From a phage: a stretch of 64,000 nt of DNA. Within the stretch, counting starts at the first letter, position 1; each line of letters begins with the position of its first letter. The notes under the pieces were generated by a model. It saw nothing but the letters and a program-made list of their open reading frames with translations. It was not told where the DNA came from and ran no database searches. The stretch lies in the sequence record PV806337.1. The stretch is one strand, 5' to 3'. Position numbers and translations under genes: made by a program. Positions 1-64,000 of this stretch are shown piece by piece.

Positions 1-483
1 ATGGCAAATGATGTATTAGTACCAGATCTTATGTCCCCTGAAGGGATGGATGTGATTGAAGCTTATTTACAGTGTGGCAGCGATGCGCCTGCCGCAGCAC
101 GTAGTCTTGGAATGTCTGAAATTGCTTTCCGAGATATTATGAATCGTAGTGAAGTTAAGAACTACTTAAATGATATTTTTATGGAGAGTGGATTCCGTAA
201 TAGGGATCGTTTGTTTGGTGTTCTAGATGAAGTTATTAAACGTAAACTAGAGGAGCTAGAAGAAACCGGCATGGGTTCTGACCAAGATATTATGGATATT
301 CTATGGAAAGCTCACAAAATGAAGATGGAAGAAATGAAAATGATGGTGGAGTTAGAGAAAGCTAAAGCCGCCGCTCGAGCTCCTGCTAATCAGACCAATA
401 TTCAGAATAACATTATTGCTGGAGCTGGGGACCAAAACTACATGGACTTAATTACTTCCCTAGCTACTGGAGGTAAGAAGTAA
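1..483 (+). CDS. terminase small subunit (5' end may lie outside window)
   Basis: 160-aa ORF whose stop overlaps the terL start (TAATG at 481-485); position directly upstream of large terminase; charged helical composition. Confidence 0.6.
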
Positions 484-1799
484 TGGAAGTGTCAAGACCC
501 TATGTTAACACAGTAGATGTTATTGATTTCGGTATAGATAAACGTTTCTTTCGTCTACCTGTTTCTGGAATACTGGCGCAAGAAGGTATTACACCTAATG
601 GTCCTCAAATAGCAATTATCAATGCGCTAGAAGATCCTAGACATCGTTTTGTAACGGCATGTGTATCGCGCCGTGTAGGTAAATCCTTCATCGCATACAC
701 ACTTGGGTTCCTAAAATTGCTGGAACCTAATGTGAAAGTGTTAGTAGTTGCTCCTAACTACTCACTGGCCAACATCGGATGGTCTCAGATTCGTGGCCTT
801 ATTAAAAAGTACGGCCTACAGACCGAACGTGAGAACGCTAAAGATAAAGAGATTGAGTTAGCTAATGGTTCTCTATTTAAACTAGCTTCCGCGGCTCAGG
901 CTGACTCCGCAGTTGGACGTTCATATGATTTTATCATCTTTGATGAGGCGGCAATTTCCGATGTGGGTGGTGATGCCTTCAGGGTTCAGCTGCGTCCTAC
1001 CCTAGATAAACCTAATTCTAAGGCTCTATTTATTTCCACCCCTCGTGGAGGTAACTGGTTTAAAGAGTTTTACGCCTACGGATTTGATGATACGTTGCCT
1101 AACTGGGTATCTATTCATGGTACATATCGTGATAACCCACGTGCCGACTTGAATGATATTGAGGAAGCACGTCGTACAGTTAGTAAAAACTACTTCCGCC
1201 AAGAATACGAGGCTGACTTCTCTGTATTCGAAGGACAGATATTTGATACCTTTAATGCTATCGATCATGTTAAAGATCTCAAAGGTATGCGTCACTTCTT
1301 TAAAGATGATGAAGCATTCGAAACGTTGCTTGGTATTGACGTTGGTTATCGTGACCCTACAGCAGTTCTTACTATTAAATATCACTACGATACGGATACT
1401 TACTATGTGTTAGAAGAGTACCAGCAGGCGGAAAAAACTACAGCCCAGCATGCTGCTTATATTCAGCATTGTATAGATCGTTATAAAGTTGATCGTATTT
1501 TTGTTGACTCTGCCGCCGCTCAGTTCCGCCAGGACTTAGCTTATGAGCATGAAATTGCATCGGCTCCAGCTAAAAAATCTGTCCTAGATGGCCTAGCATG
1601 TCTGCAGGCATTATTCCAACAGGGTAAAATTATTGTAGATGCCTCATGTTCCTCCTTAATTCATGCATTGCAGAACTATAAGTGGGACTTCCAAGAAGGT
1701 GAAGAGAAATTATCACGTGAAAAACCACGTCATGATGCTAACTCTCACCTTTGTGATGCGCTCCGCTATGGAATTTACTCTATTTCCCGTGGTAAATAA
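483..1799 (+). CDS. terL: terminase large subunit
   Basis: 438 aa; P-loop-like RRVGKSF, Walker B-like FIIFDEAA, C-terminal acidic nuclease region; GGAGG RBS upstream; length matches T5 TerL from memory. Confidence 0.9.
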   Translation: MEVSRPYVNTVDVIDFGIDKRFFRLPVSGILAQEGITPNGPQIAIINALEDPRHRFVTACVSRRVGKSFIAYTLGFLKLLEPNVKVLVVAPNYSLANIGWSQIRGLIKKYGLQTERENAKDKEIELANGSLFKLASAAQADSAVGRSYDFIIFDEAAISDVGGDAFRVQLRPTLDKPNSKALFISTPRGGNWFKEFYAYGFDDTLPNWVSIHGTYRDNPRADLNDIEEARRTVSKNYFRQEYEADFSVFEGQIFDTFNAIDHVKDLKGMRHFFKDDEAFETLLGIDVGYRDPTAVLTIKYHYDTDTYYVLEEYQQAEKTTAQHAAYIQHCIDRYKVDRIFVDSAAAQFRQDLAYEHEIASAPAKKSVLDGLACLQALFQQGKIIVDASCSSLIHALQNYKWDFQEGEEKLSREKPRHDANSHLCDALRYGIYSISRGK

Positions 1800-1913
1800 A
1801 TAAGTATAGGATGGGATACTACTCAGTTGGTATCCCATTCCTGTATTTTAAAATCCCCTTTACAAATTCGATACGATTATGTATACTATATTCATACAGT
1901 TGAGGAGAACACT

Positions 1914-2351
1914 ATGGCAAGCAATATAAAATATAAACGCGATGCTATATCCCTTATGAGAGACGGAATAAAAAGTCAATATAAAAAAGACTCTCAATGC
2001 GCTATCTGCGGTTGTGCTGAAGAATTAGAGCTTCATCATTACCATACGGTGTCTCTACTAGTTAAAAAATTTGCTAAAGAACTCCAATTGGATTTCACTG
2101 ACGAAGAAACAGTCCTTTCAAATAGGACGGCATTCTATGATCGATATAGGCATGAGCTAGTAGAAGACACTGTTACCCTTTGTGTACACCATCACCAACT
2201 ATTACATAAGGTTTACACAAAAGAACCTCCTTTATTTTCTGCTAATAAGCAAAAAGTATGGGTTCAAAAGCAGAAAGACAAATTACAGAATCCTCAAGAA
2301 AAGACACAAGTCAAGACTGAAATAAAATCAGGATTCGCAAGGTTCTTATAA
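1914..2351 (+). CDS. HNH endonuclease
   Basis: CAICGC...LELHHYH...LCVHHHQLLH zinc/HNH motif; GAGGAG RBS 6 nt before ATG at 1914; the ORF-track start at 1827 is a likely N-terminal over-extension. Confidence 0.7.
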   Translation: MASNIKYKRDAISLMRDGIKSQYKKDSQCAICGCAEELELHHYHTVSLLVKKFAKELQLDFTDEETVLSNRTAFYDRYRHELVEDTVTLCVHHHQLLHKVYTKEPPLFSANKQKVWVQKQKDKLQNPQEKTQVKTEIKSGFARFL

Positions 2352-3568
2352 TGGGTTTAAAAAGCTGGATTACTGAAAAGTTAAATCCGGGTCAACGTAT
2401 TATAAGAGACATGGAACCAGTTAGTCATCGCACTAACCGTAAGCCTTTTACCACTGGACAAGCCTATAGCAAGATTGAGATCCTCAATCGAACTGCCAAT
2501 ATGGTTATAGATAGTGCGGCGGAGTGTTCTTATACTGTCGGAGATAAATATAATATTGTTACGTACGCTAATGGCGTCAAAACAAAGACTCTAGACACTC
2601 TCTTAAATGTACGACCTAATCCATTCATGGATATAAGCACATTCCGTAGACTTGTAGTCACTGACCTACTTTTTGAAGGTTGTGCATACATCTATTGGGA
2701 TGGCACATCGCTTTACCATGTCCCGGCTGCTCTTATGCAGGTCGAGGCAGATGCCAATAAGTTTATCAAAAAATTTATATTTAATAACCAGATAGACTAT
2801 CGCGTAGATGAGATTATCTTTATAAAGGATAACAGTTACGTGTGTGGCACAAATTCTCAAATTTCTGGACAATCTCGTGTTGCTACTGTTATTGACTCTC
2901 TTGAGAAGCGTTCTAAAATGCTTAACTTTAAAGAGAAATTCCTCGATAACGGTACCGTGATTGGTCTTATTCTTGAGACGGATGAAATCCTGAACAAGAA
3001 ATTGCGTGAGCGTAAACAAGAAGAATTACAACTCGATTATAATCCTAGTACGGGTCAGTCTTCTGTCCTGATTCTAGATGGTGGTATGAAAGCTAAACCG
3101 TACTCCCAAATATCCTCTTTTAAAGATCTAGACTTTAAGGAAGACATCGAAGGATTTAATAAATCTATTTGTCTAGCCTTTGGAGTTCCGCAAGTACTGC
3201 TTGATGGTGGTAATAATGCGAATATTCGACCAAACATCGAATTGTTCTATTATATGACTATCATTCCTATGCTGAACAAACTGACTAGTTCTCTTACTTT
3301 CTTTTTTGGTTATAAGATTACTCCTAATACTAAGGAAGTAGCTGCATTAACACCAGATAAAGAAGCTGAGGCTAAACATTTAACCTCATTGGTTAATAAT
3401 GGTATTATGACTGGTAACGAAGCTCGTTTAGAGCTGAACCTTGAACCTTTAGATGATGAGCAGATGGATAAGATTCGTATTCCTGCTAACGTTGCTGGTT
3501 CTGCAACAGGTGTATCTGGTCAAGAAGGTGGTAGACCTCAAGGTTCCACCGAGGGAGATAAAGAATGA
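2351..3568 (+). CDS. portal protein
   Basis: 405 aa directly downstream of terminase; start overlaps upstream stop (TAATG); size and position match T5 pb7. Confidence 0.8.
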   Translation: MGLKSWITEKLNPGQRIIRDMEPVSHRTNRKPFTTGQAYSKIEILNRTANMVIDSAAECSYTVGDKYNIVTYANGVKTKTLDTLLNVRPNPFMDISTFRRLVVTDLLFEGCAYIYWDGTSLYHVPAALMQVEADANKFIKKFIFNNQIDYRVDEIIFIKDNSYVCGTNSQISGQSRVATVIDSLEKRSKMLNFKEKFLDNGTVIGLILETDEILNKKLRERKQEELQLDYNPSTGQSSVLILDGGMKAKPYSQISSFKDLDFKEDIEGFNKSICLAFGVPQVLLDGGNNANIRPNIELFYYMTIIPMLNKLTSSLTFFFGYKITPNTKEVAALTPDKEAEAKHLTSLVNNGIMTGNEARLELNLEPLDDEQMDKIRIPANVAGSATGVSGQEGGRPQGSTEGDKE

Positions 3569-4059
3569 TTGATTATAATGGTCTAAAGACCATTTTTGGT
3601 GAAAAACTGCCAGAATCTCATATCTTCTTTGCTACGGTTGCTGCGCATAAATATGTTCCTAGCTATGCTTTTCTGCGTAGAGAACTAGGGCTTTCATCTG
3701 CGCATACTAACCGTAAAGTATGGAAGAAATTTGTAGAGGCTTATGGTAAAGCAGTTCCTCCTGCTCCACCGGCTCCACCATTAACTCTTTCTAAAGATTT
3801 AACTGCGAGCATGTCAGTTGAAGAGGGAGCAGCATTAACACTTTCTGTTACTGCAGCTGGTGGTACTAGTCCATATACTTATGCATGGACTAAAGATGGT
3901 TCTCCTATTCCGGATGCTTCAGGAGCTACCTATACTAAGCCTACAGCAGCAGCTGAGGATGCCGGCTCTTATAAAGTAACTGTAACAGATAGTAAGCAAG
4001 TAAGTAAGGATTCTACTGCATGTGCTGTGACAGTTAATCCTACTGTTCCTGGAGGCTAA
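3565..4059 (+). CDS. capsid decoration protein with C-terminal Ig-like domain (pb10-like)
   Basis: 164 aa; PPAPPAPP linker followed by a beta-rich Ig-like segment; position between portal and protease. Confidence 0.7.
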   Translation: MIDYNGLKTIFGEKLPESHIFFATVAAHKYVPSYAFLRRELGLSSAHTNRKVWKKFVEAYGKAVPPAPPAPPLTLSKDLTASMSVEEGAALTLSVTAAGGTSPYTYAWTKDGSPIPDASGATYTKPTAAAEDAGSYKVTVTDSKQVSKDSTACAVTVNPTVPGG

Positions 4060-4062
4060 TAA

Positions 4063-4695
4063 ATGACACAAGCTGCTATTGACTATAACAAGTTAAAATC
4101 AGCACCCGTTCATTTAGATGCTTATATTAAATCTATTGATAGCGAATCCAAAGAGGGCGTTGTAAAAATCCGTGGATTCGCTAATACAATTAGTAAAGAT
4201 CGCGCTGGTGATGTAATTCCGGCTTCTGCGTGGAAAACATCTAATGCACTTACTAACTATATGAAAAATCCGATTATTCTTTTCGGACACGATCATCGTC
4301 GTCCAATCGGTAAGTGTATTGATCTTAACCCTACTGAAATGGGTCTCGAAATTGAATGTGAGATCTATGAAAGTTCTGACCCAGCTATCTTTTCACTAAT
4401 TAAAAACGGTGTACTGAAAACTTTTAGTATCGGATTCCGCTGCCTAGATGCAGAGTGGGATGAAGCTACTGATATATTTATTATTAAAGATTTAGAACTA
4501 TACGAAGTTTCGGTAGTTTCTGTACCTTGTAATCAGGACTCAACATTCAATCTCGCTAAGAGCATGAATGGTCATGATTATACTGAATGGCGTAAATCTT
4601 TTACTGCAATAAGTTCTAAAGCTGTCCCAGCTCAAGAACGTAATCTTTCTGAACTAGAAAAACTTGCGATAGCTTTAGGCTACGTTAAAGAATAA
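4063..4695 (+). CDS. prohead maturation protease
   Basis: 210 aa; conserved GHDHRRPIGK segment; position immediately upstream of major capsid gene. Confidence 0.75.
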   Translation: MTQAAIDYNKLKSAPVHLDAYIKSIDSESKEGVVKIRGFANTISKDRAGDVIPASAWKTSNALTNYMKNPIILFGHDHRRPIGKCIDLNPTEMGLEIECEIYESSDPAIFSLIKNGVLKTFSIGFRCLDAEWDEATDIFIIKDLELYEVSVVSVPCNQDSTFNLAKSMNGHDYTEWRKSFTAISSKAVPAQERNLSELEKLAIALGYVKE

Positions 4696-4712
4696 CGGAG
4701 AATTATTTAAAA

Positions 4713-6089
4713 ATGACTATTGATATTAATAAGCTGAAAGAAGAACTTGGTCTGGGTGATCTGGCTAAATCTCTGGAAGGTCTGACCGCTGCTCAGAAAG
4801 CTCAGGAAGCTGAACGTATGCGTAAAGAGCAGGAAGAAAAAGAACTGGCTCGTATGAATGACCTGGTTTCTAAAGCTGTTGGTGAAGACCGTAAGCGTCT
4901 GGAAGAGGCTCTGGATCTGGTTAAGTCTCTGGATGAGAAATCTAAGAAGAGCGCAGAACTGTTTGCACAAACTGTAGAAAAACAACAGGAAACTATTGTT
5001 GGTCTTCAGGACGAAATTAAATCTCTGCTAACAGCTCGTGAAGGTCGTTCCTTTGTTGGTGATAGTGTTGCTAAAGCACTGTACGGTACTCAGGAAAACT
5101 TTGAAGACGAAGTAGAAAAACTGGTTCTGTTGTCTTACGTAATGGAGAAAGGTGTATTCGAAACCGAACACGGTCAAAAACACCTGAAAGCAGTGAATCA
5201 GTCTTCTTCTGTAGAAGTTTCTAGTGAAAGCTATGAAACTATTTTCTCTCAGCGTATTATCCGTGACCTGCAGAAAGAGCTGGTAGTTGGCGCACTGTTC
5301 GAAGAACTGCCGATGTCCAGTAAGATTCTTACTATGCTGGTTGAACCGGATGCTGGTAAAGCTACTTGGGTTGCTGCTTCTACTTATGGTACCGATACAA
5401 CTACTGGTGAGGAAGTTAAAGGCGCTCTTAAAGAGATCCACTTCAGTACTTACAAACTGGCTGCTAAGTCCTTCATTACTGATGAAACTGAAGAAGATGC
5501 AATCTTCTCCCTGCTGCCACTACTGCGTAAACGTCTGATTGAAGCACACGCTGTTTCTATCGAAGAAGCCTTCATGACTGGTGATGGTTCCGGTAAGCCG
5601 AAAGGTCTGCTGACTCTTGCTAGTGAAGATAGTGCTAAAGTTATTACTGAAGCTAAAGCTGATGGTTCCGTACTGGTAACTGCTAAAACTATCTCTAAAC
5701 TGCGTCGTAAACTGGGCCGTCATGGTCTGAAACTGAGCAAACTGGTACTGATCGTATCTATGGATGCTTACTACGATCTGCTGGAAGATGAAGAATGGCA
5801 GGATGTTGCACAGGTTGGTAACGATGCTGTTAAACTGCAGGGTCAGGTTGGTCGTATTTATGGTCTGCCGGTTGTAGTTTCTGAATACTTCCCAGCTAAA
5901 GCTACTTCCGCAGAGTTCGCAGTTATTGTTTATAAAGATAACTTCGTAATGCCACGCCAGCGTGCTGTTACTGTTGAACGTGAGCGCCAAGCTGGTAAAC
6001 AGCGTGACGCATACTACGTTACTCAGCGTGTTAACCTGCAACGTTACTTTGCAAATGGCGTTGTATCTGGTGCTTACGCTGCATCTTAA
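4713..6089 (+). CDS. major capsid protein with N-terminal scaffolding-like domain
   Basis: 458 aa; N-terminal charged coiled-coil region then capsid-fold body; strongly biased high-expression codons (ctg, cgt, ggt); followed by strong terminator. Confidence 0.85.
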   Translation: MTIDINKLKEELGLGDLAKSLEGLTAAQKAQEAERMRKEQEEKELARMNDLVSKAVGEDRKRLEEALDLVKSLDEKSKKSAELFAQTVEKQQETIVGLQDEIKSLLTAREGRSFVGDSVAKALYGTQENFEDEVEKLVLLSYVMEKGVFETEHGQKHLKAVNQSSSVEVSSESYETIFSQRIIRDLQKELVVGALFEELPMSSKILTMLVEPDAGKATWVAASTYGTDTTTGEEVKGALKEIHFSTYKLAAKSFITDETEEDAIFSLLPLLRKRLIEAHAVSIEEAFMTGDGSGKPKGLLTLASEDSAKVITEAKADGSVLVTAKTISKLRRKLGRHGLKLSKLVLIVSMDAYYDLLEDEEWQDVAQVGNDAVKLQGQVGRIYGLPVVVSEYFPAKATSAEFAVIVYKDNFVMPRQRAVTVERERQAGKQRDAYYVTQRVNLQRYFANGVVSGAYAAS

Positions 6090-6110
6090 TACAGGCTTTT
6101 CAGCCGATAA

Positions 6111-6137
6111 GGAGAGCTTCGGCTCTCCTTTTTTATT
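6111..6137 (+). terminator. rho-independent terminator after major capsid gene
   Basis: GGAGAGC-TTCG-GCTCTCC hairpin followed by TTTTTTATT. Confidence 0.8.
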
Positions 6138-6148
6138 GGGAAAAATAA

Positions 6149-6661
6149 ATGCAAATAATCACAGCTGAAGACTATAGATTATATGGCGGGTTAAAACGAC
6201 CTGAATTAGAATCTGGAGTAGAGATGATGATTACTGCTGCCAATGCGCTGATTACTAGCCTTTTAGGTATGGATGATGCTGATGCGGTAGACCAGTTAAT
6301 CAATACAAAACCTACTCGTAAAAAATACTTCTTAAGTTCCCCCTCGGCTACTTCAGTAACCAAAATGACTATTAATGATAAGGAGATAGATCCCGAACAG
6401 TATAAGTTATACTCTGATGGGGTTATACTTCTTAAATTTAGTCCTCCAGAAGGTTATATGGATGTAGAGTACACACAAGGTGGATTTAACCCAATTCCTG
6501 AAGATCTCAAACTTGCAGCATGTATGCTAGTAGATCATTGGCATAAACAGGATTACCGTCAAGCTAAAACAATTGGCGGAGAAACAGTTACTTTTAATAA
6601 TACTAAGTCTGGTATTCCAGAACATATTCGTACTATTATTGAAGTTTACAGGAGAGTATAA
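6149..6661 (+). CDS. head completion / head-tail adaptor protein
   Basis: 170-aa ORF at the head-tail joining position after capsid gene; product assigned by synteny only. Confidence 0.55.
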   Translation: MQIITAEDYRLYGGLKRPELESGVEMMITAANALITSLLGMDDADAVDQLINTKPTRKKYFLSSPSATSVTKMTINDKEIDPEQYKLYSDGVILLKFSPPEGYMDVEYTQGGFNPIPEDLKLAACMLVDHWHKQDYRQAKTIGGETVTFNNTKSGIPEHIRTIIEVYRRV

Positions 6662-7428
6662 TGTCTCTTTCTGATTTAGCTACACAAATTATTAAGGAGC
6701 AGCTAGATAATGTTGGGCGTTCCGAGAACAATAAGAATACTGTTGTATATTCTGTTGAAACAGGACTAAAAGATCCTACTAGGGATGGTACTGTTGCTCA
6801 GGTATCTTTTAAGTTCTCAAAACCTGTATCCCAAGATCTCCTTAATGTTAGGACCGCTTCTATTCTAAAAGCAGTTTCTTCTAGCTTAGATCTAACAGGA
6901 GACTTAGGGGCTTTAGAAAGTCTTATTCAAGCAACCGCCGGTAAAAAATCCTCTGTAGGTAAAAAACGTTCTACTGGTAGAGTTCAAGTAAACTTTGGGG
7001 ATCCTAGAGACGTAGAAGATGGATATTCTGGTGCAGTAACAGGTGCTTCTGGTCGTTTTGTATCAAATAGTAATATGAAGGTTATTCTGGAGTTGGTTGC
7101 TAAAGAATACTTAATAAAGGATATGAAAAAAGCAGGAGCTCCCCTTAAATTTAGAACAGGTCGTTTTGCAAATTCTCTAAAAGTTAAAGATGTTATGCTT
7201 AGAGATGCTGGAACTAGCAAAGGTGCTCCTGAATTAAATGTTACATATAATTATATGGTACGTCCATATTCAGTATTTAATCCTGCAGTATCTACATATC
7301 GAAGATTGTCATTACGACCCTACCCAGGTGCTAGAAACCCCCAAAGACTAATTGGAGAGGCGATAGCTAAAGCTGCAAGAGACTTAATTCACTCCAGGTA
7401 CAAAATTAAGGTTAATCAAGGAACCTAA
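6661..7428 (+). CDS. neck / tail completion protein
   Basis: 255-aa ORF with AGGAGAG RBS; assigned by synteny. Confidence 0.5.
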   Translation: MSLSDLATQIIKEQLDNVGRSENNKNTVVYSVETGLKDPTRDGTVAQVSFKFSKPVSQDLLNVRTASILKAVSSSLDLTGDLGALESLIQATAGKKSSVGKKRSTGRVQVNFGDPRDVEDGYSGAVTGASGRFVSNSNMKVILELVAKEYLIKDMKKAGAPLKFRTGRFANSLKVKDVMLRDAGTSKGAPELNVTYNYMVRPYSVFNPAVSTYRRLSLRPYPGARNPQRLIGEAIAKAARDLIHSRYKIKVNQGT

Positions 7429-7431
7429 TAA

Positions 7432-7917
7432 ATGGATCACAGAACAAGTATAGCACAAGCTCTGGTTGACCGAATAGCCAAACAAATGGATGGCTCTCAA
7501 CCAGATGAATATTTTAATAACTTGTATGGAAACGTCTCACGTCAAACTTATAAGTTTGAGGAAATACGAGAGTTTCCTTATGTTGCAGTTCATATCGGAA
7601 CTGAAACTGGGCAGTATCTTCCCTCAGGTCAACAGTGGATGTTTTTAGAACTTCCTATCCTGGTGTATGATAAAGAGAAAACAGACATTCAAGAGCAACT
7701 TGAAAAACTCGTAGCGGATATAAAAACCGTTATTGACACAGGTGGAAATTTAGAATATACTGTTAGTAAACCTAATGGATCGACCTTCCCATGTGAGGCG
7801 ACTGATATGAGCATTACATCAGTTAGTACAGATGAGGGTCTACTGGCCCCATATGGTTTAGCAGAAATAAATGTAACAGTGAGGTATCAGCCTCCACGTA
7901 GGTCACTTCGCAGATAA
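7432..7917 (+). CDS. tail terminator protein
   Basis: 161-aa ORF directly upstream of tail tube gene; assigned by synteny. Confidence 0.5.
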   Translation: MDHRTSIAQALVDRIAKQMDGSQPDEYFNNLYGNVSRQTYKFEEIREFPYVAVHIGTETGQYLPSGQQWMFLELPILVYDKEKTDIQEQLEKLVADIKTVIDTGGNLEYTVSKPNGSTFPCEATDMSITSVSTDEGLLAPYGLAEINVTVRYQPPRRSLRR

Positions 7918-7943
7918 GTTACAGATTAGGAGAAAATAATTAA

Positions 7944-9350
7944 ATGTCTTTACAACTATTACGTAATACTCGAATCTTCGTGTCTACGGTTAAGACTGGT
8001 CACGATAAGACCAACACGCAAGAGATTCTAGTTCAGGATGATATTTCTTGGGGTCAGGACAGTAACTCAACAGATATTACTGTTAACGAAGCTGGTCCGC
8101 GTCCTACTCGTGGTTCTAAACGTTTTAACGATTCCTTGAATGCGGCTGAGTGGAGTTTTTCTACTTATATTCTGCCATACAAGGATAAAACCTCTAATAA
8201 ACAGATTGTTCCCGACTACATGTTATGGCATGCTCTTTCTAGTGGTAAAGCGTTAAACCTTGAGGGAGACACAGGTGCGCATAATAATGAAGCTAACTTC
8301 ATGGTTAACTTTAAAGATAACTCTTATCATGAGTTGGCTATGCTGCACATCTACATTCTTACTGACAAAGCATGGAGCTATATTGACTCTTGCCAGATCA
8401 ACCAGGCAGAAGTTAACGTTGATATTGAGGATATTGGTCGTGTAACTTGGTCTGGTAATGGTAATCAGCTCATCCCGTTAGATAGCCAACCATTTGATCC
8501 AGATGCACTAGGTATTGATGATGAAACCTATATGACTATTCAGAGTTCTTACATTAAGAACAAGTTAACTATCCTAAAAATTAAGGATATGGATTCTGAT
8601 AAGGCATATGATATTCCTATTACTGGTGGTACTTTTACCATTAATAACAACATCACGTACCTAACCCCGAATATTATGTCACGTGTAAATATTCCAATCG
8701 GCTCATTTACAGGTGCGTTTGAGTTAACGGGTTCTTTGACAGCATACCTTAATGATAAGTCTCTTGGTTCTATGGAACTGTACAAAGATCTTATCAAAAC
8801 CCTTAAGGTAGTTAACCGTTTTGAAATTGCACTTATTTTGGGTGGTGAATACGATGATGAGCGACCGGCAGCTGTGCTAGTTGCTAAACAGGCGCACGTT
8901 AATATCCCTACTATTGAGACTGATGATGTACTTGGTACTTCAGTAGAGTTTAAAGCTATTCCTACTGATTTGGATACTGGTGACGAAGGATACTTAGGCT
9001 TCTCTAACAAGTATACCAAAACTACAATAGCGAATCTAATTGCTACCGGAGATGGTGCTAAAACTCCTCCAGTTCCCGTTAAATCCATTACAGTTAAGTC
9101 GGCAGGTGAGGCTGTTTCTGTAACAAATAGTAATACTTTACAGATGTCTGTTGAGGTAACACCTCCAGAAGCTACTAATAAGGCTGTAACTTGGTCTATT
9201 TCTAGTGGTAACGCAGCTACGATTGATGCAGAATCTGGGTTATTAACAGCTGATGCCTCTAAAACTGGTGCAGTTACTGTGAAGGCTGTAGCTAAAGACG
9301 GTTCTGGTGTAGAAGGTACTAAAACTATCACAGTTAGTGCTGGTGGTTAA
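7944..9350 (+). CDS. tail tube protein with C-terminal Ig-like (Big_2-like) domain (pb6-like)
   Basis: 468 aa; AGGAGA RBS; C-terminal ~85 aa (SITVKSAGEAVSVTNSNTLQMSVEVTPPEATNKAVTWSISSG...) resembles bacterial Ig-like domain. Confidence 0.75.
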   Translation: MSLQLLRNTRIFVSTVKTGHDKTNTQEILVQDDISWGQDSNSTDITVNEAGPRPTRGSKRFNDSLNAAEWSFSTYILPYKDKTSNKQIVPDYMLWHALSSGKALNLEGDTGAHNNEANFMVNFKDNSYHELAMLHIYILTDKAWSYIDSCQINQAEVNVDIEDIGRVTWSGNGNQLIPLDSQPFDPDALGIDDETYMTIQSSYIKNKLTILKIKDMDSDKAYDIPITGGTFTINNNITYLTPNIMSRVNIPIGSFTGAFELTGSLTAYLNDKSLGSMELYKDLIKTLKVVNRFEIALILGGEYDDERPAAVLVAKQAHVNIPTIETDDVLGTSVEFKAIPTDLDTGDEGYLGFSNKYTKTTIANLIATGDGAKTPPVPVKSITVKSAGEAVSVTNSNTLQMSVEVTPPEATNKAVTWSISSGNAATIDAESGLLTADASKTGAVTVKAVAKDGSGVEGTKTITVSAGG

Positions 9351-9354
9351 ATAA

Positions 9355-10257
9355 ATGTACTACTCTCTAATGCGAGAGTCAAAAGTTATAGTTGAGTATG
9401 ATGGTAGGGCATTTCATTTTGATGCCCTATCAAACTATGATATACAGACTTCCTACGAGGAATTCAAGACTCTTCGTAGGACTGTTCATCATAGAACTAA
9501 CTATGCAGACTCTATTATAAATGCTCAAACCCCCTCTTCTATCTCTCTAGCAGTAAATTTCAGTAATACTCTTACAGAGGCTAACTTCTTTGAATGGTTA
9601 GGTTTTGATAGAAAAGGTAATACTTTCTTACTCCCACTATATAGTAGTAATATTGAACCTATTATGTTCAATATCTATATAGTAAATAAAGATAATAACT
9701 GTGTATATTTTGAAAACTGTTATGTATCTACGGTAGATTTTTCTTTAGATAAGAACATACCAATTCTTAATGTTGGTATTGAGTCTGGGAAATTCTCAGA
9801 AGTATCTACCTATAGAGAAGCAGCTTCTATTATACAGGGTGAAGTAATGTCTTACAGCCCAGTAATAGCTTCTACTAATGGCAGCATCTTACCCGGTCTT
9901 ATTTCTGCCTCTTTATCTTTCCAACAGCAGTGCTCCTGGAGAGAGGATAAGAGTGTTTTTGATATAAATAAAATTTATAATAATAAAAGAGCTTATGTAA
10001 ATGAAATGAATGCTTCGGCAACCATTTCTCTATATTACTTAAAACGTTTTGCAGGAGATATGGTTTACAATATCGAACCGGAGACAGATGTACCTTTAAA
10101 TATAAGAAATAATAATATTTCTATAGATTTTCCTTCAGCACGTATTACAAAACGCCTAGATTTCTCAGATGTGTATAGAGTTGAGTGGGATATTATACCT
10201 ACTGCTTCTTCAGACCCAGTGAGAATAGATTTCTTTGGAGAAATTAAAAATGATTAA
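9355..10257 (+). CDS. tail protein (p140-like)
   Basis: 300-aa Asn/Ser-rich ORF between tail tube and tape-measure genes. Confidence 0.5.
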   Translation: MYYSLMRESKVIVEYDGRAFHFDALSNYDIQTSYEEFKTLRRTVHHRTNYADSIINAQTPSSISLAVNFSNTLTEANFFEWLGFDRKGNTFLLPLYSSNIEPIMFNIYIVNKDNNCVYFENCYVSTVDFSLDKNIPILNVGIESGKFSEVSTYREAASIIQGEVMSYSPVIASTNGSILPGLISASLSFQQQCSWREDKSVFDINKIYNNKRAYVNEMNASATISLYYLKRFAGDMVYNIEPETDVPLNIRNNNISIDFPSARITKRLDFSDVYRVEWDIIPTASSDPVRIDFFGEIKND

Positions 10258-10654
10258 TTTAAAAGATATTACTCTTGATACTCGTACTATTACTCTTTCC
10301 TACCCAGGTATGCCGAACTTTAAATTAGAACTTAACTATATGTCTCGTGCTACCTCTAAACGTGTTATTTCTTCTGCTAAACGCGATGAATGGGTTAATG
10401 GTACTTTGATTCAGGTACAGGATGATGATAAGTTCATTGAAGCCTTCGTTGACGCAGCTATTAAAGGTTGGACCGGTTTGACTGTAGGTGACGTTGAAAA
10501 ACTGATGCTGATTGAAACAGATGCTGATCCTGCTACTGAAGTTCCTTTTAGCCGCGATAATGCTGTAATGCTCATGCAGAACTCTGCTGCGTTTGATTCT
10601 TGGATCAACCAGACAGTGTTCCACTTAGACACTTTTCGTAGCCCAAAAGCGTAA
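10250..10654 (+). CDS. putative tail assembly chaperone
   Basis: 134 aa from ATG 10250 with GGAG RBS; classical chaperone position upstream of tape measure; ORF-track start 10235 is a TTG. Confidence 0.45.
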   Translation: MINLKDITLDTRTITLSYPGMPNFKLELNYMSRATSKRVISSAKRDEWVNGTLIQVQDDDKFIEAFVDAAIKGWTGLTVGDVEKLMLIETDADPATEVPFSRDNAVMLMQNSAAFDSWINQTVFHLDTFRSPKA

Positions 10655-10715
10655 AGAACTCCTAGATGCTGTTGCTGATTTTGCAGATAAATGTATTAAA
10701 AGCTCAGCATCTAAA

Positions 10716-11084
10716 ATGACCAAACAACAATATTTAATACTTTGTGAGTCAATGGGTATAGAACCTGATCCTAAGGCTATGCCTGTTGAACTCGAAGATT
10801 TTCCACCTATTGTATCTATTAGTATGAATATCTATAACAGTCTGATTGACTGTTTCATACCGGGTGACTTTCCTATTTTTATAGGTAAGGATAAGGCTGC
10901 ATTAGGTGTTTTATTTGATATTTACGGGATTACTGATCCTATAGAAAAAGAATTTGTTCTACACATTATCAATATATTTGATGCTAAAGCTGTAGATGCT
11001 GCACGTAAACGTGCTGAGCAGCATAAACCGCAAAACGGAAGGATTCCTAACGTTAAGCCACATGCTAGATCTCGTGCACGGTAA
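10716..11084 (+). CDS. putative tail assembly chaperone, second ORF (possible frameshift extension)
   Basis: 122-aa ORF lacking Shine-Dalgarno; its frame is open from 10629 and overlaps the end of the upstream ORF. Confidence 0.4.
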   Translation: MTKQQYLILCESMGIEPDPKAMPVELEDFPPIVSISMNIYNSLIDCFIPGDFPIFIGKDKAALGVLFDIYGITDPIEKEFVLHIINIFDAKAVDAARKRAEQHKPQNGRIPNVKPHARSRAR

Positions 11085-11119
11085 AAGTTTCCTCCAATGG
11101 GCGTTCCACGATGAGGCTT

Positions 11120-11151
11120 GGCTCTGGGTGATTTGCCCAGAGCCTTTTTTA
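11120..11151 (+). terminator. rho-independent terminator
   Basis: GGCTCTGGG-tgatttg-CCCAGAGCC hairpin followed by TTTTTT. Confidence 0.75.
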
Positions 11152-11167
11152 TTGGGAAAAATAAAAC

Positions 11168-14100
11168 ATGACTGATAAGCTAATACGAGAATTACTAATA
11201 GACGTTAAACAGAAGGGGGCAACTCGTACTGCAAAGTCTATTGAAAACGTATCTGATGCGTTGGAAAATGCTGCTGCTGCTTCCGAACTGACAAATGAGC
11301 AGTTAGGTAAAATGCCCAGAACTCTTTATTCCATTGAGAGGGCAGCAGACAGAGCAGCGAAAAGTCTTACTAAAATGCAAGCTAGTAGGGGTATGGCTGG
11401 TATCACTAAATCCATTGACGGTATTGGTGATAAGCTAGACTACCTGGCTATCCAGCTTATTGAAGTAACAGATAAACTAGAAATTGGATTCGATGGAGTT
11501 TCTAGATCTGTTAAAACAATGGGTAATGATGTTGCAGCTGCAACAGAAAAAGTACAAGATAGATTATATGATACTAATAGAGCATTAGGTGGCACAGCTA
11601 GGGGTTTTAATGATACTGCTGGTGCCGCTGGTAGAGCTTCTAGAGCTATTGGTAATACTTCTGGTTCAGCACGTGGTGCAACTCGTGATTTTGCGGCAAT
11701 GGCTAAGATCGGTGGTAGTCTACCTATTATGTACGCAGCTCTTGCTTCCAACATCTTCGTTTTGCAATCAGCATTTGAACAACTTAAACTAGGTGATCAG
11801 CTAAATCGTCTAGAAAAATTTGGTGTTATAGTAGGTACTCAGACAGGTACTCCTGTTCAGACCCTAGCTAGATCACTACAAGAAGCTGCTGGATATGCTA
11901 TTTCTTTTGAGGAAGCAATGAGACAGGCATCTTCAGCATCTGCTTATGGATTTGATGCCGAACAACTTAATAAATTTGGTTTAGTAGCTCGTCGTGCTGC
12001 TGCTGTTCTTGGTGTTGATATGACTGATGCACTTAACCGTGTAATTAAGGGCGTATCTAAACAAGAAATCGAACTTCTGGATGAACTTGGTGTCACCATC
12101 CGTCTTAATGACGCATACGCTGATTATGTTAAACAGTTAAATGCTGCAAACACAGGTATAACATATAATGTTAATAGTCTTACCACTTTCCAGAAACAAC
12201 AAGCATACGCTAACGCGGTAATTGCTGAATCTACTAAGCGGTTTGGCTACCTAGATGAAGTACTACGTGCAACTCCATGGGAGCAATTTGCTGCTAATGC
12301 AGATGCTGCACTAAGAAAAATACAACAAGCTGCTGCTAAGTATTTAGGGCCAGTAATTGATGCTATCAACACAGTATTTTATACATCTCAGGCTTCTATA
12401 TCTGCTGAGGCAGCTAGAGCTCAAGAAAAAACTAATAGACAGATAGACCCTACCAACGTTGGTGCTGTTGCTTTAAGTTTAGCTGCTTCTGAAGAAGGCT
12501 ATAATAAAGCTCTAGATATGTATAAGGAATCTCTTGATAAGCGTAATAAGCTAAAATCTGAGTTCGATAAACGAATGGAACAAGCAGATTTCTATACAAA
12601 ACTAGCTATACGTCAAGTTGGTGAAGGTATTCCTGTTGGTCTTGCAGCAGCAGGTGCTTCGGAGGCCAATAAGCAATTTGTAGCAGAAACTGCAGCTATG
12701 GGTCTACAAGTAACTAGACTTGGTAAGGAAGTAGAGGATTCTACAGAGAATCTCAATGCTTGGAAATCAGCGTATCAAGCTGCTGGGGCCGCTGCTGCAA
12801 AGGCTAGTCCAGAGTTTCAGAAGCAAATTAATCTACAGAGAGATACTACTGACCCTGATGCTGTATACGATTTTAACTCTACTGTATTAAAAGGACTAAC
12901 TGAGCAGCAGAAAGCGTACAATCAGACTAAGAAAACGGCTAGTGACTTAGCTAATGACATACAGAACGTTGCTCAGAATACAGATACTGCTGCTAAAACT
13001 AGTGCTACTTTAGCAGATGCTATAAAAAATATAGAATCTCTATCTCTAGGTACTGGTAAAAGTGCAGATGAGTACGTTAAAAATCTTAACCTAGGCTATA
13101 ACACTCTGTCTGAAATGAAAACTGCGTCTCAGGCCTTATCTGAGTATGTTAAACTAACCGGTAATGAAACTAAAAATCAGTTAGCAGTTCAACAGAAGAT
13201 AGCTGATGTATATAACCAAACTAAGGATAAAGAAAAAGCACAGGAAGCCGGTAGGCGTTTAGAACTCCAACAGTTAGAAGAGCAAGAAGCTGCTTTACGC
13301 CGTGTTCTTCAAACAAACCAGGGAAATAAAGCTGTTGAGAAAGAAATTGAAAAAATTCAGCTGGAGAAACTTAAACTTACCAATCAGGGTATGGAAGCTC
13401 AGAAGAAGGTCAAGGATTACACAGATAAAATTCTTGGTGTAGATCGTGAGATAGCTCTCTTAAATAACCGTACTATGACAGATACTCAGTATCGTCTAGC
13501 ACAGTTAAATCTTGAATTGACCATTGAAAAAGAGAAGTACGAATGGTATACAAAACAAGCGGACAAACAGAAAGAGGCTGAACAGTCTAGACGTTCTCAA
13601 GCCCAAATTGAACGTGAAATATGGAAATTCCGTCAGGACCAGCAAGCTGAAATGACCAGTAAAAGGCAAGAAGCCTTTGAAAATACTCTAACTTCCATGT
13701 TCCCTCTGGCAGGGGAAATGCAAAAAATGGAAATGCAGTTAGATTTTTATACTCAGATGAAAGAACTTACCAAAGGTAATGCTAATGAGCAAATGCGCTG
13801 GAATGCTGAAATAGCTAAGACAAGGGCTCAGATGTCAGCTTTAACAGCACAACGTAATGCTCAGATGCAGCAACAGGTAGGTTCTTCTGTTGGAGCTACT
13901 TATACTCCTACAACTGGTCTATCTGGAGCAGATAAAGATTTTGCTGATATGCAGAATAGGATGTCTTCGTATGACCAAGCAATTTCTAAACTATCTGAGT
14001 TAAATTCCGAAGCAACTGCTGTAGCTCAAAGCATGGGTAATTTAACTAACTCTATGATTCAGTTCTCCCAGGGATCCCTAGATACTACGTCTATGATTGC

Positions 14101-14851
14101 TTCTGGTATGCAGACTGTAGCCTCGATGATTCAATATAGTACTAGCCAACAAGTTAGTGCAATTGATCAGGCTATTGCAGCAGAACAGAAACGTGATGGT
14201 AAATCTGAGGCATCTAAAGCTAAGCTGAAGAAACTAGAAGCTGAAAAGCTGAAGATTCAACAAGACGCAGCTAAGAAGCAGATCATCATCCAAACTGCAG
14301 TAGCAGTTATGCAGGCAGCAACAGCTGTACCATACCCGTTCTCTATCCCTCTGATGATAGCGGCAGGTTTAGCAGGTGCCTTAGCTCTTGCTCAAGCATC
14401 TTCTGCATCTGGCATGTCTAGTATAGGGGATTCTGGGGCTGATACCACTAGTTATTTAACCTTAGGAGAGCGTCAGAAGAATATAGATGTGTCCATGTCT
14501 GCTAATGCAGGTGAACTATCTTATATTCGTGGCGATCAAGGTATAGGGAGTGCCAACTCTTTCGTTCCTCGTGCTGAGGGTGGTAATATGTACCCTGGGG
14601 TTAGCTATCAAATGGGTGAGCATGGTACAGAAGTAGTTACCCCTATGGTTCCTATGAAAGCTACGCCTAATGATGAGCTAAAAACCTCATCTAACTCAAC
14701 TTCAGGAAGACCTATCATCTTGAATATTAGTGCTATGGATGCTGCAAGTTTTAGAGAGTTTGCTTCTAGTAATAGTGGTGCTCTAAGAGACGCAGTAGAA
14801 TTAGCTCTGAATGAGAACGGTGCTAGTCTGAAAACATTAGGAAATTCTTAA
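11168..14851 (+). CDS. tail tape measure protein (pb2-like)
   Basis: 1227 aa; long Ala/Gln-rich coiled coils, hydrophobic segment near C-terminus (PFSIPLMIAAGLAGALALA); position and size typical of TMP. Confidence 0.9.
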   Translation: MTDKLIRELLIDVKQKGATRTAKSIENVSDALENAAAASELTNEQLGKMPRTLYSIERAADRAAKSLTKMQASRGMAGITKSIDGIGDKLDYLAIQLIEVTDKLEIGFDGVSRSVKTMGNDVAAATEKVQDRLYDTNRALGGTARGFNDTAGAAGRASRAIGNTSGSARGATRDFAAMAKIGGSLPIMYAALASNIFVLQSAFEQLKLGDQLNRLEKFGVIVGTQTGTPVQTLARSLQEAAGYAISFEEAMRQASSASAYGFDAEQLNKFGLVARRAAAVLGVDMTDALNRVIKGVSKQEIELLDELGVTIRLNDAYADYVKQLNAANTGITYNVNSLTTFQKQQAYANAVIAESTKRFGYLDEVLRATPWEQFAANADAALRKIQQAAAKYLGPVIDAINTVFYTSQASISAEAARAQEKTNRQIDPTNVGAVALSLAASEEGYNKALDMYKESLDKRNKLKSEFDKRMEQADFYTKLAIRQVGEGIPVGLAAAGASEANKQFVAETAAMGLQVTRLGKEVEDSTENLNAWKSAYQAAGAAAAKASPEFQKQINLQRDTTDPDAVYDFNSTVLKGLTEQQKAYNQTKKTASDLANDIQNVAQNTDTAAKTSATLADAIKNIESLSLGTGKSADEYVKNLNLGYNTLSEMKTASQALSEYVKLTGNETKNQLAVQQKIADVYNQTKDKEKAQEAGRRLELQQLEEQEAALRRVLQTNQGNKAVEKEIEKIQLEKLKLTNQGMEAQKKVKDYTDKILGVDREIALLNNRTMTDTQYRLAQLNLELTIEKEKYEWYTKQADKQKEAEQSRRSQAQIEREIWKFRQDQQAEMTSKRQEAFENTLTSMFPLAGEMQKMEMQLDFYTQMKELTKGNANEQMRWNAEIAKTRAQMSALTAQRNAQMQQQVGSSVGATYTPTTGLSGADKDFADMQNRMSSYDQAISKLSELNSEATAVAQSMGNLTNSMIQFSQGSLDTTSMIASGMQTVASMIQYSTSQQVSAIDQAIAAEQKRDGKSEASKAKLKKLEAEKLKIQQDAAKKQIIIQTAVAVMQAATAVPYPFSIPLMIAAGLAGALALAQASSASGMSSIGDSGADTTSYLTLGERQKNIDVSMSANAGELSYIRGDQGIGSANSFVPRAEGGNMYPGVSYQMGEHGTEVVTPMVPMKATPNDELKTSSNSTSGRPIILNISAMDAASFREFASSNSGALRDAVELALNENGASLKTLGNS

Positions 14852-14856
14852 AACTG

Positions 14857-14887
14857 GAGGAGGACTTTGAGTCCTCCTTTTCTTTAT
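14857..14887 (+). terminator. rho-independent terminator after tape measure gene
   Basis: AGGAGGAC-tttg-GTCCTCC hairpin followed by TTTTCTTTAT. Confidence 0.75.
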
Positions 14888-14904
14888 GGAAAAATAAAAA
14901 TTTC

Positions 14905-14933
14905 TTGATAAAATTTTCTAATACTATTATAAT
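14905..14933 (+). promoter_or_regulatory. sigma70-type promoter upstream of Dit gene
   Basis: TTGATA -35, 17-bp spacer, TATAAT -10; followed by RBS AAAGAGGAGAAATTAACT and ATG at 14961. Confidence 0.55.
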
Positions 14934-14960
14934 ATTGTTATTAAAGAGGAGAAATTAACT

Positions 14961-15575
14961 ATGAGATTACCAGACCCATACACGAATCCAGAACTTTCAG
15001 GCTTAGGATTCGAAAGTGTTAACCTGATTGATAATGACCCAGTAATTCGTGATGAGTTACCAAATGGTAAAGTTAACGAAGTTAAGGTATCTGCTCAATA
15101 CTGGGGTATAAATATTTCTTATCCAGAATTATTTCCAGATGAATATAGTGTTCTAGATGCTTTTATTCTAGAATACAAAAGGACTGGTGGTTATATAGAT
15201 GTTATATTACCCCAATACGAAGCTTTTAGAGTTAGAGGTAATACTAGTCTAGTAAATATACCTGCTGGACAGAAGGGTTCTAATATAACTATGAATACAA
15301 AAGGACTTCTTACAGGTACTCCAAAACCGGGGGATCTATTTAAGCTGTCTAACCACCCAAAAGTATATAAAATAACATCATTTAACAAATCAGGTAATAC
15401 ATGGTCTATAAACTTATACCCTGATTTATTTATAACTACTACTGGAGCGGAGAAGCCAGTATTTAATGGAATACTATTTAGAACAAAACTCATGAATGGT
15501 GATGCTTTTGGATCTACACTAAATAATAACGGAACATATTCCAACATCTCATTAAATTTACGGGAAAGTCTATGA
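14961..15575 (+). CDS. distal tail protein Dit (pb9-like)
   Basis: 204 aa immediately after TMP; strong RBS. Confidence 0.7.
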   Translation: MRLPDPYTNPELSGLGFESVNLIDNDPVIRDELPNGKVNEVKVSAQYWGINISYPELFPDEYSVLDAFILEYKRTGGYIDVILPQYEAFRVRGNTSLVNIPAGQKGSNITMNTKGLLTGTPKPGDLFKLSNHPKVYKITSFNKSGNTWSINLYPDLFITTTGAEKPVFNGILFRTKLMNGDAFGSTLNNNGTYSNISLNLRESL

Positions 15576-18421
15576 AAAAAATATTAGATAGTGCTAGAAA
15601 CTACTTAAAAAATAATAGCAGAATAAAAACTGCTAGTCTAATTTCTCTAGAGTTACCTGGCTCTACTGGTACTAGTACTGCTTTTATTTATTTAACTGAT
15701 TATTTTAGGGATGTACTATATAATGGCATCCTATACCAGGCAGGTAAAGTTAAGTCTATTAGCTCACACAAACAAAATAGAGATTTATCTATTGGTAGTC
15801 TATCTTTTACTATTACTGGTACAGCACAAGATGAAGTACTAAAACTAGTACAAAATGGTGTATCCTTCTTAGATAGAACAGTATCAATTCATCAAGCAAT
15901 TATTACTGAGGATGGTTCTATTCTACCAGTAGACCCAGATACAAATGGTCCTTTACTGTATTTTAGGGGGAGAATTACTGGAGGAGGTATTAAAGATAAC
16001 ATTAGTACCTCTGGAGTAGGAACCTCTACAATTACCTGGAATTGTTCTAACCAATTCTATGACTTTGATAGAGTTAATGGTAGATATACTGATGACGCTT
16101 CCCATAGGGGGCTTGAAGTTGTAGCAGGACAATTAGTTCCATCTAACGGAGCTAAAAGACCTGAGTACCAAGAAGACTATGGGTTCTTTCATGCTAATAA
16201 AAGTATATCTATACTAGCAAAGTACCAAGTACAGGAAGAAAGGTATAAGCTAAAATCAAAGAAAAAACTATTTGGCTTATCTAGAAGCTATAGCCTTAAA
16301 AAGTACTATGAAACTGTTACTAAGGAAGTAGATATAGATTTTAACCTTGCTGCTAAATATATACCAGTAGTTTATGGTGTGCAGAAAATACCGGGAATAC
16401 CTATTTTTGCGGATACAGAACTACACAATCCTAATATAGTTTATGTAGTATATGCCTTTGCTGAAGGGGAGATAGACGGTTTTCTTGATTTTTCCTTTGG
16501 CGATAACCCTATGATTTGTATGAATGATAATGATAGTTCTTCCAGAACCTGCTTTGGTGTTAAAAAAGTGGCTGGGGACACCATGCAAAGAATAGCGTCA
16601 GGAACACCTTCTAGTAGTCCTTCCGTGCATGGGCAGGAGTATAAGTATAATGATGGGAATGGTGACATAAGAATTTGGACGTATCATGGAAAACCTGACC
16701 AAACGGCTTCTGAAGTACTAGTAGATATAGCTAAAGAACGTGGGTTCTACCTTCAGAATATGAATGGCAATGGACCGGAGTACTGGGATGCTAGGTATAA
16801 ACTACTAGATACTGCATACGCAGTGGTGCGCTTCACTATTAATGAAAATAGAACTGAGATTCCTGAAGTTAGTGCTGAAATTCAAGGTAAAAAAGTAAAA
16901 GTCTATCATTCTGATGGTAGAGTAACTGCTAATAGTACTAGTTTAAATGGTATTTGGCAAACACTTGATTACTTAACCTCTGATAGATATGGCGCTAATA
17001 TTACCATTGATCAGTTCCCCCTTCAGCAATTAATACAGGAAGCAGCTATTTTAGATATTATAGATGAATCCTACCAAGTATCTTGGCAGCCATATTGGAG
17101 ATACGTTGGGTGGACTGATCCACTAGCAGAAAATAGACAAATAGTACAAATGAATACTATTCTGGATACATCTGAATCAGTATTTAAAAATGTGCAAGGT
17201 TTGTTAGAGTCCTATGGTGGGGCTATTAACAATTTATCTGGCCAGTATAGGGTTACTGTAGAAAAATACTCTAATACTCCATTAGAGATTAATTTTCTAG
17301 ATACTTACGGTGATTTGGAGCTATCTGATACTACTGGTAGAAATAAATTCAACTCAGTTCAAGCATCTATTGTGGATCCTGCCCTTAGTTGGAAAACTAA
17401 TGCCATTACATTCTATAACTCCAAGTATAAGGAACAGGACAAGAACCTAGATAAAAAACTACAACTATCTTTTGCTAATATTACTAATTATTATACTGCA
17501 AGAAGTTTTGCGGATAGGGAACTTAAGAAATCCAGATACTCAAGAACACTTTCTTTCTCATTGCCATATCAATTCATTGGTATTGAGCCTAATGATGCTA
17601 TTGCATTCACGTATGATCGTTATGGATGGAACAAAAAGTATTTCCTAGTTGATGAGGTTGAAAATTCTAGGGAAGGAAAGATAAATGTTACTCTACAGGA
17701 GTATGGAGAAGATGTATTCATCAACTCTGAGCAGGTTGATAATAGCGGTAATGATATTCCTGATATTAGTAATAATGTCCTTCCTCCTAGAGACTTTAAG
17801 TATACCCCTACTCCTGGCGGTTTAGTAGGCTCTATAGGTAAAAATGGTGAGTTATCCTGGCTTCCGAGTCTAACCAATAATGTAGTTTATTACTCTATTG
17901 TACATTCAGGCCATGCCGAACCTTACATAGTACAACAGTTAGAGACCAACCCTAACGAACGTATGATCCAAGAAATAATTGGAGAACCAGCAGGTCTGGC
18001 TATATTTGAGATAAGGGCAGTAGATATTAATGGTAGAAGAAGTTCCCCGGTGACTCTGTCTATAGAACTTAACTCTGCTAAAAACCTTAGTGTAGTATCC
18101 AATTTTAGGGTAATTAATACTGCTTCCGGAGATGTAACTGAGTTTGTTGGCCCAGATGTGAAACTAGCCTGGGATAGAATACCTGAAGAAGATATAATAG
18201 AGAGTATATTTTATACCCTTGAAATACACGATTCACAAAATAGGATGTTAAGAAGTGTACGTATTGAAAATCAGTACACTTATGACTATTTATTAACGTA
18301 TAATAAGGCAGACTTCGCTCTCCAGAACAGCGGTGCTCTAGGTATAAATAGAAAATTATATTTTCGTATTAGGGCTGAAGGGGATGATGGAGAACAGTCT
18401 GTGGAGTGGGCATCCATTTAA
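15572..18421 (+). CDS. baseplate hub / tail-associated protein (pb3-like)
   Basis: 949 aa following Dit; C-terminal fibronectin-III-like beta-rich repeats. Confidence 0.75.
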   Translation: MKKILDSARNYLKNNSRIKTASLISLELPGSTGTSTAFIYLTDYFRDVLYNGILYQAGKVKSISSHKQNRDLSIGSLSFTITGTAQDEVLKLVQNGVSFLDRTVSIHQAIITEDGSILPVDPDTNGPLLYFRGRITGGGIKDNISTSGVGTSTITWNCSNQFYDFDRVNGRYTDDASHRGLEVVAGQLVPSNGAKRPEYQEDYGFFHANKSISILAKYQVQEERYKLKSKKKLFGLSRSYSLKKYYETVTKEVDIDFNLAAKYIPVVYGVQKIPGIPIFADTELHNPNIVYVVYAFAEGEIDGFLDFSFGDNPMICMNDNDSSSRTCFGVKKVAGDTMQRIASGTPSSSPSVHGQEYKYNDGNGDIRIWTYHGKPDQTASEVLVDIAKERGFYLQNMNGNGPEYWDARYKLLDTAYAVVRFTINENRTEIPEVSAEIQGKKVKVYHSDGRVTANSTSLNGIWQTLDYLTSDRYGANITIDQFPLQQLIQEAAILDIIDESYQVSWQPYWRYVGWTDPLAENRQIVQMNTILDTSESVFKNVQGLLESYGGAINNLSGQYRVTVEKYSNTPLEINFLDTYGDLELSDTTGRNKFNSVQASIVDPALSWKTNAITFYNSKYKEQDKNLDKKLQLSFANITNYYTARSFADRELKKSRYSRTLSFSLPYQFIGIEPNDAIAFTYDRYGWNKKYFLVDEVENSREGKINVTLQEYGEDVFINSEQVDNSGNDIPDISNNVLPPRDFKYTPTPGGLVGSIGKNGELSWLPSLTNNVVYYSIVHSGHAEPYIVQQLETNPNERMIQEIIGEPAGLAIFEIRAVDINGRRSSPVTLSIELNSAKNLSVVSNFRVINTASGDVTEFVGPDVKLAWDRIPEEDIIESIFYTLEIHDSQNRMLRSVRIENQYTYDYLLTYNKADFALQNSGALGINRKLYFRIRAEGDDGEQSVEWASI

Positions 18422-20478
18422 TGATTTCAAATAATGCACCAGCCAAAATGGTCTTAAATAGTATAATGACTGGATATACTTTGGCTTATGTCCAGCACTC
18501 CATCTATACTGATTATGATGTTATTGGTAGATCTTTTTGGTTAAAAATAGGAGAAAGTATAGATAGACGTGATTACACCGGTATAGATACTTTCTTCGTA
18601 ATGATTAATAATCTAACCCCCTCTACCTCCTATGAGATTCAGGGGGCTTTCTATGACTCAATTATTGACTCAGAGCTTTTAAATGCAAAAATTGGTATCA
18701 ACCTCTCTAATGAAACTAACTTTAGAACAAAGGAAAAGCCAATAATTGTTGCAGCAAGATCTGAATCAGAACCCGTCGACGTAGGTGTTGGTGCTCCAAT
18801 AGTTGTTGTAGATACTACTGGTGAAGCTAGTTACTGCACTATTGAATTAAAAAGTACTGCATCAGAAGATAGTGAATGGGTTAAGTATTATATAGGTGCG
18901 CTGGGACCTACTATCAAATTTGGTGGTGTTCCTGTTGGTGACTATAAGATCAGAATATCTGGTCAAGTTACGATGCCAGATGGTGTTACAGTTGACTCAT
19001 CTGGTTATTATGAATATCCTAGCGTTTTCACTGTAGCTTATAATTTCGTACCCCCTACTGCACCTACTAACATTGCCTTTAAAGCTGCACGAATTGCAGA
19101 TGGTAAGGAACGATATGATGTTAGAATAGAATGGGACTGGGAACGTGGTGCTGGTGCTAATGTCCGTGAATTTCTGGTTACTTATATAAACTCTGAAGAA
19201 TATGCCAAGACTGGCTGGGCTAAAGCTCAAAAGATAAACGTTGGAGCTGCTAGAGCTGCAACGATTATATCATTCCCATGGAAAGTTGAGCATACTTTTA
19301 AGGTATCATCAATTGCCTGGGGACCAAATAAGCAAGATATAACAGAATCAGCTCCTGCAACATTTATATTGAATGAAGATACTCCTCTAGACAACAGTTT
19401 TGTCAATGAGACGGGTATTGATGTTAATTATGCCTTTATTAAGGGCAGCATGAAAGATGGAGAAATCTGGAGACAGACATTCTTAATCGACGCAGCTACT
19501 GGTGCTATTAACATTGGTCTGCTAGATGAAGAAGGAAAAGCACCTATTTCTTTTGACCCTATAAACCGTGTTGTTAACGTTGATGGTAAAGTAATTACTA
19601 GAGATATTAATGCTGCGAACTTTATCATGACTAACTTATCAGGTAAGGATAATCCAGCAATTTACACTCAAGGTAAATCTTGGGGGGATAATAATTCAGG
19701 TATTTGGATGGGTATGGATAATACCTCTGCCAAAGCTAAACTAGACATTGGTAATGCTACACAATGGATACGTTATGATGGTACTACTTTGCGTATCTCT
19801 AGTGGTGTAGTAATTGGAACACCAAATGGTGACGTAGATATTGAAACTGGTTTACAAGGTAAACAGACAGTATTTGTTTATAAGTTAGCAACATCTCTAC
19901 CTGCTAAACCACTAGAACAAGATTATCCGCCTCCTGGTTGGTCAAAAACTCCACCTAACCGTACAGATATGACACAGAATATCTATGCCACTACAGGTAC
20001 GCTTGATCCCGTTACTAACAAACTTCTTGAAGGTACTAGCTGGTCTGATGTAGTTCAGTGGAGTGGTACTGAGGGTACTATAGGACATGATGGACAACGT
20101 GGTCCTGGAATGTACTCCTTAGGTATTCCTGGTCTTGGGGGCTGGGATGATGGGCAGGCTAATGCCTTCTTCCAGAATAACTTTGGTAGTCCTCCTGTTA
20201 GATATGATGTATTAACCGAATTTAATAGTAATGCTCCACAATCAGCATTTACAAGGCAATGGAATGGGTCTGGTTGGGTTAGCCCTGCAATGGTTCTCCA
20301 CGGAAACATGATTGTTAATGGGACGGTGACGGCAGATAAAATTGTAGCAGGAAATGCTTTCTTATCTCAGATCGGTGTTAACATCATTTATGATAGAAAT
20401 GCTGCGTTATCCGGGAATCCTGAGGCATACTACAAGATGAAGATAGACCTAAATAGTGGGTATATCCATATAAGGTAA
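18421..20478 (+). CDS. tail tip protein (pb4-like)
   Basis: about 685 aa from ATG 18421 overlapping upstream stop; beta-rich, FN3-like repeats; ORF-track start 18406 is a GTG. Confidence 0.65.
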   Translation: MISNNAPAKMVLNSIMTGYTLAYVQHSIYTDYDVIGRSFWLKIGESIDRRDYTGIDTFFVMINNLTPSTSYEIQGAFYDSIIDSELLNAKIGINLSNETNFRTKEKPIIVAARSESEPVDVGVGAPIVVVDTTGEASYCTIELKSTASEDSEWVKYYIGALGPTIKFGGVPVGDYKIRISGQVTMPDGVTVDSSGYYEYPSVFTVAYNFVPPTAPTNIAFKAARIADGKERYDVRIEWDWERGAGANVREFLVTYINSEEYAKTGWAKAQKINVGAARAATIISFPWKVEHTFKVSSIAWGPNKQDITESAPATFILNEDTPLDNSFVNETGIDVNYAFIKGSMKDGEIWRQTFLIDAATGAINIGLLDEEGKAPISFDPINRVVNVDGKVITRDINAANFIMTNLSGKDNPAIYTQGKSWGDNNSGIWMGMDNTSAKAKLDIGNATQWIRYDGTTLRISSGVVIGTPNGDVDIETGLQGKQTVFVYKLATSLPAKPLEQDYPPPGWSKTPPNRTDMTQNIYATTGTLDPVTNKLLEGTSWSDVVQWSGTEGTIGHDGQRGPGMYSLGIPGLGGWDDGQANAFFQNNFGSPPVRYDVLTEFNSNAPQSAFTRQWNGSGWVSPAMVLHGNMIVNGTVTADKIVAGNAFLSQIGVNIIYDRNAALSGNPEAYYKMKIDLNSGYIHIR

Positions 20479-20484
20479 TAAATA

Positions 20485-20907
20485 ATGAGTACTGAAAATA
20501 GAGTTATAGACTTAGTGATAGATGAGAAAGTACCTTATGGTCTAATGATGCAATTCTTAGATGTTGATGATAGTACTTATCCACCTACAAATACCCCTGT
20601 TAACTTAACGGGGTATTCTCTAAGGGGTACTATAAAGGCCGGGCTTGATGAGAATGCGGAAACTTTGGCATCTTTTACTACTAAAATTATTGATGCTGCT
20701 CAAGGTGCCATAGCTATAAGTTTACCTGTAGAGGCGGTAGATAATATTGGTGAAAAAGCTACCAAAGAGAGAGATAAGTATAACCCTCGCCAACGTTTTG
20801 CAGGATACTATGATATAATTATGACACGAGATGTCATAGGATCAGCTATTAGCTCTTTTCGTATAATGGAGGGTAAAGTATTTATCAGTGATGGGGTAAC
20901 TAGATAA
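20485..20907 (+). CDS. tail collar protein (p132-like)
   Basis: 140-aa ORF between pb4-like and fibre genes. Confidence 0.55.
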
Positions 20908-23015
20908 TGGCAATAACTACTAAGATTATTGTACAACAAATATTAAATATTGATGATACTAAAGCTACTGCTAGTAAATTTCCTAGATACACAGTAACTC
21001 TTGGAAATTCTATTAGCTCTATTACTGCTAATGAGTTAGTATCCTCTATAGAGGCCGCTGCTGCATCCGCTGCTGCTGCAAAAATTAGTGAAGATAAAGC
21101 AAAAATCAGTGAGACTAATGCTGCCGCTTCCGCTGTAGACTCCAGTGGTTTTAGGAATGAGGCGGAAATATTTTCTGAGCAAGCTGCTGCATCGGCATCT
21201 GCGGCAAAAACCTCGGAAACCAATGCAAAAACCTCGGAAACAAAAGCTAAGGCTAGTGAAACTAATGCTGCAGGATCTGCAACTTCTGCCAACCAATCTG
21301 TAACTACTATTCAAGGGCTTAAATCAGATGTTGAACAATTAAAATCTGATACCAAGGCCATTAAAAATAGTGCTGTAACAGAGACAACAGCTTTAAAATC
21401 AGATGTTGAACAATTAAAATCTGATACCCAGGCCATTAAAAATAGTGCTGTAACAGAGACAGCAGCTTTAAAAGCAGATGTTGAGCAATTAAAAACAGAT
21501 ACACAAGGTATTAAGGATAGCACGGTATCTGAGACAACAACTTTAAAAAACCAAGCTGCAACTTCTGCAACTAGTGCTGCTAATTCTGCTACTGAAGCAG
21601 GAAAACAAGCTACTAGTGCTGCCAATAGTGCTAATACTGCTAAAACTGAAGCCGACCGTTCAAAAACTGAGGCTGATAGATCAGAAGCTGCTGCTAATTC
21701 TACCCCCGACATTCAACCTCTTCCAGATGTATGGATACCGTTTAATGATTCTCTAGATATGATCACCGGCTTTGCACCAGGCTATAAAAAAATAACAGTT
21801 GGTGATGAGGAAATAACACTGCCTAGCGACAAGATTGTTAGCTTTACTCGTGCATCAACTGCGACCTATATCAATAAGTCCGGTATATTGACCATTGCTG
21901 AAGTTGACGAACCGCGATTTGAACGTGAAGGTTTGCTGATTGAAGGACAAAGAACTAACCTGCTAATCAATTCAACTGATCCGACTAAATGGAACAAGTC
22001 ATCAAATATGATCTTAGATAGATCAGGTGTAGATGATTTCGGATTCCAGTACGCAAAATTTACATTAAAACCAGAAATGGTAGGGCAAACTTCAGCGATT
22101 AACATAGTAACCGTTTCCGGCAGCAGAGGTTTTGATGTAACAGGAAATGAAAAGTATGTAACCATATCATGCAGGGCGCAAAGTGGGACTCCAAATTTAA
22201 GATGCCGATTACGATTTGAAAACTACGATGGATCTGCTTATACATTTTTGGGTGATGCTTACGTAAATCTGACAGATTTATCAATTGAAAAAACTGGCGG
22301 CGCTGCAAATCGTATTACTGCAAGGGCTGTTAAAGATGAAGCAAGCAAATGGATTTTCTTTGAGGCAACAATTAAAGCACTTGATACAGAAAATATGATC
22401 GGTGCAATGGTGCAGTATGCACCAGCAAAAGGGGGAGGTACTGGTGTAGATGATTATATTTATATTGCGACCCCTCAAGTTGAAGGTGGGGCATGTGCTT
22501 CATCCTTTATTATTACAGAAGCAACTCCAGTGACAAGGGCTAGTGATATGGTTACAATGCCAATCAAAAACAACCTTTACAATTTGCCGTTTACAGTACT
22601 TGTGGAAGCTAATAAAAACTGGAGTATAACGCCAAATGCTGCGCCTCGTGTTTTCGATACTAGAGGTCATCAATCTGGTGCGGCAATTATTCTTGCTTTC
22701 GGATCTGCCGAAGGCGATAATGATGGATTCCCTTATTGCGATATAGGTAAATCAAACAGAAGGGTTTACGAGAATGCAAAACTAAAAAAGATGATTATGG
22801 GAATGAGAGTAAAGAGTGATTACAATAATTGCTGTGTAAGTAATGCCAGAATATCAAGCGAAACAAAAACGGAATGGAGATACATACAATCAACGGCTAC
22901 TATAAGGATTGGAGGACAAACAAATACTGGAGAACGACATTTATTTGGCCATATCCGAAACTTTAGAATCTGGCATAAGGAACTAACTGATAGACAAATG
23001 AAGGAGTATGTATGA
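20907..23015 (+). CDS. L-shaped tail fibre protein, proximal part (LtfA-like) with C-terminal lectin-like domain
   Basis: 702 aa; N-terminal Ala/Ser/Thr-rich region and 25-aa tandem coiled-coil repeats; C-terminal jellyroll/LamG-like segment ending in HIRNFRIWHKELTDRQM. Confidence 0.75.
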   Translation: MAITTKIIVQQILNIDDTKATASKFPRYTVTLGNSISSITANELVSSIEAAAASAAAAKISEDKAKISETNAAASAVDSSGFRNEAEIFSEQAAASASAAKTSETNAKTSETKAKASETNAAGSATSANQSVTTIQGLKSDVEQLKSDTKAIKNSAVTETTALKSDVEQLKSDTQAIKNSAVTETAALKADVEQLKTDTQGIKDSTVSETTTLKNQAATSATSAANSATEAGKQATSAANSANTAKTEADRSKTEADRSEAAANSTPDIQPLPDVWIPFNDSLDMITGFAPGYKKITVGDEEITLPSDKIVSFTRASTATYINKSGILTIAEVDEPRFEREGLLIEGQRTNLLINSTDPTKWNKSSNMILDRSGVDDFGFQYAKFTLKPEMVGQTSAINIVTVSGSRGFDVTGNEKYVTISCRAQSGTPNLRCRLRFENYDGSAYTFLGDAYVNLTDLSIEKTGGAANRITARAVKDEASKWIFFEATIKALDTENMIGAMVQYAPAKGGGTGVDDYIYIATPQVEGGACASSFIITEATPVTRASDMVTMPIKNNLYNLPFTVLVEANKNWSITPNAAPRVFDTRGHQSGAAIILAFGSAEGDNDGFPYCDIGKSNRRVYENAKLKKMIMGMRVKSDYNNCCVSNARISSETKTEWRYIQSTATIRIGGQTNTGERHLFGHIRNFRIWHKELTDRQMKEYV
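21323..21548 (+). repeat. 3 x 75-bp in-frame tandem repeat inside LtfA-like gene
   Basis: units start at about 21323, 21398 and 21473; first two near-identical (ATCAGATGTTGAACAATTAAAATCTGATACC...), third diverged; encode LKSDVEQLKSDTxAIKNSAVTETxA. Confidence 0.85.
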
Positions 23016-23290
23016 GAGATATAATCCTAAAGTTCACAGATAAATCAACATATAAAGATTTTCTCATTCAAATAGGGTGGGATACTAATGAAACTTTGCA
23101 AAACCAAATAATGCTTGATGAAATTGGCTATACTTATACTGAAATCTCTCCGCTAGGCGATGAGGAGCCTAGATGCATCCGTAATGAAGGGTATTATGTT
23201 AATGTAAGGATTCTTGATGAATCCTTTACTTACGAATACTTCGAGCCTTTTATAGTTCAGCTAGAACAGCCTCTTAGAGTATGGGCATAA
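23012..23290 (+). CDS. hypothetical small protein between fibre genes
   Basis: 92 aa; AAGGAG RBS 5 nt upstream of ATG; start overlaps LtfA stop. Confidence 0.45.
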   Translation: MRDIILKFTDKSTYKDFLIQIGWDTNETLQNQIMLDEIGYTYTEISPLGDEEPRCIRNEGYYVNVRILDESFTYEYFEPFIVQLEQPLRVWA

Positions 23291-23299
23291 GGTTTTATA

Positions 23300-25030
23300 A
23301 TGGTAACTAAAACAGTAATTCCTACGGATATTACAAAACTTAAAAATGAGTCACTTAACAAGAATAATAACTTAAGTGACTTAGCAGACCGTGCAGCAGC
23401 ATGGCTAAATGTGTGTCCTATTGGGTCCACCCCTCTTGCGGGGGACCCTGTTGGGGACTACGATGCTGCAACCAAACGTTGGGTAGAGAATAAGATTAAC
23501 ACTGGTACAGTCGGCCCCACTATGAATGGTGTTATGAACTACGGCGTTGGTGATTTCCACCTTCGAGATAGTCGTGCATATATTCAACCATACGAAGTCG
23601 TTTCTGACGGACAGCTTCTTAATAGGGCTGACTGGCCTGAACTTTGGGCGTATGCACAAATGGTTGGGGCTATAGATGATTCAGTTTGGTTAGGAGATAA
23701 ATTCCAGCGCGGTAAGTACTCATCAGGTAATGGAACAACAACCTTTCGTGTTCCAGATAAGAATGGGGTGCAGGAGGGATCAATACGCGCTCTTTATGGC
23801 CGTGGAGATGGTGGGAATAGTGGTGCAAATGGGCAACTGTTCGAATCCGCTGCGCCTAATATTACAGGTTTTTTCACCACATATGCCTCTCAAACCTATG
23901 CCCAGGCATTAGGACATACAGGTGGTTGCTTTAGTGCAAACAATAATGCGTTTCCTGACGGAAGAGGTGACGGAATCGCTCCAGGGTCTGCAGCTCTTGC
24001 TGGACGTTATAATACCTGCGACTTCAATGCCTCAATATCAAGTCCGATTTACGGGGCATCAACAGATGAGATTCTTACACGAAACTTTGTCGGCGTCTGG
24101 GTAATCCGTGCTTCTGGTGGGTTCGTGGCAGCAAATACATCATGGAGTGTTATTAACGCTGATAAAACAACCCCCGATTCAGGTGTTGTTGTTTCTGGTG
24201 GTAGTGTTAAATCTGAATATAAATCTCCCAGTGCAAGTGTAACAGCGGAACTAAAATCAAGTAAAGTAATTAATGGTGCATGGGGTGTTAGCTTAACTAT
24301 AACAGATGATAGAGGGATCCCTGTAAGCATTAAGTATGACAGTAATGGTCAGTTTTCAACATCTCATAGGCCATCTGGAGTCGGTACTGGGAGTTCCTAT
24401 ACTCATTGCGCTTATCGCGCGCCAGACTGGTGGAATAACACAGCATATAGTGCCTTCGTACCAATTCTTGGAGGTGGTAGCGGTAATTCACTAAAGAACT
24501 ATAGATCTTTTGCTTGTTTTGGACAAATATCTTATCCTGATTCTAGTAATAGTTATCCTAGAGCTGCAATTGCTCAAGTAAGGGATTGGGCACTACCAGA
24601 TGGTGAACAAGGTAACGGCAAGAGTATTACCGTGTTTACGTTTATTGATAATTCATTTGACCTTCAATATGGGTACAACGATGGTTCGCTAAACTATATT
24701 TTTTCAAAATCTCCAATTTGTGATGAAAGATTAAAGAAAAATATTGAATCCATTGATACTAATATTGCAATAAGTAATATTAAGCAGATGTCATATAAAT
24801 CATACATCTATAAAAATGACGAGAATGAACAGGTGCGCCGTGGTTTTATAGCTCAGGATTTACAGAAAATAGATCCCCAATATGTACGGGAATATGGAGA
24901 TCCTGGAAGAGAGAAAACGTTGGCCATTGATGAAAACGTTATGTTGCTTGATTCAGTTGCTGCGGTTAAGTGGCTTATTAATAAAGTTGAGGAGTTGCAA
25001 GAAGAAATAAATGTATTGAAAGCTAAGTAA
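23300..25030 (+). CDS. L-shaped tail fibre protein, distal receptor-binding part with C-terminal intramolecular chaperone domain (LtfB-like)
   Basis: 576 aa; N-terminal fibre motif (YDAATKRWVENKI); tail-collar-like segment (ADWPELWAYA...FRVPDKNG); C-terminal ~110 aa resemble S74-type auto-cleaving chaperone domain (…IAQDLQKIDPQYV…LLDSVAAVKWLINKVEELQEEINVLKAK). Confidence 0.8.
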   Translation: MVTKTVIPTDITKLKNESLNKNNNLSDLADRAAAWLNVCPIGSTPLAGDPVGDYDAATKRWVENKINTGTVGPTMNGVMNYGVGDFHLRDSRAYIQPYEVVSDGQLLNRADWPELWAYAQMVGAIDDSVWLGDKFQRGKYSSGNGTTTFRVPDKNGVQEGSIRALYGRGDGGNSGANGQLFESAAPNITGFFTTYASQTYAQALGHTGGCFSANNNAFPDGRGDGIAPGSAALAGRYNTCDFNASISSPIYGASTDEILTRNFVGVWVIRASGGFVAANTSWSVINADKTTPDSGVVVSGGSVKSEYKSPSASVTAELKSSKVINGAWGVSLTITDDRGIPVSIKYDSNGQFSTSHRPSGVGTGSSYTHCAYRAPDWWNNTAYSAFVPILGGGSGNSLKNYRSFACFGQISYPDSSNSYPRAAIAQVRDWALPDGEQGNGKSITVFTFIDNSFDLQYGYNDGSLNYIFSKSPICDERLKKNIESIDTNIAISNIKQMSYKSYIYKNDENEQVRRGFIAQDLQKIDPQYVREYGDPGREKTLAIDENVMLLDSVAAVKWLINKVEELQEEINVLKAK

Positions 25031-25033
25031 AAG

Positions 25034-25068
25034 AAAACCCCAGAGGGATATCCCTCTGGGGTTTATTA
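25034..25068. terminator. bidirectional rho-independent terminator at late/early module junction
   Basis: perfect palindrome AAAACCCCAGAGGGA-TA-TCCCTCTGGGGTTT flanked by A-run and T-run; lies between convergent LtfB and dut genes. Confidence 0.85.
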
Positions 25069-25091
25069 TTATTATTTATTTGATACGTAGA

Positions 25092-25538
25092 TTATTTACT
25101 TCCTGAGCTTCCAAAGCCGCCTTCTCCACGATTAGTCTCCCCTAGTTCGTCAACGATTTCAAAATTATGGGTTGAATAGTGGGGTAGTACCACTAGCTGA
25201 CAAAGTCTTTCAAAATTTTCCAAAGTTTGAATTTCAGAACCATAGTTGAACAGGTTCATCTTAATAGTTCCACGATAGTCTGAGTCGATCACTCCTGCAG
25301 TATTTGCAATCATCAGATGGCGTTTACCTAAAGAGCTGCGTGGAACTACCAAACCGAACCAACCTCGCGGAATTTCCACCGCGACACCGGTGTCAATCAT
25401 TAAGGATTTGCCTGGTGCAATAGCGCGTAAGTCTGCGGCAGGGTTAGTACCAAAGAATGCTCGCAGATCCATACCTGCGGCATCTTCGGAACCAATCTTA
25501 GGCATACAATCTGGATGAGTTAATTTAATTTTAATCAT
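25092..25538 (-). CDS. dut: dUTP diphosphatase
   Basis: 148 aa; dUTPase motifs AGMDLRA, GLVVPRSSLGKRH, GVIDSDYRG, C-terminal RGEGGFGSSG. Confidence 0.9.
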   Translation of the reverse strand: MIKIKLTHPDCMPKIGSEDAAGMDLRAFFGTNPAADLRAIAPGKSLMIDTGVAVEIPRGWFGLVVPRSSLGKRHLMIANTAGVIDSDYRGTIKMNLFNYGSEIQTLENFERLCQLVVLPHYSTHNFEIVDELGETNRGEGGFGSSGSK

Positions 25539-26410
25539 TGTTCTGCAATCTCCAAAATATCTTTTGTAAACTTATCTAATACATCTTGACCTACAGCAGC
25601 AATAGCATCCACACAGTAGGTAGGTAAATCAACCAGAATTAGGTTTCGATAAAGCAATTCTTCCGAAGCATTTAAATTCTGTATATATTTCTGTTTTCCA
25701 GGCAGTGGAAGCTGATCAATAATATCCAGAACGTTACCAAATTCACGAATAATGTTATACCCGCGTTTTGCCCCAATACCTTCAACACCACGGATATTAT
25801 CCCCTAAATCACCCATAATTGCTTTTAGAGAGATAAACTGCTCTACATCATCAACATTATGATGCTCATACATATCACGAAGATGGTATTCACGACGTGT
25901 TGTGAAAGAGAAACGAGAAACCTTATCCGTTAATAAAGTATCCCAGTCACCATCGGTAGAAATTAACCAAACATGATCATATAGATGCCCAATCAGCTTA
26001 ACAATATAAGCTGCCATATCATCTGCTTCTACACCACGAATAGTGAAGGTTGGGAATGTAGTTTCACATAGTTCGAAAGCATCTTTCAAATACTCGAAGA
26101 ACTGCTCATCTAACGCTTTCTCCTCTTCCGTACGCTGAGAGTATTTCTCATCTCGATTTCCTTTATACTCAGGTAAATGCTCTAAGCGGAATGCAGACTT
26201 CCCTTTATCTCCTAAAACTATTGTGGTTCTAGCAGAATAAGATTTTGCAAGAGACTGAATAGTGGAAACATAACTTGAGGCAAATGGTTTTTTACTATTG
26301 TTATGTTTGAAGCGAAAGCCTAAGTTAGTTCCATCGACAATCATTAGGTTACGACGGGAAGCCATTTCAGCTTCCTCTTCTTCAATAAATTTTCCCCAGG
26401 ATTTACTCAT
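25535..26410 (-). CDS. flap endonuclease / 5'-3' exonuclease (D15-like)
   Basis: 291 aa; N-terminal FEN-fold acidic residues (LMIVDGTNLGFR), H3TH-like GDLGDNIRGVEGIGAKRG. Confidence 0.85.
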   Translation of the reverse strand: MSKSWGKFIEEEEAEMASRRNLMIVDGTNLGFRFKHNNSKKPFASSYVSTIQSLAKSYSARTTIVLGDKGKSAFRLEHLPEYKGNRDEKYSQRTEEEKALDEQFFEYLKDAFELCETTFPTFTIRGVEADDMAAYIVKLIGHLYDHVWLISTDGDWDTLLTDKVSRFSFTTRREYHLRDMYEHHNVDDVEQFISLKAIMGDLGDNIRGVEGIGAKRGYNIIREFGNVLDIIDQLPLPGKQKYIQNLNASEELLYRNLILVDLPTYCVDAIAAVGQDVLDKFTKDILEIAEQ

Positions 26411-26892
26411 TATTTAATTAAGTCCTCAACAGATGCATGATGTAGCCACGGCTCAAATAAACCAATTACGATTTCCATGTCTTTCTTATTTAACACCATA
26501 TGGGTACGACTCATTAAGTTGTCAACCATCGGGTCTGAGCTATCCAAAGCTATTAACCACTGTCCTCTGTCTTTCTTGAATATTAATGCAGGTTTGGAGT
26601 TCATCTGCTCACCTTCACGTGAGCACTGCTGCCACCACTTCTCTAGAGTGGATTCACCAACATTAAATAAATTACTTGATATATTATCATCTTTATACCA
26701 CTTAACTTCGAAGCAGTATTTACTAATGTGTCCACTTTGTGGTGGAAGGTAGATGTCACCCTTCAATCCGTGGCTCTGGCCAAAAGCACCAGAACCAGGA
26801 ACACGTTCCCACTCAAGACCCGTACGTTCACGTAAAATATCTCTTACCTGATATTCACCACGTTTACCTTTCTCTCTACTATCTACAGCCAT
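26410..26892 (-). CDS. putative PD-(D/E)xK nuclease, Hjc-like resolvase candidate (D14-like)
   Basis: 160 aa; pattern KGKRGE…GSG…GDIY…FEVKW resembles archaeal-type Holliday junction resolvases; sits in recombination gene cluster. Confidence 0.45.
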   Translation of the reverse strand: MAVDSREKGKRGEYQVRDILRERTGLEWERVPGSGAFGQSHGLKGDIYLPPQSGHISKYCFEVKWYKDDNISSNLFNVGESTLEKWWQQCSREGEQMNSKPALIFKKDRGQWLIALDSSDPMVDNLMSRTHMVLNKKDMEIVIGLFEPWLHHASVEDLIK

Positions 26893-26895
26893 GTT

Positions 26896-28734
26896 TTATT
26901 CTAAGTAGGAAAATCCTTCTGCATCTTTTTTAACAGTAATCTTATGGGCTAATGGATGCGTATGCCCATGAGAAACAATGATAGAATTTAGGCTTTCTTC
27001 CTCATTTAATAATTCAACGAGAGTATCAAGTCCTTTCGTATCAATAAAGCTAATTACTTCATCAAGGAATAGAAGATTAATATTAACTTTACTAATAGAT
27101 GTTAACAGCATCCGAATAGCCAACAGGGTTGCTAGATTAATTCGACTTTGCTGACCAGTAGAGCAGTTCTCCATACTGGTACGGTTTCCATCATTGAAGA
27201 TTACTACTTGTAACTTCGTTTCATCCAGTTCAAATCCAAGTGCGAATTTACCTCCAGTCATAATAGAAAGGTATTTATTAATTAATTCTTCGAATACTTT
27301 CACACTATGCTCTAGTTTATATCCCACCAGATTTTTCAAAGCAGCAATTAGAATATCGAGATCAGCAACAGCTTCTGATACTCCATTCAGTTTGGAAGTA
27401 ATCTCAGACATTTCTGCTTCAGCTTTCTCAATCTGTTCTAGTTTCGCTTTATATTTTGCATTAGCTAATTCGACATTTGCATTATGCTCTTTGGCAATTG
27501 CAACCTTAGAGCGGCCATCAGCGATTTCCTGTTCTAATTGTCGGATTTGCACCTGTAGGATTTGCACGTTGAGTTCTTCAAAAGAAGTATCACTCATTGA
27601 ATTTTTGAACTCGTCTCTAGCTGCCACTGCTTTATCCAAAGCATCCTTTGCTCTATTATACGCAACGTACTCAAGTTGTTCCTTCTTCAACTGTTCTAGC
27701 TTAGCTTCAAGAGATTGCTTCTCTTTGAACAGAGGATCATATTCTATTCTAGCCATATCCATTGCTTTTTGAGCAGCAGTTGTATCCAGATGAGTACCAC
27801 AAGTAGGGCATTCAGTATTTGAAGCCTCTTGCTTGAACTTCTGATAACGTTTCTTAACTTCGCCCGCACGTGAGGTCACAATCGTTAGGTCACGCGTAAC
27901 ACTTGAGATCTCTTCGTTTTGGTCAGTGGGCGCGGGAAGATTTTTATATGGTTCGAAAGATTGTTCGGCAACTTGTACAGCTTTGTCCAAATTACGCAAC
28001 TTAGTAATATTAGCTTCTTGTGCTTTAGCTAATGCCGCCTTAATTTTCGATTCAGTAAGTTCTTGTGCTAATGGTTCTTCATCAAATTCTGGTACTTCTA
28101 CAGGTTCCTGCAAAGTTCCCAGATTATTCTTTCCATTAAGGATTTTCGTAATTACAGCCATCTGGCCCTGTAAATTATTTAAGGTATTTGCTATTTCTTT
28201 ACGGTCAGCCTTAATAGTTTCCGACATTTCTTTGTATTGTTCTTGATTGAACAAATTAACAAGAAAAGCCTTACGTGTTGCATCTGTTGCTTTTAGAAAA
28301 TCTAGGTTGGAACCCACTGATTGATAAATCAGTTTGGTGAATGTTTGAAAGTCACCGCCCATAATCTCTTCAATCATCTTGTATGTTTGGGTTGCCGTAT
28401 GTCCACTAATATCTTCCCCATTCTTAATCAACGTTACTTTAGCAGTTGACTTAACTACTTTATGCAGCTCATACTCATCATCATCTTTTGAAAAGTAAGC
28501 GTGCATATCGTATTCTTTCTTAGGGGCATTCCAAGAGAACAGAGCATCTTTCTTAATACCACGTGAGTTCTTGTTATAAAACAATTCCTCGATAACCGTA
28601 GCGATGGTGGATTTCCCTAGCCCATTGCCACCAATTAGTTGAGTAACTGGATTCTTATCGAAATGAATTACGATGTCCTTACCGTAAGACATAACGTTAC
28701 TAAATTTTAGTGTCTTAATTGTAATCTTTGACAT
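26896..28734 (-). CDS. sbcC: SbcC/Rad50-like recombination ATPase (D13-like)
   Basis: Walker A GGNGLGKST, central coiled coils with zinc-hook CPTCGT, ABC signature LSTGQQSRINLA, Walker B LLFLDEV; start set at ATG 28734 (MSKITIK); ORF-track start 28836 over-extends into sbcD. Confidence 0.85.
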   Translation of the reverse strand: MSKITIKTLKFSNVMSYGKDIVIHFDKNPVTQLIGGNGLGKSTIATVIEELFYNKNSRGIKKDALFSWNAPKKEYDMHAYFSKDDDEYELHKVVKSTAKVTLIKNGEDISGHTATQTYKMIEEIMGGDFQTFTKLIYQSVGSNLDFLKATDATRKAFLVNLFNQEQYKEMSETIKADRKEIANTLNNLQGQMAVITKILNGKNNLGTLQEPVEVPEFDEEPLAQELTESKIKAALAKAQEANITKLRNLDKAVQVAEQSFEPYKNLPAPTDQNEEISSVTRDLTIVTSRAGEVKKRYQKFKQEASNTECPTCGTHLDTTAAQKAMDMARIEYDPLFKEKQSLEAKLEQLKKEQLEYVAYNRAKDALDKAVAARDEFKNSMSDTSFEELNVQILQVQIRQLEQEIADGRSKVAIAKEHNANVELANAKYKAKLEQIEKAEAEMSEITSKLNGVSEAVADLDILIAALKNLVGYKLEHSVKVFEELINKYLSIMTGGKFALGFELDETKLQVVIFNDGNRTSMENCSTGQQSRINLATLLAIRMLLTSISKVNINLLFLDEVISFIDTKGLDTLVELLNEEESLNSIIVSHGHTHPLAHKITVKKDAEGFSYLE

Positions 28735-29692
28735 ATTTCGCAGCTCTAGCCAAGATTCTATCAATGTCGCCTTGAGATAGCTTCTCGACTTCACGGAAGT
28801 AAAGTTCAAGTTCGCCCAACATATCAAGATCAACAAGATTTAACTTAGCATCTTTAGTAACTCGATGGTTAATCTTCTTGTCTAATAAATCAGAGTCTTT
28901 GATAGACTTTAATTGAACAACGTCACCAGTAACTTCGTAGACTACACGATCATAATCACTAGGTTCCATTTCTTCACCTGCTCCGATTGTTTTACGAATC
29001 AGTTGTGGTAAATCACCTAGTTCAATCCATTCTACTTTTAATGTGTCGGTATCAATGATAAAGCAACCATTTGTACCTTTTGTGCGTTCTCTATGGAACG
29101 ATGTAGTTAATGGAGACCCCGGGTAGAGAAGTCTAGTAGATCCGATAGTCTGGCTATTAGTATAAGAATGTAAGTCACCAGCAATTACAGTATCATAACA
29201 GTTGTACTTAGTTAGATCAATTTCTGGTTTTACATGTGGAGGGATTTCACCACGAACATGCGTGAAACATAGTTTTGATTCAGCAGGTTTCCACTTAGAT
29301 TTATGGATTTCGTCATACGGAACAATATCAAATTCAGGGGAACGATATGGTTTGGTAATTACTTCCCACTTACCACTCGTTACTTTATTAATAACTCCTG
29401 CATAATGATATAGGCATGAAATGGTTTTCGTTAACATTTCATGATTTCCAGTAAAGATTTTGCCTGGATGGTCAAGTCTTGACATGAACTGTTCAAGCAG
29501 TTCTACTTCTTCTGATGACGGGTCGGAATGGTCAAATAAATCACCACCAATAATATGAAGATCACAGTTATGATTATGGAATACATCATTTAAACGGCCT
29601 CCCAACATTAAGAATCTCTTCTTTTGCCATTCTTTGGGAATTTTGTCCTGCCCAAGTTTTATATGATGATCTGCGCTAAAGAGTATTTTCAT
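28715..29692 (-). CDS. sbcD: SbcD/Mre11-like nuclease (D12-like)
   Basis: 325 aa; calcineurin-like phosphoesterase motifs ADHH, GGDLFD, GNHE. Confidence 0.8.
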   Translation of the reverse strand: MKILFSADHHIKLGQDKIPKEWQKKRFLMLGGRLNDVFHNHNCDLHIIGGDLFDHSDPSSEEVELLEQFMSRLDHPGKIFTGNHEMLTKTISCLYHYAGVINKVTSGKWEVITKPYRSPEFDIVPYDEIHKSKWKPAESKLCFTHVRGEIPPHVKPEIDLTKYNCYDTVIAGDLHSYTNSQTIGSTRLLYPGSPLTTSFHRERTKGTNGCFIIDTDTLKVEWIELGDLPQLIRKTIGAGEEMEPSDYDRVVYEVTGDVVQLKSIKDSDLLDKKINHRVTKDAKLNLVDLDMLGELELYFREVEKLSQGDIDRILARAAKYVKDYN

Positions 29693-30204
29693 CTTTGTGC
29701 ATACTTTCGCTTTATCTCTTGAATATCTATTCCTTGTTTCAGTTCACTCAAAACTTGGTCTAAGATGCCCTCGAGATCTTTTCGTTCTTTACTAGCCATT
29801 ATATGGTAGTGTTTTTTATTATAGTACAAACGTAGAGTATATGTACTTGATTTGGCATTGTAGCTTATATTTCCAGAATAATTTTCTATATTCTGCATGT
29901 TAGATCGGTGATCACCATTTTTGAGATTGTCCCACCTATTATCGTGTCGTATGCGATTATCATGGTCAATTTCTTCTGGCATCTCCCCGGTTTGCATTAA
30001 CCAAATAAGTCTGTGCAACCTATATTTAGTTCCAAATACCCTAGCGTCTAAATATCCAGACTGCTTAGAGGGAGTTCCCACAGGTTTTCCTACACAATCT
30101 TTAGGAAGCCCATTTGACCATACTTTATAGGTTACAATACCTGTACCTGGATCATATGAGAATCTACGATGACATTCATCGTACAACTTAACTAAATCAT
30201 CCAT
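29689..30204 (-). CDS. HNH homing endonuclease
   Basis: 171 aa; IDHDNRIRHDNRWDNL…GDHRSN HNH motif; inserted between sbcD-like and D11-like genes. Confidence 0.7.
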   Translation of the reverse strand: MDDLVKLYDECHRRFSYDPGTGIVTYKVWSNGLPKDCVGKPVGTPSKQSGYLDARVFGTKYRLHRLIWLMQTGEMPEEIDHDNRIRHDNRWDNLKNGDHRSNMQNIENYSGNISYNAKSSTYTLRLYYNKKHYHIMASKERKDLEGILDQVLSELKQGIDIQEIKRKYAQR

Positions 30205-30207
30205 AAG

Positions 30208-30233
30208 TTAAAAAGAAAGGGGCCGAAGCCCCT
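30208..30233 (-). terminator. rho-independent terminator (reads on - strand)
   Basis: GGGGC-cgaa-GCCCC hairpin; on - strand followed by TTTCTTTTT. Confidence 0.6.
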
Positions 30234-30240
30234 CTATTTA

Positions 30241-31014
30241 TTAGTCATCCAGATCGCTTGCAGCTTCTGTGTCAATACCTTTCTGGGAGCCAGCATTGCT
30301 ATTACCAGATTTGGCATCATCATCTTTATTCTCACGACCCTCCATGAAGGCTTGAATTGCTTCTTTCTGCTCTTCATAGGTAGGAACCGGATAGGTTTGT
30401 TCCAGAGAAGGAACTTTTTCGAACTTAATGATGTCGCCATCTTCATCACACATAGCTTCACCGATCAGATCTACATCCGCAGCATATTGCTTGGATTCCG
30501 CACTGTTAGGATCTTGCAGCTTAATCTGGAACTGCATAGCAGCAATCTGCTGTACATCATACTCAGTATCGAAACCTTTACCTTTTTTCTCGATAGAAAT
30601 ATCAATATCAAACGGAGTTGCCAGACTCAACTGCTTCATGATAGACTGAATGCCTTTCAGGATAGTAGCCTTGACTTCCATTACTTTCAGTTTGTTATCA
30701 GAGCGATCGATAACAAAAGCGATATAGTTTTTCTTCGGTTTCAGCGGAACACGATTACCATCTTTATCCAGCTCTTTCTCGAAGAAGCCCATCTCATGAA
30801 CCGGATCAGCTTTACCGCGAACGAAGCTCTCTTTGTCACGATTAAAACGGAGACATTCGAAAGGAGCTACGTTACCCTCTTTATTAGTCAGCCAATAGAC
30901 ATAACGTGGAAGAACACCAGAAACGATACGAACACGAGTGATACCGTTGTTGAACTTCAGGAATTCGATTTTATCGTTAGAACCGCCGGTAGTTTCGCCC
31001 CAAGACTTAGCCAT
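30241..31014 (-). CDS. hypothetical protein with acidic C-terminal tail (D11-like; possible ssDNA-binding role)
   Basis: 257 aa; strong RBS AGAGGAAA; C-terminal EAASDLDD tail; function inferred weakly. Confidence 0.5.
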   Translation of the reverse strand: MAKSWGETTGGSNDKIEFLKFNNGITRVRIVSGVLPRYVYWLTNKEGNVAPFECLRFNRDKESFVRGKADPVHEMGFFEKELDKDGNRVPLKPKKNYIAFVIDRSDNKLKVMEVKATILKGIQSIMKQLSLATPFDIDISIEKKGKGFDTEYDVQQIAAMQFQIKLQDPNSAESKQYAADVDLIGEAMCDEDGDIIKFEKVPSLEQTYPVPTYEEQKEAIQAFMEGRENKDDDAKSGNSNAGSQKGIDTEAASDLDD

Positions 31015-31291
31015 ATTTTATTTCCTCTTTAAAGATTAATTTTGATTTGTTAATTGCGATTAATGGGTTAGTGTCGATTACTAAACGTGGTATCCATACT
31101 GGAACATATTGCATGTCCAAACTAGGATCGTTTGTAAACTTGTATTCGGCATAATTTCGTAGACTTAAAATTCCTAGATATTCTGCCAGTTGTCTATTAG
31201 ACAATTTATTTGGATTATCAACAATAGTTGATTCATTCAAAATGAATGAGGAACCGACCAACAATTGGTGAGCATCAGGCTCTGTAAGCAT
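31007..31291 (-). CDS. hypothetical protein
   Basis: 94-aa ORF downstream of tandem promoters; weak RBS; may be leader rather than gene. Confidence 0.35.
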   Translation of the reverse strand: MLTEPDAHQLLVGSSFILNESTIVDNPNKLSNRQLAEYLGILSLRNYAEYKFTNDPSLDMQYVPVWIPRLVIDTNPLIAINKSKLIFKEEIKYG

Positions 31292-31398
31292 TCTTTTGAA
31301 TAACTTAATAATTAGGTCGGAATTTCCTCTAGCTAGTAAGTATAGCTTTTCATAATCGAAGAATTTAATTTTTGTTTTCTCCTCGAATTTATGTATAT

Positions 31399-31428
31399 AT
31401 TATACTAGATTTCGAGAGAATTTAGCAA
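31399..31428 (-). promoter_or_regulatory. T5-type sigma70 promoter
   Basis: - strand reads TTGCTA, 18-bp spacer, TATAAT, then ATATACATAAATTCGAGGAG. Confidence 0.65.
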
Positions 31429-31499
31429 CTAAAATTTTTATTTTTCTGCTTCGGACTTCCTTATCAACCCGAAACTTTCTCTCTCAAATTTATGTATAT

Positions 31500-31528
31500 A
31501 TTATACATCATTTATGAGCTGTTGCCAA
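31500..31528 (-). promoter_or_regulatory. T5-type sigma70 promoter (tandem copy)
   Basis: - strand reads TTGGCA, 17-bp spacer, TATAAT, then ATATACATAAATTTGAGAGAG; overlaps 3' end of helicase gene. Confidence 0.55.
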
Positions 31529-32864
31529 ATGCAATTTTAGCTAATTGAACTGCTTTCTCCGGAGTCATAGTAATAGTTTTCCACCCGTTGTTACGATATA
31601 CTGCCATACGTCCCGAAGCCTGTCTTAGTCCAGTGCCACCTTTCATAATTAGATCTACAACAATAGGGTCGAGTTTACCATCGACAATACGTTGAACACG
31701 GCCTGCAAGCTGTTCAATGAGAGATTCATTATTAATGAGGCTTCCCATTATTAAACAAGATAGCTCATTAAGGGAAATACCCTCAGAGAAGATACTTTGA
31801 GCTGCTGCAAGTACACAAGGCCCACCTTTTGCTATATCTTCCTGAATTTTTAATCGGTCATCTAAGTGGGTTGCCCCTATAATTTCATATGTTGTAACAC
31901 CCCGCTGCGTGAGAGCTTCTATTACTGTTTGGATTAACTCTGTTCTATCACTTACAATGAGTACTTTATGCCCCATATTCACATATAAATGTGCTAGGTT
32001 TATAATAGTCTCTCGATATTCAGGATGATTATACACATCGTTAGCACGTAATGCCCATGGTACGTTTTGATTTCCTGATAGCTCAACAGGCACGGAGTAC
32101 CTATGGATTGTAGGAGCAACAGTATTATTAACCGGAGGACTAAAGATTTTATATCCAAAGAAATCTTTGAACATAACTTGCAAGCCATCCTTACGTTTTA
32201 ACGTACCAGATAGTCCAATCTTGTAGCGAGCACATGATATTTCTAGGAAGTTAGTGAAAGTTGTAGCCACACAATGGTGAACTTCATCAACTATAACAGT
32301 ACCGAATACTTTAGAAAGATTATTCGCATGTTTATTCACTGTTTGAATATTACTGACTACAATTGGTGGATCAATATTGTATTTCCCAGAACCTATGATG
32401 CCCGGTTCAAACCCAAACCATTTACGAACTTCTGCCGCCCACATTTCACGAATGGATGTATTCGTACAGATTACCAAAGTTTTCTGGCCAAATTTATACG
32501 CAAGTGCAAGGGCTAGGATAGTTTTACCAAATCCAGGCTTACCATTAATAATACAGGTATCATCGCATTCTTCATATATTGGAAGCTGATCTTCTTCACG
32601 CAGCTTGAACTTAGGTTTTGGTATATCTACCGGAGCTAATGTGCGTTTATCGACTAATTCATATTTTATTCCTTTAGCATCTAGTAAGTCCAGACGCGTA
32701 ATAGGAATCCACTTAATCTCTTTGGCAACAACACCACTATTCTTATACATAATAGGGTATTTACTAGTCATTGTCTCAATGTGATAAGTGGTTTGTTTAC
32801 TACAATAATCCCAAAGTTCATCATCGGGCTTGAAATAGGCTTTATTAGATATAACAACCTTCAT
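31512..32864 (-). CDS. SF2 DNA helicase (D10-like)
   Basis: 450 aa; Walker A GFGKT, DEVH box (VIVDEVHH), motif VI QLAGRVQR. Confidence 0.8.
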   Translation of the reverse strand: MKVVISNKAYFKPDDELWDYCSKQTTYHIETMTSKYPIMYKNSGVVAKEIKWIPITRLDLLDAKGIKYELVDKRTLAPVDIPKPKFKLREEDQLPIYEECDDTCIINGKPGFGKTILALALAYKFGQKTLVICTNTSIREMWAAEVRKWFGFEPGIIGSGKYNIDPPIVVSNIQTVNKHANNLSKVFGTVIVDEVHHCVATTFTNFLEISCARYKIGLSGTLKRKDGLQVMFKDFFGYKIFSPPVNNTVAPTIHRYSVPVELSGNQNVPWALRANDVYNHPEYRETIINLAHLYVNMGHKVLIVSDRTELIQTVIEALTQRGVTTYEIIGATHLDDRLKIQEDIAKGGPCVLAAAQSIFSEGISLNELSCLIMGSLINNESLIEQLAGRVQRIVDGKLDPIVVDLIMKGGTGLRQASGRMAVYRNNGWKTITMTPEKAVQLAKIAFGNSS

Positions 32865-33358
32865 AATTTTATTCTAAGTCTAGGAATTTCAGGCTCCTCT
32901 TGATGGACTTGGTAAATAACAGGGCTATTATTTACCAGAATATAGCTTATATAAGCTGGAACATAGGATAATACAAATGGATATGGAACTTTAGCTACAT
33001 AGCATTGGTATTTTCCGTTGTAAATTCTAGCTGAATGCAAAACTTTAGAGGTGACAACATCATAAAACGTAGTTTTCTTCCAGTTAATAAGATTTCCATC
33101 AGAATCTATAAATTGGCTACGCTTTGACCCAACTAATTGAGACAACATGGATATTCTGCCCCTAATAGGATAGAGCTTATATGGTAATTCTTTCCGTTTC
33201 TCAAATAGAATAAGCCTACGTTGAGAAAAAGTGCCAGGCAACTTCCTGTTATCTAGTACATATTTATTATATCTTGTTGTAATTACGGAATAATCACCTT
33301 CTTGCTCAATTGATACAAAAGCCCGTAAAGCATATACGGGCAATTTGAAATCAAGCAC
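32861..33358 (-). CDS. hypothetical protein
   Basis: 165-aa ORF, GTG start preceded by GAGAAGGA; overlaps polymerase stop. Confidence 0.45.
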   Translation of the reverse strand: MLDFKLPVYALRAFVSIEQEGDYSVITTRYNKYVLDNRKLPGTFSQRRLILFEKRKELPYKLYPIRGRISMLSQLVGSKRSQFIDSDGNLINWKKTTFYDVVTSKVLHSARIYNGKYQCYVAKVPYPFVLSYVPAYISYILVNNSPVIYQVHQEEPEIPRLRIKL

Positions 33359-35918
33359 CGAGAATCCTTCTCACGTTATCCAAATCTTTACATACAGCAA
33401 TAAACTTATCATCCTTGTATTTGCTATGATCTGGATGCTCTTTATCCATTGCAGCTAGTTTCTTATACTCGAATTCTGCATCAAGTAATACACCCTTGAC
33501 ATAACGAGTATATTCATCATCATCAATACAAGCGATTGATGGGTGCTGTTTCTTCATCTTACCACAAGAGTAGTCGCGAGAACCTCCAGCTTCAGAATCT
33601 GAATCAATACCAATCGGACAGCCAGGAATACTAATACCGCGGTCTTTCTGAATATTACGAATCAGGATTTCATTGTATTGGTCGATCAAATCCTCACGAA
33701 CAATAGCAACTACGGAGTCGTGAACCAGCATAACAATCTTCATCTCTTGTTCTAGGCCAAGAGAAATGATCTCATTATCTGCATCTACAGCACCTAAAAG
33801 GAGACTATCAGAAGAAGCAGACTGAATGATTGCGTTAAATCCAGAACGGATTTCTTCACCTTGAACACCACGGTCTTCGGAGTGGATATTATGCAGACGA
33901 CGTTTACGACCAAAGTGACTATAGATAAATCCATGATTCTTGATCTGATCATGGCACTTATCAATCCAACGCTTAAGCTGCGGGAACTGACCGAAGTAAG
34001 TTTCTATATACTCTTTAGCATCTGCAACCGTACACTCTACAAACGGTTCGCCTGTCTTAGCAGCCTGTTCCAGAAGAGCTTCGTTAACAGAATGAGCTAC
34101 TTTAGCTGGGCCAGAACCATACAGAATACCAAAGGTGATTGCTTTAGCTGCTTGACGCAGAGCTGGGAATAACTTTTTAACATCACGAGGCTCGCATTGG
34201 AGCTTAAATACCATGTGTGCGATGTTAGAGTGGAAGTCGGGGTATTTATCTGGTTCATTTCTCATGTTGATAAATACTTGTTGCATATTTCTATCACCAG
34301 ATAGAACAGCAGCATAATAAACTTCCGCAGTTGTTAAGTCCCATGCGATTACACGATACCCAGGAGGAGCTACTACACAACCCTTGATAATAGATTCATC
34401 ACGAGGTAACTGTTGCAAGTTCAGTTTACCGGAAGAACTCAGACGACCAGAAGTAGTCATATGTTCGTGGAAACCAGTACGAATGCAACCATCTGCATCA
34501 ATACTCAGAAGAATCTTCTCAACATAAGTAGAGATCAGCTTAGTTAGCTTACGAATCTCTAGTAGAGTCTTAGCAATTGGATGCTGCGTAGACAATTCGT
34601 TCAGAGCTTCTGCATCTGTAGAATCTGCTCCAGTATCCGTCAATTTACCTGTTGGAGTTAAGCCAACATAATCAAACAGAAGAACACGGAGTTGTTTAAC
34701 AGAGTTTGGGTTAAACGCTTCGTTCTGATCTTTCTCTAGCTGAACGACTTCTGGATAAGTATACAGTTTTTCACGAGCTTTATTCAGATTATGGGTTAAC
34801 TGGTACTGAGCTTCTTTTAAACGATCAATAGAAATAGGTACACCACGATCCTCAACACGCTGGAGAAATACACAACCAGGCATTAGGACATCATAATACA
34901 GACTACAAAGTTTTTCATTCTTCTCAATTTTTGGTAAGAAGAAGTTGTGCAAACGTATGGTAGCATCGGTATCTTTCGCAGCGTAAGGCCACATAATATC
35001 AAACGGAATTAAATCATAGGTGAAATCTTCTTTCTTGATTTTATGTGCTTTGCAGTAATCCTCTTTGAACTTATCTAGTTCGAAGTCATAGTCACCCATA
35101 TCGGTATACTTCATTGCTAGAGATTTCAAGCCATGAGTACCACGACGTTCATCTAGAACATAATGCTGCAACATAGTATCATGGAGCCTGCGTTCTTTAT
35201 GCGCTTTATCAAAAGTAAGTCCCAGATGGTACTTATAAAAGTGCATATCAAACTTCAGGTTGTGAAAAACAATAGTGTGGTTTTCACTATCCAGAATTTT
35301 CTGGAGATAATATACTGCAACCTCTGTGAGACAATCAGAATCGATATATACACCCTGATACTCTTGGTGAGACATAGAAACACCAAGCAGATAACCATCT
35401 CGACAGTATAGTGCTGAGGTTTCGGAGTCGAATGCGACAGGTCCGATAACCATATTATACACCATCTTGATATATTCTTCCGCCTCGTCAGGGTCAGTAA
35501 TAGGACGGTAATCACCAGCTTTTGCAATCTTCTCACGACCATTGATAATATCGTGGATATTCTCTACTGTTGCATCGAAAACTGGTTTCATTTCAGGCTT
35601 AAAGTGTAACTGGGCTGGGCTGATACTCGCAATCCAGTTAGCATATCCATTATACTCTACACGTTTACCGGTATAATCACCAATACCTTTCTTACCTGCA
35701 AAGTACAGGAAAGGTTCGGCACCTACTAGTATAACAAAATCATAATCATTAGGATCAAATGGGTTTTCTGGTGTTCCAATAGTAATGTGCTTTTTAAGCA
35801 AACGACCAGATAACTTCTCGTTACACATATGGAATACATCAACTTCCTCGCCGTATAGCTGGAAATGTTTATCATAACGAGTGTTATTTAGAGCTTTATC
35901 AACTACTGCGATTTTCAA
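33351..35918 (-). CDS. DNA polymerase, family A, with 3'-5' exonuclease domain
   Basis: 855 aa; exo motif VAFDSETSALY; motif B RQAAKAITFGILYG; motif C LVHDSVV; apparent TTG start preceded by AGGAGA. Confidence 0.9.
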   Translation of the reverse strand: MKIAVVDKALNNTRYDKHFQLYGEEVDVFHMCNEKLSGRLLKKHITIGTPENPFDPNDYDFVILVGAEPFLYFAGKKGIGDYTGKRVEYNGYANWIASISPAQLHFKPEMKPVFDATVENIHDIINGREKIAKAGDYRPITDPDEAEEYIKMVYNMVIGPVAFDSETSALYCRDGYLLGVSMSHQEYQGVYIDSDCLTEVAVYYLQKILDSENHTIVFHNLKFDMHFYKYHLGLTFDKAHKERRLHDTMLQHYVLDERRGTHGLKSLAMKYTDMGDYDFELDKFKEDYCKAHKIKKEDFTYDLIPFDIMWPYAAKDTDATIRLHNFFLPKIEKNEKLCSLYYDVLMPGCVFLQRVEDRGVPISIDRLKEAQYQLTHNLNKAREKLYTYPEVVQLEKDQNEAFNPNSVKQLRVLLFDYVGLTPTGKLTDTGADSTDAEALNELSTQHPIAKTLLEIRKLTKLISTYVEKILLSIDADGCIRTGFHEHMTTSGRLSSSGKLNLQQLPRDESIIKGCVVAPPGYRVIAWDLTTAEVYYAAVLSGDRNMQQVFINMRNEPDKYPDFHSNIAHMVFKLQCEPRDVKKLFPALRQAAKAITFGILYGSGPAKVAHSVNEALLEQAAKTGEPFVECTVADAKEYIETYFGQFPQLKRWIDKCHDQIKNHGFIYSHFGRKRRLHNIHSEDRGVQGEEIRSGFNAIIQSASSDSLLLGAVDADNEIISLGLEQEMKIVMLVHDSVVAIVREDLIDQYNEILIRNIQKDRGISIPGCPIGIDSDSEAGGSRDYSCGKMKKQHPSIACIDDDEYTRYVKGVLLDAEFEYKKLAAMDKEHPDHSKYKDDKFIAVCKDLDNVRRILGA

Positions 35919-35979
35919 ATTTAATCTCCTCTTGGTAAGTAAGTATAACTTCAGTGTTTCTTCTCTAACTTACCAATAT

Positions 35980-36008
35980 ATTATATCAAAATATTGGGAT
36001 AATAGCAA
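35980..36008 (-). promoter_or_regulatory. T5-type sigma70 promoter upstream of DNA polymerase
   Basis: - strand TTGCTA, 17-bp spacer, TATAAT. Confidence 0.7.
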
Positions 36009-36011
36009 ATA

Positions 36012-36341
36012 CTATTTATAGGTGTGAAGTAATTTACGCATTTCATTGCGCTGCTTTTCTAGTACCCGAAATTCTTCATCTATACGCAGAAAAGCATCTA
36101 GCGCTTTCATAGATTGCTCAGTATTTTCTACAACAGCCCAATCATATGTTAGGTATACCTCTTGACCTGTATCTTTTACTTTAAAGTAAATATAAGATGC
36201 AGGTAATTTAGGATCACCAAATAAATGGAAATTCTTTCGTTTATTAAGGGACTCCAGTGTTGTAAACCGCTCTAGTTTAACCTCTTTGTGTGTTACACTA
36301 TCATACACTGGAACATCCGCATAAATATATACATATTCCAT
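36012..36341 (-). CDS. hypothetical protein
   Basis: 109-aa ORF with own upstream promoter. Confidence 0.45.
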   Translation of the reverse strand: MEYVYIYADVPVYDSVTHKEVKLERFTTLESLNKRKNFHLFGDPKLPASYIYFKVKDTGQEVYLTYDWAVVENTEQSMKALDAFLRIDEEFRVLEKQRNEMRKLLHTYK

Positions 36342-36366
36342 AGTAGCTCCTCAGTTATTTAGGACT

Positions 36367-36396
36367 ATTATACCAAATCTTTAAGCGATTCAGCAA
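36367..36396 (-). promoter_or_regulatory. T5-type sigma70 promoter
   Basis: - strand TTGCTG, 18-bp spacer, TATAAT; overlaps 3' end of primase gene. Confidence 0.6.
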
Positions 36397-37258
36397 CTAA
36401 AATTTCAATACGTTTTGCTAACGTATCGACTTCTTCTTTATTTAAATCACCAGGATCCTTACCCTCTGGAAGTAAGAAGTTAGCAACTACAGGTGTTAAA
36501 CGTGTTTTTGTACGGATTAGTTTAGCCAGTGCTTGCGCAGCTTTATTACCAGAAGCATCATTATCTAGTAAGATAACAACAACTTTTACACCGGCAATAA
36601 TATAAGGACTGAACTTATCTGCAATGTTATCTGAAGTAAACTGATGTGTACCAAAGCAGCAAGAAGTATAGTCTATACCATTATCCTCTAGGTTCAGCAT
36701 ATCAAAGATGCCTTCAACTAGAATAAGAACTGGAGTATTATATCGTACAGGAAAAATTGGCGGTGAAACTTGTTTTGGTTTTACTAAGTATTTAGGAGGG
36801 GCAGAACTGTTTATAGAACGACCCAAAAATAGGATATTGCGTCCAACAGCATCTGTGATTGGGAATACAATTCTGCCTTCCCAGTCTGCTTGGTGTTGGA
36901 AAGCAAAATATTTCTTCAAGGTCTTAGAACTTATACCTCGGAAATCACCTTCGAAAAGGCAAGCAGATTCAGGAATTGCAAGATTCGTTGATCCATTCCT
37001 AATCTCTGAAATCTTTTTACGTACTTGCGATAGCCTTGGGGACTGTCGGTACTGAGTCTCATTAAAATAATGGTAAATGCTCGGTATACCTTTACCGAAG
37101 CCACAACTCAAGCAGTGCATAATACCTGTTTCAGGGTCAATACGCAAACTTGGGTGTTTATCGTCATGATCTGGATTGAGACAACAGATGAGGATGTCCC
37201 CACCTGTGTCTTTATATTCAATGCCTTTCAGATCAAGTAGTTCTGTTATTCTACTCAT
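36368..37258 (-). CDS. DNA primase (zinc-binding + Toprim)
   Basis: 296 aa; CHC2-like zinc motif CCLNPDHDDKHPSLRIDPETGIMHCLSCG; acidic Toprim residues (LVEGIFD, LDND). Confidence 0.8.
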   Translation of the reverse strand: MSRITELLDLKGIEYKDTGGDILICCLNPDHDDKHPSLRIDPETGIMHCLSCGFGKGIPSIYHYFNETQYRQSPRLSQVRKKISEIRNGSTNLAIPESACLFEGDFRGISSKTLKKYFAFQHQADWEGRIVFPITDAVGRNILFLGRSINSSAPPKYLVKPKQVSPPIFPVRYNTPVLILVEGIFDMLNLEDNGIDYTSCCFGTHQFTSDNIADKFSPYIIAGVKVVVILLDNDASGNKAAQALAKLIRTKTRLTPVVANFLLPEGKDPGDLNKEEVDTLAKRIEILVAESLKDLV

Positions 37259-38727
37259 ATATCGCTGGCCTGTTCACCTGTTGAATTTTCAGTTTTGTCT
37301 TTCTTAGCACGTTTAGGTTGAGCCGGCTTATCCTTCTCAATAGGGATAACGAACTCAGCTTCCATTTGAGATATATCTTCCATTGCTAGATTGGTAGTGT
37401 TATCCATCCGCAGGGTTTCCCAGTTCATTTTAGGCATAAACTTCACGCTATCAGAAGAACGAGTCTTAACGAAGTCAAACATAATAGCACCTTGACCATT
37501 ATCAGCTTTTGCAGCATTAAGATTAGCAGCCATGTCTGCGGAATCAAGAATCCCCTTTGACATACGTGTTCTACCATCTTGATCGATCTGGTAAGGAGCT
37601 ACGCCAGCCACGTTATGTTTCTGGCAGATGGATTTGAAAGACGAGCTAACAACCATCTGTTCTTTCCAGTCATACATATCAATGGTTTTAGAATCTGGAA
37701 GTCGGGTTTGGTTAATATAGTCCAGTAAAGCTACTGTAACTTTATCACCATATCTAGCAACTAATTTATTTAATTCTACGTCAACTGTTGTAATGGACAG
37801 TTCAGGGTCATAAACGATAATCATAGGAGTATGTAGTTCATACCCTTCTATTAGCTTACTCTCCATATCGTAGAAATCACTCATCTTAGCCATTGTATAC
37901 TGTTTAACGAAGTTATCGAAAAGCTCTTCACCACCGTTGAACATTCTAGCTCTAGTTCTGGCTAATCTCAATAGAGCTGCACCTTCTAGAGTATTATTAC
38001 GCATTGCTAGTGCTGATACCCCGGCTAACATGGCTAGATTACGTCTAAATACTTCATGTTCTTTCATCTCAATTGAGAAGTATGGAGCAATATCTCCATT
38101 CAAATATTGCTGAACCTGTATGTTTGAACAGATAATGGATTTACCAGTACCACGCCAACCACCAAGCAGTAACGTTTCTGTGCGAGCTAAACCAATTTGA
38201 GCGTCGAACTCATTACAAATACCAAGAGCGATTAAGTTCAGTTTGGTATCTTCTTCTCTCTGGAAAATACGCATGTTATCTGCGTTGAATACTTTTCCAG
38301 TATTCGTTACTTTCTCTTCTAATTTTAAGTGAAGGGAGGCAACTCGGTTGAGAATTTCTCCCTGATCCAGCATTGTTAAATCTTGAAGCACGTCTGTTTC
38401 TAGAAGCTTCAGGAATAAATCCTGTGTATATTCAGCCTCTAGGACTTCAAGTGCCTGTTCCATGCTCACTTCTGGAATTTGAGTGTTAGCTAAGACGACT
38501 AGAGCTTGAGAAAGGCGGGCGTTCCTATTAGCTTCAAGCATAAGTGCGTCAATGGACGGCATTGTGTTATATTTTTTATAATAATTCTGGACGGCTTGGT
38601 AAATTGAGGAGAAAGCGTCATTAAAATGATCTTTATGCAGTTTTGAGAATGTTTCCAATGCTATTTGCTTCTGTTCGGAAGCTAGAAGCATCTTCAACAC
38701 TACAGCTTGCACGTTAAACAAGGTCAT
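37255..38727 (-). CDS. replicative helicase-like P-loop ATPase (DnaB/RecA-like)
   Basis: Walker A GGWRGTGKS; start set at ATG 38727 (MTLFNV) preceded by AAGGAGA; ORF-track start 38778 likely over-extended. Confidence 0.6.
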   Translation of the reverse strand: MTLFNVQAVVLKMLLASEQKQIALETFSKLHKDHFNDAFSSIYQAVQNYYKKYNTMPSIDALMLEANRNARLSQALVVLANTQIPEVSMEQALEVLEAEYTQDLFLKLLETDVLQDLTMLDQGEILNRVASLHLKLEEKVTNTGKVFNADNMRIFQREEDTKLNLIALGICNEFDAQIGLARTETLLLGGWRGTGKSIICSNIQVQQYLNGDIAPYFSIEMKEHEVFRRNLAMLAGVSALAMRNNTLEGAALLRLARTRARMFNGGEELFDNFVKQYTMAKMSDFYDMESKLIEGYELHTPMIIVYDPELSITTVDVELNKLVARYGDKVTVALLDYINQTRLPDSKTIDMYDWKEQMVVSSSFKSICQKHNVAGVAPYQIDQDGRTRMSKGILDSADMAANLNAAKADNGQGAIMFDFVKTRSSDSVKFMPKMNWETLRMDNTTNLAMEDISQMEAEFVIPIEKDKPAQPKRAKKDKTENSTGEQASDI

Positions 38728-38765
38728 TCTCCTTTGCACGCTTTCGTGCCTTCTAAATGCAAAAA

Positions 38766-38800
38766 GGGGAAGGAGCATAGCCCCCTCCCCTTAGGTTTAA
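38766..38800 (-). terminator. rho-independent terminator (- strand)
   Basis: - strand GGGGAGGGGGCTATGCTCCTTCCCC hairpin followed by TTTTTGCATTT. Confidence 0.6.
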
Positions 38801-38809
38801 TTTACCAGA

Positions 38810-39577
38810 TTATTCAGCAGCCGCAGCTTTTGCATCCAGTTTAGCACGCTTAGCGGCACCATCATAGTCCTTAGCAACCAGACCACGACGAGACAGCATA
38901 GATTTAACACCGCGCTCAGACTTACCAGTTTTCTCAGCGATCTCAGCAACAGTCATGTTAACCAGATCCAGACCTTCTAACAGATCTTCACGAGTTTTAG
39001 CACTTGAGGTTTCCTGTACCGGCATAGCAGCGATACGACCTTCACGAAGCAGGCTCAGAGCTTTACCGCGGATCTGCTTAATATTACGACCGAAGTGAGC
39101 AGCGATAGCTTCAATAGTAGCACCAGCAACAACCTGATTAACAAAATCAGTTTCTTCATCTGGAGTGAAGGAACGAACAGCAGCAGCTTTTTCGGTTGGC
39201 TTAACAGAAGCGGTCATTTCCAGACTCAGAATCTTACCCTGTACCTGCTTAGCACCGAACTGACCACCAGCCACAGCAGCAGCGATTTCAGCATAGGTAT
39301 ACTGACCAGCATGAGCGTTCAGGAAATCAACCAGTTCAGCTTCCTGCTCAGGAGTCCACGGGGATTTCTGTACTTCGTTAGCTTTCTGTACTTCAAAACC
39401 TTCTTTACGCAGTTTAGAGCCAACAGAGCGAGCGGTAACATCTTTGCCAGTTTCAGCGGCCAGTTCAGCAGCGATAGCAGCTACTTGTTCTTGAGAGATT
39501 ACAGCAACACCCAGAGCAGTGGCTTTTGCTTTCAGAGACTCGGTTACACCTTCTACGTTCCAGTTCAGTTTAGACAT
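38810..39577 (-). CDS. abundant DNA-binding protein with four tandem HTH-like repeats (D5-like)
   Basis: 255 aa; four ~30-aa repeats of pattern xxEIAxxxGKxxxxVxxxLSxxGL; high-expression codon bias. Confidence 0.55.
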   Translation of the reverse strand: MSKLNWNVEGVTESLKAKATALGVAVISQEQVAAIAAELAAETGKDVTARSVGSKLRKEGFEVQKANEVQKSPWTPEQEAELVDFLNAHAGQYTYAEIAAAVAGGQFGAKQVQGKILSLEMTASVKPTEKAAAVRSFTPDEETDFVNQVVAGATIEAIAAHFGRNIKQIRGKALSLLREGRIAAMPVQETSSAKTREDLLEGLDLVNMTVAEIAEKTGKSERGVKSMLSRRGLVAKDYDGAAKRAKLDAKAAAAE

Positions 39578-40340
39578 TATTATTTTTCTCCAATAGTTCT
39601 TTAATCGACAGGATTTCTATCCCATTCGTTTCGGCTTTCTTATAAGATGAGGAAGAACGTTTTGATTCATCCTCACAGATTAGGTATTTGACGTCTTTGG
39701 TAACGGATTTCTTAACCGTGTATCCTAGACCTTCTAAGTAGTTTGTTGCATCCGTTCGATTTGCAAAATCTTGCAAAGATCCGGTAATACATACCGCGAT
39801 TCCATTTGGCTGGGCAACTAAATCATCAGTAACGACGGTTTTAGCTTTAGCACCAGTTGAGAATTTCCACGGTAATTCGATAACATCCTTGCCTTGTGGG
39901 GAATTTAGCCAGGCTTTATAATTTTCTCCAGCCTTGCCGTCAGCCTTCACATCATGGAAGCTAGTGCAATTTTGGGATAATTTCTTTGCTGCAACCTCTC
40001 CAATTAGAGGGATTCCTAAAGAACCGAGAACTGAACCAAAGTCAATGTCTCCGCGAACTTTAGTATTTAATTCGCTAATTAACTTAGCGGCAACCTTGCT
40101 ACCCACGGCTCTAACCAAATCTTCTTCGGTTAGGTAAAAGAGTTCTGAAATCTTCGTCAGCTCCAGCTTCTCAATAGTTTTCGGGCCAAAGCCCTTTAAC
40201 TTCATTTTTGAACAGAAGTTCTCAATTAACTTACTTGATTGCGCTGGACAGTTGGACTTATTCCGACAGAATAATTGTCCGTTGACAAGATCTAGCTTAG
40301 AACCACAAGAGGGACATTGTGTTGGAATTTCGATTTTCAT
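39570..40340 (-). CDS. NAD-dependent DNA ligase, C-terminal subunit (Zn finger-HhH-BRCT)
   Basis: C4 zinc finger CPSCGSKLDL…CRNKSNC, HhH (GFGPKTIEKL), C-terminal BRCT-like; ATG at 40338-40340 (track start is a TTG). Confidence 0.8.
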   Translation of the reverse strand: MKIEIPTQCPSCGSKLDLVNGQLFCRNKSNCPAQSSKLIENFCSKMKLKGFGPKTIEKLELTKISELFYLTEEDLVRAVGSKVAAKLISELNTKVRGDIDFGSVLGSLGIPLIGEVAAKKLSQNCTSFHDVKADGKAGENYKAWLNSPQGKDVIELPWKFSTGAKAKTVVTDDLVAQPNGIAVCITGSLQDFANRTDATNYLEGLGYTVKKSVTKDVKYLICEDESKRSSSSYKKAETNGIEILSIKELLEKNNNV

Positions 40341-40370
40341 CAAATTTCTTCCTTATCAATTTATATAAAT

Positions 40371-40399
40371 ATTATAGCAAGTATTTAAGCATTTAGCAA
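40371..40399 (-). promoter_or_regulatory. T5-type sigma70 promoter between the two ligase genes
   Basis: - strand TTGCTA, 17-bp spacer, TATAAT. Confidence 0.7.
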
Positions 40400-40542
40400 C
40401 TACAATTTTAACTAACTTTGCTTACCCTCGCCATAACTTTCTATCCCTCAACTGAATGATAATAGTATATACCTAAGCGGCGAAAATGTCAATAACCACT
40501 TTATAATTCCGATATGGTAGATGGGTAGCAAAGGGTTATGTA

Positions 40543-41514
40543 TTAATCGTATACTCGCTCTACTATGCACGGGATTACACCACCAGCACGAATCACTCGA
40601 ATTTGGCAACCGATCTCTAGATCAAGAGAGTTAATATAATCAACGTTATTAAGAGTCGCTTTAACAATTGTAGCATCATCAATAATTACCGGTTCGAAAT
40701 AACCAACTGGAGTTACTTTACCAGAAGCCCCTACCTGCCATTCAACTTTAGTAAGAGTTGTAATCTCACCTTCTTCATCCTCTTTAATAGCGAATGCTCC
40801 ACGAGGGAATTTATTAGTCCAGCCTTCTCGGAAGAACTTGTTGTTGTCGTTAATACGAACAACTTTACCGTCCGTCGGAATCCATTTAAAGAAGGAACGC
40901 ACATTAACAACTGTTAAGAAGTTCTCATTCTCTAGCCAAAGCATATCTTTTAAATACGCTTCTGTAATACCTACAGATTCAGCAGAACACTGGATACCAT
41001 ATGCAACGAAGATTAAACCACCTTCCCCGATACGTTGTACAAAATCATCACTATCTTTGAGGTTAATAGCACCAGAGGCAAAGTTACGTTTATTTTCTAC
41101 TTCTTTTGTAATTAGAACTTCACCAGTGATTTGAGTAGGTACTTTTTGGGAAATCTTTTTAGGGATGTTCAGCAATCTTACGTTGCTTGTGACATCATTC
41201 CCTAGAATACCATTACCACGAGTTAGTGCTTGAACAAATTCGCCATTAATATATAACAGAGAAATCGCACAACCATCTAACTTATCAGTTTCTACTTGAC
41301 CTAACGGGTTAAATGGGGGTTTATCTCCACGATTATAATAAACTTTCTGTAAAGAATACATACGATACAGATGTGGAATATCACCCTTAGGTCCGATCTC
41401 TTCTTCTAACGGGAAGCGTTTTACCAGGCAATCATACTCCTCATCTGAGATTAAAGACATACCTTGATAATATGCTTCTTGGCAACGTTTAATAAAGTCT
41501 TTTACATTGGTCAT
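40543..41514 (-). CDS. NAD-dependent DNA ligase, N-terminal adenylation subunit
   Basis: 323 aa; active-site KxDG (TDKLDGCAISL); followed by OB-fold region. Confidence 0.8.
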   Translation of the reverse strand: MTNVKDFIKRCQEAYYQGMSLISDEEYDCLVKRFPLEEEIGPKGDIPHLYRMYSLQKVYYNRGDKPPFNPLGQVETDKLDGCAISLLYINGEFVQALTRGNGILGNDVTSNVRLLNIPKKISQKVPTQITGEVLITKEVENKRNFASGAINLKDSDDFVQRIGEGGLIFVAYGIQCSAESVGITEAYLKDMLWLENENFLTVVNVRSFFKWIPTDGKVVRINDNNKFFREGWTNKFPRGAFAIKEDEEGEITTLTKVEWQVGASGKVTPVGYFEPVIIDDATIVKATLNNVDYINSLDLEIGCQIRVIRAGGVIPCIVERVYD

Positions 41515-41787
41515 TTATTCTGCCTCATAGTATGTGGGTTGTCTAGTGGATCCGTGCCATGTATAATTTTTGCAAAGATGCAAATATGTAGTTTTTACTA
41601 GCCTATCTGACAACGGAGAGTATATTTCAGCTACTAATACTTCTTTTTCGTAATGAAGTGAAATCAGCTTATACCCACTTCTAGTTTTAGTATACTTTTC
41701 TCCATTAATCTTCTCCTCCCACATAAGTATAAGAGGCTGTCCGATGTACGGGAAAGGTTTAAGTGTACTTATACTTATCTTTTTCAC
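41515..41787 (-). CDS. hypothetical protein
   Basis: 90-aa ORF, GTG start, own promoter upstream. Confidence 0.45.
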   Translation of the reverse strand: MKKISISTLKPFPYIGQPLILMWEEKINGEKYTKTRSGYKLISLHYEKEVLVAEIYSPLSDRLVKTTYLHLCKNYTWHGSTRQPTYYEAE

Positions 41788-41817
41788 TTTGCAACCCTCT
41801 CATTAATTTATATAAAT

Positions 41818-41846
41818 ATTATATAACAAAACTGAGTTGAAAGCAA
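41818..41846 (-). promoter_or_regulatory. T5-type sigma70 promoter
   Basis: - strand TTGCTT, 17-bp spacer, TATAAT. Confidence 0.7.
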
Positions 41847-41861
41847 GTACATTTATAAAGA

Positions 41862-41890
41862 AAAAGCCAAGAACTAGGCATTCTTGGCTT
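41862..41890 (-). terminator. rho-independent terminator (- strand)
   Basis: - strand GCCAAGAA-tgcctag-TTCTTGGC followed by TTTTTCTTT; includes stop codon of upstream gene. Confidence 0.65.
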
Positions 41891-42182
41891 TGAGTTCTTC
41901 AGCTCGTTTCTGTACTTCATGTAAAACCTCAGATTCGCTAAGAATCTGTGTAAACGCATAGAAAAGCTGTGATGTTGTTTCTAGGGTGTAAGGAAAAGAG
42001 AAGCCAGATTTCGTTGGAAACCATTCATCATTAATATCAAGAAGCCAGTAACGAATACCCATGTATAGATTCCCACGAAATTCAGATACTGTTAATCTTA
42101 CTTGTTCCCCCTCCTTCTCCCAAAGTATGATGGACTGGTCATCAACGTGTCCTTCATAGTTTTGATTTACCTGTTCGCTCAT
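41874..42182 (-). CDS. hypothetical protein
   Basis: 102-aa ORF. Confidence 0.5.
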   Translation of the reverse strand: MSEQVNQNYEGHVDDQSIILWEKEGEQVRLTVSEFRGNLYMGIRYWLLDINDEWFPTKSGFSFPYTLETTSQLFYAFTQILSESEVLHEVQKRAEELKAKNA

Positions 42183-42201
42183 TTACATATCCCAAATACA
42201 C

Positions 42202-42222
42202 AAAAAGCCCCATATAGGGGCT
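42202..42222 (-). terminator. rho-independent terminator (- strand)
   Basis: GCCCC-tatat-GGGGC hairpin followed by TTTTT on - strand. Confidence 0.6.
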
Positions 42223-42232
42223 AATTGGTTTC

Positions 42233-42529
42233 TTATCGGCCTACTGGAGAAGCACGATCTAACTCTGATTGGAGGCTAGTCACACGACGGACTTTCTCGA
42301 CAGGAATAAAACGGAAGCTATCATTAGTACGAGAGAAGACAAGGATCTCATCATCTTTCGCTTTACGAATACGTTCACGTTTAATACGCTCAGCCAGATA
42401 TTTATCTTGGGCTGGATCAAATTCCATCGTACCCTGAAGGTACGTGGTTCCTTTCTGACGAAGTTTCTCGTAATGAAGATAAAACTCACCAAATTTTTCA
42501 CATTGTGCGATAATTTCAGCTTTGGTCAT
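42233..42529 (-). CDS. hypothetical protein
   Basis: 98-aa ORF. Confidence 0.5.
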   Translation of the reverse strand: MTKAEIIAQCEKFGEFYLHYEKLRQKGTTYLQGTMEFDPAQDKYLAERIKRERIRKAKDDEILVFSRTNDSFRFIPVEKVRRVTSLQSELDRASPVGR

Positions 42530-42565
42530 AACTGTGTTCCTTTTGTTGGTGGATTTATCTAAAAA

Positions 42566-42976
42566 TTACTTAGTGATAGCTCGGATTGCTTCTGCCAGAT
42601 GAGCAGCCGCTTTACCGGTCAGTTTGTCGATAATTGCATCATCCAGAAAATCTGGTGCTAGGCCAGCATCAGAGAATGCTGAACGAAGATCGGCATGAGC
42701 TTGGGCTTTGGAAGTGCGAGAACCACCAGAAGCTTTTTCTCCAGTAGATGCACTAGATTTAGAAGCAGAGCCAGCAGCTTTCTTGATATATACACCTGCT
42801 TTGGTCAACTTCATACGAAAACCGTTCGGAGTTACACCATTTTCCTGAGCAATTTCGCTAACAATTTCCATGCTAACACCCGGACGTTCATCCTCTGGGA
42901 ATTGCTCCATACGAGCAACGTATTCGGAAGACATTTTTTCGAACAGTTCATCAGTCCACTGAGTTGGAGTAGTCAT
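42566..42976 (-). CDS. hypothetical protein
   Basis: 136-aa ORF with own promoter; Ser/Ala-rich central linker. Confidence 0.5.
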   Translation of the reverse strand: MTTPTQWTDELFEKMSSEYVARMEQFPEDERPGVSMEIVSEIAQENGVTPNGFRMKLTKAGVYIKKAAGSASKSSASTGEKASGGSRTSKAQAHADLRSAFSDAGLAPDFLDDAIIDKLTGKAAAHLAEAIRAITK

Positions 42977-43033
42977 ATTTTATATTTCCTTAATTAAGAA
43001 TTAAACAGAATAGTTCTTTCAAACTATGAGAAT

Positions 43034-43062
43034 ATTATATCAAGAATTATAGGATTAAGCAA
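43034..43062 (-). promoter_or_regulatory. T5-type sigma70 promoter
   Basis: - strand TTGCTT, 17-bp spacer, TATAAT. Confidence 0.7.
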
Positions 43063-43079
43063 CTGAAATTTTTCTGTAG

Positions 43080-43355
43080 TTACTCCACCAGGCCAACAGC
43101 AAGCATATCATCAATGCTGGCAATCTCCCAATCGTCAGCAATAGCTTCGCATACTGTTAACGTAACAACCTCACTATAGGGATAATTACCAGCTACCCAG
43201 GTATGTTGGGTAACTACATCTGAGTCAGCGTCTAAAGTTAGTAACACTAAGCCATTATTGTCATTATCCCAGCTTCTACGATATAGAGTTTTTACTTCCC
43301 CATCTTTAAGCAAATCTGTTAGCTTACTCACGGCGTTTTCCTTTTTCTTTATCAA
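43080..43355 (-). CDS. hypothetical protein
   Basis: 91-aa ORF. Confidence 0.45.
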   Translation of the reverse strand: MIKKKENAVSKLTDLLKDGEVKTLYRRSWDNDNNGLVLLTLDADSDVVTQHTWVAGNYPYSEVVTLTVCEAIADDWEIASIDDMLAVGLVE

Positions 43356-44028
43356 GTTTCAGGGCAGCCTTAACAGCTTCGTTAATCAACGTAATAATTT
43401 CTTCACGAGTCCACTTATATCCTAGAGATTTTACGTCTACCCCTAACTTTTCCAGATGTTTAACAGAAGCCAGCTCGTAATTCATATAATGAACGTTCTG
43501 TTGTTTGCCTTCTGATAGAAGCCATACACGGTAACAACCAACAGGGTTATCCATTGCTTTTTTGATTTCACCGATACACTGGTATCCAGGAACCCAAACA
43601 AGCTCACCAACTGCAAATTCTTCTGCTACAGCATCATCAGGAATAATTGGAGGATTCAATGGATCTACAATATCATTCAAACGAAGCAGAGCACCATATC
43701 GTTCCAGAACAGATTTAACCATTGCTACAGAGCGGTAATTACGATCGGCAATCTCTTCGAAAGAATCACCAGATAAATACTGCTCAATAACGTTAGCTAA
43801 CTCAATGCCTTCAATGAGTGTGCCACGTTTCTTTTTCTTCATTTCGGCAACTTGAATCTGGCGGTCTTGCCACTCCTCAATCATCCTTTCCATAGTTGGA
43901 TTGGATGATACGCCGAGCATTTCACATGCTGCTTTCTTGGTACCACCGTTCTCCAGATGCTCTATAACCTTTTTAAAGACTTCATCTGGGATTTCATGGA
44001 TATGTTTCTTTCTACGAGAACCGGCCAT
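43324..44028 (-). CDS. putative DNA-binding transcriptional regulator (two HTH-like motifs)
   Basis: 234 aa; N-terminal HTH (GTKKAACEMLGVSSNPTMERMIEEW) and sigma-region-4-like segment (SFEEIADRNYRSVAMVKSVLERY). Confidence 0.5.
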   Translation of the reverse strand: MAGSRRKKHIHEIPDEVFKKVIEHLENGGTKKAACEMLGVSSNPTMERMIEEWQDRQIQVAEMKKKKRGTLIEGIELANVIEQYLSGDSFEEIADRNYRSVAMVKSVLERYGALLRLNDIVDPLNPPIIPDDAVAEEFAVGELVWVPGYQCIGEIKKAMDNPVGCYRVWLLSEGKQQNVHYMNYELASVKHLEKLGVDVKSLGYKWTREEIITLINEAVKAALKLDKEKGKRRE

Positions 44029-44059
44029 ATTTAAACTCCTCTCTCAAATTTATGAATCT

Positions 44060-44088
44060 ATTATACAGAAAAATTTTCCTGAAAGCAA
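44060..44088 (-). promoter_or_regulatory. T5-type sigma70 promoter (resembles classic T5 N25-type promoter)
   Basis: - strand AAATTTATTTGCTTTCAGGAAAATTTTTCTGTATAATAGATTCATAAATTTGAGAGAGGAG; TTGCTT, 17-bp spacer, TATAAT. Confidence 0.8.
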
Positions 44089-44096
44089 ATAAATTT

Positions 44097-44339
44097 TTAC
44101 GATTCCTTGAGCAAAGAAGCAAGTTCAGCATAGACTTTATCTAACTCAAAGCCTATGCGAAGAGACACGTTAGTTTTCCGTTGTTTAAGTAACCACTCGG
44201 ATATGTTAGGGATGCCAGCTAATCTATGTGGTACCACCCTACATAACTTTTCCGAAGTGTCGTAAACAGGAACTTTACGTTCTTTTACTGGGAACTTCCT
44301 TATTTCCCATTTTTTATTCTTCACTGTCATTTCTAGCAC
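44097..44339 (-). CDS. hypothetical protein
   Basis: 80-aa ORF. Confidence 0.4.
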   Translation of the reverse strand: MLEMTVKNKKWEIRKFPVKERKVPVYDTSEKLCRVVPHRLAGIPNISEWLLKQRKTNVSLRIGFELDKVYAELASLLKES

Positions 44340-47103
44340 CTAGTTCTGCCATTGCTTCATCATGCATATGTTTCTCCTCATCAGTCATAAACTTATATGG
44401 GATTGGCATACACTCGATTTTACAATAGGTTCTGTACCAGTCTACAATATTCTCCGTGTTCATATCCTTACCAATACCCATCATACCAAGATACATTCTT
44501 GCATATTTAGGGTTAGCACTCTGACCTGTTTTAAGGAAGAAATCTTTCTTCTTACCTTTCAGAGCTTCTATGAATGGTTTGATAGTGACGTTTGAACACT
44601 TCTTAATATCTTCCCAGAACATCTCGTGCATCTTATGGAAGAATGCAGCCCGATCATTAGGTTTATCCTTGATATATTGTTCAACATGCTCAACTGTTAC
44701 ATCTTTAATAGACTCAAGATGGTAATAGCGAACAAGAAGTAGTTTAGCTTCATACGCATCTGCATGTCGTGGAGCACAATAATCAGGAGTTGAATACAAA
44801 ATGGCTTTGATTCGCTCTTCTGTATACTCTTTACCTGCACCTTCGATAGTTCCCCAGCTTTCACTGAAAATATCAATAGTTGCACCCTGATCAAGCAAGT
44901 AATAACGTAAAGTACTAGTATAGTTCCTAGACTCCAGCTCCCTGCGACGTGCGTATAATTGCTGTGCTAACTCCAGCCAACCTTCATCAATGTTATATTG
45001 TTCAGAACCTGCGGAGAATCCACTCGTAGATTTATCAATAAAATAATAAATGTTCTGAGCACCACGGTCGCGCCTGATTGCTTGGAAACGCATGTTTGGC
45101 GCCTGGTTACTAGTTCTAGTAATAACAAATACGTTATCAAAATAGTTGAAGTCAACTCCACTCGTTACGGATGGACTACATAATAAGCAATCAATTTGTT
45201 GGTCAATTAGCTCATTAGTTGTATAATCCAGAATACGTCTAATATCCACATCAGATGTAGAGTTTGAGTGGATTTCCTTAACTAACGCACCCGTATTACG
45301 ACGCAATGCCATGCCCTTCTCATTCAGTTCATCTGGCCCACAGTCAGATACTAGGATAGATTTCTCACCCATCTCTAGAGAAGTCTGAAGTGCAACCCAA
45401 ATACTGGATTCATCAGGGAACTCATAAGCATGAGCTTTTGATAGCATTTTACGGTGATGATTATAAAATGCAACCGGTTTATCAAACTCAATCAAAGAAC
45501 CATATGCTTCAATTGTTTCTGCACTAATATCCCCATCAGATAATATAATGATTTTTGCAGTTGCAAGAATATCCCGAAGAACCTGAATACATTCACGACG
45601 TTGTTTAACAACCGGGGCGAATAATAGGTCGTTCATTACTGCATCACATTCATCGATAAAGATTGCATCAATTTGACCAATAAAACTCTTGAACTTATGC
45701 AAAGAGTGAATAGTTGTGGACATACGGTCAATAGCACCACGCTTAAAATTAAGCATATCTACAGACTTATCGTATTGTCCTGCACTAAATTTCTTAGCAT
45801 TTGAAGATACCAGTGCTCTAGTATTGGTAATTGCTAAAAAATTACCTTTAATAACTCCTGAATCTAACCAACGCACAACCGCCGTGGTTTTACCTGTGCC
45901 TAAACTCGCTTTTACAAAAGTCATATAACCTTCTGGTGGCACAGTATTTAGTTTCAAGAAATTATCAGTTTCTAGAGAATTAGTTTCTAGCTTTTTAAGT
46001 GGAATACCTTTTAAAATATCGGGTATATCGCGTTTAGAATTATTAACAAACGCTTTCAGAGCCTGCTTACGACCGTTATTAAAATAATCTTGAATATTAC
46101 GACTGTTATCTTTAGTTGCGATATATTCTGATAAGGCTGGACGGATTTCTTTTTCTAGCCATGCAAAATCAACACCATCCTCTAATGCTCTATGGTATAG
46201 TTTGGGGATAATACGCAAGTACACCCCATCCTCAGCTTCTTCTAGTTCGCTGATAGTTTCCTCTACTTTATCAGAGGCAGCTTTTTTACCTTTAATTTGA
46301 TCGAGTAAAGAGTAAAACTCCTCCTTAAACTCACCTCTAGTTGTTTCATAGTCAACCAGATTATTTGGTAAATTTACTTTAGAACCTTTAACAAATACCA
46401 GACGTGAAGCACCCTCCGCTTTAAACGGATCTACTATACCATCGGTAAATAACGGATCTGCAAAATAATGGAGCTGTACGGAAGAGTAATAAGCTAAGTC
46501 GGCAATATCAAAGCCGTACTTTTGTCTACTACTTTCATTGATAGATGTAAATAAGAATTTGATTTGACCCTGAGTTACTTTAACATTAGATTCTAGTATT
46601 AAGTGCATTCGGATACCTGGTTTTAGCCCAGCCGAAGACGATGCATGAGCGATAAACCCTGCATCAAGAGGAAACATATCCTCACTAATACTATTTAACA
46701 TCCTAATAATATGTCGAGCCATGCCAACAAGATCAAACTTGTTACAACCACCTGTATCTACAATACCATCCACGTCCATTGCAATTATATGACTTGGGTT
46801 AGATACATTAAAGTTGCCCTTCTTACGTCGCACATTATTTTTAGGTGCAAGACATCGACCTCGTACCGCAACGATATGAGGGTCAGACGTTAAACGTCTC
46901 ATAAGAGGAAGCATTTCTACTAGGGTTTGAGGATCAACTTCATCAATTACATCAAACTTGAAGGGCATTGAGGCTGGTTTACCTTCAGGATGCTTTGAGG
47001 AAAATCTTTTAGCAAAAAGATAGTCTTCTGCTTTAACTTCTCGCCAATTGCCTGTGGCTAAATCGCGATGAAATCCTGCATGACCTTGTAGGATTGAGAA
47101 CAC
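44314..47103 (-). CDS. large replication-associated P-loop NTPase (helicase-like)
   Basis: Walker A SLGTGKTT, Walker B IFIDECD; start set at GTG 47103 preceded by AGGAG; ORF-track start 47181 adds a hydrophobic junk-like N-terminus. Confidence 0.6.
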   Translation of the reverse strand: MFSILQGHAGFHRDLATGNWREVKAEDYLFAKRFSSKHPEGKPASMPFKFDVIDEVDPQTLVEMLPLMRRLTSDPHIVAVRGRCLAPKNNVRRKKGNFNVSNPSHIIAMDVDGIVDTGGCNKFDLVGMARHIIRMLNSISEDMFPLDAGFIAHASSSAGLKPGIRMHLILESNVKVTQGQIKFLFTSINESSRQKYGFDIADLAYYSSVQLHYFADPLFTDGIVDPFKAEGASRLVFVKGSKVNLPNNLVDYETTRGEFKEEFYSLLDQIKGKKAASDKVEETISELEEAEDGVYLRIIPKLYHRALEDGVDFAWLEKEIRPALSEYIATKDNSRNIQDYFNNGRKQALKAFVNNSKRDIPDILKGIPLKKLETNSLETDNFLKLNTVPPEGYMTFVKASLGTGKTTAVVRWLDSGVIKGNFLAITNTRALVSSNAKKFSAGQYDKSVDMLNFKRGAIDRMSTTIHSLHKFKSFIGQIDAIFIDECDAVMNDLLFAPVVKQRRECIQVLRDILATAKIIILSDGDISAETIEAYGSLIEFDKPVAFYNHHRKMLSKAHAYEFPDESSIWVALQTSLEMGEKSILVSDCGPDELNEKGMALRRNTGALVKEIHSNSTSDVDIRRILDYTTNELIDQQIDCLLCSPSVTSGVDFNYFDNVFVITRTSNQAPNMRFQAIRRDRGAQNIYYFIDKSTSGFSAGSEQYNIDEGWLELAQQLYARRRELESRNYTSTLRYYLLDQGATIDIFSESWGTIEGAGKEYTEERIKAILYSTPDYCAPRHADAYEAKLLLVRYYHLESIKDVTVEHVEQYIKDKPNDRAAFFHKMHEMFWEDIKKCSNVTIKPFIEALKGKKKDFFLKTGQSANPKYARMYLGMMGIGKDMNTENIVDWYRTYCKIECMPIPYKFMTDEEKHMHDEAMAELGARNDSEE

Positions 47104-47602
47104 AACAATACTCCTGTGTTGGAAATAAAATAAGTTTTCTTTAGGACTATTCAGAAAGAATAGAACAACTGTTACTGTCAATTTCTCAACAAATTAATCG
47201 CAAATACTGAAGTGGGGTGGCAACTTCCACTTTCACGCTGCGCTGCTGCTTTGCTATATCGCACAAATCCTTGAGGATGGCCGCTAAGCCAGATTTGCTC
47301 ACCTAATGCTTCATATACTAGCTCATACTAGATGCAATATAACTTACAGAATCACGTCTCGGAGTTTTTCACTCCTCCCATCTCACTTCACAACCACCTC
47401 ATACTAGGTTGCTTCGAGGCCTTACCAGGGTTCCTATGGGACGCAGATCGCTAAGTATTCTATTAACTATTTGTTTAAAAACTAACACGTAACAGTTAAA
47501 ACAACCCTTAATGGGGCAGCCTAACTGTTCCGTATCGCGGATTGTAAACAAGAAAAATTAGCAAAATCAATTTTTACTAATGTCTCTCAATTCAATATAA
47601 AT

Positions 47603-47631
47603 ATTATATCAAGATTTTGGGCATCCTGCAA
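47603..47631 (-). promoter_or_regulatory. T5-type sigma70 promoter heading a long leader
   Basis: - strand TTGCAG, 17-bp spacer, TATAAT, then ATTTATATTGAATTGAGAGAC. Confidence 0.6.
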
Positions 47632-47722
47632 GTAAAATTTTCCGGATGGTGCTATCATTGGTCTTGAGTACGGATAAAACCGAGCCAAAATGACTCGGTA
47701 ATCAGAGTTCAGCTAATAAAAA

Positions 47723-48115
47723 TCATTCATCATTTAAGCCTGGAACATAAATCCCAACACGGTTTAATTGTTCTTTAGCTTCTTTGAGAATATCTGGAGT
47801 GTACTCCCAAATATCATCTTCCACCTGTAAAAGATGGGGCGAACAACCATCATCCGACACACGACATATGGCCAAACCACGTGGGTGGAACAAAGAGAAA
47901 TTTAGGGCAACAATTAAACCCATAGCAGACAACTCATTCCAATCCAACTCCCATTCCCCCGCGTAGCCGGATAGGAAAACACCAACACAGGGATCATCTA
48001 TTTGCTGCTCCGGAAAAGTGAAGGAGGCTTGTCTTACCCCCAACCAACGTTGTAGCAGCTTCTCCGCACGTTTCACCAAACTAGGATCAATCTGACGCCA
48101 ATATACTTGTTCCAT
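47723..48115 (-). CDS. hypothetical protein (paralog of adjacent ORF)
   Basis: 130 aa; AAGGAGG RBS; shares PC(I/V)G…W.EL…MGL(I/V).ALN…LF.P and C-terminal G(Y/I)..PGL with the ORF at 48125-48553. Confidence 0.55.
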   Translation of the reverse strand: MEQVYWRQIDPSLVKRAEKLLQRWLGVRQASFTFPEQQIDDPCVGVFLSGYAGEWELDWNELSAMGLIVALNFSLFHPRGLAICRVSDDGCSPHLLQVEDDIWEYTPDILKEAKEQLNRVGIYVPGLNDE

Positions 48116-48124
48116 TCTGCCTCC

Positions 48125-48553
48125 TTAAGCAGTTAAACCTGGGATCATATACCCGAAACGTCGAAGTTTCTGAATCCCCTCATTTACTTCTTCCGGTGAG
48201 TAAGACCAACCATAACGTTCATTAACCTGAAAACCAGGAGATTCACTAGTTTTATAGTTAACAACAAGGCGATGCTTAGCAGGCATAAACAGCTTATAAT
48301 TTAACGCAAAAACTAAGCCCATTTCGTCTAACTCTTTCCAGCCCACAATCTCTTCAAGACCATCCTCTACCTGCACAATTAAACCAATACAGGGGGCCTC
48401 ATCAATATCATCTTTAAAAGCAAAGGAGATTTCGTTATTCTCACACCATATTTTCAAGGAGTTAATAGCCTCATTATACAGGCTAGCCGGTAGAGTACGC
48501 CAAAAGTTAACCAAAATTGGGTTAGCTTCTTTAGAGAATACATTATTGAACAT
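48125..48553 (-). CDS. hypothetical protein (paralog of adjacent ORF)
   Basis: 142 aa; same motif architecture as 47723-48115. Confidence 0.55.
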   Translation of the reverse strand: MFNNVFSKEANPILVNFWRTLPASLYNEAINSLKIWCENNEISFAFKDDIDEAPCIGLIVQVEDGLEEIVGWKELDEMGLVFALNYKLFMPAKHRLVVNYKTSESPGFQVNERYGWSYSPEEVNEGIQKLRRFGYMIPGLTA

Positions 48554-48555
48554 AT

Positions 48556-49062
48556 TTACACCTTAAATTGTTGTAGGGCTTTACACATTTCAAGATCTGG
48601 ACTAAATTCTAGCATATAGCTAACAGCCATTAAATCTTGAAGATTTATTCCAGTTCTACCGTTGACTATAACCGTTGGATACTGGTACATCATAGCACCA
48701 GCGTCATCCAGAACACACCAATGTTTGAGCTTATGCTTTTCAACGAAGCGAAGAACAGAATTACCCCTAGATAATCCACCCCCAGTAAAATCCGTTGTAC
48801 CAAGAAAACGATCGATAAGACCTAATCCGGTCATAATCTGAACGTTCTCCATCTCATTCCTGACAGAGAACCATGAGGATACTCCAACAATCATTATCGG
48901 AGAAGGACGAATAAAGTCCTGAAAAGCCTTGAGAAGCGGTTTGAAAACCCAATCACTTCCAAAGAAAATCTTTTCGTCATCAGGTGCATGATGGTGGGAG
49001 ATGCTCGAATTGAGCACCCCATCAATATCTAGAAAAATAATTGGAGTATTACTTATTTCCAT
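48556..49062 (-). CDS. HAD-superfamily phosphatase-like protein
   Basis: 168 aa; N-terminal FLDIDGVLN (DxDxV motif I) and later WCVLDD acidic motif. Confidence 0.5.
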   Translation of the reverse strand: MEISNTPIIFLDIDGVLNSSISHHHAPDDEKIFFGSDWVFKPLLKAFQDFIRPSPIMIVGVSSWFSVRNEMENVQIMTGLGLIDRFLGTTDFTGGGLSRGNSVLRFVEKHKLKHWCVLDDAGAMMYQYPTVIVNGRTGINLQDLMAVSYMLEFSPDLEMCKALQQFKV

Positions 49063-49258
49063 TTTTGTTCCTTTCTAAGAACCTATCATACTCAACCGTA
49101 TCAACATATATAACACCATAGTCATCGGATTTATAGTCCATCTCCCACAGCTCACAGCGATAGCACCAACTACCATCCGCCCATACAAATATATCATCGG
49201 GGTGTGTATACACAGATTTAACTATGGACATACCTGTTTCCCTTGCTTCTCGACACAT
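49049..49258 (-). CDS. hypothetical protein
   Basis: 69-aa ORF (possibly 60 aa from internal Met). Confidence 0.35.
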   Translation of the reverse strand: MCREARETGMSIVKSVYTHPDDIFVWADGSWCYRCELWEMDYKSDDYGVIYVDTVEYDRFLERNKNGNK

Positions 49259-50054
49259 AAGGTCTACCCTCTAAATGAGCTTCTACACGAGCAATAAAAT
49301 CAGGATCACTAAAAGCATCTACCGCACCTTTACTCCAGTAAGGGACACCACGTTCTTCCAGCTGGTACATCTCACTACGAGTCATACCTTGATAGCCCGG
49401 TTCCGCCGCGAGGGCACTATCATAGTAGTTAACTACCATAAATTTCGCAGCAGTCCTATTAAGAACAGGAAATAATTCCCAGTAGAAGTTAATTACTTGG
49501 TTAGAGCAACCAACCACAATGATCATATCTTGACTGGTAATACCATCAAAAACATTATACATTTCTGCGTATGCAGGAGCATGCTCTCCAAAGAAGATTA
49601 CATTAGGTTTAACCCATTTATAATCATCTGGATCAATAGAATTGTATCCTACATCAATAATCCGTTTATTGCTACTATTGTAGCTATCAGCTACAACAAC
49701 CTCTTTTAAATATCCGTGAATATGCAGAATGTCACTATGTGGAACGCCAGCACGCTCAATAAGGTCATCAACGTTGGTAGTCAAGTTTACTACTTGACCT
49801 GGATATTGTTTATACCATTCACCAATACGCAAATGCGCAAGATTGGGTTCAACAGTTTTTAGCTCTTCACGACGCTTGTTGTAAAACATATGGGTTTTAT
49901 GATAAAAATTACCACGAAAGGCATGAATATTACATACTTCTTCTAGATCATAGTCATCCCACAATGCTTTACCACTAGCAGTATCAGTACGGAAGGCTCG
50001 TACACCACTTTCAACACTCAAACCCGCACCACTAATAATAATTAATCTACGCAT
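49218..50054 (-). CDS. Sir2-family NAD-binding protein (no zinc-ribbon cysteines)
   Basis: 278 aa; ISGAGLSVESGVRAFR (GAGxS…SG…FR), TTNVDDLIERAG, ILHIHGY (HG), FFGE, IVVGCSNQV (VVGTSxxV-like); lacks the CxxC…CxxC zinc module. Confidence 0.65.
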   Translation of the reverse strand: MRRLIIISGAGLSVESGVRAFRTDTASGKALWDDYDLEEVCNIHAFRGNFYHKTHMFYNKRREELKTVEPNLAHLRIGEWYKQYPGQVVNLTTNVDDLIERAGVPHSDILHIHGYLKEVVVADSYNSSNKRIIDVGYNSIDPDDYKWVKPNVIFFGEHAPAYAEMYNVFDGITSQDMIIVVGCSNQVINFYWELFPVLNRTAAKFMVVNYYDSALAAEPGYQGMTRSEMYQLEERGVPYWSKGAVDAFSDPDFIARVEAHLEGRPYVSRSKGNRYVHS

Positions 50055-50268
50055 TTTTCACCTGTTCTCTGAAGTTTTGCCCAATACTGTCTAATAGCTC
50101 AGCTAATTCTTTATTGCCTTTCTCCATTAAGGTATTAGCAATAACTTCTAGCATAGTAGCGCAGGATTCAACACCATCCTTATAGCCAGTTTCCCACTGC
50201 TGCATTAATGCATTTTCCAAAGCGGAGTTTAAACCCTTATCTGGTAGCATCGGCTTCGAGAATGCCAT
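50047..50268 (-). CDS. hypothetical protein
   Basis: 73-aa ORF. Confidence 0.4.
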   Translation of the reverse strand: MAFSKPMLPDKGLNSALENALMQQWETGYKDGVESCATMLEVIANTLMEKGNKELAELLDSIGQNFREQVKNA

Positions 50269-50461
50269 AAAGTTTCTCCTCTAGTTCCATAACACGATTT
50301 TCATAAGAGGCACGCAACTTTTCAATTGCCAGTGCACGCACTGTAACCTCATTAGAGTTAATAGCTAATTGGGCCAGATCTTCTGTTTCCATACGTCCGT
50401 TGTAAATTAATCGATATTTAAGGTGTTTCACATTCTTAGTCATTATTAAACTCCACTGCAA
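50237..50461 (-). CDS. hypothetical protein
   Basis: 74-aa ORF; true start uncertain. Confidence 0.35.
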   Translation of the reverse strand: MQWSLIMTKNVKHLKYRLIYNGRMETEDLAQLAINSNEVTVRALAIEKLRASYENRVMELEEKLYGILEADATR

Positions 50462-50816
50462 CTGTTTCTAGGTCTTCGTCAGAAAAACTAGAGTATACAT
50501 CTTTAAGATACTGTTTAATACTCCAAGTAATATCTTCGTACCCATTGGGGCTACGTTGGTATACTTTTAACACTCTATTATACACAAATTCAAGATTACA
50601 TTTTACTTCATCTCTGTCTTCATCAAACAAGCAATATGGGTTATAAGGCGATACATCTAGATTTGTTCCCACCCAATCGCCAATAATGGTAGGGTATCCA
50701 ACACCCTCTATATGCGAGTAATCACCTGTGGCAGCAAAGACAGCCTCAGCAATATCATCTACACCCAGATGGAAACTACCACATGTAGATTCAACTATAT
50801 AGGGCTTTAATTCCAT
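50436..50816 (-). CDS. hypothetical acidic protein
   Basis: 126-aa ORF directly downstream of a consensus promoter and GAGAGGAGAA RBS. Confidence 0.5.
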   Translation of the reverse strand: MELKPYIVESTCGSFHLGVDDIAEAVFAATGDYSHIEGVGYPTIIGDWVGTNLDVSPYNPYCLFDEDRDEVKCNLEFVYNRVLKVYQRSPNGYEDITWSIKQYLKDVYSSFSDEDLETVAVEFNND

Positions 50817-50844
50817 ATCTTTCTCCTCTCAAATTTATAAATCT

Positions 50845-50873
50845 ATTATATATAAATTTTTGGCTGAAAGCAA
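50845..50873 (-). promoter_or_regulatory. T5-type sigma70 promoter
   Basis: - strand TTGCTT, 17-bp spacer, TATAAT, then AGATTTATAAATTTGAGAGGAGAA. Confidence 0.75.
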
Positions 50874-50879
50874 ATAAAA

Positions 50880-50910
50880 TAAAAGCCAGGTCGACTAGCA
50901 ACCCGGCTGA
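50880..50910 (-). terminator. rho-independent terminator after nrdD (- strand)
   Basis: - strand GCCGGGTTGCTAGTCGACCTGGC hairpin followed by TTTTATTTTATTT. Confidence 0.55.
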
Positions 50911-50915
50911 TTAGC

Positions 50916-52763
50916 TTACTTAGCTCGAATATCCTGATGTTTCACCCTGCCCATAACCTCATGCTGTTTGCCTGGGTTAAATGGACGAGCACCTGGATTT
51001 CCAAGATACCCACAAACTCGACGAGTTACTTCAAGAGTTTCGGGGTCATGATTACCACAGATAGGGCACTTAAATCCATCTTCGGATGCTATTGTTTCAC
51101 CTAAGAATCCACATTTACCACAAGAATCCACTGGAGTATTAATACCGAAGTAATGAACTTTACTAGCAGCATAATTAATAACCCATTCTAGTGCATCTGG
51201 GAATCGTTTCATATCCGGTAGTTCTACATAGGAAATACACCCACCAGAAGCAATCGGAGTAAAGTTAGATTCATAATCAAATTTCACATTGGGAGCAACT
51301 TTACGTTCCACATCAAGGTGGTGAGAGTTAGTGTAGTATCCTTTGGACAGAATATCTTCATGCTCCGGGAAATATTCACGATCTAAACGGCAAAACCTAT
51401 CACACAGGGACTCTGACGGTGTAGCATACAGGCTATAACCTAACTTAGTTTCTTCCTTCTTCTGATCGACTCTATCTCGCATGTACTGCAATACACGCTG
51501 AACAAACTTGATGCTGGTCTCGGACATTGTGTCTACATCTTTGCCAAACATGAACTGTAGCATTTCATGACAACCAATATATCCTAGAGATACAGAAGCA
51601 CGGTTATAGAAATGATCGAATACGTATTCATCAGGCTCCAAGCGCAGTCCAAAGGCTCCTGACATATAGAGGATGGGTGCAGCTTTAGCTTGAATGTATT
51701 TTAAGCGATCAACTCTCCACTCCAACGCTTTTAATGCTGTATCCACACGTAGCTCAAGCAAATCAAAGAATAGATCAATATTTCCTTCAGCTTCGATAGC
51801 AATTCTAGGCAAGTTTACAGAAACAACACCTAAGTTATTACGACCTGCAGTTTCACCATCTTCTGTAGCAGCTAGGAATGAACGGCAGCCCATAGAAACT
51901 TTATAGTCACCAGTAACTTCCACAACCTTATCATAGCTGATATAATCTGGATACATACGTTCAGCAGTACATTTCATAGCTAACTTCTTGATGTCATAAT
52001 TAACATCCCCTGGTTTCATATTAACGCCATCACGGAGTACAAATACCAGTTTAGGGAAGATAGCTGTACGCTTATTGATACCTAAACCATCCATGCGTAC
52101 TTTCAGTATTGCTTTCTGTACTAGACGTGCTTCCCAAGAAGTTCCTAGACCAAAACCAAAGGTAATAAATGGACTCTGCCCATTAGAGTTGAACATGGTA
52201 TTGATTTCATATTCTAAACCCTGACAAGCGTCATAGACTTCTTTTTCAGTCATCTCCGTAGCCATTACGGATGCTTTGGCTTCATCCTTAGTCCAACGTT
52301 TTGCAAACGCATGATTTTTGTCATAAGATTTACGAACATAAGGGGCTAATACTTCATCAAGGCGATCTACAGAAGTACCACCATACTGATGGGAGCTAAC
52401 CTGAGTGATAATCTGAGCAGTAATAGCCGCCGCAGTAGTGATAGAGTTTGGAGTGCTAATTTCAGCATTACCAACCTTCATACCATTCTTCAACATATCT
52501 TCCAGAGCTACCAGGCAACAGTTAGTCATACCTAATGCAGCATAATCAGCATCATGGAAATGAATATCCCCAATCATATGAGCATTTCGAATCTGAATTG
52601 GCATTTCTTCTAAAATCAGATACTTACTCAATTCACCTGCAAGCATATCCCTTTGTGTAGGGAAACGTTCACTCGGTTTGTTCGCGTTATTAAAAAGTAA
52701 CTCTTCATTGGCAGATCCCTCAATAATTTCCTTACAATTTCTAATCAATTCATCTTTGTTCAT
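50916..52763 (-). CDS. nrdD: anaerobic ribonucleoside-triphosphate reductase (class III)
   Basis: 615 aa; C-terminal zinc-ribbon cysteines (CGKCGF…CPICGN) and glycyl-radical motif RVCGYLG. Confidence 0.9.
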   Translation of the reverse strand: MNKDELIRNCKEIIEGSANEELLFNNANKPSERFPTQRDMLAGELSKYLILEEMPIQIRNAHMIGDIHFHDADYAALGMTNCCLVALEDMLKNGMKVGNAEISTPNSITTAAAITAQIITQVSSHQYGGTSVDRLDEVLAPYVRKSYDKNHAFAKRWTKDEAKASVMATEMTEKEVYDACQGLEYEINTMFNSNGQSPFITFGFGLGTSWEARLVQKAILKVRMDGLGINKRTAIFPKLVFVLRDGVNMKPGDVNYDIKKLAMKCTAERMYPDYISYDKVVEVTGDYKVSMGCRSFLAATEDGETAGRNNLGVVSVNLPRIAIEAEGNIDLFFDLLELRVDTALKALEWRVDRLKYIQAKAAPILYMSGAFGLRLEPDEYVFDHFYNRASVSLGYIGCHEMLQFMFGKDVDTMSETSIKFVQRVLQYMRDRVDQKKEETKLGYSLYATPSESLCDRFCRLDREYFPEHEDILSKGYYTNSHHLDVERKVAPNVKFDYESNFTPIASGGCISYVELPDMKRFPDALEWVINYAASKVHYFGINTPVDSCGKCGFLGETIASEDGFKCPICGNHDPETLEVTRRVCGYLGNPGARPFNPGKQHEVMGRVKHQDIRAK

Positions 52764-53421
52764 TAATTATTTCCTCAATAAACCTTGCTACTACTTCTGG
52801 CTCAATACTAAAAAATTCTGTAGCACCATCAAAATCTTTATATTGACAATTATATTCCTTAAACTGTAAATGGGTTTCTCTCTCAATATGCATAGCTTTT
52901 GATCTATCTGAAAAGCTATACTCCTTAAATATTTTTAAATCATGTATGTTAGAGGAAGTTTTAATATCTCTGAGTCTATCTTTAGTTCTGCTAGACACAC
53001 CTATTTTGGTTCCCACATTACTTACTAAAATATATACGTTAGTAGGATAATTATCCTTCTCTAATAAACATATAGGACAACCAGAATTATGATTTCTAAC
53101 ACTATCAAGTGTAGACTCCCATTTATGATCATTCTCACAGCTGAACATGATTTTACTCTTGGAATTGATATATTTACCTTCCATCTTTATTCCACGGGCA
53201 GCTAAAGATTCATTTACTTCTTTAAGATCTAAAGTACGGCTAGCACAATAAGGGCAACCTCTACCACCTTTTACGTTATCTACTCTAGCCTCCCAACTAT
53301 GCCCATTAGAGCACTTAAATATAGCCTTGGATTTAGCTGATACATACGTGCTTAGCATAACTATTCCTCTAGGAGCAAGTGCTAAGTTCACATCTTCTGT
53401 AGTTATTTTCTTTCTTACCAT
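52750..53421 (-). CDS. T5orf172-type (GIY-YIG-like) domain protein with N-terminal zinc ribbons; homing-endonuclease-like
   Basis: 223 aa; two C-x4-H…C-x2-C repeats; C-terminal VYILV…GTKIGVSS…R…ERETHLQF…DGATEFF pattern. Confidence 0.6.
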   Translation of the reverse strand: MVRKKITTEDVNLALAPRGIVMLSTYVSAKSKAIFKCSNGHSWEARVDNVKGGRGCPYCASRTLDLKEVNESLAARGIKMEGKYINSKSKIMFSCENDHKWESTLDSVRNHNSGCPICLLEKDNYPTNVYILVSNVGTKIGVSSRTKDRLRDIKTSSNIHDLKIFKEYSFSDRSKAMHIERETHLQFKEYNCQYKDFDGATEFFSIEPEVVARFIEEIINEQR

Positions 53422-53442
53422 TAAATTCTCCTTAATTCACAT

Positions 53443-53471
53443 ATTATACATAATTCCACCCCATACGTCAA
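53443..53471 (-). promoter_or_regulatory. sigma70 promoter (divergent region)
   Basis: - strand TTGACG, 17-bp spacer, TATAAT, then AAGGAG RBS and ATG at 53421. Confidence 0.65.
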
Positions 53472-53643
53472 CTACATTTTTCTAATACTATTTGACTTTT
53501 GATTTTTATCAATTTTTATTGATGCTATACAGCATAATATCTTTACATATAAATAAATGATTATCTAGTATCATATTTCTACCTTTATAAGCAAGTAAAT
53601 TTTTTATTTAAAAGCAATATCATAGGTTTATTTAAAATTATAC

Positions 53644-53672
53644 TTGCTTTTTGCTGTAAACCTTGTTATAAT
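53644..53672 (+). promoter_or_regulatory. T5-type sigma70 promoter upstream of phoH
   Basis: TTGCTT, 17-bp spacer, TATAAT. Confidence 0.7.
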
Positions 53673-53748
53673 ATATTTGTAAGTTGATAAACAAGATCTC
53701 TTTGTTGATCCTCTGTTAGAAGCGAAGTACACTATAGGAGTGTTATTT

Positions 53749-54501
53749 ATGGGAAAAGCACGTCAAAAAAGAGAGAACCGCAATGGTTCAAGAAAGCGTG
53801 GCAACAAGTATGAGAATAACGTAATTCAGGCTGATTTTTCTAATGATTACGCTAACCCAGTTGCTAAATCCCTAGTAGGTAAAAACCGCGAGCAAAAATC
53901 ATATATCAATATGATCAAGAACAACACAGTGACTGTGGGCATCGGTGAGCCAGGTACTGGTAAAACCTTTATTCCGTCCGTTCTTGCAGCTCAGGAACTC
54001 GTAGACATTCACTCAGATATTGAGCAAGTGATCCTCGTACGTCCTAATGAACCTCTAGGTAAGTCTCTTGGTATGCTTCCTGGTGATCTAGCAGAAAAGC
54101 TAGAGCCTTGGTTGGAGCCAATAGCTGATGGTATGAAATGGGCCATCGGCGATCATGCCTATAAGGGATATGTCGAACGTCAGAAAATTAAATTTTTGGC
54201 TGTCGAACATGCTCGTGGCAGAACTTTCAACAACTCCTATGTAATTGTCGATGAAGCTCAGAATATTTCCGTTGAGGCAATGATTTGTCTTCTAACTCGT
54301 GTAGGGCAAGACTGCCGTTTAATTATCTGCGGAGATATAGCTCAGAAAGACATTAAAGGTGACTCAGGTCTAGCACTCCTTATGGAAGTCTATGAGAAAT
54401 ACGAAAATGCCCCATTCTCAATGATCGAATTGATTGATAACGTTCGTTCTGTTGAGTCTAAAGCATTCTATGACATCTTTAAAGACATGGGGAAGGTGTA
54501 A
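53749..54501 (+). CDS. phoH: PhoH-like ATPase
   Basis: Walker A GEPGTGKT, Walker B VIVDEAQN; start set at ATG 53749 after GGAG. Confidence 0.85.
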   Translation: MGKARQKRENRNGSRKRGNKYENNVIQADFSNDYANPVAKSLVGKNREQKSYINMIKNNTVTVGIGEPGTGKTFIPSVLAAQELVDIHSDIEQVILVRPNEPLGKSLGMLPGDLAEKLEPWLEPIADGMKWAIGDHAYKGYVERQKIKFLAVEHARGRTFNNSYVIVDEAQNISVEAMICLLTRVGQDCRLIICGDIAQKDIKGDSGLALLMEVYEKYENAPFSMIELIDNVRSVESKAFYDIFKDMGKV

Positions 54502-54502
54502 T

Positions 54503-54724
54503 ATGGGAAACGTCGTTCATCTGAGCCGTAAAACTAAAATACATCGTACTTCACTGAGTGCTGCTAATATGATTACACGTAAGGAAGGGGAAGAAAGTCC
54601 TAAGACAACCCTAGCGTGGAAAATTGTAACCTCAAATCCAAATAAACCATTCAATTATAACGAGTTGAGCACCTCCATAGATATTCTATTAAAAGAAGTA
54701 GCTAGAACTAAAGTAATTGAATAA
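54503..54724 (+). CDS. hypothetical protein
   Basis: 73-aa ORF from ATG 54503 with GGGGAAGG RBS; ORF-track start 54434 overlaps phoH. Confidence 0.45.
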   Translation: MGNVVHLSRKTKIHRTSLSAANMITRKEGEESPKTTLAWKIVTSNPNKPFNYNELSTSIDILLKEVARTKVIE

Positions 54725-54799
54725 GCTAAAAAGCTAGACTGGTAATATACAGGGCCTGGGTATGAAAATACTCGGGCCTTTTCTATCAGAAAATTTTAT

Positions 54800-54828
54800 T
54801 TGCCTAATGACCGATAATAAAGTAGAAT
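54800..54828 (+). promoter_or_regulatory. putative sigma70 promoter upstream of nrdA
   Basis: TTGCCT, 17-bp spacer, TAGAAT. Confidence 0.4.
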
Positions 54829-54866
54829 ATTCCTTAAATCCTGATAACTATAAAAAGGAAAGCCAA

Positions 54867-57197
54867 ATGAGCCATCGCATTGAAAAAGTAATTAAACGTG
54901 ACGGTACTGTAGAAGACTTTGCTCCTGAAAAAATCAATGGTTGGGCAGAGTATGGTTGCAAAACAGTTGATGTAAGCTGGTCAGCCATTACTATGGCTGC
55001 TCAAAAAACTCTGCCTAAAGGGGTTGTAGATTCCGACACTCTGATGGATGCATTAATTAAAGCTGCTGAAAGTCTTATTAAAGATAATCCAGCATACGAT
55101 GTGCCAGCAAAGGAATTACGTCTTGCGCAAATGCGTAAACGCCTTTATGACTCTTTCGAACCACCTTCTTTACGCTTCTTCCATGACCACATGGTTAGCG
55201 TAGGTGCATGGGAAGACATGAGTGCATGGATTACCGATGAGCAATTTGAAGCTCTGAATCAGGTTATCGACCATGATCGTGACCGTCTTTTTACTAGTGG
55301 TGGGCTGAAGCAGTTCTTTGATAAGTATTCCCGTCGTAATATAGCCACTGGTGAAATTTATGAAACCCCGCAATTCGCCTACATGGGTATGGCAATGGCG
55401 ATGTTATCTCAACCTAACTGGACAATTCTAGATGCAATCGACCTCTACAACGCAATGTCGCTCCACAAAATCAACGTTCCTACGCCGCCACTGGTTGGTC
55501 TGCGCTCTAGTGACCGTGGATTTGCTAGTTGCTGTCTCGTGGATTCCACTGACACGTTGGATTCAATCGACACCGCCGAGCACATCGTCTTCAAAATGGT
55601 CGCAGCCAGAGCGGGAATCGGGTATCATCTTGAAAGCCGATCAATTGCTGATCCGGTGCGAAATGGGGCATTCCCGCATTCCGGAAAACTGCCATATTAT
55701 CGACACATTGACCGCTCAGTAAAGGCCAATACTCAGCAAACTCGTGGTGGTTCTGCTACAGTGTCTTATCCATACTTCGACCCTGAAATCATTCAATTGA
55801 TGCAGGTTAAGCAACAACGTGCTACAGATGAGAATAAAATCGATAAGATGGATTATTCTCTGAGCTTTAACAATCTTTTGTTAAAACGTTATCTTAAAAA
55901 CGAAGATATTACGCTAATGTCATACTTCTATGCTCCAGAAGTTCATGAAGCGTTTTATAGTGATGACGAGGCTAAATTTGAAGAAATCTACGTGGCAGCG
56001 GAGAAACGTGTGGCATCTCTTACAAAGATCGACCACGAAGGAAAAACAGTTCCTGCAGCTCCTAAAGTCTCTGCAAAAGAAATCCTAGATACTTGGCTAC
56101 GTATCCGAATGGAAACAGGACGTATGTATGCTCACCACATTGGGGAATCTAATCGTCACGGTAACTTCCTTGATCCGATCCGTATGACAAACCTTTGTGT
56201 TGAAATTACTCAGCCTACACGCCCGTTCCATCACATTACAGAGCTGTACAAGACAAAAGAGCAGCTTGATCAAATGAAGCCGGAGGATATTGGTGAAGTA
56301 TCTCTGTGTAACTTAGGTGGTGTTGTACTTGGACGCATGGAATCTCTGGCTGAGTGGGAAAAAACTTGCTACATCCTTCTGAAGTTTGTTGATACAATTA
56401 TTGAAATTCAGGATTATCCGTTCCCAACTATGGAATATACGGCCAAGAAACGTCGTAATGTCGGTATTGGCCTAATGAACGCAGCAGGTGCAATGGCAGC
56501 AGAAGGTCTGGCTTACGAAGGTATTGAAGCTCGTAACTGGATCCACCGTGAGGCTGAAAAACTGTCTTACTTCCTGCATAAAGCCTCTGTACGCCTGGCT
56601 AAGGAACAGGGTGCATGTGAGTGGTTTGATCGTACTAAACCATCTAAAGGAATTCTGGTAATCGACACGTACAAGAAAACTGTTGATGAGCTGGTATCCG
56701 TAGGTCTAGAAATGGACTGGGAGTCTCTGCGTGCAGATATTCTGAAATATGGTATGCGTAACTCTGTTCTGACTGCTCAGATGCCGGGAGAAAGTTCTTC
56801 TGTTCTGTTAGGTGTTACTAACTCTATCGAACCACCTCGTAAGATTGTATCTATCAAGGGTAGTGCAGTAAATAAAGTAATTGCAATTGCTCCAGGTGCA
56901 ACCGATTGGGAAACGTTAATGAGCTATAAATTGGCTTATGATGTAGATCGTATCGAGTGGATCAAATGGGTAGCAACTATGCAGAAATTCTTCAGCCAGT
57001 CTGTTAGTACTAATATGTACTACGACTACACCAAGTTTGAGAATGAAATTATTCCTGGCCCAGTAGTAGTTCGTGATTTCATGACTGCTGTTAAATACGG
57101 GTGGAAAACTTGGTATTATGCTAACTTCAACACCGCAAATGGTGGTGGTGCTGGAGAAGAAGCAGCTGGTTGTGCATCAGGCGGTTGTACTATTTAA
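54867..57197 (+). CDS. nrdA: ribonucleoside-diphosphate reductase large subunit (class Ia)
   Basis: ATP-cone-like N-terminus (VIKRDGTVEDF), catalytic NLCVEI motif, C-terminal GCASGGC tail; start set at ATG 54867 after AAGGAAAG. Confidence 0.9.
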   Translation: MSHRIEKVIKRDGTVEDFAPEKINGWAEYGCKTVDVSWSAITMAAQKTLPKGVVDSDTLMDALIKAAESLIKDNPAYDVPAKELRLAQMRKRLYDSFEPPSLRFFHDHMVSVGAWEDMSAWITDEQFEALNQVIDHDRDRLFTSGGLKQFFDKYSRRNIATGEIYETPQFAYMGMAMAMLSQPNWTILDAIDLYNAMSLHKINVPTPPLVGLRSSDRGFASCCLVDSTDTLDSIDTAEHIVFKMVAARAGIGYHLESRSIADPVRNGAFPHSGKLPYYRHIDRSVKANTQQTRGGSATVSYPYFDPEIIQLMQVKQQRATDENKIDKMDYSLSFNNLLLKRYLKNEDITLMSYFYAPEVHEAFYSDDEAKFEEIYVAAEKRVASLTKIDHEGKTVPAAPKVSAKEILDTWLRIRMETGRMYAHHIGESNRHGNFLDPIRMTNLCVEITQPTRPFHHITELYKTKEQLDQMKPEDIGEVSLCNLGGVVLGRMESLAEWEKTCYILLKFVDTIIEIQDYPFPTMEYTAKKRRNVGIGLMNAAGAMAAEGLAYEGIEARNWIHREAEKLSYFLHKASVRLAKEQGACEWFDRTKPSKGILVIDTYKKTVDELVSVGLEMDWESLRADILKYGMRNSVLTAQMPGESSSVLLGVTNSIEPPRKIVSIKGSAVNKVIAIAPGATDWETLMSYKLAYDVDRIEWIKWVATMQKFFSQSVSTNMYYDYTKFENEIIPGPVVVRDFMTAVKYGWKTWYYANFNTANGGGAGEEAAGCASGGCTI

Positions 57198-57204
57198 TAA
57201 AAAC

Positions 57205-57232
57205 AAGGAGATCTTCGGGTCTCCTTTTTCTT
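57205..57232 (+). terminator. rho-independent terminator after nrdA
   Basis: AGGAGATC-ttcg-GGTCTCCT hairpin followed by TTTTCTTTG. Confidence 0.75.
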
Positions 57233-57243
57233 TGAAATTTTAC

Positions 57244-57272
57244 TTGCTAATCGCTACCAGATTTGCTATAAT
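57244..57272 (+). promoter_or_regulatory. T5-type sigma70 promoter upstream of nrdB
   Basis: TTGCTA, 17-bp spacer, TATAAT. Confidence 0.75.
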
Positions 57273-57303
57273 ATTCCTGAAATAGTGAGAAAGAGGAAAA
57301 TCA

Positions 57304-58449
57304 ATGACTACTTTACTAAACCTGAATTGGGATCATACTAACGCCGACCTTTTCCTGGGAGATTCTCTCGGTATCGCAGATTATGTACGTGTAGCACATC
57401 CAGAACTAGAACGTCTGGCACTTCTGCAGCGCTCTCAATTTTGGACTGAAACTGAAATCAGTCTGGAAGCAGATAAGAAACAATGGCCTAATCTCCCACG
57501 AGAAATTCAGGAAATTACACTCCTGAACTTAGCATGGCAAACTCAAACTGATTCCTTTATCAGTCGTGCCCCTGAAGCAGCTATTATGCCGCTTGTAAGT
57601 CGTCCAGAATTGGAAGGTATGCTCAAACAGTGGAGCTATTTTGAAGACCTGCATAGTCGTGCTTATAGCAATATTATTCGTAATGTGCTGACTGATCCAG
57701 CAGAATTTATTGATTCTGTAACCAAAAACCAAGAAGCATTCGCGCGCATCGCTGATTCTGTTGAACTATTCGATGAACTGTACCAGTTAGGTCAGTATTT
57801 CATCGCAGTACGCGATCATCGTGGCGACAATACATATCCAGAAACTGAGTTCCCTGAAGTTAAACGTGAAACTCAGGCTAAACTATTAGACGCTTACTTT
57901 GCGATCTATGGTCTGGAAGCAATGCAGTTTTACGCATCCTTTGCATGTACCTTTGCATTAGCAGAGAACGATATTCTGCAAGGTATTGCTAAAAATCTGC
58001 AATTAATCGCTAAAGATGAAGCTCTGCACACTCAGATGTCCAAAGCAATCATCCAGATTATGTTTCAGCAATTTGACAAAGATCTGGTAGATGAAGCAGT
58101 GGCTAAAGCACCAGCACAGCTCCTGAAAACTCTGAAAACTGAAATTGAATGGGGTCATTTCATTTTCAAAGGTCGTAGTCTGATTGGCTTGAATGCAGAA
58201 CTTCTAGAAGAATATCTGTATTTTGTGGGACGTAATGCATTTATGCACATCGGTGTAGAATGGCCTAGTCATTTACCAGTAATCACCAAAAACCCTATTC
58301 CGTGGATTATGAACTGGTTGGATACTACTTCTCTACAGCCTGCTCCACAAGAAATCCAGATTGGTGCAGCCTACCGTGTAGGTCAGGTAACTGAGACCTC
58401 TACTGATACTCTGAAAGATCTGGGTAATGAATTTGGAGATTTCTTATGA
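57304..58449 (+). CDS. nrdB: ribonucleoside-diphosphate reductase small subunit
   Basis: 381 aa; di-iron ligand motifs (FEDLHSRAY, DEALHTQ); AGAGGAAAA RBS. Confidence 0.85.
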   Translation: MTTLLNLNWDHTNADLFLGDSLGIADYVRVAHPELERLALLQRSQFWTETEISLEADKKQWPNLPREIQEITLLNLAWQTQTDSFISRAPEAAIMPLVSRPELEGMLKQWSYFEDLHSRAYSNIIRNVLTDPAEFIDSVTKNQEAFARIADSVELFDELYQLGQYFIAVRDHRGDNTYPETEFPEVKRETQAKLLDAYFAIYGLEAMQFYASFACTFALAENDILQGIAKNLQLIAKDEALHTQMSKAIIQIMFQQFDKDLVDEAVAKAPAQLLKTLKTEIEWGHFIFKGRSLIGLNAELLEEYLYFVGRNAFMHIGVEWPSHLPVITKNPIPWIMNWLDTTSLQPAPQEIQIGAAYRVGQVTETSTDTLKDLGNEFGDFL

Positions 58450-58979
58450 TTACAGCAATGTATGCAGTTGGGCCGAATGGGGAGTTCGGCCTCCGCGGTA
58501 AACTTCCATGGGGTTCCTTCAAAGAAGAACTAGATGCTTTCTATTCTCAACTGGACGTGTTGAATCCAGATAACATCATCATTGGTGCGGGTACTTATTT
58601 AGCTCTTCCATACGCCGTTAGAGAACGTATGATTGGAGCTTCTGACCTATTTATTCGTGCTGATCGTCCACTGCCAGATGATATTACACATGATATTTAC
58701 ACCCCAATTTCTAAGATTGGGGATGCTTTACCTACATTTCTGAAAGATCAGCAGACAGTAGTTCTAGGTGGTGCTAACCTTCTTCTAGAAATGTATCAAT
58801 ATGGTCATATTGAAAGTGCTTTTGTATCCACAATCTTTAGTAATCAAAAACTAGAGGCAGATGTATATCTGGATAATACGATTCTAGATTACAACTATGA
58901 ATCTACTCGTTTAGTTTACGCAACTGGCGCAAACAGTGATAACAGCCTGCGATTTGTACAGGAATTGGTTACTTATTAA
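58446..58979 (+). CDS. frd: dihydrofolate reductase
   Basis: 177 aa; DHFR-like N-terminus ([18 protein letters not shown]), glycine-rich IIGAGTY and VVLGGANLL segments; position between nrdB and thyA. Confidence 0.7.
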
Positions 58980-59833
58980 TGGATCAGTATATAGAAGTTG
59001 GAAAACGTATTCTATCAGAAGGTCAGTGGGTAACGAATCCCAGAACAGGGGTTCGTTGCCTCACCATTATTGATGCAGATTTTACTTTTAACGTAGGTGC
59101 AGGTGAATTCCCACTTATTACTACTCGTAAGGCGTTTGCAAAACAAGCAATAATGGAAATGATTGGGTATCTACGTGGGTATGATTCAGCAGCACAATTC
59201 CGCGCTATTGGTGTTAACACATGGAATGCTAATGCAAATGAAAACTTAGCTTGGCTAGACAATCCATACCGTAAAGGTGAGGATGATATGGGACGAGTCT
59301 ATGGTGTTCAAGGACGTCAGTGGACTAATTCCGATGGTCTTATGTTTGACCAACTAGTCAAGATTTATCATAATCTGAAAAAGGGCATTGATGATCGTGG
59401 GGAAATTCTAACCTTCTGGAATCCGGGGGAGTTCTCAAAGGGTTGCTTACGTCCATGTATGCATACTCATCAGTTCTCTATTTTGGGAGATACATTATAT
59501 CTGAACTCTTTCCAGAGATCTAATGACTTCCTGTTAGGCCAAGTATTTAACATGGTTCAGTGCTATACGCTTCTAGCATTAATGGCACAGATTACAGGCC
59601 TTAAACCAGGAATTGCACGCCAGAAGATTATCAATCTTCATATCTATGAGGATCAGTATAATGTTTTGATGGAGCACAAGCAATTCGATCGTGAACCTTT
59701 TGCACTCCCAACTCTAGAAATTAATCCAAATATTAAGACTTTAGATGACGTATTGACTTGGGTAAGTAAGGATGATTTTACTGTTCAAGGTTATGAACAT
59801 CATCCAGCTATTGCATACCCATTCACTGTTTAA
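58979..59833 (+). CDS. thyA: thymidylate synthase
   Basis: 284 aa; active-site cysteine context [10 protein letters not shown]; overlapping start with upstream stop. Confidence 0.85.
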
Positions 59834-59846
59834 TTTAAAATATTAT

Positions 59847-59876
59847 TTGCTTTAATCCCAGTACTTATAGTATAAT
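59847..59876 (+). promoter_or_regulatory. T5-type sigma70 promoter upstream of HNH gene
   Basis: TTGCTT, 18-bp spacer, TATAAT. Confidence 0.6.
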
Positions 59877-59903
59877 ATCTCCTATATACATTATAGGAGA
59901 TAT
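59875..59903 (+). promoter_or_regulatory. perfect 12-bp inverted repeat overlapping -10 and Shine-Dalgarno of HNH gene
   Basis: ATATCTCCTATA-tacat-TATAGGAGATAT; right arm contains the SD AGGAGA 8 nt before ATG 59908. Confidence 0.7.
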
Positions 59904-59907
59904 ATTT

Positions 59908-60462
59908 ATGATCGTACAAGAGGGGTGGACAAAAGAATCCGCACGTAATAGGTTTATCTATAATCCTCTTACTGGGGAGATTTTAAATAGAATTAACAGT
60001 GGTAGGGCTAAGAAAGGACAGATAGCCGGGTACCTAGACAAGTCTACTGGATATATTCGGGTAACATTGGCAGGAAAAAGAATGAAAGGACATCAGTTAG
60101 CCTTCTTATACATGGAAGGATATATACCTGATACTATAGATCACATCAACAGAATAAAATCTGATAATAGATGGTGTAATTTAAGGGAATCTTCACCCCA
60201 AGAGAATGCTAGAAATATTAAAGCAAGAAGTAAATCTGGTTATTTAGGGGTTGGGTGGCATAAGCCAAGTCAAAAATGGTGGGTATATACTAAAGATGTA
60301 AAAGGAGCGCAGATTAATGGTGGTTACTTTGATTATACGAAATTAGAGGAAGCAGTCAATAAAGCTAATGAACTCCGTCAGCAATTACATGGACATACTG
60401 CTATTTTAGAAGTTTTTAATCCTGATCAACCAATACCTACCATAGAGGAACTTAATAAATGA
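59908..60462 (+). CDS. HNH homing endonuclease
   Basis: 184 aa; IDHINRIKSDNRWCNL HNH motif; paralogous in motif to the HNH at 29689-30204; inserted between thyA and RNase H. Confidence 0.7.
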   Translation: MIVQEGWTKESARNRFIYNPLTGEILNRINSGRAKKGQIAGYLDKSTGYIRVTLAGKRMKGHQLAFLYMEGYIPDTIDHINRIKSDNRWCNLRESSPQENARNIKARSKSGYLGVGWHKPSQKWWVYTKDVKGAQINGGYFDYTKLEEAVNKANELRQQLHGHTAILEVFNPDQPIPTIEELNK

Positions 60463-60935
60463 GTGTTTTCCACATTTACACAGATGGTGCTTGTAAGTCT
60501 AACCCAGGTCCAGGTGCTTGGGGATTTATTGTCTATGATGATAACGATGATCGTTTAGGTTCTAAATCTGGATATAGTCCTAAAACTACAAATAATGAGA
60601 TGGAACTCACGGCTATTGTAGAGGCTCTACGTTGGTCAGTTAAAAAAGATAATAGACCAATTGTTATCTATACTGATTCTGCTTATTGCAAAAATGGTAT
60701 GGAAAGTTGGATGTTTTCTTGGCAAAGGAAAGGCTGGAAGAAAGCAGATGGTGAAGTTCCTCTTAATCTAGAACTTTGGCAGGAAGCATTTAAATTAACA
60801 CAGCAGTATATCAACTTTCATAATACTAACCCTACCTTTATTAAGGTTAAAGGACATTCTGGTATTAGTGGTAATGAAGCTGTAGACGCCTTATGTAACA
60901 CAGTTATTACTGAAGCTGAAATGGCTGAGATGTGA
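60459..60935 (+). CDS. rnh: ribonuclease H
   Basis: 158 aa; RNase H fold motifs (IYTDGAC, NNEMELTAIVEAL, IYTDSAY, …AVDALC). Confidence 0.8.
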   Translation: MSVFHIYTDGACKSNPGPGAWGFIVYDDNDDRLGSKSGYSPKTTNNEMELTAIVEALRWSVKKDNRPIVIYTDSAYCKNGMESWMFSWQRKGWKKADGEVPLNLELWQEAFKLTQQYINFHNTNPTFIKVKGHSGISGNEAVDALCNTVITEAEMAEM

Positions 60936-60956
60936 TAAATAAATTAAAAAATTTTC

Positions 60957-60985
60957 TTGCTTAAAGCCCTCTAATTTAGTATAAT
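60957..60985 (+). promoter_or_regulatory. T5-type sigma70 promoter
   Basis: TTGCTT, 17-bp spacer, TATAAT; flanked by 9-bp inverted repeat AAAGCCCTC / GAGGGCTTT (60963-61012). Confidence 0.7.
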
Positions 60986-61012
60986 ATTCGTATTGAAAGT
61001 GAGGAGGGCTTT

Positions 61013-61291
61013 ATGAGAATTTATAACTCAAATTCATTAGGATTTAAACCGTTGAGAAAACGTGCACAATCACCTCGTCAAATAAGAAAGGCTAATATTG
61101 GTGAGCCAGAAACACGTCTTCCACCTCCTCCGGAACAACGTTTAGTTTATCTGGATGAAGAATTAGCTGAACGCGAAAGAAAAGCTCAAGAAGAGATTGA
61201 GCGTAAGAAAATGTGTACTGCTCCAGCATATAATAAAGGAGCGTATCAATATGTTTCCGATGCAGAACAAGCCAAGATGGTTGGTAGATAA
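61013..61291 (+). CDS. hypothetical basic protein
   Basis: 92 aa; GAGGAGGG RBS; PPPP segment and charged helix. Confidence 0.5.
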   Translation: MRIYNSNSLGFKPLRKRAQSPRQIRKANIGEPETRLPPPPEQRLVYLDEELAERERKAQEEIERKKMCTAPAYNKGAYQYVSDAEQAKMVGR

Positions 61292-61307
61292 TTTTTAAAA
61301 AATTCAT

Positions 61308-61336
61308 TTGCTAAACGCTTCAAATTCTCGTATAAT
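61308..61336 (+). promoter_or_regulatory. T5-type sigma70 promoter
   Basis: TTGCTA, 17-bp spacer, TATAAT. Confidence 0.75.
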
Positions 61337-61374
61337 ATACTTCATAAATTGATAAACAAAAAGGAAAATAAATA

Positions 61375-61890
61375 ATGGCTAAGCAGAAAAACGCAAAAAC
61401 TCAAGCAGCCCCGGCAGTTAAAACTTTCCCTCAGACTGAGGCTAACCGCAAAGCTCGTCTGGAACGCCACCTGCGCAAGCACCCTACTGATGCTCAAGCT
61501 GCACAGGCACTGAATCGTCCGGCTCCGATTCGTCAAAAGCCGAAGGCTAAGAATACCACTCGTTCTGTAGTCCGCCTTGTGACCTATGTACAGGGTTATG
61601 GTCACAAATCTGTTCCAGTAGCACTGAGTTTCAATGCTGGAGCAGAATTGTTCCCTCGTAATGGCATGGCCATGAAAGATTACGAGAAAGCAGTTAACCA
61701 GAAACGCAAACCAACGGCAGATGTATTGCGTGATACTCGTGGACAGTTTGGTTCTGTTAAGCCAAATATCTTCGGTGTAGAGTATAGCAAAGATAATGTT
61801 CGTGCTCTATGTTACGGTGTAGGCATTAAGTTCACGGGTGATTCTGCTCGTAAATCTGCTAAACCAGCTCGTAAACGTAAAGCGAAGTAA
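61375..61890 (+). CDS. hypothetical highly basic protein (probably abundant)
   Basis: 171 aa; Lys/Arg-rich termini; strongly optimal codon usage (ctg, cgt, ccg); AAGGAAAA RBS. Confidence 0.6.
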   Translation: MAKQKNAKTQAAPAVKTFPQTEANRKARLERHLRKHPTDAQAAQALNRPAPIRQKPKAKNTTRSVVRLVTYVQGYGHKSVPVALSFNAGAELFPRNGMAMKDYEKAVNQKRKPTADVLRDTRGQFGSVKPNIFGVEYSKDNVRALCYGVGIKFTGDSARKSAKPARKRKAK

Positions 61891-61899
61891 TAGATAAAT

Positions 61900-61916
61900 A
61901 GGGGCAGAAGCCCCTA
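61900..61916 (+). other. GC hairpin after basic-protein gene (no T-tract)
   Basis: AGGGGC-agaa-GCCCCT; may be RNA stability element or weak terminator. Confidence 0.4.
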
Positions 61917-61954
61917 CAATCTACTAATTCTCTAACTAATCAAGGATATTTTTT

Positions 61955-62170
61955 ATGTTCTCTAAGAAACCACGTTCCGTTACTGAAATCGTTGCTTCCT
62001 TTACCACTATCACTGATGAGCTTCAAGCTCGTATTGAGGCTGATCAAAAAATTGCGGCGGATATTCAGAAACAGCAGGAAGAACTCGCTTTAAAGTTGGC
62101 TGAAACCAACAAGAGTGAAAAATCTGCCCAAACTATTATGGAAAATATCCTTAAACTGCTGGGCAAGTGA
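61955..62170 (+). CDS. hypothetical coiled-coil protein
   Basis: 71 aa; AAGGAT RBS. Confidence 0.5.
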   Translation: MFSKKPRSVTEIVASFTTITDELQARIEADQKIAADIQKQQEELALKLAETNKSEKSAQTIMENILKLLGK

Positions 62171-62179
62171 TTTAAATCA

Positions 62180-62201
62180 GGGGGCGAAAGCCCCTCTTAT
62201 T
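62180..62201 (+). terminator. putative rho-independent terminator
   Basis: GGGGGC-gaaa-GCCCCT hairpin followed by CTTATTT. Confidence 0.5.
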
Positions 62202-62211
62202 TGGAGAAACT

Positions 62212-62448
62212 ATGCGTAATTTTGTAGCAAAGAATGATTTTAACCGTGCTAGCACTCATAAGTCCGCTAGAGATTATACACGACTTTCTAGTCATGAGGT
62301 AATGGACACCTGTTATGAAGAGCTGGAAGGTAGCTGGAATGAATGGCCCGACTTCTCTATGGAAGAGAACTGGGATGTCAGTGAGGATATGCTTCCTGGC
62401 TTTAAAGACCCCAAGAAGTGGGAGTCTATTAAAGAGCTGTCTCTTTAA
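62212..62448 (+). CDS. hypothetical acidic Trp-rich protein
   Basis: 78 aa; GGAGAAAC RBS; acidic C-terminal half (EELEGSWNEWPDFSMEENWDVSEDM). Confidence 0.5.
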   Translation: MRNFVAKNDFNRASTHKSARDYTRLSSHEVMDTCYEELEGSWNEWPDFSMEENWDVSEDMLPGFKDPKKWESIKELSL

Positions 62449-62476
62449 TAGTTTTCTACACAATAAAGGATAAGTT

Positions 62477-63178
62477 ATGAAAGTAAAACCATTTGGTATG
62501 CTAGATATTGAATCTCTGGGAACTCCAGGAGATTGTGGTACTACTCATATCGCAATGCCTTCTTTCGCTTTTGTGGCTATGCATGGAATTGATAAAGACC
62601 CTGATCTAATATTTGTTACTTTGGATGTACAAGATCAGCTTAATTCTGGTGCCAAAGTTACAGCATCTACTCTAGCATTCTGGATGGATCAAGCTAAAAA
62701 TAGCCCGTCTGCTATCCACATTATGGAAGCTATGAAGGAACGTAATCCAAAACTGATTGCCTTCCAAAATGGTAAACATCATTGCACTAATAAACTCGGC
62801 TCTAACTATGCTGCCTACTCTATGGCTAAAAATATTATGGAGTTGGCTTTAGGCGAAAATGCTTTGTATTATGGAAACGGTCCAGAGTTTGATATGACTA
62901 TCTACTCTGCAAACACGTTCCATGCTGGAACCAATGAAGAGGTAGTTCCGTGGAAATTCTGGAATTTGGGTAATGTTCGATCTCTTCGTAACCTCTGGAT
63001 GCAGGCTGGATACAGTTATAAAGCTCTAGAGACCGAAGGTATTAGCTGGGCAATAGCTAAAATGGAGAAGATGGACACCATTCGTTATGGGATCTATCCG
63101 GTTAAGCACGACCCAGCATTTGATGCCTTAGTTGAGAGCTATTGTGTTGCAGCTATGATCGAAAAAATGAAAATTTGA
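62477..63178 (+). CDS. putative DEDDh-type 3'-5' exonuclease
   Basis: 233 aa; Exo I-like MLDIESLG, Exo II-like NGPEFDMTIY, Exo III-like HDPAFDA (H-x4-D). Confidence 0.5.
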   Translation: MKVKPFGMLDIESLGTPGDCGTTHIAMPSFAFVAMHGIDKDPDLIFVTLDVQDQLNSGAKVTASTLAFWMDQAKNSPSAIHIMEAMKERNPKLIAFQNGKHHCTNKLGSNYAAYSMAKNIMELALGENALYYGNGPEFDMTIYSANTFHAGTNEEVVPWKFWNLGNVRSLRNLWMQAGYSYKALETEGISWAIAKMEKMDTIRYGIYPVKHDPAFDALVESYCVAAMIEKMKI

Positions 63179-63179
63179 T

Positions 63180-63208
63180 TTGCTTCCGGCTCCAAAATTC
63201 TGTATAAT
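63180..63208 (+). promoter_or_regulatory. T5-type sigma70 promoter
   Basis: TTGCTT, 17-bp spacer, TATAAT, then ATATTCATAAATTTGAGAAAAC. Confidence 0.75.
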
Positions 63209-63248
63209 ATATTCATAAATTTGAGAAAACAATAAAAGGAAAACAAAT

Positions 63249-63431
63249 ATGCCAGTATCTAAAAATGTTCGTAAAAATGGTAAGAAAGCTACTCGTAATC
63301 TGGGTATCCGTCGTATGGCTGAACGTCAATCAGGTATCCAGAAAATCTTTGATCTGCTAAATCGTGCTAATCCTAAAATTGATAACAGTAACGATACTGT
63401 TCTGCGCACTCTGCTGGCAATTGGTCTGTAA
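63249..63431 (+). CDS. hypothetical small basic protein
   Basis: 60 aa; AAAGGAAAA RBS. Confidence 0.5.
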   Translation: MPVSKNVRKNGKKATRNLGIRRMAERQSGIQKIFDLLNRANPKIDNSNDTVLRTLLAIGL

Positions 63432-63484
63432 TAGACCAACTTTAAACAAATTCAAATCTCAAACTTCATATAAGGAAGCAAATA

Positions 63485-64000
63485 ATGACTACTCGTATCT
63501 CTAAAACTCGCGCTCTGGCAACTATCAAATCTCTGGAAGCTAAAATCCGTAAAGCTACTGAACAACAGCTTCTGATCGCTGTTGGTGAAGGTAAGGATAA
63601 AAATAAGGTTGTAGTTGGCGCTGCAATCGAAGTAGATGATTTATCTGAGCGTATTAAGACAGATTTCCAGTCCCTGCTGGATATGATGTCCCAGCGTGAT
63701 CGTATCAAAGCTGCTCTGATTAAGAGCAATGCAGAAACGATCGTTGAGATAGGCTCTCGTAAAATGACTGTTGCGGAAGCAATTGAAGCTAAGCGTTCTA
63801 TGGAACTTAAAGCCCAACTGCTGGCTAACATGCGTAAGCAGTTCCATGCCGCCACGGTTAAGTTTAATACGCAGAAAGCACAGTTTGATGCTAAATATGA
63901 GCGTTTGCAGGATAGCATGGCTACCCGTGATAAGAAAACTTCCGAAGATGAAGTTAAAATGCAGCTCAACCTGCTGGAACTCAAGAATACTCCATTCTTG
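63485..64000 (+). CDS. hypothetical protein, 3'-truncated by window edge (probably highly expressed)
   Basis: ATG 63485 after AAGGAAG RBS; frame open to last base (172 codons); optimal codon usage; not in ORF track because no stop; the antisense ORF 63466-63984 is therefore likely spurious. Confidence 0.6.
   Translation, partial: MTTRISKTRALATIKSLEAKIRKATEQQLLIAVGEGKDKNKVVVGAAIEVDDLSERIKTDFQSLLDMMSQRDRIKAALIKSNAETIVEIGSRKMTVAEAIEAKRSMELKAQLLANMRKQFHAATVKFNTQKAQFDAKYERLQDSMATRDKKTSEDEVKMQLNLLELKNTPFL

What the first reader, a model, noticed from the sequence alone, without database searches (positions are those of the whole stretch)
59847..59910. HNH homing endonuclease whose Shine-Dalgarno lies inside a perfect 12-bp inverted repeat
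ATATCTCCTATA-tacat-TATAGGAGATAT (59875-59903) would sequester the SD AGGAGA in any transcript reading through from thyA. Transcripts from the gene's own promoter (-10 at 59871-59876) would start inside the left arm and leave the SD free. This resembles the tight translational control known for phage homing endonucleases, for example I-TevI in T4.
Basis: partly seen in the sequence, partly recalled or inferred. Interest (0 to 1): 0.5.

Follow-up and report, generated by a model that had tools for sequence, protein, structure and literature searches.

The report
Hairpin hiding a phage endonuclease's ribosome site
In this T5-like phage, a selfish HNH endonuclease gene has a promoter placed inside a perfect 12-bp hairpin that would hide the gene's ribosome-binding site on transcripts arriving from the upstream thymidylate synthase operon; this is the design already known from T4 homing endonucleases, so it is a tidy new example and not a new mechanism.

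Summary
ATATCTCCTATA (59875-59886) / TATAGGAGATAT (59892-59903) is a perfect 12-bp inverted repeat with a 5-nt loop. About 0.08 such repeats are expected per window by chance. Its right arm contains the SD AGGAG, 8 nt before the ATG (59908) of an HNH_3 endonuclease gene. A consensus T5-type promoter (TTGCTT-18-TATAAT, 59847-59876) should start transcription at about 59883-59886, inside the left arm.

The window is a Tequintavirus. The HNH gene, its promoter and the hairpin form one diverged cassette between thy and rnh. This cassette replaces the terminator, promoter and small ORFs found in HNH-less relatives, so read-through from thy is plausible.

Folding gives an SD unpaired probability of about 0 in read-through RNA and about 0.3 in promoter-proximal RNA. 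Opening energy is 18-20 versus about 6 kcal/mol. Two orthologues that are 25% diverged keep the hairpin: two stem changes are G·U-compatible, one breaks a near-terminal pair, and loop length varies.

The mechanism matches the T4 I-TevI/mobE scheme. However, the internal promoter looks early-class, like the upstream operon's, so a temporal switch is not supported. Transcript starts are unmapped, covariation is thin, and a weak-terminator role cannot be excluded.

Verdict: new member of a known kind, modest interest.

The parts
58979..59833 (+). thy (thymidylate synthase), last gene of the nrdB-frd-thy unit that would supply read-through transcripts. Its last ~135 nt belong to the diverged block.
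   Evidence: ORF; PF00303 E = 1.2e-68; identity to EH7 drops from 97-100% to 78-88% from about 59699 onward.
59837..59846 (+). A/T-rich UP-like tract AAAATATTAT upstream of the -35, as in the other T5-type promoters of the window.
   Evidence: Promoter table: the same AAAAwTTTww context occurs at the PN25-like and other promoters.
59847..59852 (+). -35 hexamer TTGCTT.
   Evidence: Invariant in all alleles while the spacer diverges.
59871..59876 (+). -10 hexamer TATAAT (18-nt spacer; 17 nt in EH7). Its last two bases are the first two of the left arm.
59883..59886 (+). Predicted transcription start (7-10 nt after the -10, most likely A59884). Inferred, not mapped.
   Evidence: Inference from sigma-70 geometry and from the PN25-identical promoter in the window. 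Folding is insensitive to the exact start between +6 and +10.
59875..59886 (+). Left arm (anti-SD) ATATCTCCTATA.
59887..59891 (+). Loop TACAT. The orthologues have 4 nt (EH7) and 7 nt (S.Inf 5-2).
59892..59903 (+). Right arm TATAGGAGATAT, containing the Shine-Dalgarno AGGAG (59895-59899).
59861..59917 (+). Predicted outer imperfect helix (59861-59874 with 59903-59917) that would also pair the AUG in read-through RNA. Weakly supported.
   Evidence: MFE pair list, z = -3.8. The polymorphic sites 59865 and 59905 break its pairs. There is one compensated pair, C59864-G59914 to U-A in EH7 and S.Inf.
59908..60462 (+). Free-standing HNH (HNH_3, weak AP2-like C-terminus) homing-endonuclease gene, 184 aa. 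Its stop overlaps the rnh start (ATGA).
   Evidence: Annotated 'HNH homing endonuclease' in ESCO30, GEC_vB_N3/N5/N7 and vB_Sen_I1.
60459..60935 (+). rnh (RNase H), the downstream gene served by the same promoter. It has its own SD GAGGAA inside the HNH 3' end.
59699..60458 (+). Extent of the diverged cassette block (thy 3' end + promoter + hairpin + HNH) relative to the EH7 allele.
   Evidence: Sliding identity: 63-88% inside the block, 91-100% outside. Right junction exactly at the rnh ATG. Left junction against HNH-less genomes at TAATTTAAA, after the thy stop.

Best explanation
The free-standing HNH homing-endonuclease cassette between thy and rnh carries its own promoter/anti-SD module.

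Transcripts that begin upstream (promoter at 57244, nrdB-frd-thy) meet no terminator. They transcribe the left arm 59875-59886, which pairs at once across a 5-nt loop with the right arm 59892-59903. The SD is then locked in a -14.5 kcal/mol hairpin, so 30S subunits cannot load. On these RNAs the HNH is silent, while rnh downstream keeps its own SD.

RNA polymerase starting at the cassette's own T5-type promoter begins at about 59883-59886, inside the left arm. Those RNAs lack the anti-SD and present an open SD 8 nt from the AUG. HNH translation is thereby tied to the cassette's own promoter and insulated from the host operon.

Shown here: the sequence features, the thermodynamic contrast, the absence of a terminator, and persistence of the hairpin in diverged alleles. 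Inferred: the transcription start, actual read-through, actual translational repression, and the selective reason (limiting endonuclease dosage or cost).
For: - The 12-bp repeat is perfect and exactly covers the SD, with a chance expectation of about 0.08 per window anywhere.
- Hairpin energy is -14.5 kcal/mol, z = -5.2.
- SD unpaired probability is 0.000 in read-through RNA versus 0.31 in own-promoter RNA. Opening energy is 18-20 versus 5.7-6.6 kcal/mol. The same contrast appears in ERZ506993 (16-17 vs 6), EH7 (12-13 vs 3-4) and S.Inf 5-2 (11.5 vs 5.7).
- The promoter matches 12 of 12 hexamer positions with a T5 UP-like context. The -35 and -10 are invariant while the spacer differs at about 8 of 18 positions plus an indel between alleles.
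- There is no terminator between the thy stop and the hairpin. HNH-less relatives have AATAGCCCTTCGGGGCTATT at that place.
- The thy stop lies 41 nt before the left arm, so a terminating ribosome should not melt the hairpin (sequence).
- Alleles with 74-76% aa identity keep the stem. C59879U and A59898G both give G·U pairs. Loops are 5, 4 and 7 nt with different sequences. 88% of cells are paired, against 54% or less when partners are slid.
- Variable arm spacing and G·U-only compatibility favour RNA pairing over a DNA operator.
- The scheme has an experimentally established precedent: I-TevI, I-TevII, I-TevIII, segB and mobE (PMC2988022).
Against: - No transcript 5' ends or expression data exist for this phage.
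- Only three distinct stem variants are found in all databases searched. There are no double compensatory changes in the core stem, and covariation is not significant (86 of 500 shuffles reach it).
- One change (A59902U in EH7 and S.Inf) breaks a near-terminal pair.
- At the block's mean divergence of about 24%, one change in the 10 free left-arm bases is not significantly few (my estimate).
- The internal promoter looks as strong and as 'early' as the upstream one, so the repression would lower dosage and would not time expression. That makes the selective rationale weaker than in T4.
- Other HNH genes in this window and in EH7 lack such a device.
Confidence: 0.55

Rival explanations
1. The hairpin serves mainly as a (weak) intrinsic terminator or 3'-end stabiliser for the nrdB-frd-thy transcripts. 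It would replace the canonical terminator that was lost when the cassette displaced the ancestral thy-rnh intergenic region. On this view the SD lying in the right arm is economy or coincidence.
For: - The hairpin is flagged terminator-like by the consensus scan: 12 pairs, 3 G-C, tail ATTTATGATC with 5 T in 8.
- HNH-less relatives have a terminator at the equivalent place.
- A nearly identical hairpin in phage ECBP2 (CTATCTCTTATA-ATGTA-TATAGGAGGTAG, extended to 15 bp) is followed by ATTTTTATTTAT and sits between genes, with the next gene's SD elsewhere. That is a plausible terminator.
Against: - The stem base is four A-U pairs. The tail starts with A and has only three consecutive U.
- The phage's obvious terminators are G+C-rich stems with UUCG or GAAA tetraloops and T-runs.
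- A terminator role explains neither why the SD is exactly enclosed in all three alleles nor why the promoter start falls inside the left arm.
- An uncalibrated d-score put it lowest among the candidates tested, but that scoring was inconclusive.
Confidence: 0.17
2. The palindrome works at the DNA level as an operator overlapping the transcription start. It would be bound by a dimeric regulator or by the HNH protein itself, giving autorepression as shown for I-TevI.
For: - It is a perfect palindrome placed over the -10 and +1 region.
- I-TevI autorepression at an operator overlapping its promoter is documented (PMC2988022).
Against: - Half-site spacing is not conserved: loops are 5, 4 and 7 nt. 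The S.Inf allele has two DNA mismatches that are G·U in RNA.
- No similarity above shuffled controls was found between the 59853-59907 region and the thy-rnh region of HNH-less genomes, where a homing site would lie. The best match scores 11, against a shuffle mean of 10-10.5 and a maximum of 13.5-16.
Confidence: 0.07
3. The long imperfect helix (59855-59926) in read-through RNA is a processing site (RNase III type) that separates thy mRNA from HNH-rnh mRNA, as in T7 early transcripts.
For: The predicted extended helix has about 30 pairs at -25 to -26 kcal/mol, z = -3.0 to -3.8.
Against: - The outer helix is not conserved in register between alleles.
- Natural polymorphisms at 59865 and 59905 break its pairs.
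- There is no Rfam match.
- I know of no evidence for RNase III sites in T5.
Confidence: 0.04
4. The repeat has no function. It would be a chance or hitch-hiking palindrome in A/T-rich promoter-leader DNA.
For: - Covariation is not significant.
- A second SD/promoter-spacer pairing in the window (60961-69 / 61003-11) has an unconserved left arm.
- Pairing between pre-start sequence and SD is not enriched across 15 promoters (p = 0.33).
Against: - A perfect 12-bp repeat is about 0.08 expected per 64 kb and lands exactly on an SD.
- It is retained across about 25% sequence divergence, with changes concentrated in the loop.
Confidence: 0.1

Closest known systems
T4 I-TevI (td intron) RBS-sequestering hairpin with an internal late promoter (also I-TevII and I-TevIII)
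   Same: A consensus SD about 8 nt before the AUG is buried in the 3' arm of a stable hairpin that forms only on transcripts from upstream promoters. A promoter immediately upstream of the endonuclease ORF starts transcripts that lack the 5' arm (PMC2988022). In both cases the upstream host gene is thymidylate synthase.
   Different: - I-TevI is a GIY-YIG enzyme inside a group I intron. This is a free-standing HNH gene.
- The T4 internal promoter is a late promoter (different temporal class and recognition). Here it is a sigma-70 -35/-10 promoter that looks early-class, like the upstream one, so no temporal switch is evident.
- No operator resembling a homing site was found.
mobE of Aeromonas phage Aeh1 and segB of T4 (free-standing homing endonucleases with RBS hairpins)
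   Same: A free-standing endonuclease gene sits among nucleotide-metabolism or tRNA genes, is transcribed as part of host polycistronic messages, and has its RBS sequestered by a hairpin (PMC2988022). mobE is also an HNH enzyme.
   Different: Those are T4-like myoviruses with late promoters. Here the host is a Demerecviridae (T5-like) siphovirus, and the cassette's promoter also has to drive the downstream host gene rnh.
T4 late genes e, soc, 49, 25 and 26 regulated by RBS hairpins
   Same: The same principle applies: read-through early RNA is translationally silent, and RNA from a promoter inside the hairpin is active (PMC2988022; PMC3014915 listed).
   Different: Those are ordinary phage genes under a temporal switch. 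This is a mobile endonuclease with no demonstrated temporal difference.
T5-family HNH endonucleases (F-TflI/II/IV, I-HmuI-like hegA etc.)
   Same: Protein-level relatives: HNH_3 domain, with 30-55% identical paralogues scattered in T5-like genomes.
   Different: None of the paralogues inspected has its own promoter plus an SD hairpin. They overlap the upstream ORF or sit directly behind a terminator without an SD.
Rho-independent terminators
   Same: A stem-loop followed by a T-rich stretch, lying at the end of an operon.
   Different: The stem base is A-U-rich and the U-tract is poor and interrupted. The stem encloses the next gene's SD and the next promoter's start site.

Membership tests
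RBS-sequestering hairpin with internal promoter (T4 I-TevI / mobE / gene e type) | A stable local hairpin whose 3' arm contains the Shine-Dalgarno sequence of the regulated gene. | tested here: met
   12/12 bp, -14.5 kcal/mol, SD 59895-59899 inside the right arm.
RBS-sequestering hairpin with internal promoter (T4 I-TevI / mobE / gene e type) | A promoter positioned so that its transcripts start within or after the 5' arm. | tested here: inconclusive
   A consensus T5-type promoter predicts a start at 59883-59886, inside the left arm. Folding is insensitive to starts between +6 and +10. No 5'-end data exist.
RBS-sequestering hairpin with internal promoter (T4 I-TevI / mobE / gene e type) | Upstream transcription actually reads through into the hairpin. 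| tested here: inconclusive
   There is no terminator-like site between 57300 and 59874 other than the hairpin itself, and the terminator present in relatives is absent here. Read-through itself cannot be measured with these tools.
RBS-sequestering hairpin with internal promoter (T4 I-TevI / mobE / gene e type) | The internal promoter belongs to a later temporal class than the upstream promoters, giving delayed translation. | tested here: not met
   The -35, -10 and UP-like tract are the same type as the window's other T5 promoters. The discriminator is ATATC (ATATT in EH7), compared with the early-class motif ATATT (PMC7472727). This is sequence-based only, and the late-promoter alignment was not readable.
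RBS-sequestering hairpin with internal promoter (T4 I-TevI / mobE / gene e type) | Translation is repressed on long transcripts and relieved by arm mutations. | not testable with these tools
   Only a thermodynamic prediction is available: an opening-energy difference of 12-14 kcal/mol.
RBS-sequestering hairpin with internal promoter (T4 I-TevI / mobE / gene e type) | Pairing is conserved or compensated in relatives. | tested here: inconclusive
   The stem is kept in 3 variants with two G·U-compatible changes, one broken near-terminal pair and variable loops. Covariation is not significant with 4 sequences.
HNH (His-Me finger) homing endonuclease, free-standing | HNH catalytic motif or domain. 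| tested here: met
   PF13392 HNH_3, E = 3.6e-12, residues 62-102; PHROG 99, E = 2.5e-56.
HNH (His-Me finger) homing endonuclease, free-standing | Presence/absence polymorphism at a fixed intergenic slot among otherwise collinear genomes, with sharp junctions. | tested here: met
   12 of 444 related records carry this allele. Others carry small ORFs or a 53%-identical HNH in the same slot. Junctions are at the thy stop and the rnh ATG. There is a diverged flank in the thy 3' end.
HNH (His-Me finger) homing endonuclease, free-standing | Site-specific cleavage of the endonuclease-less allele and preferential inheritance. | not testable with these tools
   The only hint is a synonymous Ser recoding of rnh codon 2: AGT in genomes with this HNH allele, TCG in HNH-less ones.
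Intrinsic (rho-independent) terminator | G+C-rich stem immediately followed by a run of U. | tested here: inconclusive
   It meets the loose scan. However, it has 3 G-C pairs of 12, an A-U stem base and the tail AUUUAUGAU. The d-score attempt was uncalibrated.

The most novel reading that the evidence does not exclude
The HNH cassette of these T5-like phages carries a self-contained regulatory module that moves with it. The same ~12 nt after the -10 would serve three roles at once: promoter discriminator and start site, anti-SD that silences the endonuclease on host-operon read-through, and a substitute 3' hairpin for the thy message whose terminator the cassette deleted. Meanwhile the module's promoter takes over expression of the host gene rnh. 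That would be convergent evolution of the T4 homing-endonuclease control scheme in an unrelated phage family that uses unmodified sigma-70 promoters. By departing from the early-class ATATT discriminator, the module could also shift the promoter's response to the T5 RNAP-binding protein gpT5.026.
Probability: 0.15. Interest if true: 0.5.

Novelty: new member of a known kind. Interest (0 to 1): 0.3.

Why it matters
If confirmed, this would extend a control scheme established only in T4-like phages to the T5 family. In that scheme a mobile endonuclease is kept translationally silent on host read-through transcripts by an RBS hairpin that its own promoter bypasses. Here the host sigma-70 polymerase does all the transcription, which suggests the solution is a recurrent way for homing-endonuclease cassettes to limit their cost while supplying a promoter for the gene they displaced. 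The practical payoff is small: a well-defined, compact (about 60 nt) promoter/anti-SD insulator that can be tested with simple reporter fusions. It does not open a new question.

Tried and rejected
1. Genome-wide design. I asked whether T5-type promoters generally carry an anti-SD before their start site. For 15 promoter/gene pairs in the window, cognate duplex energies were no better than non-cognate ones (mean -9.2 vs -8.3 kcal/mol, p = 0.33). Only the HNH promoter and the one at 60957 rank first, so I rejected this as a general rule.
2. Missing terminators. I asked whether SD pairing tracks promoters that lack an upstream terminator. It does not: many promoters have neither.
3. Second example. 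The left arm of the 60961-69 / 61003-11 pairing varies among relatives without compensation, so I did not count it as support.
4. Other HNH genes. The window's second HNH (30204..29689) and about 10 HNH genes in phage EH7 show no comparable promoter-plus-hairpin.
5. Operator or homing-site similarity, as for I-TevI. Nothing exceeded shuffled controls.
6. More alleles for covariation. I searched IMG/VR, metagenome contigs, the 5.8-billion-protein set and its contigs, and ran blastn with the 60-nt module.
7. Rfam. There was no meaningful hit.
8. Terminator d-score from memory (d'Aubenton-Carafa form) with modern energies. Even the canonical terminators scored negative, so it is uncalibrated and inconclusive.
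9. T5 late-promoter alignment. Figure S5 of PMC7472727 is held only as an image, so I could not use it to class the promoter.
10. Weak blastn hits in Acinetobacter phages upstream of an HNH gene. These are only A/T-rich similarity.

Full report
**Observation.**
- ATATCTCCTATA (59875-59886) and TATAGGAGATAT (59892-59903) are 12/12 complementary around the 5-nt loop TACAT.
- The right arm contains AGGAG at 59895-59899, 8 nt before the ATG at 59908. That ATG opens a 184-codon ORF (59908-60462).
- The -10 TATAAT is at 59871-59876 and the -35 TTGCTT at 59847-59852, 18 nt upstream, preceded by an A/T tract.
- The pattern occurs once in the window and in none of 100 shuffles.
- Perfect hairpins of at least 12 bp with loops of 3-10 nt occur at two loci in the window, against a mean of 0.08 in 60 dinucleotide shuffles.
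- The isolated hairpin folds at -14.5 kcal/mol with z = -5.2.

**Context.** The window is a T5-like phage (Tequintavirus), 96% identical over this region to Escherichia phage vB_EcoS_ESCO30 and the Salmonella GEC_vB_N phages.
- Gene order: terminator 57205-57226, promoter 57244, nrdB, frd, thy (58979-59833), the promoter/hairpin, the HNH gene, rnh (60459-60935, start overlapping the HNH stop), then another promoter at 60957.
- The ORF is an HNH_3 endonuclease (Pfam E = 3.6e-12; PHROG 99 E = 2.5e-56) with a sub-threshold AP2-like C-terminus.
- Only 12 of 444 related records carry this allele. Others have one or two small ORFs in the thy-rnh slot, or an unrelated ORF followed by a 53%-identical HNH.
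- In the HNH-less genomes sampled that keep a non-coding gap after thy (T5_ev212, Th1, BUCT632), the thy stop is followed by a canonical terminator (AATAGCCCTTCGGGGCTATT) and a different promoter. In IME178 the next ORF begins a few nt after the thy stop and no terminator is seen in the stretch read. Here homology breaks right after TAATTTAAA and the terminator is gone.
- The right junction is exactly the rnh start codon.
- Against the diverged EH7 allele, a block from about 59699 to 60458 is 63-88% identical, inside flanks of 91-100%.
- Promoter, hairpin and HNH therefore behave as one cassette, as expected for a free-standing homing endonuclease gene.

| Allele | SD unpaired, read-through | SD unpaired, own promoter | Opening energy (SD-2..+13), read-through | Opening energy, own promoter |
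|---|---|---|---|---|
| Window | 0.000 | about 0.31 | 18-20 kcal/mol | 5.7-6.6 kcal/mol |
| ERZ506993 | 0.000 | 0.28-0.33 | 16-17 | about 6 |
| EH7 | 0.004-0.007 | 0.53-0.59 | 12-13 | 3-4 |
| S.Inf 5-2 | 0.037 | 0.34-0.38 | 11.5 | 5.7 |

- The exact start position between +6 and +10 does not matter.
- The PN25-identical promoter in the window (44088, minus strand) is known, from my memory of the T5 literature, to start 7 nt after its -10. The same geometry here gives 59883-59884.
- The thy stop is 41 nt upstream of the left arm, so a terminating ribosome should not reach the hairpin.
- No terminator-like site other than the hairpin itself lies between nrdB and the HNH gene.
- The thermodynamic and positional logic is therefore sound. 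Transcription starts, read-through and repression remain inferred.

**Conservation.**
- All close relatives and 8 metagenome contigs have an identical core stem. Their only polymorphisms in the 74-nt intergenic region are at 59865 and 59905, outside the core.
- Two diverged alleles occupy the same slot: EH7, and S.Inf 5-2 with its ENA twin L021 (74-76% aa identity). Both keep the hairpin.
- The left arm has C59879U in both diverged alleles, opposite G. S.Inf additionally has A59898G, opposite U. Both changes give G·U pairs.
- A59902U breaks the second-outermost pair in both.
- Loops are TACAT, ATAC and TGTATAT.
- On the 4-sequence alignment, 88% of cells pair, against 54% or less when partners are slid. 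There is one compensated pair (C59864-G59914 to U-A), and it lies in the predicted outer helix. Covariation is not significant, since 86 of 500 shuffles reach it.
- Variable arm spacing and G·U-only compatibility argue for an RNA structure over a protein-binding DNA palindrome, but the sample is too small for proof.
- The outer helix, which would also bury the AUG (59861-74 with 59903-17), is disrupted by the natural polymorphisms. I regard it as unproven.

**Is it part of a wider pattern?** It is not.
- Across 15 T5-type promoter/gene pairs in the window, pairing between the pre-start region and the cognate SD is no stronger than with non-cognate SDs (p = 0.33).
- Pairing does not track the absence of upstream terminators.
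- The one other striking case pairs 60961-69 with 61003-11 at -21 kcal/mol. Its left arm varies without compensation among relatives.
- The window's second HNH gene (30204..29689, minus strand) sits 4 nt after a terminator T-run with no SD.
- In EH7, the other HNH genes overlap upstream ORFs or follow terminators. The single one with its own promoter has no SD hairpin.
- The 60-nt module occurs nowhere else in the phage collection. The only similar sequence is a hairpin in ECBP2-like phages that looks like a terminator.

**Comparison with the known.** The review of T4 mobile elements (PMC2988022) describes this arrangement for I-TevI, I-TevII, I-TevIII, segB and Aeh1 mobE, and also for the T4 late genes soc, e, 25, 26 and 49. 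A consensus RBS about 8 nt from the AUG is sequestered in a hairpin on early and middle read-through transcripts, and a late promoter placed so that its transcripts lack the inhibitory arm.

The present case shares the architecture. It differs in three ways:
- The phage family is Demerecviridae.
- The enzyme context is a free-standing HNH that also supplies the promoter for rnh.
- Most importantly, the promoter class differs. The internal promoter is a 12/12 sigma-70 promoter with the T5 UP-like tract. Its discriminator reads ATATC (ATATT in EH7), essentially the motif reported for T5 early promoters (PMC7472727).

I therefore see no evidence for an early-to-late switch. The likely effect is insulation of HNH translation from host-operon transcription, which lowers dosage, and not delayed expression. 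I found no operator-like similarity to a putative homing site and no Rfam family.

**Rivals.**
- The hairpin meets a loose terminator pattern, and the cassette removed the ancestral thy terminator, so a weak terminator or 3'-stabiliser role is possible. That role is not exclusive of SD masking.
- Against it as the main role: the A-U stem base, the poor U-tract, and the unexplained coincidence of SD and start site with the two arms.
- A DNA operator, an RNase III site and chance are each less likely. Reasons are given in the rivals section.

**Verdict.** This is a new member of a known kind, confined to one rare cassette, and of modest interest.

Noticed in passing
window 60957-61015: The promoter spacer AAAGCCCTC (60961-69) is complementary to GAGGGCTTT (61003-11), which covers the SD and start of ORF 61013-61291 (PHROG 4593, unknown function). 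Read-through RNA folds at -21 kcal/mol with the SD buried, while own-promoter RNA is open. Among six relatives the left arm varies (CTT, CTA, GCT, AAC) without compensation.
   Followed up: partly
window 29689-30240 (minus strand): A second HNH_3 gene (30204..29689, 34% identical to the first) begins 4 nt after the T-run of a strong terminator (GAGGGGCTTCGGCCCCTTTCTTTTT). It has no recognisable SD. This is a different way of keeping a homing endonuclease at low expression.
   Followed up: partly
window 60459-60464, compared with L002-L006: rnh codon 2 is AGT in the window, ESCO30 and EH7 (which carry this HNH allele), AGC in BUCT632 (a 53% paralogue in the same slot), and TCG in HNH-less genomes. 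This synonymous Ser recoding sits exactly at the cassette's right junction. It is a candidate for target-site immunity, and it hints that the cleavage site spans the rnh start.
   Followed up: no
window 59699-59833: The last ~135 nt of thy are much more diverged from the EH7 allele (78-88%) than the rest of thy (93-100%). This looks like a co-conversion tract adjoining the endonuclease gene.
   Followed up: partly
L003 (T5_ev212) and L004 (Th1), about 1957-1999; L005 (BUCT632), same place: In HNH-less relatives the thy-rnh promoter is enclosed by a perfect inverted repeat flanking the -35. In T5_ev212 and Th1 it is TATATTTAAATTTCA[TTTGCTTATTTAG]TGAAATTTAAATATA. In BUCT632 it is TATATTTGAAATTGTA[TTTGCTTATTAAG]TACAATTTCAAATATA. 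Both arms changed together. Function is unknown: operator, or a hairpin in RNA that escapes the terminator just upstream.
   Followed up: no
window 44088..44028 (minus strand) and 14893-14963 (plus strand): The promoter at 44088 is identical to the classical T5 PN25 promoter. The leader at 14936-14963 (ATTAAAGAGGAGAAATTAACTATGAGA) matches, from my memory, the 'RBSII' of pDS/pQE expression vectors. Both are consistent with a close T5 relative.
   Followed up: no
window 25028-25071: This is the largest palindrome in the window: AAACCCCAGAGGGATATCCCTCTGGGGTTT, with a 13-bp perfect stem and 4-nt loop. It is flanked by A/T runs on both sides and looks like a bidirectional terminator.
   Followed up: no
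L028 (Escherichia phage ECBP2, NC_018859.1 26280-26306): An unrelated podovirus has an almost identical hairpin core (CCTATCTCTTATA-ATGTA-TATAGGAGGTAGG) followed by ATTTTTATTTAT between two genes. It is apparently a terminator, and the next gene's SD lies further downstream.
   Followed up: partly

What the first reader, a model, noticed from the sequence alone, without database searches (positions are those of the whole stretch)
61013..64000. Array of small early genes, each with its own consensus promoter
Three consensus promoters (60957, 61308, 63180) drive genes for a 92-aa basic protein, a 171-aa very basic protein with high-expression codon usage, a 71-aa coiled-coil protein, a 78-aa acidic Trp-rich protein, a DEDDh-like exonuclease and a 60-aa basic protein; a further strongly codon-optimised ORF starts at 63485 and runs off the window. 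Strong individual promoters on small proteins of extreme charge are typical of host-takeover or anti-restriction factors. The acidic protein could be a DNA mimic; that is speculative.
Basis: inference. Interest (0 to 1): 0.5.

Follow-up and report, generated by a model that had tools for sequence, protein, structure and literature searches.

The report
Phage T5 early genes and promoters
This stretch is the already-annotated T5.090–T5.085 part of the early region of a T5-like phage, driven by well-known strong T5 early promoters (one is P-H207); the genes are real and some are built for high expression, but there is little to support the idea that they are host-takeover or DNA-mimic factors.

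Summary
All seven ORFs, their charges, the DEDDh motif, the three TTGCT-N18-TATAAT promoters and the codon optimisation are present at the stated coordinates. The window is a Tequintavirus: 98.5% identical to Salmonella phage SPLA5b and 94% to T5 itself. The ORFs are T5.090, T5.089, an extra 71-aa ORF, T5.088, T5.087, T5.086 and T5.085. T5 RefSeq already annotates the three promoters, and the middle one is P-H207.

"Each with its own promoter" is wrong: three promoters serve seven genes.

The functional reading is weak.
- T5 host takeover maps to pre-early genes elsewhere. This locus lies between rnh and the tRNA region.
- The acidic 78-aa protein is the detached N-terminal part of the exonuclease. 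The two are one 334-aa protein in Klebsiella T5-like phages. Its conserved core is a basic 30-residue N-terminus, not the acidic stretch.
- T5.089 (DUF7022) was a fitness gene in a published T5 knockdown screen, while the other five T5 genes were not. Its function is unknown, and a resemblance to ribosomal protein S15 is inconclusive.

Verdict: a known locus, with modest new detail.

The parts
60957..60985 (+). T5-type sigma-70 early promoter (-35 TTGCTT, 17-nt spacer, -10 TATAAT) upstream of the T5.090 orthologue
   Evidence: Exact pattern match. Orthologous to a promoter annotated in T5 NC_005859. Conserved in T5 and in S116.
61013..61291 (+). T5.090 orthologue, 92 aa, basic (pI 9.7), function unknown, low CAI (0.21)
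   Evidence: phrog_4593 at E 2.7e-57. pN/pS 0.10. Not Fit in the T5 CRISPRi-ART screen. This slot holds other genes in some relatives.
61308..61336 (+). Orthologue of T5 promoter P-H207
   Evidence: T5 RefSeq note 'promoter P-H 207'. The window is identical to T5 over about 75 nt around it.
61375..61890 (+). T5.089 orthologue, 171 aa, DUF7022, pI 10.9, CAI 0.47 (rank 7 of 72)
   Evidence: Pfam PF22887 at E 1.5e-76. Family alignment. AF2 model with pLDDT 64. Fit gene in T5.
61891..61923 (+). GC-rich hairpin after T5.089 (-15.6 kcal/mol), with no U-tract on the + strand
61955..62170 (+). 71-aa helical ORF (phrog_2380), absent from T5, CAI 0.45
   Evidence: It is the indel relative to T5. pN/pS 0.04.
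62171..62205 (+). Second GC-rich hairpin with a U-rich tail (terminator-like); counterpart of the single hairpin in T5
62212..62448 (+). T5.088 orthologue, 78 aa; DUF7230-type basic N-terminus plus an acidic MEENWDV motif; the detached N-terminal part of the exonuclease
   Evidence: Fused to the exonuclease in PQ569710.
62477..63178 (+). T5.087 orthologue, 233-aa Rv2179c-like DEDDh 3'-5' exonuclease
   Evidence: PF16473 at E 3.6e-8, 33.7 bits against a cut-off of 27. Motif residues. phrog_255.
63180..63208 (+). T5-type early promoter upstream of T5.086, with ATATT discriminator and TTCATAAATTTGAG downstream box
63249..63431 (+). T5.086 orthologue, 60 aa, pI 11.6, CAI 0.48
63485..64000 (+). First 172 codons of the T5.085 orthologue (212 aa in relatives); helical protein with the 3kdq / DUF6847-like fold; CAI 0.52 (rank 5)

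Best explanation
This is the T5.090-T5.085 segment of the early (second-step-transfer) region of a Tequintavirus. It lies between the nucleotide-metabolism and RNase H genes and the tRNA region.

Host sigma-70 RNA polymerase starts at three T5-type early promoters. Each has an A/T-rich upstream tract, a -35 TTGCT(T/A), a 17-nt spacer and a -10 TATAAT. The middle one is the orthologue of P-H207.

The inferred transcription units are:
- P1 -> T5.090.
- P-H207 -> T5.089 plus the 71-aa ORF, then a terminator-like hairpin. T5.088 and T5.087 would be expressed by read-through.
- P3 -> T5.086 and T5.085.

Shown here:
- T5.087 is a DEDDh 3'-5' exonuclease.
- T5.088 is its detached N-terminal module.
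- T5.085 is a member of a widespread helical family with the 3kdq fold, not a tail fiber.
- T5.089 is a conserved, very basic, codon-optimised DUF7022 protein.

Inferred:
- T5.089 is an abundant nucleic-acid-binding protein with a core role in the early phase. It may act together with the adjacent exonuclease module.
- T5.090, the 71-aa ORF, T5.086 and T5.085 are dispensable accessory genes.
For: Identity of the locus: 98.5% to SPLA5b and 94% to T5 43,628-46,447. The T5 annotation gives T5.085-T5.090 and three promoters, one of them P-H207.

Promoters: exact matches, enriched over shuffles, and conserved in T5 and S116.

Hairpins: -15.6 and -15.7 kcal/mol. There is no structure between T5.086 and T5.085.

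Expression design: CAI ranks 5, 6, 7 and 9 of 72.

Coding: pN/pS 0.04-0.24.

Exonuclease: PF16473 above its cut-off, plus D10/E12/D139/H211/D216.

Fusion: a 334-aa protein in PQ569710 aligns to T5.088 (75% identity, E 9e-29) and to T5.087 (38% identity, E 5e-55). The phrog_255 profile covers both proteins. 82 of the 550 phage records matching T5.088 are Klebsiella phages, and each of the seven listed matches only residues 1-59/60.

T5.089:
- Present across Demerecviridae.
- Its N-terminal module occurs in more than 120 small basic proteins.
- It sits next to the exonuclease fusion gene in Klebsiella phages, and next to a free 42-aa DUF7230 protein in a distant metagenomic phage.
- It is one of 17 Fit genes in the T5 CRISPRi-ART screen (PMC11879866 supplement).

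Against: - No transcript or protein data were available for this phage. The transcription units and the read-through are inferred from sequence only.
- The first hairpin has no U-tract. Termination efficiency at either hairpin is unknown.
- The Fit call for T5.089 is marginal (p = 0.0496). The screen flagged only 17 T5 genes, so 'Not Fit' is weak evidence of dispensability.
- Nucleic-acid binding by T5.089 rests on composition, a poor AF2 model (pLDDT 64, pTM 0.24) and an inconclusive motif similarity.
- Gene adjacency of T5.089 with the exonuclease module could be inherited synteny rather than functional coupling. More distant DUF7022 genes lack that neighbourhood.
Confidence: 0.8

Rival explanations
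1. The array is a host-takeover or anti-restriction cluster: each small charged protein inactivates a host target, and the acidic 78-aa protein acts as a DNA mimic.
For: - Five of the six T5 orthologues were Not Fit on a laboratory host, as expected of accessory or counter-defence genes.
- The locus is plastic. The 71-aa ORF is present or absent between relatives. The T5.090 slot holds a DksA-type zinc-finger gene plus a YbiA gene in some relatives.
- T5.085 homologues sit among accessory early genes (Macro, NUDIX, NAMPT) in T4-like contigs.
Against: - T5 takeover functions map to the pre-early first-step-transfer genes (bioRxiv 10.64898/2026.04.02.716235; PMC10644984).
- No PADLOC hit and no other informative family hit.
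- The 78-aa protein is an exonuclease domain in other phages. It has a conserved basic N-terminus and a net charge of only -7.
- T5.089 is a fitness gene conserved across the family.
- The same promoter type drives nrdB and replication genes.
Confidence: 0.12
2. T5.089, T5.088 and T5.087 form one functional module. An abundant basic nucleic-acid-binding platform (DUF7022) recruits or regulates the DEDDh exonuclease through the DUF7230 / acidic-motif adaptor. The module acts next to RNase H on RNA primers, on oligonucleotides or on tRNA precursors.
For: - The gene order rnh - DUF7022 - DUF7230-containing gene is kept in T5, in Klebsiella T5-like phages (where DUF7022 ends exactly where the fused exonuclease gene starts) and in a metagenomic phage whose DUF7022 protein is 28% identical to the window's.
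- The stand-alone 42-aa DUF7230 protein ends in an acidic-aromatic tail, DLEDELEPPFMF. From memory, this resembles the C-terminal tip of SSB.
- T5.088 keeps a conserved MEENWDV motif.
Against: - In the window a 71-aa ORF and a terminator-like hairpin separate T5.089 from T5.088.
- More distant DUF7022 genes have unrelated neighbours.
- T5.089 was Fit while T5.087 and T5.088 were Not Fit, so T5.089 must have a role beyond the exonuclease.
- No interaction data exist.
Confidence: 0.2
3. T5.089 is an RNA- or ribosome-binding protein that uses a helix-loop-helix resembling alpha2-alpha3 of ribosomal protein uS15.
For: - 27 of 97 DUF7022 N-module proteins hit Pfam Ribosomal_S15 at E <= 1 (best 6.7e-4). 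The next most frequent family was hit by only 5.
- hhalign places residues 24-48 on S15 residues 34-58, with H32, H36 and D39 opposite conserved S15 H, H and D.
- AF2 predicts two helices there with pLDDT 84-90.
- The composition and expression design resemble those of ribosomal proteins.
Against: - All hits are below the Pfam cut-off.
- hhalign probability is only 11% over 25 columns.
- The family members are homologous to each other, so the 27 hits are not independent.
- The same motif also attracts C2H2 zinc-finger hits.
- The rest of S15 is absent.
Confidence: 0.1
4. T5.089 is a virion (internal or DNA-associated) protein, as some GenBank records name it.
For: It is named 'virion structural protein' in phiLLS, phiP4, JLBYU40 and a UniRef entry. 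A very basic protein could be packaged with DNA.
Against: - The gene lies in the early region behind an early promoter.
- The neighbouring early genes in the same records carry plainly wrong structural names (tail fiber, baseplate wedge, tape measure).
- Only 16 T5 virion proteins are reported (cited in PMC8624392). I could not find T5.089 named in the accessible text, and the supplements were not held.
Confidence: 0.04

Closest known systems
Bacteriophage T5 (NC_005859) genes T5.090-T5.085 with their annotated early promoters, including P-H207
   Same: Orthologous locus: 94% nucleotide identity, the same gene order, and the same three promoters at the same positions. The P-H207 region is identical over about 75 nt.
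   Different: The window carries an extra 71-aa ORF with a duplicated hairpin between T5.089 and T5.088. It also has an HNH endonuclease gene upstream of rnh.
Rv2179c-like DEDDh 3'-5' exoribonucleases (Pfam PF16473)
   Same: The domain hit is above the Pfam cut-off, and D-E-D-H-D residues are present.
   Different: Here the enzyme's N-terminal module is encoded as a separate 78-aa protein. It is fused in Klebsiella T5-like phages. Substrate and role are unknown.
PDB 3kdq (uncharacterised conserved protein of Corynebacterium diphtheriae) / Pfam DUF6847
   Different: Only 13% identity. T5.085 is about 60 residues longer. Neither protein has a known function.
DNA-mimic anti-restriction proteins (T7 Ocr, ArdA and similar; comparison from memory)
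   Same: T5.088 is small, acidic overall (pI 4.7) and encoded by an early phage gene.
   Different: Net charge is only -7, with a +3 basic N-terminal 30-mer that is the conserved part. It is a domain of an exonuclease in related phages.
Ribosomal protein uS15 (Pfam PF00312)
   Same: A short helix-loop-helix motif, RLxxHLKxHxxD, is shared with the DUF7022 N-terminal module.
   Different: The match is below every significance threshold. It covers only 25 columns. The remainder of the S15 fold is absent, and there is no support from the fold search.

Membership tests
T5-type sigma-70 early promoters (P-H207 / P-N25 class) | -35 TTGCT(T/A), a 17-nt spacer, -10 TATAAT, and an A/T-rich tract upstream of the -35 | tested here: met
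   Exact matches at 60957, 61308 and 63180, each preceded by an AAAAAT(T)-type tract.
T5-type sigma-70 early promoters (P-H207 / P-N25 class) | Orthology to promoters mapped or annotated in T5 | tested here: met
   T5 RefSeq regulatory features lie at the homologous positions, one noted 'promoter P-H 207'. The sequences are conserved in T5 and S116.
T5-type sigma-70 early promoters (P-H207 / P-N25 class) | ATATT discriminator said to be common to T5 early promoters (PMC7472727) | tested here: inconclusive
   The promoter at 63180 has ATATT. P-H207 has ATACT. The promoter at 60957 has ATTCG.
T5-type sigma-70 early promoters (P-H207 / P-N25 class) | Transcription initiation by host RNA polymerase in vivo or in vitro | not testable with these tools
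   Needs 5'-end mapping or in vitro transcription.
Rv2179c-like DEDDh 3'-5' exonuclease (PF16473) | Domain match above the curated cut-off | tested here: met
   33.7 bits against a cut-off of 27, E 3.6e-8, residues 8-180.
Rv2179c-like DEDDh 3'-5' exonuclease (PF16473) | Catalytic DEDD residues plus His | tested here: met
   D10-x-E12, D139 (in FD) and H211-x4-D216, found by pattern search. They were not checked in a structural alignment.
Rv2179c-like DEDDh 3'-5' exonuclease (PF16473) | 3'-5' exonuclease activity | not testable with these tools
   A biochemical assay is required.
DUF7022 (PF22887) | Full-length domain match | tested here: met
   E 1.5e-76, residues 1-169 against profile positions 1-166.
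Ribosomal protein uS15 (PF00312) | Significant sequence or profile match | tested here: not met
   Best family member E 6.7e-4, below the 31-bit cut-off.
Ribosomal protein uS15 (PF00312) | S15 four-helix fold | tested here: not met
DNA-mimic anti-restriction proteins | A dense, conserved negative surface charge over the whole protein | tested here: not met
   Net charge -7 over 78 aa. Residues 1-30 are net +3 and are the most conserved part. The acidic Trp-rich stretch varies between lineages.
DNA-mimic anti-restriction proteins | An independent protein that binds a DNA-binding enzyme | not testable with these tools
   Indirect evidence against: it is the N-terminal domain of the exonuclease in Klebsiella T5-like phages.
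T5 pre-early host-takeover genes | Location on the first-step-transfer DNA (the left ~8% of the genome) | tested here: not met
   The locus maps to T5 positions 43.6-46.4 kb of 121.75 kb, between rnh and the tRNA region.
3kdq / DUF6847-like helical proteins (for T5.085) | Fold match clearly above background | tested here: met
3kdq / DUF6847-like helical proteins (for T5.085) | Significant sequence match | tested here: inconclusive
   Profile against 3kdq gives E 0.096. DUF6847 is hit by 10 of 60 family members, best E 7.3e-4, but not by the T5-type member itself.
Phage tail fiber (the GenBank / PHROG name for T5.085) | Location in the structural module, late expression, and a fiber-like fold | tested here: not met
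   It is an early-region gene behind an early promoter. The model is a compact helical bundle. A homologue is a lone chromosomal gene in Tepidibacter.

The most novel reading that the evidence does not exclude
T5.089 (DUF7022) is a phage-made RNA-binding protein, or ribosomal-protein mimic, produced at ribosomal-protein-like levels. Its N-terminal helix-loop-helix, shared with more than 120 small basic phage proteins, copies the rRNA-binding alpha2-alpha3 element of uS15. Through it the phage would bind rRNA or mRNA to reprogramme translation or protect RNA during the early phase. That would explain why knocking it down costs the phage fitness.
Probability: 0.08. Interest if true: 0.75.

Novelty: already known. 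Interest (0 to 1): 0.3.

Why it matters
The promoters are textbook elements: P-H207 and its relatives are among the strongest sigma-70 promoters, by my recollection of the 1980s literature. The genes are already annotated in T5, so the finding adds no new kind of system.

It does sharpen three points:
- T5.089 is a conserved, highly expressed, fitness-relevant protein of entirely unknown function. It heads a wider family of small basic phage proteins, which makes it a good target for experiment.
- The "acidic protein" and the exonuclease are two halves of one enzyme. This redirects any study of either.
- Several database names for these genes (tail fiber, tape measure, baseplate wedge, metallopeptidase, virion structural protein) are wrong and are spreading through hundreds of phage records.

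Tried and rejected
- PADLOC and NCBIfam scans of all seven proteins gave nothing useful.
- PDB sequence search with the exonuclease returned only spurious armadillo-repeat hits.
- PDB profile search with DUF7022 gave no hit even at E 10.
- S15 similarity was tested three ways and left as inconclusive. Two large proteins that hit the DUF7022 profile (P0165, P0191) are repeat or zinc-finger artefacts.
- I recalled that the T5.088 N-terminus resembles T7 gp1.1. My remembered gp1.1 sequence hits Pfam Phage_1_1, not DUF7230, so no link is shown.
- Rfam scan of 53000-64000 found no RNA family.
- The antisense ORF 63466-63984 was rejected as an artefact, with the lowest CAI in the window.
- Literature searches for T5.08x gene names, DUF7022/DUF7230/DUF6847 and P-H207 found nothing. 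Searches for 'DIP1984', 'septicolysin' and '3KDQ' returned only unrelated genome-annotation mentions.
- Supplements of the DRT4 paper (a toxicity screen of 61 T5 early genes) and of the phiR2-01 proteome paper were not held.
- The afdb50 fold library was unavailable.
- The neighbourhoods of distant DUF7022 genes showed no consistent partner.


Full report
WHAT THE WINDOW IS. The region 60900-64000 matches 446 phage records. The best is Salmonella phage SPLA5b, a Tequintavirus, at 98.5% identity over the full length. Phage T5 itself (NC_005859, 43,628-46,447, minus strand) matches at 94% over 92% of the query. The rest of the window fits a T5-like genome: structural genes on the + strand, then replication genes on the - strand, then nrdA, nrdB, frd, thy and rnh on the + strand, running into the finding.

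In T5 RefSeq the orthologous ORFs are T5.090, T5.089, T5.088, T5.087 ('exonuclease'), T5.086 and T5.085. The record annotates a promoter in front of T5.090, T5.089 and T5.086.

CHECK OF THE OBSERVATION.
- 92 aa, pI 9.7.
- 171 aa, pI 10.9, net charge +27.
- 71 aa, neutral, helical.
- 78 aa, pI 4.7, four Trp.
- 233 aa, with D10-x-E12, D139 and H211-x4-D216.
- 60 aa, pI 11.6.
- An ORF from 63485 that leaves the window. It is 97% identical over its 172 codons to a 212-aa protein.

Each ORF has a Shine-Dalgarno sequence. Against Epseptimavirus S116 (85% nucleotide identity) all seven show differences mostly at third codon positions, with pN/pS 0.04-0.24, so they are real coding genes.

The three promoters are exact TTGCT-N18-TATAAT matches. 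The window holds 12 exact matches, all between 35,980 and 63,208 and all on the coding strand. With one mismatch allowed there are 21 matches, against 3.9 +/- 1.9 in shuffles. One of the exact matches, at 44,060 on the minus strand, matches my recollection of the classical P-N25 sequence. The three promoters are conserved in position and sequence in T5 and in S116. The P-H207 region is identical to T5 over about 75 nt.

The codon claim also holds. The 63485 ORF scores 0.52 (rank 5 of 72 window genes), the 60-aa ORF 0.48 (rank 6), the 171-aa ORF 0.47 (rank 7) and the 71-aa ORF 0.45 (rank 9). The 458-aa and 255-aa ORFs that I take from memory to be the major capsid protein and the D5 orthologue score higher.

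One correction is needed. There are three promoters for seven genes, not one each.

ANATOMY AND LIKELY TRANSCRIPTION UNITS (inferred from sequence). P1 (60957) precedes T5.090. P-H207 (61308) precedes T5.089.

A GC-rich hairpin follows T5.089 (-15.6 kcal/mol) but has no U-tract on the + strand. The 71-aa ORF comes next. Then comes a second, nearly identical hairpin (-15.7 kcal/mol) with a U-rich tail. T5 has a single hairpin here and lacks the 71-aa ORF. So the ORF looks like a small cassette inserted next to a duplicated hairpin, or lost by recombination between the copies.

T5.088 and T5.087 have no promoter of their own and lower CAI (0.30 and 0.32). They would therefore be expressed by read-through. 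P3 (63180) precedes T5.086 and T5.085, and there is no structure between those two genes. Rfam finds no RNA family in 53,000-64,000.

THE EXONUCLEASE AND THE 'ACIDIC PROTEIN'. T5.087 matches Pfam Rv2179c-like 3'-5' exoribonuclease above the curated cut-off (E 3.6e-8) and carries the DEDDh residues.

The PHROG 'exonuclease' profile phrog_255 matches both the 78-aa protein (profile positions 75-146) and the exonuclease (positions 177-363). In Klebsiella T5-like phages a single 334-aa CDS begins with the T5.088 sequence (75% identity over residues 1-60, E 9e-29) and continues into the exonuclease (38% identity, E 5e-55). Of the 550 phage records that match T5.088, 82 are Klebsiella phages. All seven Klebsiella records listed match only residues 1-59/60, as expected for the fused form.

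Across the family, the conserved parts are a basic N-terminal 30-mer (MRNFVAKNDFNRASTHKSARDYTRLSKHEL, DUF7230-type) and a short MEENWDV motif.

So T5.088 is best read as the detached N-terminal module of the exonuclease, not as a DNA mimic. In a distant metagenomic phage the DUF7230 element is a free 42-aa protein ending in DLEDELEPPFMF. From memory, this resembles the acidic-aromatic tip of SSB. That is a lead, not a result.

T5.089 (DUF7022). The Pfam match is full length (E 1.5e-76). The word-indexed search found 34 clusters, and all those that carry a name are T5-like phages. The alignment shows three parts:
- a conserved N-terminal module (...TEANRKARLERHLRKHPxDxQA...),
- a variable middle,
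- a conserved C-terminal module (FGSVKPNIFGVEYSRENVRALCYGVGIKFTG) followed by a basic tail.

An exhaustive profile search found 132 representatives. Most are 60-170-aa basic proteins that share only the N-terminal module.

The AF2 model is poor overall (pLDDT 64, pTM 0.24). It is confident only for helices 19-35 and 40-47. Poor folding would be compatible with a protein that folds on a partner.

The published CRISPRi-ART screen of T5 lists T5.089 among only 17 'Fit' genes and calls its function entirely unknown. T5.085, T5.086, T5.087, T5.088 and T5.090 are 'Not Fit' (PMC11879866 supplements). The T5.089 call is marginal (p = 0.0496), and the screen was not very sensitive.

The order rnh - DUF7022 - DUF7230-containing gene is kept in T5, in Klebsiella T5-like phages and in one metagenomic phage whose DUF7022 protein is 28% identical to the window's. 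A second short contig keeps only rnh - DUF7022. More distant DUF7022 genes have unrelated neighbours.

T5.085. This protein is named 'tail fiber protein' in PHROGs and in many records. It belongs to a family of at least 245 clusters of about 205-215 aa with no Pfam domain. The family includes proteins from Firmicutes genomes.

One homologue is a lone chromosomal gene in Tepidibacter hydrothermalis. Others sit among accessory early genes (UvsY, RNA ligase, Macro, NUDIX, NAMPT) in T4-like contigs.

THE SMALL REMAINDER. T5.090, the 71-aa ORF and T5.086 match only PHROGs of unknown function. The T5.090 position is variable. In phiP4, for example, it holds a DksA-type zinc-finger gene plus a YbiA gene.

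ASSESSMENT OF THE INTERPRETATION. In T5, host shut-off, host DNA degradation and protection against host nucleases are attributed to the pre-early genes of the first-step-transfer DNA (bioRxiv 10.64898/2026.04.02.716235; PMC10644984). This locus belongs to the later early class.

The promoter type is the general T5 early promoter. It also precedes nrdB and replication genes, so it says nothing specific about small charged proteins. Together with the exonuclease fusion and the fitness call for T5.089, this leaves the host-takeover and DNA-mimic reading largely unsupported. A counter-defence role for one of the dispensable small genes cannot be excluded.

NOVELTY AND SCORE. The feature is already known: both the genes and the promoters are annotated in T5. 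The new details are modest:
- the split exonuclease,
- the wider family sharing the DUF7022 N-terminal module,
- the 3kdq-like fold of T5.085,
- the hairpin-flanked 71-aa cassette,
- several propagated misannotations.

Interest is 0.3. The most novel reading still open is an S15-like RNA-binding role for T5.089. I put it at about 8% probability.

Noticed in passing
window 59908-60462 (+): An HNH-type homing endonuclease ORF (184 aa) sits between thy and rnh. It has the lowest CAI of any credible gene in the window (0.150). T5 has no ORF at this position and SPLA5b has two other small ORFs, while phiLLS also has an HNH gene. A 29-nt palindrome lies just upstream, at 59875-59903.
   Followed up: partly
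window 44060-44088 (-): The exact sequence TTGCTTTCAGGAAAATTTTTCTGTATAAT, which matches my recollection of the classical T5 promoter P-N25, lies in the replication-gene arm.
   Followed up: no
window 63466-63984 (-): A 172-aa antisense ORF overlaps the T5.085 orthologue. Its CAI of 0.138 is the lowest in the window. It is almost certainly not a gene.
   Followed up: yes
window 61888-62212; L002 3990-4034: The 71-aa ORF absent from T5 is bracketed by two near-identical GGGGC...GCCCC hairpins, where T5 has one. This suggests gain or loss of a small cassette by recombination at the hairpin.
   Followed up: partly
L004 614-1344 (phage phiP4) against window 61013-61291: In some relatives the T5.090 slot holds a DksA C4-type zinc-finger gene plus a YbiA ('swarming motility' / N-glycosidase) gene. 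The slot behind this promoter is a variable accessory position.
   Followed up: no
L009 5244-6588 (metagenomic phage contig): A distant phage keeps the order RNase H - 62-aa ORF - DUF7022 (137 aa) - free 42-aa DUF7230 protein ending in DLEDELEPPFMF. Its thymidylate synthase gene is split by a GIY-YIG endonuclease gene.
   Followed up: partly
protein P0281 (60 aa, metagenome): A chimera: the N-terminal 34 residues of T5.088 joined to the C-terminal end of DUF7022 at a shared 'CY'. It is either a natural recombinant or an assembly artefact.
   Followed up: no
L006 8001-8633; L007 and L008 8001-8633: T5.085 homologues occur as a lone chromosomal gene in Tepidibacter hydrothermalis, and among accessory early genes (Macro, NUDIX, NAMPT, RNA ligase) of T4-like phage contigs.
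   Followed up: partly
GenBank records listed: These early genes carry names such as tail fiber, tail length tape-measure, baseplate wedge subunit, metallopeptidase, head maturation protease and virion structural protein. The names are mutually inconsistent and unsupported by position, domain hits or fold.
   Followed up: partly
L002 6307-7894 (T5, beyond the window end): Three further annotated T5 early promoters (including P-D/E 33 and P 16-17) follow within 1.6 kb downstream of T5.085. The promoter density rises toward the tRNA / RNAX region.
   Followed up: no
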